From Fidelibacterota bacterium (GTDB lineage: Bacteria; Fidelibacterota; Marinisomatia; Marinisomatales; JABMOV01): DNA of 32,242 bases. The stretch covers positions 1 through 32,242 of the forward strand of contig JBHHUC010000024.1 in assembly GCA_046861395.1 (NCBI GenBank). Direction: 5' to 3'. Below are positions 1 through 32,242 of the stretch, one piece after another. The position numbers were made by a program, and so were the translations under genes. Below the pieces are notes generated by a model that worked only from the letters and a program-made list of their open reading frames with translations, was not told the DNA's origin and did not search any database. Position 1 is the first letter of the stretch. Each line of letters begins with the position of its first letter.

Positions 1-1097
1 AAAAATCCGATGGCAGCAAGACCATAAACCTTTGAATTAATTCCTTTATATGATAAACCATCAATGGGGCTGCGTAATATTTCAGCAATGACATAAAAGG
101 GAAGTGCCAGAATGATTATCTTGGCTTCAGGCAGAATTTCAGTTCGATCCAGACTGTACCATAATGTTAAGATTTTTCCGTTAAAGATATACAGGAATGC
201 GGCTATTATCATGGCGATCCCAGTTGTTATTTGTAATAATCCGGCCAGTGAATATCCTAACTTATCTTTTTGTTGTTGATGTTTGATTCCTGATACCCGT
301 GGCAACATAATGATACCGATGGGTCCCAGTATAAAAAGTAATAACCGAATCAGGCTCATATTGCCATTAACCAGGGCTACATCTTTATAGGTGGCCCACG
401 ATGAGGCTAAAATACCTGGGCCAGCCAATAGGATGAACTGGGAAATAAAACTTGGAAAACGCACCAATCCATATTTCATATATATTTTTATTCGCTCCAA
501 TTGGTAGTTGCCATACGGCAGACCCCGGTATAATAGGATCAGCAGGATTCCACTGAGGAGTGAATTCACAAGTCCAATTACGGCTAATACCTGTTGGATA
601 TCATCCGTGAAATTGACAATAATAACTGGAACGATGGCAGTGGCGGATAGTTGTAATAAACTGGCCCAGAAAAATTTATGCCGCCCTCTGTAGTGAGCAT
701 ACACGAAAAACTGCATACATATCCCAATGGTATAAAGACCGTAACCCAATACGTGGTTGATCTGAAAACCTTCTGTAAATCCGGCACGAATTAGCACTAC
801 AAACATGGCTATGGCCGGCAAAGTAAACAAAATAAATATTAAAACGGAATTGCGATAGACACTCTCCTCTGACTCGCGGTTTAAAAAATAGGGTATCCCA
901 ATATTCAGGCCTATCAGGAGAATGGATACAACCGTTGTTACCGTACGTTTAATCAACAGAAACTCACCCAATACTTCAATACCGAAAAGTCGTGCAATAA
1001 TGCCATTTAATAGAAAAACACCTGATAAAACAGCTACACCATTAACTGCAATAATTAAGTACTGCTGACCAAACGTATTTCTATACTGGGAACTCAT
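1..1097 (-). CDS. wzx: Oligosaccharide/O-antigen flippase (Wzx-like), 3'-truncated by the window edge
   Basis: Not in the ORF track because it runs off the edge. Manual translation from the ATG at 1097 gives MSSQYRNTFGQQYLIIAVNGVAVLSGVFLLNGIIARLFGIEVLGEFLLIKR...LLIGLNIG...YMKYGLVRFPSF. It is multi-TM, has the ARxxGxExxG N-terminal pattern of Wzx, and lies directly downstream of wzy. Confidence 0.8.
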   Translation of the reverse strand, partial: MSSQYRNTFGQQYLIIAVNGVAVLSGVFLLNGIIARLFGIEVLGEFLLIKRTVTTVVSILLIGLNIGIPYFLNRESEESVYRNSVLIFILFTLPAIAMFVVLIRAGFTEGFQINHVLGYGLYTIGICMQFFVYAHYRGRHKFFWASLLQLSATAIVPVIIVNFTDDIQQVLAVIGLVNSLLSGILLILLYRGLPYGNYQLERIKIYMKYGLVRFPSFISQFILLAGPGILASSWATYKDVALVNGNMSLIRLLLFILGPIGIIMLPRVSGIKHQQQKDKLGYSLAGLLQITTGIAMIIAAFLYIFNGKILTLWYSLDRTEILPEAKIIILALPFYVIAEILRSPIDGLSYKGINSKVYGLAAIGF

Positions 1098-1104
1098 TAC
1101 TATA

Positions 1105-2490
1105 TTATTTACGATTCTCAATCCAATAAAGAAAAATAACTATCAGAACTAAGCCCTTAGTAAAAAACAGTATAGTAAAATTTGAACTAAAAAAACTAAA
1201 TGTAAATAATGGAACACATACGGCAATCACTGTTATGTAAATGATATTCATGGAATAGTCAGCCGTCACTAAAATCTTCCGATAAAATAAATGACTGACA
1301 AGACCAATAATTGGTGTGGATAATAAAGGCCCTATATACCCGAAATCAGCCCAGAAGTTACCTAGATACATGGCATTGGCATTCCCGGTTGTAAAAGGGT
1401 CCTTCCACCATACCTTTGCCACATAATTTGAAATGGGAAAAGTTCCAAACTGACTCATCCAGGAAAACAATTGGGATGATCGTCCCCATAGGAAATCATG
1501 TTTTTCCGGAAAATATTGAAAATAGTAGGATAACACTTCACTGGGAACGATAATAAGCCGATTGAAATAAGACAAATAAATAACACGGAAAATATCTTCT
1601 CGACCATAGAATATGAAATAGGTAATCACCATCGGACCAGCTAAGACAGCAATGATAATTCCTATTATTCTAAGGGCATTCACTTTTTTCGCTTTTAAAT
1701 AATAATAAGCTGCTATAACTAGAATAACTGTGGCCAGCGGAGACTTTTCCAATGTCATTGTATTTACAAATAATCCAATCAGAAGATAGTTTATAAAAAG
1801 AATCTTATATGTTCTTTTCTGATACAGAGTACTTAAAACTAACGACCCTATAATACCAAAAGGAATGAATAAAGACCGTAACCAGTGAACTGCATATCTT
1901 TCTATCCGTGTAATTTGTAATGTCTTTAAGGCGTCTTCTCTTAAATAAAAGAATTTTGTAGAGTCCCCGGGGGTTTTTATTAATTCAAATAATGGGATCG
2001 TATCGGTACGTAACAAATATAAGACCAAAATACCTAAGCAGAGTGTAAGTAGTATGATCAGTAATTCATAAAATCGTTTATCCATATCCATTTTACGAAC
2101 AGCTTGTTTGAGGTCTATTAATTTCACCTGCTCAATGGGACGGATCTTTTGGCCAATAATTAATCCTAGAGGAAATAAGAAATAGAAAGAAAGTATGGAA
2201 ATAAAAAATGGGATCCGGCTGGGGTGTACAGATGCGCCCGCAATATATATCGAAGGAAGGGAAATAAAAATGGTGAATGTAAGTACCATTAGCGATGGTA
2301 CCGATAAATAATTTAATCCGGTAAGCCCAAATATAAAACGATACTTATAAACTACAAATTCATAACACAATAGCGCTGATAATATACTGATTGAATAAAA
2401 AATATAATCATCAGGTATCATCAATAATGAAGTAAGGATTAATAATGGAAGGGCTAATATAATGCCCTTGTCATAATTAATGAGTTGCAT
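1105..2490 (-). CDS. wzy: O-antigen/polysaccharide polymerase (Wzy-like)
   Basis: 461 aa, very hydrophobic with many TM segments, C-terminal GNFWADFGYIG motif typical of Wzy, AT-rich, located between wzz-like and wzx-like genes. Confidence 0.75.
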   Translation of the reverse strand: MQLINYDKGIILALPLLILTSLLMIPDDYIFYSISILSALLCYEFVVYKYRFIFGLTGLNYLSVPSLMVLTFTIFISLPSIYIAGASVHPSRIPFFISILSFYFLFPLGLIIGQKIRPIEQVKLIDLKQAVRKMDMDKRFYELLIILLTLCLGILVLYLLRTDTIPLFELIKTPGDSTKFFYLREDALKTLQITRIERYAVHWLRSLFIPFGIIGSLVLSTLYQKRTYKILFINYLLIGLFVNTMTLEKSPLATVILVIAAYYYLKAKKVNALRIIGIIIAVLAGPMVITYFIFYGREDIFRVIYLSYFNRLIIVPSEVLSYYFQYFPEKHDFLWGRSSQLFSWMSQFGTFPISNYVAKVWWKDPFTTGNANAMYLGNFWADFGYIGPLLSTPIIGLVSHLFYRKILVTADYSMNIIYITVIAVCVPLFTFSFFSSNFTILFFTKGLVLIVIFLYWIENRK

Positions 2491-3834
2491 TTAAGCTGAA
2501 CTTCCATACCAGCGAATTTTGAAATAATAATAATAAACGGAGAATACTAACGCAAATACGAAACCGATAATGCAGATCCGGGCCCGGGATGGTTTGAATT
2601 TTTTCTCAGGTTTTTTTCCGTAATCCAAAACCTGCAGGGTTGGTGTATTCTTGGCTTCCTTGATCTTGGCCTCTTCATATTGCTGGGTCAGAAACATGAA
2701 AATTTGGTTCTGGACTTCCAGTTGTCGAGTTAAACGGGCATATTCCAGACCCAAATCAGGGATAGCGCCAAATTTGGGTAATAAATAATCTTTTGATTTT
2801 CCTGTATTCAAATCATTCAATTGTTCGTTCAGTAATTCAATCTCACGTTTCAGATTTATCCGGTCGGGATGGTTCTCGGGTAAAGTCTGTCCCAAGACTT
2901 CCAGTTGCACCTGGTCGGCTAATATTTGTGCTTTTATGTTAGAAGCAATTTCAATGGCCGCCTTAGTCTGATCCTCCAGCGATACGGTATTATACTTTTT
3001 CTGAAAAAGATTGAGTCTGTTTTCTGCCGAAGACAAGTCGTGTTGATTCAGTTGATACCGTTTTTCAATGAATTCCCGGTTATTTTTCGCCTGTTCACTT
3101 TTCAACAGTTTATTAACTTCATCCAGTTTTGCAATGTATGTGTTTGCCACATTTTCTACCAGTTCTTTACAGTATTCCTCATCTTTTTCCGGATGAAACC
3201 AAGGTGTGGTTGCCGTAAACGCAATTTTTATGGTCCCTTCTTCCTGCAGTTCAACCGATGTATTTTCATTCAATTCTTCCAGGGCGTCTTCCAAATATTT
3301 GGCGTTATAAAAGTCCATCAAATCGAATTCATCAATGATGGCTTCCTGCACCGTACGACTATTCAGAATCGCAATGAATGTCATCCCCTGGGAATCGTTT
3401 CCGCCACCTATCAGATTGCCGAATGGCAGTGAAGATAGGGCCGCCGATAAATTTAATCCTGTATCGGATGAGGGTGGCATGATCACCGCCACCGAGCGAT
3501 ACGTCAGTGGCATGAGCAATGAGAAAATGACGGCCAAGACAGACATAATAAATACATTGCGGAATATTTTCCATCGAACTGTCCAGATAATCTGAAACAT
3601 TTCCATAATAGTCAATTCCTCTTTATCCGAAATGGTTGCATTGACCTTTTGACTCGTTATCTTGTCCTCATCCAGCACCCCGTATTTCTTCAGATCGGCG
3701 ATTCGGTTTCGCAATGTTTTTTCCGACAGTCCGTTTTCTTCCGCCACTCGTTTACGGGCTTCGGGATTATCGATGATCTCGGGGTTCAGCCGAACCAGTT
3801 CCAGTATTTTCTCTTCGTGGGGGGTCAGTTTCAT
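2491..3834 (-). CDS. Polysaccharide co-polymerase / chain-length determinant (Wzz/GumC-like) with an N-terminal HTH-like extension
   Basis: Wzz N-terminal TM region (EELTIMEMFQIIW...LLMPLTYRSVAVIMPP), long coiled-coil periplasmic region, GNVR-like segment (TPTLQVLDYGKKPEKKFKPSR) and second TM. No tyrosine-kinase domain. Residues ~1-55 look like an HTH. Confidence 0.85.
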   Translation of the reverse strand: MKLTPHEEKILELVRLNPEIIDNPEARKRVAEENGLSEKTLRNRIADLKKYGVLDEDKITSQKVNATISDKEELTIMEMFQIIWTVRWKIFRNVFIMSVLAVIFSLLMPLTYRSVAVIMPPSSDTGLNLSAALSSLPFGNLIGGGNDSQGMTFIAILNSRTVQEAIIDEFDLMDFYNAKYLEDALEELNENTSVELQEEGTIKIAFTATTPWFHPEKDEEYCKELVENVANTYIAKLDEVNKLLKSEQAKNNREFIEKRYQLNQHDLSSAENRLNLFQKKYNTVSLEDQTKAAIEIASNIKAQILADQVQLEVLGQTLPENHPDRINLKREIELLNEQLNDLNTGKSKDYLLPKFGAIPDLGLEYARLTRQLEVQNQIFMFLTQQYEEAKIKEAKNTPTLQVLDYGKKPEKKFKPSRARICIIGFVFALVFSVYYYYFKIRWYGSSA

Positions 3835-3835
3835 A

Positions 3836-4828
3836 TTATTTCGTGGCCGCTATGTAAGTTAAATAAATGGATGCAAAGGCCGTCACAATCTGCATCGTAC
3901 TAGCATTACCGATCAACCGGCTGCGAACTGTTTCCGGGACATAGATCCGATCGCCGGCCAGTATAATGGCATCCGGTCGGGAGGCACTAGAACGATTCTT
4001 GATGGTTGCCTTCGGCGCGGATCCGGATTCCTTGGCACCACCGGCCAGAGCAATATATTCCGCCAGCGTCAATCCCGGGATAAACTGATATGAACCGGGA
4101 TATTCCACAAAGCCCGTTACCCATACCGTGGACTTGATTAATTCATAATTTTTCAGGATCACCTCTTCTTTTTCAGCCAAAATCGGAATATGAATATGAT
4201 CCCCTTCCCTGATAACAGGGTTCTGACTCAAATCACCGGTTAACAGAAAAGCCTTCAATGATATGATGTTCTGGGATCCGTCGGCATGCGTGATCTGCAC
4301 CCGTTCGGGATCCGTAAAGGGCTCAAATCCGCCGCATTGATCAATCACATCCCAGACCCGTTGAGTTGCAAACACTGGGTAATCGCCGGGCAGCTTAATG
4401 GCACCGGTAACGGGAATAACAAATTGCCGAATATCCAACAACGACACACTGACTTTACTGTTCTTATACTGTTCCGTCACGGACTGCTGAATGTCATGAA
4501 TGGCCTGAGTCAACCGGGTTCCTCCGACCATGATTTTCCCAACGGACGGAATGAGAATATCGCCCCCGGGATTGACATAAAGCTGGAAAAACATGTGTGT
4601 CCCTGTAATGATATCAATGCCCAGCTTGTCACCGGGCCCCAAGACATAGATATCCGGGTTTACAGCTTTTTCCAGCGGAGTAGCCGGGACCGTCAGGGTC
4701 ATCTCCTCCATTCGTTCCGGTTCCGTTTCATTCTCCTGACGCAAGTCCTGACGCCCGAATTGTGGTGGAATATTTTGACCCACCAACAGTGTTAATCCTA
4801 AAATAACCGTAAGATAGATTGATTTCAT
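3836..4828 (-). CDS. Polysaccharide export protein, Wza/OPX-like with SLBB domains
   Basis: Signal peptide, YVLGPGDKL Poly_export motif, repeated SLBB motifs (VTGAIKLPGDY, VTGFVEYPGSY...YIALAGG), C-terminal amphipathic helix. Confidence 0.85.
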   Translation of the reverse strand: MKSIYLTVILGLTLLVGQNIPPQFGRQDLRQENETEPERMEEMTLTVPATPLEKAVNPDIYVLGPGDKLGIDIITGTHMFFQLYVNPGGDILIPSVGKIMVGGTRLTQAIHDIQQSVTEQYKNSKVSVSLLDIRQFVIPVTGAIKLPGDYPVFATQRVWDVIDQCGGFEPFTDPERVQITHADGSQNIISLKAFLLTGDLSQNPVIREGDHIHIPILAEKEEVILKNYELIKSTVWVTGFVEYPGSYQFIPGLTLAEYIALAGGAKESGSAPKATIKNRSSASRPDAIILAGDRIYVPETVRSRLIGNASTMQIVTAFASIYLTYIAATK

Positions 4829-5905
4829 TTATGGTGATCCATATTGGGATTGATAATATGCACGGTACGCTCCCGACCGGATATGTTCCCACCAGGATTC
4901 ATGCTCCAGGTACCATGCAATCGTGGTCCTGATGCCCGTCCGAAAGGTATGCTTCGGGGTCCACCCCAGTTCATTCCTGATTTTTGTGGCATCGATGGCA
5001 TAACGAAAATCATGTCCGGGACGATCCTTCACAAAATTGATTAATTCCCGGTAATGTGCCAAATGACCCGGTTTGACCTCATCCAGGATATCACAAATCG
5101 TTTCCACGATTTCCAGGTTGCGGATTTCATTGTTTCCACCAATGTTATACGTCTCTCCCACCGTGCCCATTTTAAGGACATGAAGGATGGCTTCACAATG
5201 ATCGGCAACATATAACCAGTCCCGGATATTGCTGCCGTCGCCATAGACCGGCAACGGTTTGTTTTCCAGACAATTGATAATCATCAGGGGAATCAGTTTT
5301 TCGGGAAACTGGTAGGGACCGTAATTATTGCTACAATTGGTAACCAGGATGGGTAGGCCATAGGTTCGGTGCCAGGCCCGGACCAAGTGATCGGACGCCG
5401 CTTTGGAGGACGAATAGGGCGAACTGGGATCATAAGGTGTTTGTTCTGTAAAAAAACCGGTTGCTCCCAGAGAACCATAAACTTCATCGGTCGAAACGTG
5501 GTGAAAGCGAAATCCTTTTTGTTCCTCCTCATCCAGAGACCGGTAATAGACCAGGGATTGTTCCAGCAAGGTATAGGTTCCCATAATGTTGGTTTGGATG
5601 AAGGCACCGGGTCCGGTGATGGAACGATCCACATGGCTTTCAGCCGCAAAATTCACCACCGTATCAGGGGAATAGGTGGAAAACAGTTCCGCCACCAAAG
5701 TGGAATTATTGATATCACCACGATGAAAGTGATACCGTTCCGACGACTCGAGTTCCGTCAGATTAGCCTGGTTACCAGCATAGGTCAATTTATCAAGATT
5801 AATAATGGTGGTTTCCGGGAGTTCTTCATGGATATAGCGAATGAAATTCGATCCAATGAAGCCGGACCCGCCGGTAACCAATATTGTGTTCAAACGTTTA
5901 GTCAA
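4829..5905 (-). CDS. rfbB: dTDP-glucose 4,6-dehydratase
   Basis: Motifs [37 protein letters not shown] and DRPGHDFRY. Confidence 0.97.
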
Positions 5906-6449
5906 AAAGCAAATCCTTCCGCTGGTCTTTCAGGACCGGTAATTCTTTATCCTTGGCTGAAATCCGAGGTGTGGCCGCTAAGGGCCAGGTAATAGCAAGG
6001 TCCGGATCATTCCAACGAATGCCGTATTCATCATCCGGATGGTACACGTCGGTACACTTATATTGAAAAATTGTCACATCAGTAAGGGAGCAGTAGCCAT
6101 GGGCAAACCCCGGTGGAATGTACAGCATACGATGGTTGTCGGCCGATAACTCCTCTCCCACCCATTGGCCGAAGGTAGGGGATGATTGCCGGATATCCAC
6201 GGCCACATCCCACACCACTCCCGCCACCACCCGTACCAATTTACCTTGGGGAAAGTAACGCTGATAATGCAATCCCCGCAAAACCGGTCCGCGGGACAGG
6301 GCTTCATTATCCTGGACAAAATCGATGGGCAAACCGGCCTGTTGAAAGCGCTCCAATTGGTAGGATTCGAAAAAATATCCTCGTTCATCTTCGTGGACTC
6401 GCGGTTCAATGATTAAAATGTCGGGGATGGCGGTGGGAATGATATTCAT
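5898..6449 (-). CDS. rfbC: dTDP-4-dehydrorhamnose 3,5-epimerase
   Basis: Motifs [33 protein letters not shown] and GFAHG. Confidence 0.97.
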
Positions 6450-7756
6450 GCCGTCCGACGTCCCACATTTTCAAAACGGAAACCGTGATCGTGCAAGGCT
6501 TGAACACTCAGAATATTCCGCGCATCCAGAACGGCCTTTTCCGCTGCCAACTCTCCCAGCCTTTCGAGATTGAGCCCACGAAACTCATTCCACTCCGTCA
6601 TGATGGCCACAGCCTGAGTTCCGGTTACTGCCTCCTCCCAAGAACGGCAGTATGTCAGGTTCGGGAAATGGCGGGCCATGGCATCATTGGCAATGGGATC
6701 ATAGGCTTGGACGTCCACCCCTTCCCTGACAAGTCTCTGGACCAAATAAAGCGCGGGAGATTCACGCACATCATCCGTATTCGGTTTGAAACTAAGTCCC
6801 AGTACAGCGACTTTTTTCCCCGCTTTATCCGGTCCCAATAGACGGAATAATTTTTCACACATCAATTGTTTCTGGTATTCATTAGCCCGTACGGCAGCCT
6901 CAATGGTCCGCAGTGCCACATCCTGTTCTACTGCCAGATGCACCAATGCCTTGGTGTCTTTGGGAAAACAGGATCCGCCAAAGCCCGGGCCTGGATGCAG
7001 AAATTTCGATGAAATGCGCCCATCGATTCCCATGGCCTTTGCCACCACATGCACATCGGCTCCTACAGCTTCGCAAAGATTGGCGACCTCATTGATGTAG
7101 CTGATCTTCAAGGCCAGGAAGGCATTGCTGGCATATTTGATCATTTCCGCCGTTTCCACATTGGTGTGTACCATGGGTGTTTCATTAATATATAGGGGGC
7201 GGTATACATCGCGCAATAATTCAAAAGCACGTTCACTGGTCGCGCCGATAATGACCCTGTCTGGTCTGAGGAAATCATTCACCGCTGCCCCTTCGCGAAG
7301 GAACTCAGGGTTGGAAACGTAATCAAACGTTTTATAGGGAGCCAGTTGTCTAATGGTTGCAATTATTTTTTTCCCTGTTCCTACTGGTACCGTACTCTTG
7401 GTACATATTATTTTATACCCGTTAAGTTCCCGTGCAATGGTTTCACAGACCTGGAAAACGGCCCGTAAATCGGCCGATCCGTCCTCCCCTTCCGGCGTAC
7501 CCACGGCAATGAAAACAATGCTGGCATCCCGGATGGACTGGGATACATCGGTAGTAAATGACAATCGCCCGGCTTCCACATTGCGCCGGATAAGTTGTTC
7601 AAGCCCGGGCTCATAAATTGGGATTTGTCCCTGGTTGAGTTTCTCGATTTTTTCGGCATCAATATCGACACAAACCACGTCATGGCCGAAGTCGGATATA
7701 CCGGCCCCAGTAACCAGGCCGACATAACCGGTTCCGATAAAGGTAATCTTTTTCAT
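6446..7756 (-). CDS. ugd: UDP-glucose 6-dehydrogenase (UDP-glucose/GDP-mannose dehydrogenase family)
   Basis: Motifs GTGYVGL, KSTVPVGT, SNPEFLREG, GFGGSCFPKD (catalytic Cys) and FKPNTDDVRESP. Confidence 0.95.
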   Translation of the reverse strand: MKKITFIGTGYVGLVTGAGISDFGHDVVCVDIDAEKIEKLNQGQIPIYEPGLEQLIRRNVEAGRLSFTTDVSQSIRDASIVFIAVGTPEGEDGSADLRAVFQVCETIARELNGYKIICTKSTVPVGTGKKIIATIRQLAPYKTFDYVSNPEFLREGAAVNDFLRPDRVIIGATSERAFELLRDVYRPLYINETPMVHTNVETAEMIKYASNAFLALKISYINEVANLCEAVGADVHVVAKAMGIDGRISSKFLHPGPGFGGSCFPKDTKALVHLAVEQDVALRTIEAAVRANEYQKQLMCEKLFRLLGPDKAGKKVAVLGLSFKPNTDDVRESPALYLVQRLVREGVDVQAYDPIANDAMARHFPNLTYCRSWEEAVTGTQAVAIMTEWNEFRGLNLERLGELAAEKAVLDARNILSVQALHDHGFRFENVGRRTA

Positions 7757-7775
7757 ATTTCACTTTCCATATAGC

Positions 7776-7781
7776 AAGTTA
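7776..7781 (-). promoter_or_regulatory. Putative -10 element (TAACTT) of the ugd-led polysaccharide operon
   Basis: Matches the TAAHTT hexamer found before four to five other operon heads in this window. The -35 match is poor. Confidence 0.4.
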
Positions 7782-7818
7782 AAAAATACAGGTGATGGGC
7801 CACTATTCTCCAAAGAAA

Positions 7819-9912
7819 TTATATAAAACCCAATAGTCTGCGAGCCGACCATTCCACCACTAGTACTAGGATCATAATGACCAGGACCAGCCAGTGTTCG
7901 GAAGGCGTAATTCTTTGTTTGATTTGACTGTGTAATATTTTTGGTGCGATTTCCTGGATCACAGCGGAGCGGTTTTCCCAAGGCTGATATTTCCCTCGGC
8001 TCACCCGGGCCATTTGTTTCAGCAACGGTTGATTGACAAAGACATTGTTGAGTTCAATCTGACTTTCCTCGACAAAATACTCACCCTTCTGATAAGTCGT
8101 GGTGGTTCCAACTTTCATCATAATTTCATATCGGTAATGTCCCGGGGCGGCGGCCCAGAATTGTCCCTCCCACCGATCTTTCAATGCATTATACTCAAAT
8201 TCCACCGAATGAATTTGCGTGCTATCCCGCCAGATGGCCATGGTTACGTCCGAGAAAGGGACACGGGAGCCACCCAGACGATTGCCGGAAACAAATATTT
8301 CCTCCCCTTGCTGGAATTGTTTCTTGTTCAGCCGGTAATATAGTTCCTGGTCCCCGCCTGTGCGCATGAGCCAGGCCCAGGTTCCCTTGAATATTTCCCG
8401 GACATCATTTTCCTTCTGAATGGCGATGGACCGGAAATACAAAGAATACATGTCCGGCGTGGTCCAGGCGGCACTCCGGAGATTTCCTTTTTCCTGAAGA
8501 CTGAGGATGGGTTGTCCGGTATGCCTGTCCTGAATGATGATTCGTGACCGGGGAGCTGTCAATGTCAGGGGCATCACCGGAACCAGGGGAGGAAAACTGG
8601 TGCCGGTCAAATGCTCCAAAGACACATCGTAGGCCGGCAATATTCTGATTTCAGGGAGGATTTTCACTTCCGATTCTTCCGTCAGGAGGGAATCGGGGAT
8701 ACTTCCTAATTCGGCCTGAATGAGAGGTAATATCGTTTTAGCCGTGGTCGGGGATAATCCGGGGCCATTTAACCAGAAGACAGCCGAAGACTGGGAAGCA
8801 ATCTTGCGGGCCAAAATACGCTGAGCCCGGATGCTCAGCGGACGGATGGGATAATTATCAAACAGGATTAAATCATAGGGTTTTTTCCAGAACGATTTCA
8901 TCCGAGTTTCAAAATTGGGAGAACTGCCGATAAATTGATCCACTTCCGTCCGACCCATTTCCTGTAACCATTGCTTCACCAGGGTCGTATTAAACGAAGG
9001 AACGCCGGTCATCAGCGCTACAGTATAACGGTCCTTGAGTACGGAAATTGAGAAATTCTGACGATTATTGGCCACATTTAATTCATCAGACAGGGAAGAC
9101 GCCGTTAGCTGGAAATTGATTTTCCCTTGTTGTTCCGGTTTGAAGCGGAAGGTGACCCGGTTCTGTGATCCATTACCCTGCAAATCTACAAATTTTGATC
9201 CCAGCAGCTTCTTCCCTTCCATCAAGGATATATTGATTCGTTCATTCACCGGTCCCACTCCGGATATGGTAACGGTAGCTTCCACATCTTCCCCTTTAAC
9301 GACGACAGTTGGAGCATCCACCGAATGAATTTTCACATCCACCAGGGGTGTTGTATCCCCGATGGCGATGGTGTAGCAAGGACCGGTCCTTCGGTCCAGT
9401 TCCGTCACGGGATCAAATCCCTGTGTAATCTGTCCGTCACTGATCAGAATGATACCGGCCATGCCGTGGGAAAACCGATCCTTCAGGGTGGCGATTGCTT
9501 TACTGATATTCGTGGCCGTACCCAAGCCGGAGATTTCTGTCCGTCCCGGTTCCAGGTCCCGCGAAAAGGAAAATGTCTCCAGGGTCAGTCCCTTATCCCG
9601 GAGTGTACGGGTCATTTCAGCAACACCCTGGTTGATCATAGCCGGTGAAATATTCTGATGATAGGCAATGGACAGGGAATTATCGACCAGTAATATCCAG
9701 GGCAGTTCCTCACTCCGGTTTATGACATTATGGATTCGCGGTTGCAGCAATAATATCAGGGCGGTAAGGACCAGCAGGATGCGCAGACCGAATAACCAGC
9801 GAATGGATGTCAGGGACCACAGGGGTCGCCAAGTCAGGAAAGTGACCACTGCAGCCAGAAAAAGAAGGACCCAGAATACAAGATCCGGCGAACGGAGAAA
9901 TTCAATCTGCAT
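7819..9912 (-). CDS. Membrane-anchored VWA-domain protein with Ig-like and GATase-like domains
   Basis: Likely start is the ATG at 9912 (MQIEFLRS), just after the tsaD stop; the longer ORF to 10023 overlaps tsaD. Two N-terminal TMs, MIDAS motif DNSLS...GTATNI...ISDG, a CARDB-like segment (ELNVANN), and a C-terminal TM ending EWSARR. Confidence 0.75.
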   Translation of the reverse strand: MQIEFLRSPDLVFWVLLFLAAVVTFLTWRPLWSLTSIRWLFGLRILLVLTALILLLQPRIHNVINRSEELPWILLVDNSLSIAYHQNISPAMINQGVAEMTRTLRDKGLTLETFSFSRDLEPGRTEISGLGTATNISKAIATLKDRFSHGMAGIILISDGQITQGFDPVTELDRRTGPCYTIAIGDTTPLVDVKIHSVDAPTVVVKGEDVEATVTISGVGPVNERINISLMEGKKLLGSKFVDLQGNGSQNRVTFRFKPEQQGKINFQLTASSLSDELNVANNRQNFSISVLKDRYTVALMTGVPSFNTTLVKQWLQEMGRTEVDQFIGSSPNFETRMKSFWKKPYDLILFDNYPIRPLSIRAQRILARKIASQSSAVFWLNGPGLSPTTAKTILPLIQAELGSIPDSLLTEESEVKILPEIRILPAYDVSLEHLTGTSFPPLVPVMPLTLTAPRSRIIIQDRHTGQPILSLQEKGNLRSAAWTTPDMYSLYFRSIAIQKENDVREIFKGTWAWLMRTGGDQELYYRLNKKQFQQGEEIFVSGNRLGGSRVPFSDVTMAIWRDSTQIHSVEFEYNALKDRWEGQFWAAAPGHYRYEIMMKVGTTTTYQKGEYFVEESQIELNNVFVNQPLLKQMARVSRGKYQPWENRSAVIQEIAPKILHSQIKQRITPSEHWLVLVIMILVLVVEWSARRLLGFI

Positions 9913-9914
9913 TT

Positions 9915-10904
9915 TCAGTCCAAACGCAAATTGGGAATAATATCGAAATCCAGAGGGGACTGCTGACCGGCCTTCAGTTTGATTTCCCCCAGATAGGAAA
10001 CCATGGCGGCATTGTCGGTACAATATTTGAAATCAGGGTAGAGCAAACGAACGGAGGATGGTAATCGGTCCGCTAGCGAGGCCCTCAGCCGTTTGTTCGC
10101 GGCGACGCCGCCGGCCACGACGGCGGTACTGACTCCGGCCGATTTTACAGCCTGGGACAGTTTATAGGTCAATACGTCCACTATGGCCTTTTCATAACTG
10201 GCGGCGATGGTAGCCAGATTGTATTGTTCCTGGTTTTTCGATTCTTTCATAAAATACAGCAGCGATGTTTTAAGACCGCTGAAACTGAATTCATAATTAC
10301 CCGGCTTCATAAAAGATCGGGGGAATTGAATGGCGTTTTCATCTCCCGTTTCAGCGGCCCGTTCAATGGCCGGTCCTCCGGGATATCCTAGGCCCAGAAT
10401 TCTGGCACCTTTATCAAAGGCCTCTCCGGCCGCATCGTCACGGGTATTCCCCAGCAGGACATAGTCCCCGACACCATTGACATTCCAGAGTTGAGTATGG
10501 CCTCCCGATACCAGCAGACAGATAAACGGAAATTCTAACGTGGGATCGGCCAAAAAGTTCGCAAAAATATGCGCTTCCAGATGATTGACTCCCACCACCG
10601 GCAGGTCCAATCCCAAAGCCAGACCCTTGGCGAACATGGCTCCTGTCAGCAGGGTTCCGGCCAGTCCCGGTCCCTGCGTGACGGCAATTCCCGATAGTCC
10701 AGATAAGGAAACGCCGGCCTGTTGCAAGGCCGTATCCACAATCGAATTCAACAGCCGTTCATGCTCCCGGGAGGCAATTTCCGGGACGACTCCTCCGAAC
10801 GAGGCATGAATCTCCTGGGAACTGATGACGCTGGCCAGAATCTGTCCTTTTGAGCAAACCGCCGCCGCGGTTTCATCGCAGGATGATTCTATCCCCAGAA
10901 TCAT
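9915..10904 (-). CDS. tsaD: tRNA N6-threonylcarbamoyladenosine transferase TsaD
   Basis: Motifs ILGIESSCDET, GGVVPEIASREH, HLEAH, SGGHT, DDAAGEAFDK and CTDNAAM. Confidence 0.97.
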   Translation of the reverse strand: MILGIESSCDETAAAVCSKGQILASVISSQEIHASFGGVVPEIASREHERLLNSIVDTALQQAGVSLSGLSGIAVTQGPGLAGTLLTGAMFAKGLALGLDLPVVGVNHLEAHIFANFLADPTLEFPFICLLVSGGHTQLWNVNGVGDYVLLGNTRDDAAGEAFDKGARILGLGYPGGPAIERAAETGDENAIQFPRSFMKPGNYEFSFSGLKTSLLYFMKESKNQEQYNLATIAASYEKAIVDVLTYKLSQAVKSAGVSTAVVAGGVAANKRLRASLADRLPSSVRLLYPDFKYCTDNAAMVSYLGEIKLKAGQQSPLDFDIIPNLRLD

Positions 10905-11881
10905 TAATTGATTTCCTTCGTGACCACCAATTCTACATTACGGGGCGATAAATCCTGCCAGCGAATTTCAGCCGGAACGGTGACTCGCGGCTCATAGAAT
11001 TGAACCCGACTGTTCCATTGTTCTCGGAAATTCAGAGTTACTTGAATATCCTCCGGGCTGATGGATTCAATCCGCCGAACCCCGCCGATGACAGTCAGGG
11101 CAACGGTGCGGGGATTTACGAAGACCCGCAACCCGGCTGGGATGGAATCCACCTGGACGGGAATATCACTGATGATCCGTTCACTGAGGGCCTGGATATC
11201 GATGGAATAATCCACCGTAGTGTGGGACATTTCCAGAATGGGCAGGGGATTATGCAGGGCAATCGTTCCCTGTACCAGTGCCTGCAGCCCGAGTAGGGTA
11301 TCCGGCTCCGTCTCAACATAATGAATGGCTTGTACTTCTTCCTTGGCGCCGGCAACCTGAATCGCCGCAGGTAGAAATGTAATGGGGCCGACTTGAATGA
11401 ACCCGGGTAATACTTCGGAATATATCTTGGAACGTACCGGGACATCTTTGACCAGGTATTCATCCAGTATAATGTGAACGTCCCTGGGATGAAGGACTTC
11501 GATATATTCAATGTCCAGCGCATTGGGTATGACAACTTTATGCGGATAAAGAGCAAAATATTCATTCAATACAAAATCATACTCCTCCGAAATGACTTCC
11601 AGGTCAAGTACCAGTTTGAAGTCTTCATAGAAATCCTTAAGTAACCAGGCCTTGAACAAGGCCCGCCCCGTGCCGCCAAACCGTACCCTGGCCGTTTCTG
11701 GGACTTTTTGTTTCAGGGCTTTTTTCGCGCTGAGATTGCGGGCTTCCAGCGGAACATCGATCACCAGTGTAAAACGGTCATCGCTGACGACAAATATCCA
11801 TAACAGGAACGCCAGCGCAACCGACCCGATACGCAGGAAGATTGACTGGCGTTCGATGAATTGAGAGAGCCGGGTTAACAT
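10904..11881 (-). CDS. YbbR/CdaR-like domain protein
   Basis: N-terminal TM (SVALAFLLWIFV) followed by repeated YbbR-type beta domains (P..V.V.G motifs). SD GAGGAGG upstream. Confidence 0.75.
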   Translation of the reverse strand: MLTRLSQFIERQSIFLRIGSVALAFLLWIFVVSDDRFTLVIDVPLEARNLSAKKALKQKVPETARVRFGGTGRALFKAWLLKDFYEDFKLVLDLEVISEEYDFVLNEYFALYPHKVVIPNALDIEYIEVLHPRDVHIILDEYLVKDVPVRSKIYSEVLPGFIQVGPITFLPAAIQVAGAKEEVQAIHYVETEPDTLLGLQALVQGTIALHNPLPILEMSHTTVDYSIDIQALSERIISDIPVQVDSIPAGLRVFVNPRTVALTVIGGVRRIESISPEDIQVTLNFREQWNSRVQFYEPRVTVPAEIRWQDLSPRNVELVVTKEIN

Positions 11882-11906
11882 ATTCCCCGAAACCTCCTCA
11901 CACTAA

Positions 11907-13808
11907 CTATGACTCGGATTCAGATTCAGCGTCGGCGTCGGTTGTTTCCGCCTCGTTGAGTCCTTCCGGTATTTCTATTTTCTGTGTAGCCGGCGCTTCC
12001 TGAGAGGCCAGATATTCCTTGACTTCGTCAACTGGTTTATCCGCCACGCTGTTACTACCCAGTTGATCCACATAAAGGACCACTTTCTTTTCATCCGGTT
12101 TGACTTCCATCACGTTACCCGAGATCTTTTCTCCCGGTTTGAAGTCACGGAGCAGGGATTTCCGTTCCCGCTTCGATCGTTTTCCAAACGGAATGATACC
12201 TTCAACATCATGCTCAAGCTGAACGATGATCCCCTTGTCCAGGACGCGTATAATATCTCCCGTCACTTCCTTGCCGGTTTCAAAATACTTAATCAATTCC
12301 GGCCAGGGATCGTCCACAACCTGCTTCAGTCCCAGAGATATTCGGCGACTGTCACGTGAAACCTCCAGCACACGGACTTCCACTTCTTGTCCTTTTTCCA
12401 GGATTTCCTTGGGATGGCGAACCACTTTCGTCCAGGATAAATCGGAAACATGGATCAGGCCGTCAATGCCTTCTTCCAGCTCAACAAAAGCACCGAACTG
12501 GGTCAGATTCATAACCCGGCCCTTGCACAAACTGCCAACCATGTATTTTTCTTCAATCTTATCCCAGGGATCGGGCAATAACTGCTTCACACCCAGGCTG
12601 ATCTTCCGCTCTTCCGTATCGATGGACAACACGACGGCATCAATTTCGTCGCCCATGGAATACAGTTCGGATGGATTCTTGATATGGCGTGTCCAGGACA
12701 TTTCCGATACATGGATCAGACCTTCCACACCCGGTTCGATTTCAATAAAGGCACCATAATTCGTCATGGAAACGACTTTTCCGGTTACCGTTTCGCCAAT
12801 GGGATATTTATCTTCCATATTTTCCCAAGGATGTGGTGTCAATTGCTTCAAACCCAGAGAAATCCGTTTTTTCTCTTCGTCATAATCAATCACTTTCACC
12901 GTCAGCGTTTCATCTAGTTTCACCAGTTCGCTGGGATGATTGACACGGCCCCAGGACAAATCGGTAATGTGGAGTAATCCATCCACCCCGCCCAGATCGA
13001 TAAAGACACCGAAATCAGTAATGTTTTTTACACGACCCTCCAGGACTTCACCCACCTTGATTTTGGAAAATAATTCTTCCCTCTGTTCTTTCAGGCTTTC
13101 TTCCAGAATTACCTTTCGGGAAACGACGACATTCTTCCGGGCTTCATTGAATTTTACAATTTTGAATTCCAGTTCTTTGTCCAAGTATTCGTCAAAATCC
13201 TGAATCGGTCGCACATCGATCTGACTGCCCGGCAGGAAGGCCTGAACCACGCCGAGGTCAACAATCATACCACCTTTGATGCGACGGGAAATGGTTCCGG
13301 TGATCAAAGTATCATTTTCATAAGTTTCCCGCAACTCATTCCAACGTTTCATGAAATCAGCTTTGGATTTGGATAAAATGGTGTTGCCGCTGCGATCTTC
13401 AAGATGTTCCAAATAGACGTCCAGTGTTTCACCAATTTTGGGTGGTTCACCTTCACTGAATTCCGAGCGGTCTATGATTCCTTCCGATTTAAAACCAATA
13501 TCAATTAATACTTCCGTATCATTCATACCGATCACACGGCCGGTGATGACTTGATTTTCGGATATATCATGAAATCCGGCCAGATATTTTTCCTGTATTT
13601 CTTCTGAGATTTCACTAGACTCCTGAGCATGGTCTAATTCATCCCGGGATACAACCCGGACATTTTCAAATATTGCCGGATCTAAATAATTCTTGGTGGT
13701 TTCGACTGCTGGTGCCGGTTCCGATGAAGCCTGATCGGCACTGACAGCGGTATCCTGGGATACGTTTGCCTCTTCAGCAATCATTTCCTGTTCTTTCGTT
13801 TCGCTCAT
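11907..13808 (-). CDS. rpsA: 30S ribosomal protein S1
   Basis: Six S1 repeats (IDIGFKSEG, AFLPGSQID, GLLHITDLSW, GLIHVSEMSW, GLIHVSDLSW); follows cmk. Confidence 0.97.
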   Translation of the reverse strand: MSETKEQEMIAEEANVSQDTAVSADQASSEPAPAVETTKNYLDPAIFENVRVVSRDELDHAQESSEISEEIQEKYLAGFHDISENQVITGRVIGMNDTEVLIDIGFKSEGIIDRSEFSEGEPPKIGETLDVYLEHLEDRSGNTILSKSKADFMKRWNELRETYENDTLITGTISRRIKGGMIVDLGVVQAFLPGSQIDVRPIQDFDEYLDKELEFKIVKFNEARKNVVVSRKVILEESLKEQREELFSKIKVGEVLEGRVKNITDFGVFIDLGGVDGLLHITDLSWGRVNHPSELVKLDETLTVKVIDYDEEKKRISLGLKQLTPHPWENMEDKYPIGETVTGKVVSMTNYGAFIEIEPGVEGLIHVSEMSWTRHIKNPSELYSMGDEIDAVVLSIDTEERKISLGVKQLLPDPWDKIEEKYMVGSLCKGRVMNLTQFGAFVELEEGIDGLIHVSDLSWTKVVRHPKEILEKGQEVEVRVLEVSRDSRRISLGLKQVVDDPWPELIKYFETGKEVTGDIIRVLDKGIIVQLEHDVEGIIPFGKRSKRERKSLLRDFKPGEKISGNVMEVKPDEKKVVLYVDQLGSNSVADKPVDEVKEYLASQEAPATQKIEIPEGLNEAETTDADAESESES

Positions 13809-14476
13809 TCCTTGGGTTTCCCTTTTGTTGTTACTGTTTGTATGATGAAATCAACTTGTTCATCAATGGTTAACGATGATGTATCGATCTCTATGGCATC
13901 CGCTGCTTTTTTCAGAGGACTGTGATCGCGGGAAGAATCTTTCTTGTCCCGTTCATTGATTTCCCGGATTAAGGTTTCCAATGACCGCGATTCGCCAATT
14001 TGGTTCAGATCGTTCAAACGCCTTCTGGCCCGTGTCGTCACGTCCGCGACAATGTAGAACTTCCATTCCGCATCAGGAAATACGACCGTACCGATATCAC
14101 GCCCTTCGATCACACAATTCTGTTCCCGCCCCATTCGCCGCTGCAGTTTAACCATCTCCCGCCGCACAACCGGAATCGCGCTGCAGGCACTGACACGGTC
14201 CGTTACCCGTTTGGAGCGAATGGCATCGGAAATATCCCTGCCGTTCACCCTCACAATTGTTTGTCCCGCCTTCGTCTGCAAGGCGATATCAAGTTCGGCG
14301 ACGGCCTTACTGACCTGCGCCACATCGGTAAACGGAATTTTCTGTTCCAACAAGGCATAGGTGACTGCCCGGTACATGGCACCAGTATCCAGGTAAGTAA
14401 AGCCCAGTTTTTGTGCCACCAGGCGGGCCGTAGTTGATTTGCCGGAGGCAGCCGGTCCATCTATTGCGATAATCAT
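13805..14476 (-). CDS. cmk: Cytidylate kinase
   Basis: Motifs IAIDGPAASGKST, LDTGAMYR and EGRDIGTVVFPDA. Start is the ATG at 14476 or the GTG at 14485. Confidence 0.97.
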   Translation of the reverse strand: MIIAIDGPAASGKSTTARLVAQKLGFTYLDTGAMYRAVTYALLEQKIPFTDVAQVSKAVAELDIALQTKAGQTIVRVNGRDISDAIRSKRVTDRVSACSAIPVVRREMVKLQRRMGREQNCVIEGRDIGTVVFPDAEWKFYIVADVTTRARRRLNDLNQIGESRSLETLIREINERDKKDSSRDHSPLKKAADAIEIDTSSLTIDEQVDFIIQTVTTKGKPKE

Positions 14477-14502
14477 CAAATTCACTTCTCAATAAGCCTG
14501 CG

Positions 14503-14531
14503 AAATTAATTGAAAACCATACAATTACCAA
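14503..14531 (-). promoter_or_regulatory. Putative sigma70-type promoter of cmk-rpsA (TTGGTA-N17-TAATTT)
   Basis: Both hexamers read directly from the minus strand in the rluB-cmk gap; same architecture as other operon heads. Confidence 0.55.
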
Positions 14532-14570
14532 CGCTTTAAGATGAAATAAAAGGGAGAATTCATGCCGGTC

Positions 14571-15293
14571 TTACCGGGTTCGGGTAGTTTTCCCCACCCG
14601 CAGCAGATTCGCCACTTCTTCTTTGGTCAGTTCCCGGTATCGACCCGGCGGCAGATCCCCCAGCATGATGGGGCCGAATTGGATTCGGATCAGGCTATAG
14701 AGTTTGATATGTAAAAATTCAAAAATACGGCGGATTTCCCGTTTTTTACCATGATGGAGACAGAGGGTTACCTGGGACCGTTTCTTGACTGTTTTTTGTC
14801 GAATAACCTCTGCCCGTCCAAAGGTATTTTCCCCGATAAAGATGCCCCGTTTAATCTTTTGCACGGTTGCGTCGGATAGCCGACCTTCAATTTCCGCCTG
14901 GTATATTCGGGGGATTTGATTTCGGGGATGCATCAGTTTATTGGCCAAATCACCATCATTGGTAACCAGAAGCAGACCTGTCGTATCCTTATCCAGCCGT
15001 CCAATGGGAAACAGACGCTGCGATCCCGGCAGCAGATCTAAAACTGTTTTCCGTCCCTGTGGATCCCGCATAGTGGTGATATATCCCGCCGGTTTATGCA
15101 GAAGGAGAACGACTCTGTTCTCATCCGGAGTAACGACCCGACCGTCATAAGCCACGATATCTCCCGGACGGACCTGGTAGGCCGGATTTGTCATGACCGA
15201 TCCGTTGACAGTCACCGTTGCTGCCTGAATCAATTTATCCGTCTCGCGTCGGGAACCCACACCACTGCGGGCCAGGTATTTATTTAAACGCAT
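14571..15293 (-). CDS. rluB: rRNA pseudouridine synthase, RluB/RsuA family
   Basis: S4 domain (MRLNKYLARSGVGSRR), HKPAG, catalytic GRLDKDTTGLLL; follows scpB. Confidence 0.85.
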   Translation of the reverse strand: MRLNKYLARSGVGSRRETDKLIQAATVTVNGSVMTNPAYQVRPGDIVAYDGRVVTPDENRVVLLLHKPAGYITTMRDPQGRKTVLDLLPGSQRLFPIGRLDKDTTGLLLVTNDGDLANKLMHPRNQIPRIYQAEIEGRLSDATVQKIKRGIFIGENTFGRAEVIRQKTVKKRSQVTLCLHHGKKREIRRIFEFLHIKLYSLIRIQFGPIMLGDLPPGRYRELTKEEVANLLRVGKTTRTR

Positions 15294-15843
15294 CGATTTG
15301 GTTTTCTCCCGGATCCGAGGCTTCCAGATCTTTTAAATCGGTTAATTTGGGCATATCGGAAAGTTTATTCAAACCGAAATACTCCAGAAACTGGGGGGTA
15401 GTGGCATAGAGCAGAGGACGTCCCGGACTGTTGGACCGGCCTTTAATCTGGATCAGCTTGCGTTGTAGGAGTGTTTTCAATACACCGCTGCAATCCACAC
15501 CGCGGATGGATTCAATTTCAAACCGGTTCAGGGGCTGTTTATAGGCAATGATTGCCAGGGTTTCCAGGGCCGCCGGCGTCAACACCAAACGACCGCTCTT
15601 TTTCAGTAGTCGTCGTATCCAAACATCATATTCCGGTCGCGAAATCAGACGGTAGCCATGGGCTACCTGTTCGATAAAAAACGCATGGTTGTCCGCACGA
15701 TAGCGGTCATTCAGTTGCGCAACGACATCGCTCAGTTGCGGGGCTTCCGATTCAAACACCAGATTCACTTGTTGTTGAGTCAACGGGTCGGACGCTGCAA
15801 AAAGCAGTGCTTCGACGATATTCTGTATTTCCTGTTCAGTCAT
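15280..15843 (-). CDS. scpB: SMC-Scp complex subunit ScpB
   Basis: Motifs VEALLFA, AALETLAIIAYKQP, IESIRGV and GRPLLYATTPQFLEYFGL. Confidence 0.96.
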   Translation of the reverse strand: MTEQEIQNIVEALLFAASDPLTQQQVNLVFESEAPQLSDVVAQLNDRYRADNHAFFIEQVAHGYRLISRPEYDVWIRRLLKKSGRLVLTPAALETLAIIAYKQPLNRFEIESIRGVDCSGVLKTLLQRKLIQIKGRSNSPGRPLLYATTPQFLEYFGLNKLSDMPKLTDLKDLEASDPGENQIDAFK

Positions 15844-16568
15844 GATTTGTGAGCCACCAGGACCAGTTCCAGATCGTCAAATACCCGGGATTGGATAACG
15901 CGGATTATGGCCTGGCGCATGAGGTCCAGAATGGCCAGGAAGGTTACCACCATTTCCAGTTTAGAACCCAGTTTATTCATTAATTGGGAAAAGGTCTGCC
16001 TTCCATCTTCATTAAACCCAGCTAAAATGATTCTGCGTTGATCCTCAAGGTTAATATTCTCCCGCACCAATTCATAGGACTGAATAACCGGCATTCGTTC
16101 CATGGCGTGTTTGAAATAACGAGCAATTTCGTACAAACCGATATCCTTCAAATATACACTCGGATCATCTTCGCCCGGCGGGGCCGGATTAACCATCGAT
16201 CGGGGAAAATAAGGGCTTCGTTCTTCCAGGATGCCGTCCAGTTGCTTGGCAGCCTCCTTGTATTGCTGATATTCCAGTAATTTTTGCACCAAGTCCTGGC
16301 GCGGGTCCTCGAAGTCTTCATCCTCCCCGGCGGTAACCGGCAACAGCATTTTCGCCTTGATACGCATCAAGGTGGCGGCCATGTGGATGAATTCACCAGC
16401 ATTGGCCAGGTTCAGTTCCTTTATCCGGTCCAGGGTTTCCATGAACTCAGCCGTGATCCGTGCAATGGGAATATCGTAGATATCAATTTCATCCCGGCGG
16501 ATGAAGTACAACAGGAGGTCCAGAGGTCCCTCGAAATTCTCCAACTGTATTTGATATGTCGGCCTCAA
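15840..16568 (-). CDS. scpA: Segregation/condensation protein ScpA
   Basis: Motifs FEGPLDLLLYFI, DIYDIPI, EFIHMAATLMRIKAKMLLP and TFLAILDL. TTG start overlaps the trpS stop. Confidence 0.96.
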   Translation of the reverse strand: MRPTYQIQLENFEGPLDLLLYFIRRDEIDIYDIPIARITAEFMETLDRIKELNLANAGEFIHMAATLMRIKAKMLLPVTAGEDEDFEDPRQDLVQKLLEYQQYKEAAKQLDGILEERSPYFPRSMVNPAPPGEDDPSVYLKDIGLYEIARYFKHAMERMPVIQSYELVRENINLEDQRRIILAGFNEDGRQTFSQLMNKLGSKLEMVVTFLAILDLMRQAIIRVIQSRVFDDLELVLVAHKS

Positions 16569-17530
16569 TAATTCAACCCTATATTGGCTCGGGCTCGCTG
16601 CAGGTATTCATCCGCAACCTGGGCAGCTTTTTCGGCCCCTTGCCGGCATATTTCCGTCACATAATCTTCATGGGTAACCAGATATTCCCGACGTTCCCGG
16701 AAGGGTGCGAAGGTAGTCCAAACCCTTTCAAACAATTCCTTTTTAACATCCCCGTAACGTAAGCCCGGTGCGCGAAAGCGATTTTCCAGTTCCTCGCGGT
16801 CGGATTGATTCAGAAACAAGGCATAAAGCTGAAAAAGAGGTGAGTCGATAGGTTTTGGTTCCTCCACCGGCGTACTGTCGGTTACGATGGACATAATTTT
16901 TTTACGGATCACTTTTTCCGGAGCAAAGAGTGGAATAACATTGCCATAGGATTTACTCATCTTCTGCCCGTCCGTACCGGGAATCAATTGCGTGGTCAGA
17001 TCAATATCCGGTTCCGGAATAATAAAGGTTTCTCCAAAAATCTGATTAAACCGGCTGGCAATATCCCGGGTCATTTCCAGATGCTGTTTCTGATCTTTGC
17101 CCACCGGCACAATTTCTGCCCCGAAACAGAGAATATCGGCCGCCATCAAAACGGGATAAGTAAATAATCCCACGCTGGGGGTAATCCCTTTTGCCAGTTT
17201 ATCCTTGTAGGACGTGGCTCGCTCCAGAAGCCCTGTCCCGGTTACATTATTCAGGATCCAGGTCAGTTCAGTGACCTGCGGGACATCACCCTGTACCCAA
17301 AATGTGGTAATGTCAGGATCCAGTCCCAGCGCTAAAAAGTCCATGACAGCCTGGCGCGTATTTTCCTGTAATGCCACCGGATTATGGATGGTCGTCAGGG
17401 CATGATAATTGGCAATAAAACAGAATAAATCATTTTCTTCCTGATACCGGATCATCCGGGACATCATGCCGAAATAATTTCCCAAATGCAGGGAACCGGA
17501 CGACTGAATCCCACTTAATACTCGTTTCAT
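16565..17530 (-). CDS. trpS: Tryptophan--tRNA ligase
   Basis: HLGN (HIGH motif), YPVLMAADIL, VPVGKDQKQHLE and KMSKS. Confidence 0.97.
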   Translation of the reverse strand: MKRVLSGIQSSGSLHLGNYFGMMSRMIRYQEENDLFCFIANYHALTTIHNPVALQENTRQAVMDFLALGLDPDITTFWVQGDVPQVTELTWILNNVTGTGLLERATSYKDKLAKGITPSVGLFTYPVLMAADILCFGAEIVPVGKDQKQHLEMTRDIASRFNQIFGETFIIPEPDIDLTTQLIPGTDGQKMSKSYGNVIPLFAPEKVIRKKIMSIVTDSTPVEEPKPIDSPLFQLYALFLNQSDREELENRFRAPGLRYGDVKKELFERVWTTFAPFRERREYLVTHEDYVTEICRQGAEKAAQVADEYLQRARANIGLNY

Positions 17531-17545
17531 GTTTTTCTTTCCACC

Positions 17546-18085
17546 TTATGATTCCATGAACAGATAGGGTTTCCAATTGGCGGTAGCCCCGTTGACAAAG
17601 CGTTGAAAATAATGGATACGATTGGGGCGGCGGGGCTGGGTCCGGAGCGGCATGTGCGCTTCTTCTGGAGTGCGGTTGCTTTTTAACAGATTGCAACGGG
17701 GACAGGCCGTGACCAGGTTTTCCCAGGTATCCTGACCGCCCTGCTCTCGGGGAATAATATGATCCACCGTCAGGACGCCGCTCCGCTTACCACAATAGGA
17801 ACATTGATGATTATCACGAATGAAGATATTACGTCGCGACAGCACCACATCCATGCTGTTATAGCGAATATAACTTTTCAGTTTTATTACCGAAGGCATG
17901 GGCATGGTACGGGATGAAGAGTGTACTTTTTCCTGACGTTCTTCCAGTAAATCGACTTTATCCAGGAACAATAAACAAATGGCCCGTTTGACGGAGCAAA
18001 TGGACAGCGGAGCATAGTTGGCATTGAGCACCAGGGCCGGTCCGTTCAGGAGTGATCCGTTCAAATGATCAGAGGAGGGGCTCAA
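17546..18085 (-). CDS. HNH endonuclease (McrA-like, CxxC zinc-binding)
   Basis: LVLNANYAPLS N-terminus, RDNHQCSYCG, TVDHIIP, WENLVTACPRCNLLK. The start may instead be the TTG at 18064. Confidence 0.9.
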   Translation of the reverse strand: MSPSSDHLNGSLLNGPALVLNANYAPLSICSVKRAICLLFLDKVDLLEERQEKVHSSSRTMPMPSVIKLKSYIRYNSMDVVLSRRNIFIRDNHQCSYCGKRSGVLTVDHIIPREQGGQDTWENLVTACPRCNLLKSNRTPEEAHMPLRTQPRRPNRIHYFQRFVNGATANWKPYLFMES

Positions 18086-18830
18086 TGGATTGTACCTTCT
18101 GAATGGTTTTGGATAAGGCTAGGTTTCCTTCGGTATTGCCCCTTTCTATGGACTCTTCCTTGACAAACCCCTGGGCGTGTATCAGGGTATGATCGCCGGC
18201 ATAAATCCCAACATGGGTAATGCGTTCCGTACCGAAGAAAAATAAATCCCCTTGCAGCGCTTCATCTTCCCGGATGGGTTTCAATAATTCAGAATCAGCC
18301 TGTTGGCGCGAATCACGAGGTAGTTGAATACCGCAGAGGTGGAATGTCAATTGGACCAGACCGGAACAATCAAGACCGCAGGAAGACCGTCCGCCCCAGA
18401 TGTAAGGAATACCGATCAATCGCCGTGCTATTTTCAGAATATCCTCCCGTTTCGGGCCGTACGGTGATGATCCCAGGTTTCCCGTACAGACACCGGTCGT
18501 ACTGTCCGGCAGAGAAATGATACCATCATTACCAACCTTGACCTGGCAACCCAGGGCCAGAGCACGAACCGGAATTGAATCTTGTTCGATGGTGGCATAT
18601 AAATCCAGACATGTGGCATTGGCCGGATAGGGCGCATCGGAAAAAGTCCCCTGCCCGGTATTCAGCCAACCCTGGTATCCGTCAGGGAACTGGCATTTCA
18701 CCCAGGAATCTTTGCGCTCACAGACAATACAGGTTTCACCCAGTAATCCCTGGGAAACCACGGGAGAATTGAAATCCGGGTCACGATAGACATTCGCAAT
18801 TGTGCTGTTTATGATAAAATACTTCATCAA
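18069..18830 (-). CDS. NlpC/P60 (C40) peptidase with N-terminal SH3b-like domains
   Basis: GIPYIWGG, DCSGLVQ (catalytic Cys), LPRDSRQQ, HVGIY, IHA; SH3b-like segment VSQGLLGE...DGYQGW. No signal peptide, resembling YkfC-type enzymes. Confidence 0.9.
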   Translation of the reverse strand: MMKYFIINSTIANVYRDPDFNSPVVSQGLLGETCIVCERKDSWVKCQFPDGYQGWLNTGQGTFSDAPYPANATCLDLYATIEQDSIPVRALALGCQVKVGNDGIISLPDSTTGVCTGNLGSSPYGPKREDILKIARRLIGIPYIWGGRSSCGLDCSGLVQLTFHLCGIQLPRDSRQQADSELLKPIREDEALQGDLFFFGTERITHVGIYAGDHTLIHAQGFVKEESIERGNTEGNLALSKTIQKVQSIEPLL

Positions 18831-18858
18831 TGGGTATTCCCTATGGAATTGAAGCGGG

Positions 18859-18888
18859 AATTTATCCTGTCACCGTCGAGCATATCAA
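18859..18888 (-). promoter_or_regulatory. Putative promoter of the NlpC-HNH-trpS-scpAB-rluB run (TTGATA-N18-TAAATT)
   Basis: Both hexamers read on the minus strand about 30 nt upstream of the NlpC start. Confidence 0.55.
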
Positions 18889-18906
18889 GGTGGAAAGCCT
18901 TTATGG

Positions 18907-18942
18907 CCCGACACCGGTTTTTTGCAAAATTCGGTTGTCGGG
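18907..18942. repeat. Imperfect inverted repeat / hairpin in the divergent intergenic region
   Basis: CCCGACACCG pairs with CGGTTGTCGGG (one bulge) around TTTTTTGCAAAA, followed on the + strand by AAATTTTTT. Confidence 0.5.
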
Positions 18943-19004
18943 AAATTTTTTATTTCCTCTTTCCCGGCAATCGTGTAAAATTACACTGCTTTTTCACCTT
19001 GCTT

Positions 19005-19184
19005 GCGCTGACTAATATAGGGAATCTCGTGAAAATCGAGAGCAGTTCCCGCTACTGTAAACGTCGAGGACAGCATAGAGACCATTGATCGTGACACGAT
19101 TGAGAAGGGATGCTAATCCAATGAGACTGAGCCAGGAAACCTGATTAGTCGCACAGGACAATTTGACTTTCGGGACAAAGGTCA
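19005..19184 (+). ncRNA. Cobalamin (B12) riboswitch including the P13 kissing-loop hairpin
   Basis: P1 GACTAAT/ATTAGTC; AGGGAA; GTGAAAAT; AGCAGTTCCCGCTACTGTAA; ACCATTG...GAGAAGG; B12 box GAGCCAGGAAACCTG. The downstream hairpin 19164-19184 has loop CGGGA complementary to the L5 sequence TCCCG. It precedes a btuB-like gene. Confidence 0.95.
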
Positions 19185-19258
19185 TGGTTCAAAAAATATA
19201 CATATTAACCATTCCTCCTTTCCGTTCTCCGCATTTCGCCGGGGGATGGTATGTCTGA
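19184..19258 (+). CDS. Putative 24-aa leader peptide (uORF) MVQKIYILTIPPFRSPHFAGGWYV
   Basis: The ATG sits at the base of the P13 hairpin, preceded by AAAGG. The TGA at 19256-19258 lies just inside btuB (ATG 19251). Translation is unproven. Confidence 0.3.
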   Translation: MVQKIYILTIPPFRSPHFAGGWYV

Positions 19259-21251
19259 ATTCCGCCCCCTTCTCCCCTTCCTTTTTTTCGCCATCCTTTC
19301 TGCAGACATGTGGCAGGGCTATGTGTACTCCGATCAGGGTCAGCCACTGGAATACGCCTACATCATTCACGTGTCCAGCCAGGACTTCACCGTAACGGAT
19401 GGTGATGGTTTCTTCATCTTGCGCGGTCAATTTCTTCCCGGTGACTCCATTCGAATCCAGCGCTACGGTTATCAGAAACGTTATATTCTCCTTCCCGCAA
19501 AACGATATTTCTCCGTTACACTCCCGGCTCATCCCATTCCCCTGGCGGGAGTAGAAGCGGAAGCGAAATATGAGCAGGAGATGCAATCATCAGATTATGT
19601 CGCCGTGCTGAATCCGTTGACCCGGTCGTTTTCCCAACGACAGATTTTTGCAACCCTGCCGGGAGTGTCCATTCGCACTTACGGCGGTCCGGGCAGCATG
19701 GCCCTGATGAGTATTGACGGTGGTGTGGCACCTCACACCAAGGTCCGGTTCAATGGATTGGATATGAATAGTGCACAGACCGGTATCACCGATTTGTCTC
19801 AGTTCCCCGTGACTTTTTTCCGGTCCGTTCATCTCAATCCCGACGGCTTCCGGGATGGGACGGTATCCATTTATGTCTGGGATAAGAATACGATCCAATT
19901 GACCGGTGGTAGTTACGGGCGAAGAACTTTCTCATTAACCCATTCCCTGCCGTTTCGCCATCTTATTTTCAGATTGGGAATCCATCATACGGGAGACTCC
20001 GGCGATTTTCCCGTTCGCTGGCGCGACCATTCCCAAACCCGCACCAACAATGATTTCACCCAGTCAGCCTTGATGTCACAAATGGATTTTTTCCTGTCAC
20101 GGCAATGGAATTCCCGTTTATTTTATTTTCGTTCCCTGCAACAACGGGGGAATCCGGGGCAGGTGTGGTCTCCGTCGGACGCCCGGCGCAGTGATGCCGT
20201 AACACTGGCATCGTTCTCCCTGGTGCGTTTTCTTCCGTCGGTCACAAATAAGACCATTCTTTCCTGGAAAGCATCATCCGATCATTACACCGATCCAGCC
20301 TATGCCCTGGTCGCCGATCACCGGCTGGAAACATTCACAATCACCGGAAAACGCCTGTCTTCCGCCCGGCCCCGCTGGGAAACGGAAACCAGAGTGGACG
20401 TCGTCCTGGACAAGTTACAATCCACTGGCGCCGGCAATCGGACAGTGAAGAGCGGAACGCTGGAGCAGCGAGCAACCTATCTGGGCACTTCCCCGGTCCG
20501 GCTGGAGTCGGTATTACGGATAGAATATTCCGATTTTCTGCCCACGACGACAGCCTTACGGTTACGACTGACACAGCCCTTAACAGACCGTACTGCCACG
20601 GGAATCCATCTCTCCCGCTCAACCCGGAATCCGTCCCTGAATGAATTATTCTGGACCCCGGGCGGAAACCCTGACCTGGAGCCGGAAACATTGTATAAAG
20701 CACTGGCCTTTTTTGATATAAAATATGGCCCTAACCAACAATTCAGGGGAGAAATATATTTCAAACGCAGTGTCAACCTGATTCAATGGACTCCGGTTAC
20801 CACTTTCTGGACCCCCATCAACATCCGGCGCACAGAGCGTCTGGGAATCAAGGGCCGTTATACCTGGCAATATAATGATATGACGGGAACTCTGGTGGCA
20901 TCCTTCAATCGATCCCGGAATCTTTCCGGCAGCGATGAACAGGGTAAACGTTTGCTCTATGCTCCGGCCTTTATTCTCCATCATTCCCTAACCTGGCATG
21001 TTGCCCGGCTGAATATCCAGTGGAAAACCGATTATCGCAGCAGAATGATATCGCGGTACGACTGGCCGCATGATATTTGGATTAATCCCATGACAATCCA
21101 CTCCCTGATCATGGAGACAGGGGCATTACCCTGGTCTGAGGCCTGGCGCTTGAGCCTTCGCATCAACAATGTAATGAACCAATCCTATGAATACAGCAAA
21201 GGCTATCCCGAAATGGGACGAAGTATCTATTTAACCCTAACCCGATCATAA
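19251..21251 (+). CDS. btuB: TonB-dependent cobalamin receptor (BtuB-like) with N-terminal carboxypeptidase-regulatory-like domain
   Basis: Signal peptide; NTE domain (GYVYSDQGQPLEYA...TDGDGFF); plug (LPGVSIRTYGGPGS...NSAQTGITDLS); barrel motifs PSLNELFWTPGGNPDLEPE and YPEMGRS; lies under a B12 riboswitch. Confidence 0.85.
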   Translation: MSEFRPLLPFLFFAILSADMWQGYVYSDQGQPLEYAYIIHVSSQDFTVTDGDGFFILRGQFLPGDSIRIQRYGYQKRYILLPAKRYFSVTLPAHPIPLAGVEAEAKYEQEMQSSDYVAVLNPLTRSFSQRQIFATLPGVSIRTYGGPGSMALMSIDGGVAPHTKVRFNGLDMNSAQTGITDLSQFPVTFFRSVHLNPDGFRDGTVSIYVWDKNTIQLTGGSYGRRTFSLTHSLPFRHLIFRLGIHHTGDSGDFPVRWRDHSQTRTNNDFTQSALMSQMDFFLSRQWNSRLFYFRSLQQRGNPGQVWSPSDARRSDAVTLASFSLVRFLPSVTNKTILSWKASSDHYTDPAYALVADHRLETFTITGKRLSSARPRWETETRVDVVLDKLQSTGAGNRTVKSGTLEQRATYLGTSPVRLESVLRIEYSDFLPTTTALRLRLTQPLTDRTATGIHLSRSTRNPSLNELFWTPGGNPDLEPETLYKALAFFDIKYGPNQQFRGEIYFKRSVNLIQWTPVTTFWTPINIRRTERLGIKGRYTWQYNDMTGTLVASFNRSRNLSGSDEQGKRLLYAPAFILHHSLTWHVARLNIQWKTDYRSRMISRYDWPHDIWINPMTIHSLIMETGALPWSEAWRLSLRINNVMNQSYEYSKGYPEMGRSIYLTLTRS

Positions 21252-21260
21252 AGGAATCTC

Positions 21261-22286
21261 ATGAAATACCTGCTTACATTATTCGTCTTAATCCTGGCAT
21301 CCTGTCAATCACCCAACGATAATTCCGTCACTACCAGCGATACGTTTTTTATCCTGTGTGAAGGGAATTTCGGCTCATCCAATGCCACCCTCTGGACATT
21401 GGATGAAGATTTCACGCAAACCACCGGACCGGTTCACTGGGACCCCAATGCAAACCCGCTAGGAGATGTAGCCCAATCTCTCACCGTGGCCGGTGATAAT
21501 CTATATATCGTCGTCAATAATTCCCATACCATTGAAGTCATGGACCTTTCCGCCGACGGTCCAACCTATAACCGGACCATCGATATTCCCGGTGCCTCGC
21601 CCCGCTATCTGGAAGTCTATGCTGAAAAGGCCTACGTATCCTGCTGGGGGCTGAAGGGGATTCTGGTGATCGACCTGACAACGGATGATTTCCTGGATAC
21701 CATCGCCGTCAACGGAATGCCGGAAGACCTGGAAATCCAGGATCAATCCCTCTATGCCGGCTTAGTCATGGATCCTTTCTGGGGCAGTGAGGACAAAATT
21801 CTTAAAATTGATTTGACTTCCCAACCGGTCATCATCGATTCATTTACCGTTGTTCCCGGACCGGAGCGATTACTGCTCCAGGGAAATACACTGTATGTTG
21901 CCAGCACCTATTATGATGCCAACTGGGCTGCTCATCGCGGGATGTCTGCAATTGATCTGACCAACGGCAATGTTGTCATTGTCGATCGTGGGACGAGTGA
22001 CGGTTCCTTGTCGGACATGGTTCTTTTCCAGGATGAGGTCTACCAGCTCTATGACGGTGGAGCCGTACCCTTGACGGCGTCCCTGCAGCCGGACACGACC
22101 CGCAAGATCGGGGATTTCCCCCAGGCCTATTCCCTTGGTGTCCTCAATCAATACCTGATTTTCGGTACGACGGACTATGTCGCTCCCGATGAAGTAATCA
22201 TTGTGAACAAAGCAAATGAAATCATTGCCGAACTTCCCGTAGGTGCCCTTCCGGGAGATTTTGCGGCTTACGCCAATAGGAATTAA
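21261..22286 (+). CDS. btuG: BtuG-like beta-propeller lipoprotein (YncE/DUF5074-like), probable B12-binding
   Basis: Lipobox LASC (Cys15). Motifs EGNFGSSNATL, LGDVAQS, IVVNNSH and SPRY resemble Bacteroides BtuG. SD AAGGA upstream; follows btuB. Confidence 0.8.
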   Translation: MKYLLTLFVLILASCQSPNDNSVTTSDTFFILCEGNFGSSNATLWTLDEDFTQTTGPVHWDPNANPLGDVAQSLTVAGDNLYIVVNNSHTIEVMDLSADGPTYNRTIDIPGASPRYLEVYAEKAYVSCWGLKGILVIDLTTDDFLDTIAVNGMPEDLEIQDQSLYAGLVMDPFWGSEDKILKIDLTSQPVIIDSFTVVPGPERLLLQGNTLYVASTYYDANWAAHRGMSAIDLTNGNVVIVDRGTSDGSLSDMVLFQDEVYQLYDGGAVPLTASLQPDTTRKIGDFPQAYSLGVLNQYLIFGTTDYVAPDEVIIVNKANEIIAELPVGALPGDFAAYANRN

Positions 22287-23914
22287 TCGATAAAATTCCA
22301 GATTACTTCGAACCGGATAAGCTGACCGGCGGGATCCAGCAGAGGATTGGTCCGCATGAAGACCACATCTCTGGCCAGGGTATCGGCTTCTGATTTCCAG
22401 ATATCCCGTGTGGCAAAGGCGGCATGATTCACGGACCAGATCAATGTAAAGGTGGATACCTGGGCTATAAATCGGAAATGAATGAACCAAGGATTCACCG
22501 GACCAACGCCGGGCCGATAGCGTTCAAAAGGAATACCGATAAAGGGATCAATCTGTACCCGGTCATTGCGTCCCCATATTTGATCGAACTGCGATTCCGC
22601 TGTCAGGGATAAGTTTTTACCAAACAAGTCCCAGCGATAGCGCAGACGAATCTGGAACCAGTCCTGGTATCCCAGACTTAACCGGGAAATATCCCGGGAG
22701 TGAGACCAGTGCATCGTCACGGCATAACGAGACCAGGTCATATCGGCATTCGCGCCAAAGAATATATCGCTGATGGTCTCTTCCCGGCGCAGTGTGTCAA
22801 TCAAATGGGTCCCGTCCACATATCCTGCGATTGTAATCGTTTTTAGAAAGGCATCCCACTGGACATGGGACAGGTCTTGATTCAATTGAACGGACAATGA
22901 ACCGGTTTGTTCTCCGGTGGTAATTCCTGTTAGATCCTGGAGTACGGGATTGACCGGTTGCCAGGACGACCGGGCGTTCATGGCCAGGGTAAACGACCGC
23001 CACGGAAGTTGAATATCGGCCGATCCGAGAGGAAATAATTGCTGATCATTAATGACACTACCCAGTTCCATATTTATCCCTTCTGTCTGATAGTGAATAA
23101 AAACCGAATGCCAGATCTGGGCGGTTATTTTTTTATTCCTGGCCGTTATCAAACGTTTCTGAGTGTCCATATTCAATGAGAATACAGGCCGAAGCGATAG
23201 CTGCCACCCGGTTTTTGCCCAGGAAGAGTAATGTGTGCCGGACACGGGCAGGAATAAGGACGGATGCGACCATTTCCGTACATTAAAATAGAGATAACCC
23301 GCCAATGGAAAGCGCGGTCCGTCATGGAAAAAATTTAATCCGCCGACGGTGATATCTTCCCGATAAGAATGCTGTGCCCCCAGCGTATCCACCACGCCGG
23401 CATCCGTAATATACTTTCCGATACTCACACTGGTCCTACGGTGTCCGGATTGGGACTGGTAATCGAAACGATAGGATTGTTGCAGCGGTCTGATTTTGTT
23501 GTCCGGTGGCAGGAATTGAGCATATTGCCCTAAATAAGTTCGTTTGAATCCATGGATCTTCAGGTAGCGTTTCTCCCCTGGAAAGCCGGCCGTTAATTCC
23601 AGCGTATTGTACTCATAATCCCCACGGGAATAATCCAGTTGGGAAACCGTGGCCAGGGAATCAGCCGGGAAAGCAAATTCCGGCAGTGGGTTTATTGTGC
23701 CGGAATCCTCATGGTACCGTTGACCGTACCGTGCGGGATAAACACCGTAAACAGGATCAATGATCAGAACACCGGATTGCCAGCCGGAACGCCAGAGATG
23801 CTGGCCTTGGGAAGTCATCATTCCCAATTGTCCACTCCAGTCCAGAGGATAAAACAGGATTTCCGCCCCGAAAAGTGAGGACCATAATCCCAACAGGATG
23901 AGAAGTCTAGACAT
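22283..23914 (-). CDS. Putative outer-membrane beta-barrel protein (putative porin-like)
   Basis: Signal peptide, alternating aromatic/polar beta-strand pattern, C-terminal IRFEVIWNFID resembling FCB putative-porin C-termini. Confidence 0.55.
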   Translation of the reverse strand: MSRLLILLGLWSSLFGAEILFYPLDWSGQLGMMTSQGQHLWRSGWQSGVLIIDPVYGVYPARYGQRYHEDSGTINPLPEFAFPADSLATVSQLDYSRGDYEYNTLELTAGFPGEKRYLKIHGFKRTYLGQYAQFLPPDNKIRPLQQSYRFDYQSQSGHRRTSVSIGKYITDAGVVDTLGAQHSYREDITVGGLNFFHDGPRFPLAGYLYFNVRKWSHPSLFLPVSGTHYSSWAKTGWQLSLRPVFSLNMDTQKRLITARNKKITAQIWHSVFIHYQTEGINMELGSVINDQQLFPLGSADIQLPWRSFTLAMNARSSWQPVNPVLQDLTGITTGEQTGSLSVQLNQDLSHVQWDAFLKTITIAGYVDGTHLIDTLRREETISDIFFGANADMTWSRYAVTMHWSHSRDISRLSLGYQDWFQIRLRYRWDLFGKNLSLTAESQFDQIWGRNDRVQIDPFIGIPFERYRPGVGPVNPWFIHFRFIAQVSTFTLIWSVNHAAFATRDIWKSEADTLARDVVFMRTNPLLDPAGQLIRFEVIWNFID

Positions 23915-24461
23915 AGCGATGTACCAACGGTGGAATTACCAAAGGAACAGCGAGTGAAAAAACAAAAAAGTTTGACAAAATATGGATAAATACCAAAGCC
24001 ATGCCAGTAAGATAAACGCCCGTCGTACTCTGCCAGTCCATCCCCACTGACACAGGGTAGCTCAAGGTTGTCAGCGTATCATAAACAAATGTAAGCAGAA
24101 CACCGAAAACGCCGGCCTGAAGGCGGCGGGAGGGAGAGAATCCCGTGTGCCAGAATAACCTGCGAGTTAATCCTCCAGTGATGCCAATAATGGCAAATCC
24201 CGTAATTTGTGCCACCAGCAGGGGTGGAAATAGCAAGCCGGATCCCAGAGGATTCATTACCGAGAATACGGTCTCCGAAACGACGCCCACGATGAACCCC
24301 CAGCGAACTCCCAGCGTTACACCGGACAGAAAAACAATAACGGAAATCACCTCAATATTGGGAATAAAAACCAGACCAAACCCGCCACCAATCGCCACGG
24401 CGGAAAAGAGGGCGGCCTGAACCAGGGGAACCAGGGAGCGTGTTGCGGTTTCTGCCATCAT
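23907..24461 (-). CDS. ECF transporter S-component (CbrT-like)
   Basis: 184 aa with about six TMs; AxxxA in TM1 (AALFSA), IPNIE loop, G-x-x-x-G in TM2/3, and HILSN in the last helix. Confidence 0.75.
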   Translation of the reverse strand: MMAETATRSLVPLVQAALFSAVAIGGGFGLVFIPNIEVISVIVFLSGVTLGVRWGFIVGVVSETVFSVMNPLGSGLLFPPLLVAQITGFAIIGITGGLTRRLFWHTGFSPSRRLQAGVFGVLLTFVYDTLTTLSYPVSVGMDWQSTTGVYLTGMALVFIHILSNFFVFSLAVPLVIPPLVHRYV

Positions 24462-25411
24462 TATTTCTTGAATAAATTAGAACGGAAATAATTACGCCGA
24501 TCCGTCCAATCTCCCGTTTCCTTGTCTTCGGCCAGAGCTTTATTAAACAAGTTCATTTTTGCATCCATATTATCGAGGTAATGCAGTAATAATGCTTCTT
24601 TCAGTTTCGGTGTGACCGGACTTTGCCATTCGTAGCGTCCCTGATGAGCCAGGATGAGATGCTCCAGTTGACGCAACAATTCCTTGGGAAAATCTTTTAT
24701 TCCGGCGGCTGTTTCCAAGATTATGTCACGGCCCAATACGATATGACCTATAAAATGACCTTCGTCAGTGTATTCCAAATCAAAGCCGGGCTGGATTTCA
24801 CGTAGTTTGCCAATATCATGGAGGAAGATACCAGCCATGAACAAGTCCGTATCGACCTGATAATGCTGGGCCAGGGTTTGTCCTAGGCGGACCATGGATA
24901 CTGTATGTTCCAGGAAACCAGAACGATAATTATGGTGCATGGTCAGGGATCCGGGATGAACCAGAATCCGGTCCTTATTTTGCCGGTACAGTTTGGAAAC
25001 CAGAGTCCGTAGATACTGATTCTTGATTTTTTTAATATGAGCAACAGCGGTACGCCACAGATCCCCAGGATCATAGGGCGAGGCAGGAACGATCAGAGCA
25101 GGATCATAACCGTAACGGCCGTAGTACTGAACAGATGCGCGATTTATTTTCTGAATGATCAGTTGTAGATGATTCTGGTACGATTCGACACGACCGGATA
25201 CGGCCACCGGATCGCCCTGGTCGAATTTGGAATCGAAATGATCCACTTTTTCCCATATTTTTGCCGGGACCTGCCCCGTCATGTCTCGCAGCAAACAGTC
25301 AATATAGAGTTCATGCGTCCGTGATTCCCTGATACGCTTTTCAACACAGAGGAAAAAGCCCTGAATCTTTGCGCCATCCGAAAACCGATCGATGGTTGTG
25401 AGTTTCTTCAT
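24461..25411 (-). CDS. yhaM: YhaM-family 3'-5' exoribonuclease (OB-fold + HD domain)
   Basis: N-terminal OB fold (LRDMTGQVPAKIWE), HHNYRSGFLEH, LHDIGK, ILAHQG, EALLLHYLDNMDAK. Confidence 0.85.
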   Translation of the reverse strand: MKKLTTIDRFSDGAKIQGFFLCVEKRIRESRTHELYIDCLLRDMTGQVPAKIWEKVDHFDSKFDQGDPVAVSGRVESYQNHLQLIIQKINRASVQYYGRYGYDPALIVPASPYDPGDLWRTAVAHIKKIKNQYLRTLVSKLYRQNKDRILVHPGSLTMHHNYRSGFLEHTVSMVRLGQTLAQHYQVDTDLFMAGIFLHDIGKLREIQPGFDLEYTDEGHFIGHIVLGRDIILETAAGIKDFPKELLRQLEHLILAHQGRYEWQSPVTPKLKEALLLHYLDNMDAKMNLFNKALAEDKETGDWTDRRNYFRSNLFKK

Positions 25412-25459
25412 GGTGTACTCAGGTTTAGAAAAGAATTATGGTGGATATTCATGGCCGGT

Positions 25460-25488
25460 AAATTAATTTTCCGATACAATAATTACAA
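25460..25488 (-). promoter_or_regulatory. Putative promoter of the yhaM operon (TTGTAA-N17-TAATTT)
   Basis: Read on the minus strand. The -10 lies inside the near-palindrome GGTAAATTAATTTTCC. Confidence 0.5.
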
Positions 25489-25997
25489 TGAATCATAATT
25501 CAAACCCCAAAAAGATGGAATCATGGTCAGTTGTTTCCATGTCCTATCATCGGCCGGAAGATCAACGTATCCTGAATGCCGTTCTGAGAACCTGGTTTCG
25601 CTCTCCCAAAGATCTCAATTTAACTGATCCCAGGATGCCCTACCCCTTTTCCATGACAAAATGGATTAAACTCTCCTACCTCTACCCCGGAGCAACGACG
25701 CTGGTTTGTAAAGACAGTGACTGGATTGTGGGACATGCCAGTTATAAACCCCGACGTCCCGGACATTTTTCCCTGTTTCACTTCATCATAGATCCTCGAC
25801 ACCGGGGACAGGGAATCGGGGGTTGGTTTCTGGATCGGATTCTGGAACAATTAAGACAAAATCAAGCCTTTTCCGTGGCGTTAAGAGTCTCTCCCAAAAA
25901 CCCAGTGGCCATTCGGCTCTATGAGAGTCGTGGCTTCTGCGTTATCGGTTCAACACCTCAGGTCTTGACCATGGAATCCACATTTTCCGACAAATAA
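25488..25997 (+). CDS. GNAT-family N-acetyltransferase
   Basis: Acetyl-CoA motif IDPRHRGQGIG and NPVAIRLYESRGF. The start codon is uncertain. Confidence 0.85.
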   Translation: MNHNSNPKKMESWSVVSMSYHRPEDQRILNAVLRTWFRSPKDLNLTDPRMPYPFSMTKWIKLSYLYPGATTLVCKDSDWIVGHASYKPRRPGHFSLFHFIIDPRHRGQGIGGWFLDRILEQLRQNQAFSVALRVSPKNPVAIRLYESRGFCVIGSTPQVLTMESTFSDK

Positions 25998-25999
25998 TA

Positions 26000-28129
26000 T
26001 CAGGCGAATCCCAGCCAGGAGCCACCCTGGTAAACCAGCAATGCCATGAAGTAGGCCAATGATGTCATGTAGATCAGCATGAAAATCGGCCATTTCCAGG
26101 AATTGGTTTCCCGTTTCACCAATGCAAAGGTGGCCATACATTGAGCGGCATAGACATAAAACACCATTAAAGCAAGCGCCATGAGGGGACTGTACATTAA
26201 CTTTCCCGTCCGGGGATCACGGTCATTGCGAATTGCATCTTTCAGGTGTACAATACCGGCTTCACTATCATTGACGTTATACAGAGTCGCCAACGTACTG
26301 ACCAGGACTTCCCGGGCGGCAAAGGACGTAACCAGACCAACGCCAATTTTCCAGTCAAAACCCAAGGGCCGGATAATCGGTTCGATGGTCTGTCCGATCC
26401 GTCCGGCATAACTGGCTTCAATCCCCTGATCCCGACTTTCGGTCGGAAAGGAAGCCAGAAACCAGAGTGCAACTGAAATGGCCATGATAATCTTTCCCGC
26501 ATCCCGGATAAATAACTGTCCCCGCAACCAGACCTGCCGGAAGACCGATCGCATTAGTGGGATACGGTAGGGTGGTAATTCCATAATGAAGGATGATGAC
26601 TCTTCCAAGTGCAGGAAGCGACTGAACACCAGGGCCAGGATCAAGGCGGTGGCCGTCCCAAGAAAATACATGAGGATCATGGTAAATCCCTGTAAATCAA
26701 GAAAACCTAGAATGGTGACCGGAGGAATTAGCGCTCCGATCATCAAAGCATAGATGGGCAATCGGGCACTGCAACTCATCAGGGGGACTAGGAGAACGGT
26801 GAGTAATCGTTCCTTGCGACTTTCAATGGTCCGGGCAGCCATGATGCCCGGTATGGCGCAGGCATAACCGCTGATCAATGGTAAGACCGATTTCCCGTGG
26901 AGGCCCAGACGGGACATGAACCGATCCAGCATGAAGGCGATGCGTGACATATAACCCGAATCCTCCAGCATGGTCAGAGCAAACACCAGAATCAGGATTT
27001 GCGGCAGGAAAATGAGAATCGACCCAACGCCGGCAATAATGCCATCTACCATGAGACTTCGGAATATACCATCCGGCAAAATCGAATAAATCATGCGACT
27101 GAAATGAGTAATACCCGCGTCAATGATGTCCATGGGGATGGAAGCCCAGGTGAATATGGCCTGGAATATTCCGGCCAGCAGTAAAATGAAAACCAGCGGA
27201 CCCCAGCGGGGATGGGTGAGGACTTTATCCATTTTTTCGCTGCGTGATTTACGGTGCAGAAGATCGCGTTCGCGCTTGGTGGACCGGTTCAGTAGCTGAT
27301 CGATCCAGGTATATCGCACCGTTGCTTCCATCGTCCTGTGGGAAAAATCGGTCTGTTCAAAATTCCGAATCGTTGCTTCCCGTAACCGATCCAGTTCCGA
27401 ACCTACTTCCCTGTCACGGCCGTAAAATTCCTTAAAAAATTGAGATACTTCGGAGCGTGTAATAATCCTGAGACTTTGCCCTACCGACAATCGCATCGAA
27501 TAATCCATGGTCAAGTGAAAAAAGGTGATTAACGGTTGCAGAACGGCCATAACCTGGGGCGGAACCGCATAAGGAATGGCATCCACCGGCGGGTAAACCG
27601 GTTGATCCAGCGCCCGTTCAATGGCAGACAGCAAGGAATCCATTCCCGGCTTCTGAACCGCAGAAAAGAAGACAACATCGGTGACGGACAACCGGCGTAT
27701 TAACTCAGACCGGGAAGGAAGAATCATTTCTTCCGAGACCCGATCCATCATGTTAAAGACCGCCAGCACCGGAATGCCAAGATCCAGAAGTTGGGATGTT
27801 AAATAAAGGTTTCGACTGAGATTGGTGGCATCAATGACGGAAATGATGAGGGTTGGGGGATCGTCTCCATTCACCCAGGAAAATACCTGTTCACTGACGA
27901 TTTGTTCATCATAGGATTCGGGGGTCAGGCTGTAGGTTCCCGGCATGTCCAGAATACGAATCGTTTTTTCCTGATTCAAGCGGCAATACCCCATTTTTCG
28001 TTCCACCGTGACACCGGGATAATTGGATACTTTCTGATTCAGACCGGTTAAGAGATTGAAGATGGCCGTCTTGCCGCAATTCGGATTGCCGACCAGAGCG
28101 ACCCAGGGTGATGTATCTTTTTTATTCAT
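26000..28129 (-). CDS. feoB: Ferrous iron transport protein B
   Basis: G-domain motifs GNPNCGKT, NYPGVTVE, DMPG and NMMD; LEDSGYMSR, MELPPYRIP, FAAREV. Likely start is the ATG at 28129, overlapping the feoA stop. Confidence 0.96.
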   Translation of the reverse strand: MNKKDTSPWVALVGNPNCGKTAIFNLLTGLNQKVSNYPGVTVERKMGYCRLNQEKTIRILDMPGTYSLTPESYDEQIVSEQVFSWVNGDDPPTLIISVIDATNLSRNLYLTSQLLDLGIPVLAVFNMMDRVSEEMILPSRSELIRRLSVTDVVFFSAVQKPGMDSLLSAIERALDQPVYPPVDAIPYAVPPQVMAVLQPLITFFHLTMDYSMRLSVGQSLRIITRSEVSQFFKEFYGRDREVGSELDRLREATIRNFEQTDFSHRTMEATVRYTWIDQLLNRSTKRERDLLHRKSRSEKMDKVLTHPRWGPLVFILLLAGIFQAIFTWASIPMDIIDAGITHFSRMIYSILPDGIFRSLMVDGIIAGVGSILIFLPQILILVFALTMLEDSGYMSRIAFMLDRFMSRLGLHGKSVLPLISGYACAIPGIMAARTIESRKERLLTVLLVPLMSCSARLPIYALMIGALIPPVTILGFLDLQGFTMILMYFLGTATALILALVFSRFLHLEESSSFIMELPPYRIPLMRSVFRQVWLRGQLFIRDAGKIIMAISVALWFLASFPTESRDQGIEASYAGRIGQTIEPIIRPLGFDWKIGVGLVTSFAAREVLVSTLATLYNVNDSEAGIVHLKDAIRNDRDPRTGKLMYSPLMALALMVFYVYAAQCMATFALVKRETNSWKWPIFMLIYMTSLAYFMALLVYQGGSWLGFA

Positions 28130-28364
28130 GTACAGCCGCGACCAGGATCTGGGACGCATCCTCATGCCGGATGGATACATAATAGTCCCGTACCTTGATT
28201 TCGACCGGTCCCTGGAATGGAGCGGTTTTAATCACCCGCAGATTTATTCCCGGAATAATGCCCATTTCAACCAGACGTGAAATAAGTCGTGACTGATCGC
28301 TGAAGCCCCGTACGGTGACCAGACTGCCGGTGGGAACATGAGTCAGTGATTGCGTCGACGACAT
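28122..28364 (-). CDS. feoA: Ferrous iron transport protein A
   Basis: RLVEMGIIPG...APFQGPVEIKVRDY FeoA SH3-like motif. Confidence 0.93.
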   Translation of the reverse strand: MSSTQSLTHVPTGSLVTVRGFSDQSRLISRLVEMGIIPGINLRVIKTAPFQGPVEIKVRDYYVSIRHEDASQILVAAVHE

Positions 28365-28777
28365 GCCGGACAGATCCCATAGAGTTGATGGCTGTGATGT
28401 TTTAAAACAAAGCCATGGTCACTGGCTATCCGTTCCTGCCGGGTTTCGACTTCAGGGTCAATAAATTCGATGATTTCACCGCATTCAAGACATACCAGAT
28501 GATCATGATGGTCCGGGTTCAGTTTATGTTCGTAACGAACTTTTCCATCCCCGATATCCAGGGCGCGAGCCAGCTTATGGCGTACCAGGACATCAATGGT
28601 GCGGTAAACCGTAGCGCGGGAAACAGAAACACCGCGCCGTTTCAATGTAAAATATATATCTTCAGCGTCACGATGGTCATTATTGGAACATAATTCCTGA
28701 TAAATGGCTTCGCGCTGTGACGTGTATCTGAGACCCTCAGCCTGCAGGACGGATCGCAATACGGCGGATTTATTCAT
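28343..28777 (-). CDS. fur: Fur-family transcriptional regulator
   Basis: Motifs RYTSQR, SRATVYRT, HHDHLVCLECG and CPAC. The SD AAGGAG at 28784-28789 favours the ATG at 28777. Confidence 0.9.
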   Translation of the reverse strand: MNKSAVLRSVLQAEGLRYTSQREAIYQELCSNNDHRDAEDIYFTLKRRGVSVSRATVYRTIDVLVRHKLARALDIGDGKVRYEHKLNPDHHDHLVCLECGEIIEFIDPEVETRQERIASDHGFVLKHHSHQLYGICPACRRRNH

Positions 28778-28791
28778 AATCATCTCCTTAT

Positions 28792-28806
28792 TGAGAATGA
28801 GTCTCA
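28792..28806. promoter_or_regulatory. Fur box (7-1-7 inverted repeat TGAGAAT-G-AGTCTCA)
   Basis: Six of seven pairs are symmetric and it resembles TGATAAT-N-ATTATCA. It lies between the putative -10 and the SD of fur-feoAB. Confidence 0.75.
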
Positions 28807-28809
28807 TGG

Positions 28810-28839
28810 AAATTACGTATAAATATTTTCCAGTGACAA
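28810..28839 (-). promoter_or_regulatory. Putative promoter of fur-feoAB (TTGTCA-N18-TAATTT)
   Basis: Both hexamers read on the minus strand immediately upstream of the Fur box. Confidence 0.6.
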
Positions 28840-28883
28840 GGGTTCGTACGAAAAGATTCTATACTGCGGTACCGGGAAAGAAA

Positions 28884-31061
28884 TCAGGCCGTTTCGACCT
28901 TTTTCAGGTTGGCATATTTTACAATTAATTTTTTCTTCAGTCCGTCCTTGAAGACTACACCGACACGCTGATTTTCTCCCATACCCGTCAGAGCCATGAT
29001 TTTTCCGATGCCAAAGATGGCGTGCTCCACATAGTCACCCACCTTGAAATCATCAAAATCCACCACGGTGCGGGAAACTTTCACGCGGGTTCGGCCGGAT
29101 CGACCTTTGTACACTTTTTTGGTTAAGGCCGATTCGAAGGAAATGCTGTCCAGTAATGTTTCCGGTATTTCACGAACGAACCGTGAAACCAGACCGACAT
29201 CATAATCGATTCCCATACGGCGCCTGTTCTTGGCGTAGATGAGAATGGCCTTGTCCTTAGCCCGCGTCATGGCCACATAGAACAGGCGTCGCTCCTCTTC
29301 CATAGCCTTGGGATCATCCAGGGAACGATAGAGGGGAAATAAACCGTCTTCCAGTCCGGTAATGAATACGATAGGAAATTCCAGACCCTTGGCAGCGTGG
29401 ACTGTCATCAACGTTACTCGATTATTATTATCATTCCATTCATCCACACTGGACAGGAGGGACACTTCTTCGATGAAAGCGGTAAGATTCGGATCATCCG
29501 ACCGGCTTTCATAATCCTGAATACCGTTCAGAAATTCCTGGATATTGGTGATGCGATCATCCCGATCCGGGTCATCACTGACCTTATAATGGTCGATAAT
29601 TCCTGTTTCTTCTACCAGCGCCCGGGTAAATTCACCAGGACTCAGTTTGTCTACCAATTCCCTGAATTTTACAATTGTATCATGAAATTCCTTGAGGGCA
29701 GAAGCCTGTTTACCACGGATATCCATTTGGGAAGGATCTTCCAGTACATCAAATAGTTCTTTTTTCGTTTTTGCAGCTTGCACCACGCATTTATCGACCG
29801 TTTTCAAACCGATTCCCCGGGGGGGAAAATTGATAACCCGGCGCAGGGCGACCGTATCCTTGGGATTAACGATCAGCCGCAGGTAGGCTAGAATATCCTT
29901 GGTCTCCTTCCGTTCATAGAACCGGATTCCACCGACAATATTGTACGGAATTCCCATGCGGCGAAAGCTGTCCTCCAGCGCCCGGGACTGAGCATTGGTG
30001 CGGTACAGAACGGCGAAATCCCGCAATTGCCGTTTATTCAGTTTTATCTCTTTTTCCAGAGCCGATACGACGGCGTCAGCTTCCTCCAATTCGTCATCCG
30101 TTTCAATAAAACCAATTTGATCACCCTTACCATGTACCGCTTTCAGTTGCTTGACAGCCCGATGTTGATTATTACCTACTACGGCCATGGCAGCATTTAG
30201 AATCGATTGGGTAGAACGATAATTCCGTTCCAGTTTTACAACCTTGCAATCCTTGAACAATTTTTCAAAATCAAGAATATTCTGGATATCCGCTCCCCGC
30301 CAGCCATAAATGGACTGGTCATCGTCACCAACTACGGTAATATTCCGATGGACCTTGGCCAATTTACTGATGAAAAGAAATTGTGGTCGGTTGGTGTCCT
30401 GGTATTCATCCACCAGAATATATGACCAGCGTTCCTGATATTTCTTTAACAGGGAGGGACGTTTTTTAAATAGCATCAAAGGGGCGATCAGTAAATCATC
30501 AAAATCCAGGGCATCATTTTCTTTCAGCGCCTTCTGATAAGCATCATATACATCGGCATAGCGCTGGTCAATCACCCGTTTTGCCATCGCTTTGCCCTGA
30601 TCCGGTAAAATCATCTTATTTTTATAAGCACTGATCTGGTGGCTGGCTCCCTTGGGACTTATGTAATCTTTACCAATATTCATATTATCCAGAATAATGC
30701 GGAGTAACGCCTCCTGGTCCTGGGTATCATAGATGGCAAAATTGCGGGTAAAACCCAGATGATGAATTTCCTGTCGCAGGATTCGGGCACAGATGGAATG
30801 AAATGTACCGATACTCATGGCATCTACATCTGTTTTTAATAGTGTTCCTACCCTTTCCCGCATTTCTCCGGCTGCTTTATTGGTAAAGGTCACTGCCAGG
30901 ATTTTGTTCAGGTCATAACCTTCATTCCGTACCAGATACGCGATTTTATGGGTAAGCACGCGTGTTTTTCCGCTGCCTGCCCCGGCAAATACCAGGACCG
31001 GTCCTTCGGTTGCCTTAACAGCTTCTTTTTGTTCGGCGTTCAAATTTTTCAAATAAGGCAT
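28884..31061 (-). CDS. pcrA: ATP-dependent DNA helicase PcrA/UvrD
   Basis: Motifs AGAGSGKT, VDEYQDTN, GDDDQSIYGWRGA, NYRST, HAAKGLEF and EEERRLFYVAMTRA, plus a C-terminal Tudor-like domain (VEHAIFGIG). Confidence 0.95.
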   Translation of the reverse strand: MPYLKNLNAEQKEAVKATEGPVLVFAGAGSGKTRVLTHKIAYLVRNEGYDLNKILAVTFTNKAAGEMRERVGTLLKTDVDAMSIGTFHSICARILRQEIHHLGFTRNFAIYDTQDQEALLRIILDNMNIGKDYISPKGASHQISAYKNKMILPDQGKAMAKRVIDQRYADVYDAYQKALKENDALDFDDLLIAPLMLFKKRPSLLKKYQERWSYILVDEYQDTNRPQFLFISKLAKVHRNITVVGDDDQSIYGWRGADIQNILDFEKLFKDCKVVKLERNYRSTQSILNAAMAVVGNNQHRAVKQLKAVHGKGDQIGFIETDDELEEADAVVSALEKEIKLNKRQLRDFAVLYRTNAQSRALEDSFRRMGIPYNIVGGIRFYERKETKDILAYLRLIVNPKDTVALRRVINFPPRGIGLKTVDKCVVQAAKTKKELFDVLEDPSQMDIRGKQASALKEFHDTIVKFRELVDKLSPGEFTRALVEETGIIDHYKVSDDPDRDDRITNIQEFLNGIQDYESRSDDPNLTAFIEEVSLLSSVDEWNDNNNRVTLMTVHAAKGLEFPIVFITGLEDGLFPLYRSLDDPKAMEEERRLFYVAMTRAKDKAILIYAKNRRRMGIDYDVGLVSRFVREIPETLLDSISFESALTKKVYKGRSGRTRVKVSRTVVDFDDFKVGDYVEHAIFGIGKIMALTGMGENQRVGVVFKDGLKKKLIVKYANLKKVETA

Positions 31062-31066
31062 TGATG

Positions 31067-32098
31067 TTAATCCTTTTGTTCGGCCCGTTTTTGACGGCGG
31101 GCGGCTCGTCTGATTTTTTGAAATTTTCGTTTAGCTTTATTGTGCTCGGCCGGGGTGATGGAAAAAGTATGATAGCCATCGCCCCGGGCGACAAAGTATA
31201 AATATTCGTTATCATCCGGATATAGGGCCGCCAGCAGCGACTCTTTTCCGGGACTGTTAATCGGTCCCGGTGGTAGACCGTAATTGAGATAAGTATTGTA
31301 TGGCGATTTTATTTTCAAATCCCGGTTTAACAAACGACGGGGACTGTCATCAATGATATACTGGATGGTAGGGTCTGCCTGAAGGCGCATACCCAGCTTT
31401 AACCGATTATGATATACACCGGAAATTATTGGTCGTTCACTGTCATAAATTGCTTCACCCTCAATAATGGAAGCCAGCGTAACCAGTTCAAGTTCGGAAA
31501 ATCCCAGTTCTGCCGCCCGTGCTCGGTTTTTATCATTCATGACTTTGCGGTATTCCTCCACCATCGTGTGAATGATGACTTCTTCTTTCTCTCCTTCCGG
31601 GAAATAATAGGTCTCCGGAAATAAAAATCCTTCCAGGGAGGTGGAAGGGATTCCCAGCTGGTGTATGAATTGAGTATCATGACAAAGTTGCAGGAAGCGT
31701 GCTTTATCTATGCCTACCCGTTGTACCAGGTTCTCGGCAATGGTTTCCATCGTCCACCCTTCCAGTACTGTAACACGCCGGAGAACCGGGGTTCCATTGA
31801 CCAGTTGTGTAATGATCTGGAAATTGGTACGTGCTTCCTGGAGGCGATAGGTGCCAGCCGGGATATCTGTTTCATGTCCCATGGCTTTGACGGCCATGAG
31901 GAATGTTCGTCGATTGGAAATTATTTTTTGATCCAGCAATTGATTGGTTATTTCAGCTAAGGACGATCCTTTAGAGATGGCAATTTTCACGGTGTTGAAG
32001 GTATTATTCTGAGGCCACATCAAGATCAGAATCAACCAGGAAAAAAGGCTGACTGAGAAGAATCCGATGATTGGGATAAATATTTTTACCTTCGACAA
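31067..32098 (-). CDS. mltG: Endolytic transglycosylase MltG
   Basis: N-terminal TM, LEGFLFPETY, LASIIEGE, NRLKLGMRLQADPT, SPYNTYLNYGLPPGPINSPG, YLYFVARGDG. The start is uncertain (see finding on the A8 tract). Confidence 0.95.
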   Translation of the reverse strand: MSKVKIFIPIIGFFSVSLFSWLILILMWPQNNTFNTVKIAISKGSSLAEITNQLLDQKIISNRRTFLMAVKAMGHETDIPAGTYRLQEARTNFQIITQLVNGTPVLRRVTVLEGWTMETIAENLVQRVGIDKARFLQLCHDTQFIHQLGIPSTSLEGFLFPETYYFPEGEKEEVIIHTMVEEYRKVMNDKNRARAAELGFSELELVTLASIIEGEAIYDSERPIISGVYHNRLKLGMRLQADPTIQYIIDDSPRRLLNRDLKIKSPYNTYLNYGLPPGPINSPGKESLLAALYPDDNEYLYFVARGDGYHTFSITPAEHNKAKRKFQKIRRAARRQKRAEQKD

Positions 32099-32130
32099 AA
32101 TGATTATTTTTTTTCATTACACGGGGGGCG

Positions 32131-32160
32131 AAGTTACTGTTTAGTTTCAGGCCGAGTCAA
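32131..32160 (-). promoter_or_regulatory. Putative promoter of mltG-pcrA (TTGACT-N18-TAACTT)
   Basis: Near-consensus -35 and the recurring TAAHTT -10 on the minus strand. Confidence 0.6.
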
Positions 32161-32242
32161 TGAAGCGGCTCAGGTTCACCTAAAAGCCACTGCTGTCCAA
32201 AACATTTTAAAAAGGTGTTAATTCCAGCATAGTTCTCGTCGA

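Follow-up and report, generated by a model that had tools for sequence, protein, structure and literature searches.

An Lrp-like helix-turn-helix head on a Marinimicrobia polysaccharide co-polymerase, and a candidate operator within its own operon

The locus and the fusion protein

The window, by which we mean the whole 32,242 nt of contig JBHHUC010000024.1, carries at its left end a polysaccharide operon on the minus strand, and this operon is cut by the end of the contig. The features on which the analysis draws are as follows.

7757..7818, minus strand: 62 bp gap before ugd, a possible promoter of the sugar genes on sequence resemblance
6446..7756, minus strand: ugd, UDP-glucose/GDP-mannose dehydrogenase family (Pfam), the first sugar gene, holding both palindromes described below
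5898..6449, minus strand: rmlC, dTDP-4-dehydrorhamnose 3,5-epimerase (Pfam)
4829..5905, minus strand: rmlB-like NDP-sugar 4,6-dehydratase (PF16363, PF01370)
3836..4828, minus strand: wza-type polysaccharide export protein (Poly_export and SLBB), directly upstream of the fusion
3673..3834, minus strand: N-terminal three-helix helix-turn-helix (HTH) of the fusion, residues 1-54, with an Lrp/AsnC-like fold (AlphaFold2) and its recognition helix at 38-51
3622..3672, minus strand: variable linker of the fusion, residues 55-71 (8% mean identity among 30 representatives)
2491..3621, minus strand: co-polymerase body of the fusion (Pfam, model, fold match and hydropathy)
1105..2490, minus strand: wzy-type oligosaccharide repeat unit polymerase (TIGR04370, E 1.4e-18, over the cut-off)
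3..1121, minus strand: open ORF cut by the contig end, with no Pfam match, a putative wzx-type flippase

The name rmlB is used because the gene adjoins rmlC, and the ORF at 3..1121 is probably a flippase, as judged from its hydrophobic sequence and its position. The placing of wza upstream of the fusion is the same in most related loci. The gap at 7757-7818 resembles a Bacteroidetes-type TTTG/TAnnTTTG promoter; a sigma-70 scan found no sites within it, and across positions 1-19300 the same scan returned 38 sites against 33 +/- 5.5 in shuffled sequence, which is no excess. Beyond the gap, the minus strand of 7819-10023 encodes a 734 aa ORF that has no Pfam or NCBIfam match over the cut-off and is kept between tsaD and ugd throughout the phylum.

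The ORF at 2491-3834 encodes 447 aa and begins with the N-terminal extension quoted in the first-pass annotation, in which it was read as an HTH domain fused to a Wzz co-polymerase. Pfam places Wzz (PF02706) at residues 72-169 (E 1.9e-8) and GNVR (PF13807) at 365-439 (E 3.2e-9), both over the cut-off. The body runs from Wzz and a first membrane helix (around residues 89-107) through a long periplasmic coiled coil to GNVR and a second membrane helix (around 418-438). This is the build of a polysaccharide co-polymerase, with a Wzz N-terminal domain, a periplasmic coiled coil and two membrane helices near the ends, encoded beside a Wzy polymerase (TIGR04370, downstream) and an export protein (Poly_export, upstream). 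The best Foldseek match to the body is Wzc within the Wza-Wzc complex (9r64, E 6.6e-14), so the assignment to the superfamily stands, although the fold is nearer to Wzc than to the O-antigen Wzz proteins. Wzc has a C-terminal tyrosine kinase, which the fusion does without: in both Pfam and the model the chain stops a few residues past the second membrane helix, as had been proposed from the first reading. Nor did any gene in the genome of the window (G000) exceed the TIGR01007 kinase cut-off, with four weaker matches lying elsewhere in an assembly that is 94% complete and in which this operon is cut by a contig end.

Translation is predicted to begin at the ATG at 3834, one base after the wza stop codon. 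The extension is carried by 115 of the 120 homologues listed, from 406 found, and the internal Met77 is poorly kept, being methionine in just one of 30 representatives; these observations agree with the earlier view that the extension is real.

Wzc (PCP-2a), kinase-less GumC-like proteins, WzzE and FepE (PCP-1) and KpsE (PCP-3) have the Wzz/GNVR domains, the two membrane helices and the periplasmic coiled coil in common with the fusion, and the arrangement of wza upstream and wzy downstream is found here as well. We found, however, no described member with an N-terminal HTH. A literature search, which most subscription journals lay outside, found no description of an HTH-Wzz fusion.

Fold, conservation and distribution of the head

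The AlphaFold2 model of the head has a mean pLDDT of 89, with helices at residues 5-16, 18-21, 24-33 and 38-51, and consists of a three-helix bundle with a turn glycine and a recognition helix, as in the HTH superfamily. Nine of its ten best structural matches are Lrp/AsnC proteins and the tenth is the Lrp-like AhbA/B (rmsd 1.7-2.5 Å over 51-55 residues, identity 14-26%), with Z scores of 6.4-7.4, values that are middling by the tool's own note (Z below 8) and, at around 7, say nothing on function. Against LrpA the TM score is 0.71. In Pfam, residues 1-60 by themselves reach only matches below the cut-off (HTH_24, E 0.005; HTH_11, E 0.009). HTH_24 is matched at E<=0.01 by 50 of 66 homologous heads, and a profile of the 66 aligned heads matches Csa3 (E 1e-6) and GerE (E 0.002) in the PDB. 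Residues 1-54 can thus be described as a three-helix HTH joined to the N terminus of a co-polymerase, in keeping with the original claim. The description of the domain as winged has to be dropped: there is no beta wing, nor indeed any strand, in the models, and the sequence past residue 54 is a variable linker. The Lrp/AsnC ligand domain, PF01037, gave no match, its place after the head being taken by the linker and Wzz.

Among 30 representatives below 70% identity, mean identity is 62% in the head, 81% in the recognition helix, 8% in the linker and 43-58% in the Wzz parts; the recognition helix, whose conservation the first-pass annotation had suggested checking, is therefore conserved well above the body. 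Residues E38-I45 are invariant in all 66 aligned heads, 64 of which come from loci found using this head as the query. At L41, R42 and R44 all six codons are in use. This free variation places the conservation at the level of the protein, and a cause at the DNA or RNA level was rejected on the same grounds. The net charge of the head is only +1. One homologue, P0046, has a decayed recognition helix in a head that can nonetheless be recognised (43.5 bits). Its body shares 73% identity with that of L144, an HTH-less locus of another family, and its locus was not found among 70 + 61 genomes. Atlas feature searches gave only scores below 0.9.

Several known systems combine some of these properties. 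Lrp/AsnC proteins are the nearest fold (Z up to 7.4) and their octamers carry several heads, but the fusion is without the ligand-binding domain and has an extra short helix at 18-21. PutA is a trigger enzyme in which a membrane function and a DNA-binding domain regulating its own genes share one polypeptide; PutA leaves the membrane to bind DNA, which the fusion, as an integral protein, cannot do. The ToxR head is an OmpR-type winged helix, whereas that of the fusion is Lrp-like. In overall build the fusion resembles a transmembrane regulator, having a DNA-binding-type domain and a membrane helix within one chain; ToxR, TcpP and CadC, covered by one survey of such regulators, are likewise membrane proteins that combine an outer domain with a DNA-binding-type domain on the cytoplasmic side (PMC10269533). 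The main text of the survey and nine supplementary files contain neither Wzz nor GNVR. The fusion differs from these regulators in that its membrane part is a structural subunit of an export machine and its putative target is its own operon. The fusion thus belongs to the co-polymerase superfamily while having the build of a transmembrane regulator, and is neither a Wzc, nor an Lrp protein, nor a winged HTH.

Of 401 genomes of the phylum Marinimicrobia, 103 carry the head; all but two of these belong to the order of the window, and all but two have a single match. The genomes with more than one, G351 (C21, C57) and G162 (C167, C41), have two matches each, which may be assembly duplicates. The close Wzz body is far commoner, being present at E<=1e-15 in 275 of the 401 genomes; 40 loci with this body were examined, and the 37 from outside the HTH set are without the head, most of them with wza directly upstream. 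Of 72 bacterial loci with a head, 68 have it fused to a Wzz body, three stop at a contig end and one (L058) is a broken, inverted copy. Similarly, 77 of 80 metagenomic loci kept from 341 are fused and the other three stop at a contig end, with no stand-alone head seen. The genome data thus indicate that the HTH-Wzz fusion is real and is kept across one order of Marinimicrobia.

Searches for other forms of the head yielded rejected candidates. Although 112 short proteins match it, most of the 13 inspected resemble, at the protein level, truncated or frameshifted starts of wzz; P0236/P0016 may be a split gene; and seven pattern matches to viruses gave no confirmed case. Between wza and wzz in five HTH-less loci, supposed decayed remnants of the HTH scored at most 1.3 bits, which is unconvincing.

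The head is not tied to any one body, and sequence comparison indicates that it sits on unrelated ones. On a tree of 89 Wzz bodies (132 reduced at 75% identity; a quick tree with SH-aLRT as its only support) the HTH label needs 14 changes, at least seven of them forced by starred branches. When L037 is compared with five relatives, wza is 62-72% and the head 72-83% identical, but the body only 20-23%, which implies that the head acquired a different body by in-frame fusion. The reading frame is kept through every such swap, and the linker at residues 55-71 is presumably the crossover zone. Across 30 loci, head identity correlates with that of the host genes tsaD (rho 0.56) and ybbR (0.51) rather than with its own body (0.04) or wza (0.10), as expected if the partner of the head sits on the host chromosome. 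Between close relatives, however, the head often follows wza over tsaD (in L036 and L070, tsaD is 90%, wza 38% and the head 57% identical), and in the group of loci with a serS/wza arrangement it does not track serS (0.09, n=20).

The same head is present in archaea, in six of 22 genomes of one genus of Poseidoniales, with no other strong match in 301 genomes of the order. Five of the head loci show an archaeal context of Poseidoniales type, and the protein recurs in many assemblies, some of them on contigs longer than 100 kb. Here the head is fused in frame to a protein of about 35 residues with one hydrophobic helix, which also occurs headless in the same place in other members of the genus and in outgroups (28 of 30 loci, six of them with the head). 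This small protein is conserved behind a membrane gene (L096:5774-6076, L115, L119, L109, L125, L126 and L130), and in the one genus the forms with and without the HTH carry different leaders and are scattered over the host tree. On a tree of a neighbouring gene the six head-bearing genomes need six changes, two of them forced by starred branches, and sister genomes may differ, L109 having the head and L123 not. The archaeal heads group together (96) and are nested among the bacterial ones, with weak support for their exact placement, so that transfer from bacteria is likely.

A palindrome associated with the head

Reading of the intergenic DNA first drew attention to an eight-letter palindrome, GCCCGGGC. 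The window holds just two exact copies, both within ugd:

7603..7610, unstranded: candidate operator 1, GCCCGGGC, 146 nt into ugd, in codons for E-P-G-L
6983..6990, unstranded: candidate operator 2, GCCCGGGC, 766 nt into ugd and 620 bp from operator 1

The second of these is less conserved, and is also present in the GC-rich HTH-less loci L199 and L204. The gap at 7757-7818, which the first-pass annotation had put forward as the place to begin looking for binding, has no copy.

The comparison of upstream sequence took in those 52 HTH loci for which 4.5 kb or more was available; shorter loci, the five archaeal loci and L106/L107 were left out. The exact palindrome occurs upstream in 48 of the 52, as against nine of 34 HTH-less loci; the remaining four HTH loci have only ACCCGGGC, with the recognition helix unchanged. 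In total the 52 loci contain 73 sites where 2.4 are expected, and 40 HTH-less loci contain 15 where 6.4 are expected, eight of these being in the GC-rich family f21. When all 8-mers shared by 25 or more of the 52 loci were screened, GCCCGGGC ranked first, with a P value that is overstated because kin among the loci are not independent. It is also present in all 28 metagenomic HTH loci with at least 4 kb upstream, an overlapping and related set.

The position and coding context of the palindrome vary. In ugd it is found as E-P-G-L at 146 nt or A-R-A at 309 nt, and in wza as A-R-A 51 nt in or G-P-G about 200 nt in. Hence it is written in three reading frames or lies between genes, and it is seen also inside genes with a GC3 of 0.11-0.30. 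The P-G codons of operator 1 are CCC GGG in 29 of 36 HTH-locus ugd genes but in none of 16 HTH-less ones, and all seven HTH loci whose ugd has other codons have a site elsewhere in the locus. In the serS/wza arrangement each of the 20 intergenic regions holds the palindrome, which in 18 is followed after a constant, short spacing by a promoter-like block; a second copy lies within wza in 18 of the 20.

Two further features were observed around these sites. An extra GGGC half-site lies a few bases upstream of the palindrome in L052:8087-8103 and several related loci, where it sometimes makes up a second, spaced palindrome. Ahead of wza, the serS/wza loci share a conserved leader some 130 nt long that contains invariant blocks (L065:8148-8275 and 19 related regions); it had no Rfam match in three loci, its consensus structure was unsupported and it is absent from G000.

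Loss of the head provides a further comparison. Family f12, within the order of the window and the best control available, keeps the operon and has the body in eight of eight cases but the HTH in none of eight, and the site is absent from all five of its loci (one of which is too short for ugd). In six f6 genomes ugd is retained although the wza-wzz block is missing, and in five of the six ugd has no site, but here the loss took the entire block, so that the HTH is not singled out as the factor. Among individual assemblies, G119 has both sites on a contig ending in rmlB, G380 and G227 have no site on contigs that stop in wza, and in G148 and G012 the exact site is absent from the HTH-bearing contig. 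The link between head and site is thus one of co-occurrence, with few independent contrasts (the loss in f12 and about a single gain within the order), and it makes GCCCGGGC the likely target of the HTH head.

Genome-wide, GCCCGGGC is depleted in G000, with 20 copies against 78.5 expected, and the depletion is specific to the exact 8-mer. The other 18 sites in that genome are scattered among unrelated genes, and a wider regulon was rejected. In G189 and G244 the single GCCCGGGC of the genome sits 2.8 kb upstream of the HTH. Several other HTH genomes show no depletion (sites against control: G259, 86/45; G220, 118/82; G164, 34/6; G230, 42/3). Counts in the archaeal genomes with the HTH show neither excess nor lack, and no exact copy lies in the archaeal loci fetched around the head gene. 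A near-match, GCCCGGGT, precedes a TATA-like box in two of six alleles with the head and also in two without it. When 30 of the 65 sites in the six archaeal HTH genomes were compared, three pairs were shared and none was group-wide.

Possible roles of the fusion

A DNA-binding-type head on an export protein, together with a rare palindrome at the start of the gene cluster, suggests that the genes of the export machine may be controlled, or kept close, by the machine itself. The reading we favour, at a probability of roughly 0.55, is that the fusion is a co-polymerase of a Wzx/Wzy/Wza system with a second function at the membrane, the sequence-specific regulation of the operon that encodes it. 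That such a protein could be a tethered regulator had been proposed in the first-pass annotation; the co-occurring palindrome lends the idea indirect support, at sites within ugd and not in the gap originally named. A co-polymerase ring is made up of about eight subunits, each with its N and C termini in the cytoplasm, and a ring of the fusion would therefore display several HTH heads. Two heads could bind the two halves of GCCCGGGC, a two-fold symmetric site that suits a pair of heads, and one ring might hold two sites a few hundred bases apart, spacings of 390-620 bp being suited to a loop. Most sites either fall within the first gene, 50-300 nt from its start and downstream of a likely promoter, or else flank that promoter, from where a roadblock or loop would be likely to lower transcription; these positions suggest negative feedback on the operon. 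Transcription would then fall when rings suffice, or when rings are not engaged with Wza or Wzy, and such feedback could keep the number of export machines constant; binding of DNA by the heads would also hold the locus at the membrane. In the serS/wza group, whose site closely precedes the promoter-like block, activation is possible as well as repression, since activators too can bind there. The fullest form of this proposal, which we advance tentatively and at a little under even odds, is that the ring of the export machine itself regulates the operon, its heads clamping codon-embedded copies of GCCCGGGC and so counting or sensing machines without a soluble regulator, by means of a portable head that remains in place while the Wzz bodies behind it are exchanged and that has also passed to a different membrane anchor in Marine Group II archaea.

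Other readings account for part of the same evidence. The HTH might bind a conserved cytoplasmic protein, with the palindrome read by an unrelated soluble factor. RodZ is an envelope or division protein whose HTH binds another protein, MreB, whereas for the fusion the co-occurring palindrome points to DNA. The same distinction applies to SepH, which also combines an HTH with an envelope or division role and binds FtsZ through the HTH motif (PMC7968930). A protein partner would fit with the low net charge of the head, with the way in which the head tracks host genes, as an interface with a host protein would, and with the archaeal copies, which keep the helix without a linked site. We nevertheless regard it as unlikely: f12 keeps the operon but has neither head nor palindrome, which with a separate factor needs a parallel loss; the residues that never vary belong to the recognition helix, and transcription factors provide the nearest folds; and the helix persists in an archaeon, a host in which conservation of a bacterial partner protein is improbable. 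It is rather unlikely, too, that the head binds GCCCGGGC mainly as an anchor, keeping the operon at the membrane next to the existing machine, with new Wza, Wzz, Wzy and Wzx thereby made and inserted at a single spot. The location of most sites within coding sequence, at varying promoter distances (50-770 nt into ugd or wza), would suit an anchor, as would the second, archaeal host of the HTH being likewise a membrane protein and the fused state of every metagenomic head not cut off by a contig end. Yet the intergenic site of all 20 serS/wza loci, in 18 at its fixed short distance before the promoter-like block, is in a regulatory position, and coupled translation and insertion would tether a locus without a dedicated site.

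The palindrome might instead be a restriction-modification or methylation site, its depletion reflecting avoidance, with the HTH binding DNA non-specifically or elsewhere. GCCCGGGC is the recognition sequence of SrfI; its depletion in G000 is confined to the exact 8-mer and is patchy across lineages, and G000 has one match to an N6/N4 methyltransferase. This is distinctly improbable, given that avoidance leaves unexplained why the site is retained, with turnover, at one operon across families; moreover, neither CCCGGG nor CCGG appears in the main text of a marine methylome paper (PMC8919816). Bodies are exchanged directly behind the head, most relatives in other orders do without one, and P0046 has a decayed helix. 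All this could be taken to mean that the extension is a conserved stretch simply carried along where a sugar-gene cassette with exchangeable contents has its fixed edge, or that its start was mis-called. Such an explanation is largely refuted by the combination of invariant amino acids with freely varying codons, and, with the frame preserved in every swap and the internal methionine not conserved, we give it very little credence.

If the fusion is indeed a regulator of its own operon, the chromosome would be informed directly, by a machine that builds the envelope, of how many such machines there are or in what state they are. Kinase and two-component feedback routes are known for capsules, and the feedback envisaged here would be more direct than these. 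A domain and its likely 8 bp site can both be named, in an abundant uncultured marine group, which would offer a natural case for the open question of how a protein fixed in the membrane locates its target on the DNA. In the archaeal graft, the same head is reused on another membrane anchor, across domains of life.

Two other arrangements were seen in passing. In several f6 genera (L273, L274, L275, L276, L279 and L281) the rmlB-wza-wzz block is missing and ugd-rmlC runs into serS. Within the window, on the minus strand at 17546-18830, an HNH endonuclease gene overlaps the end of an SH3-NlpC/P60 peptidase gene, and this pair precedes trpS-scpA-scpB-rluB-cmk-rpsA.
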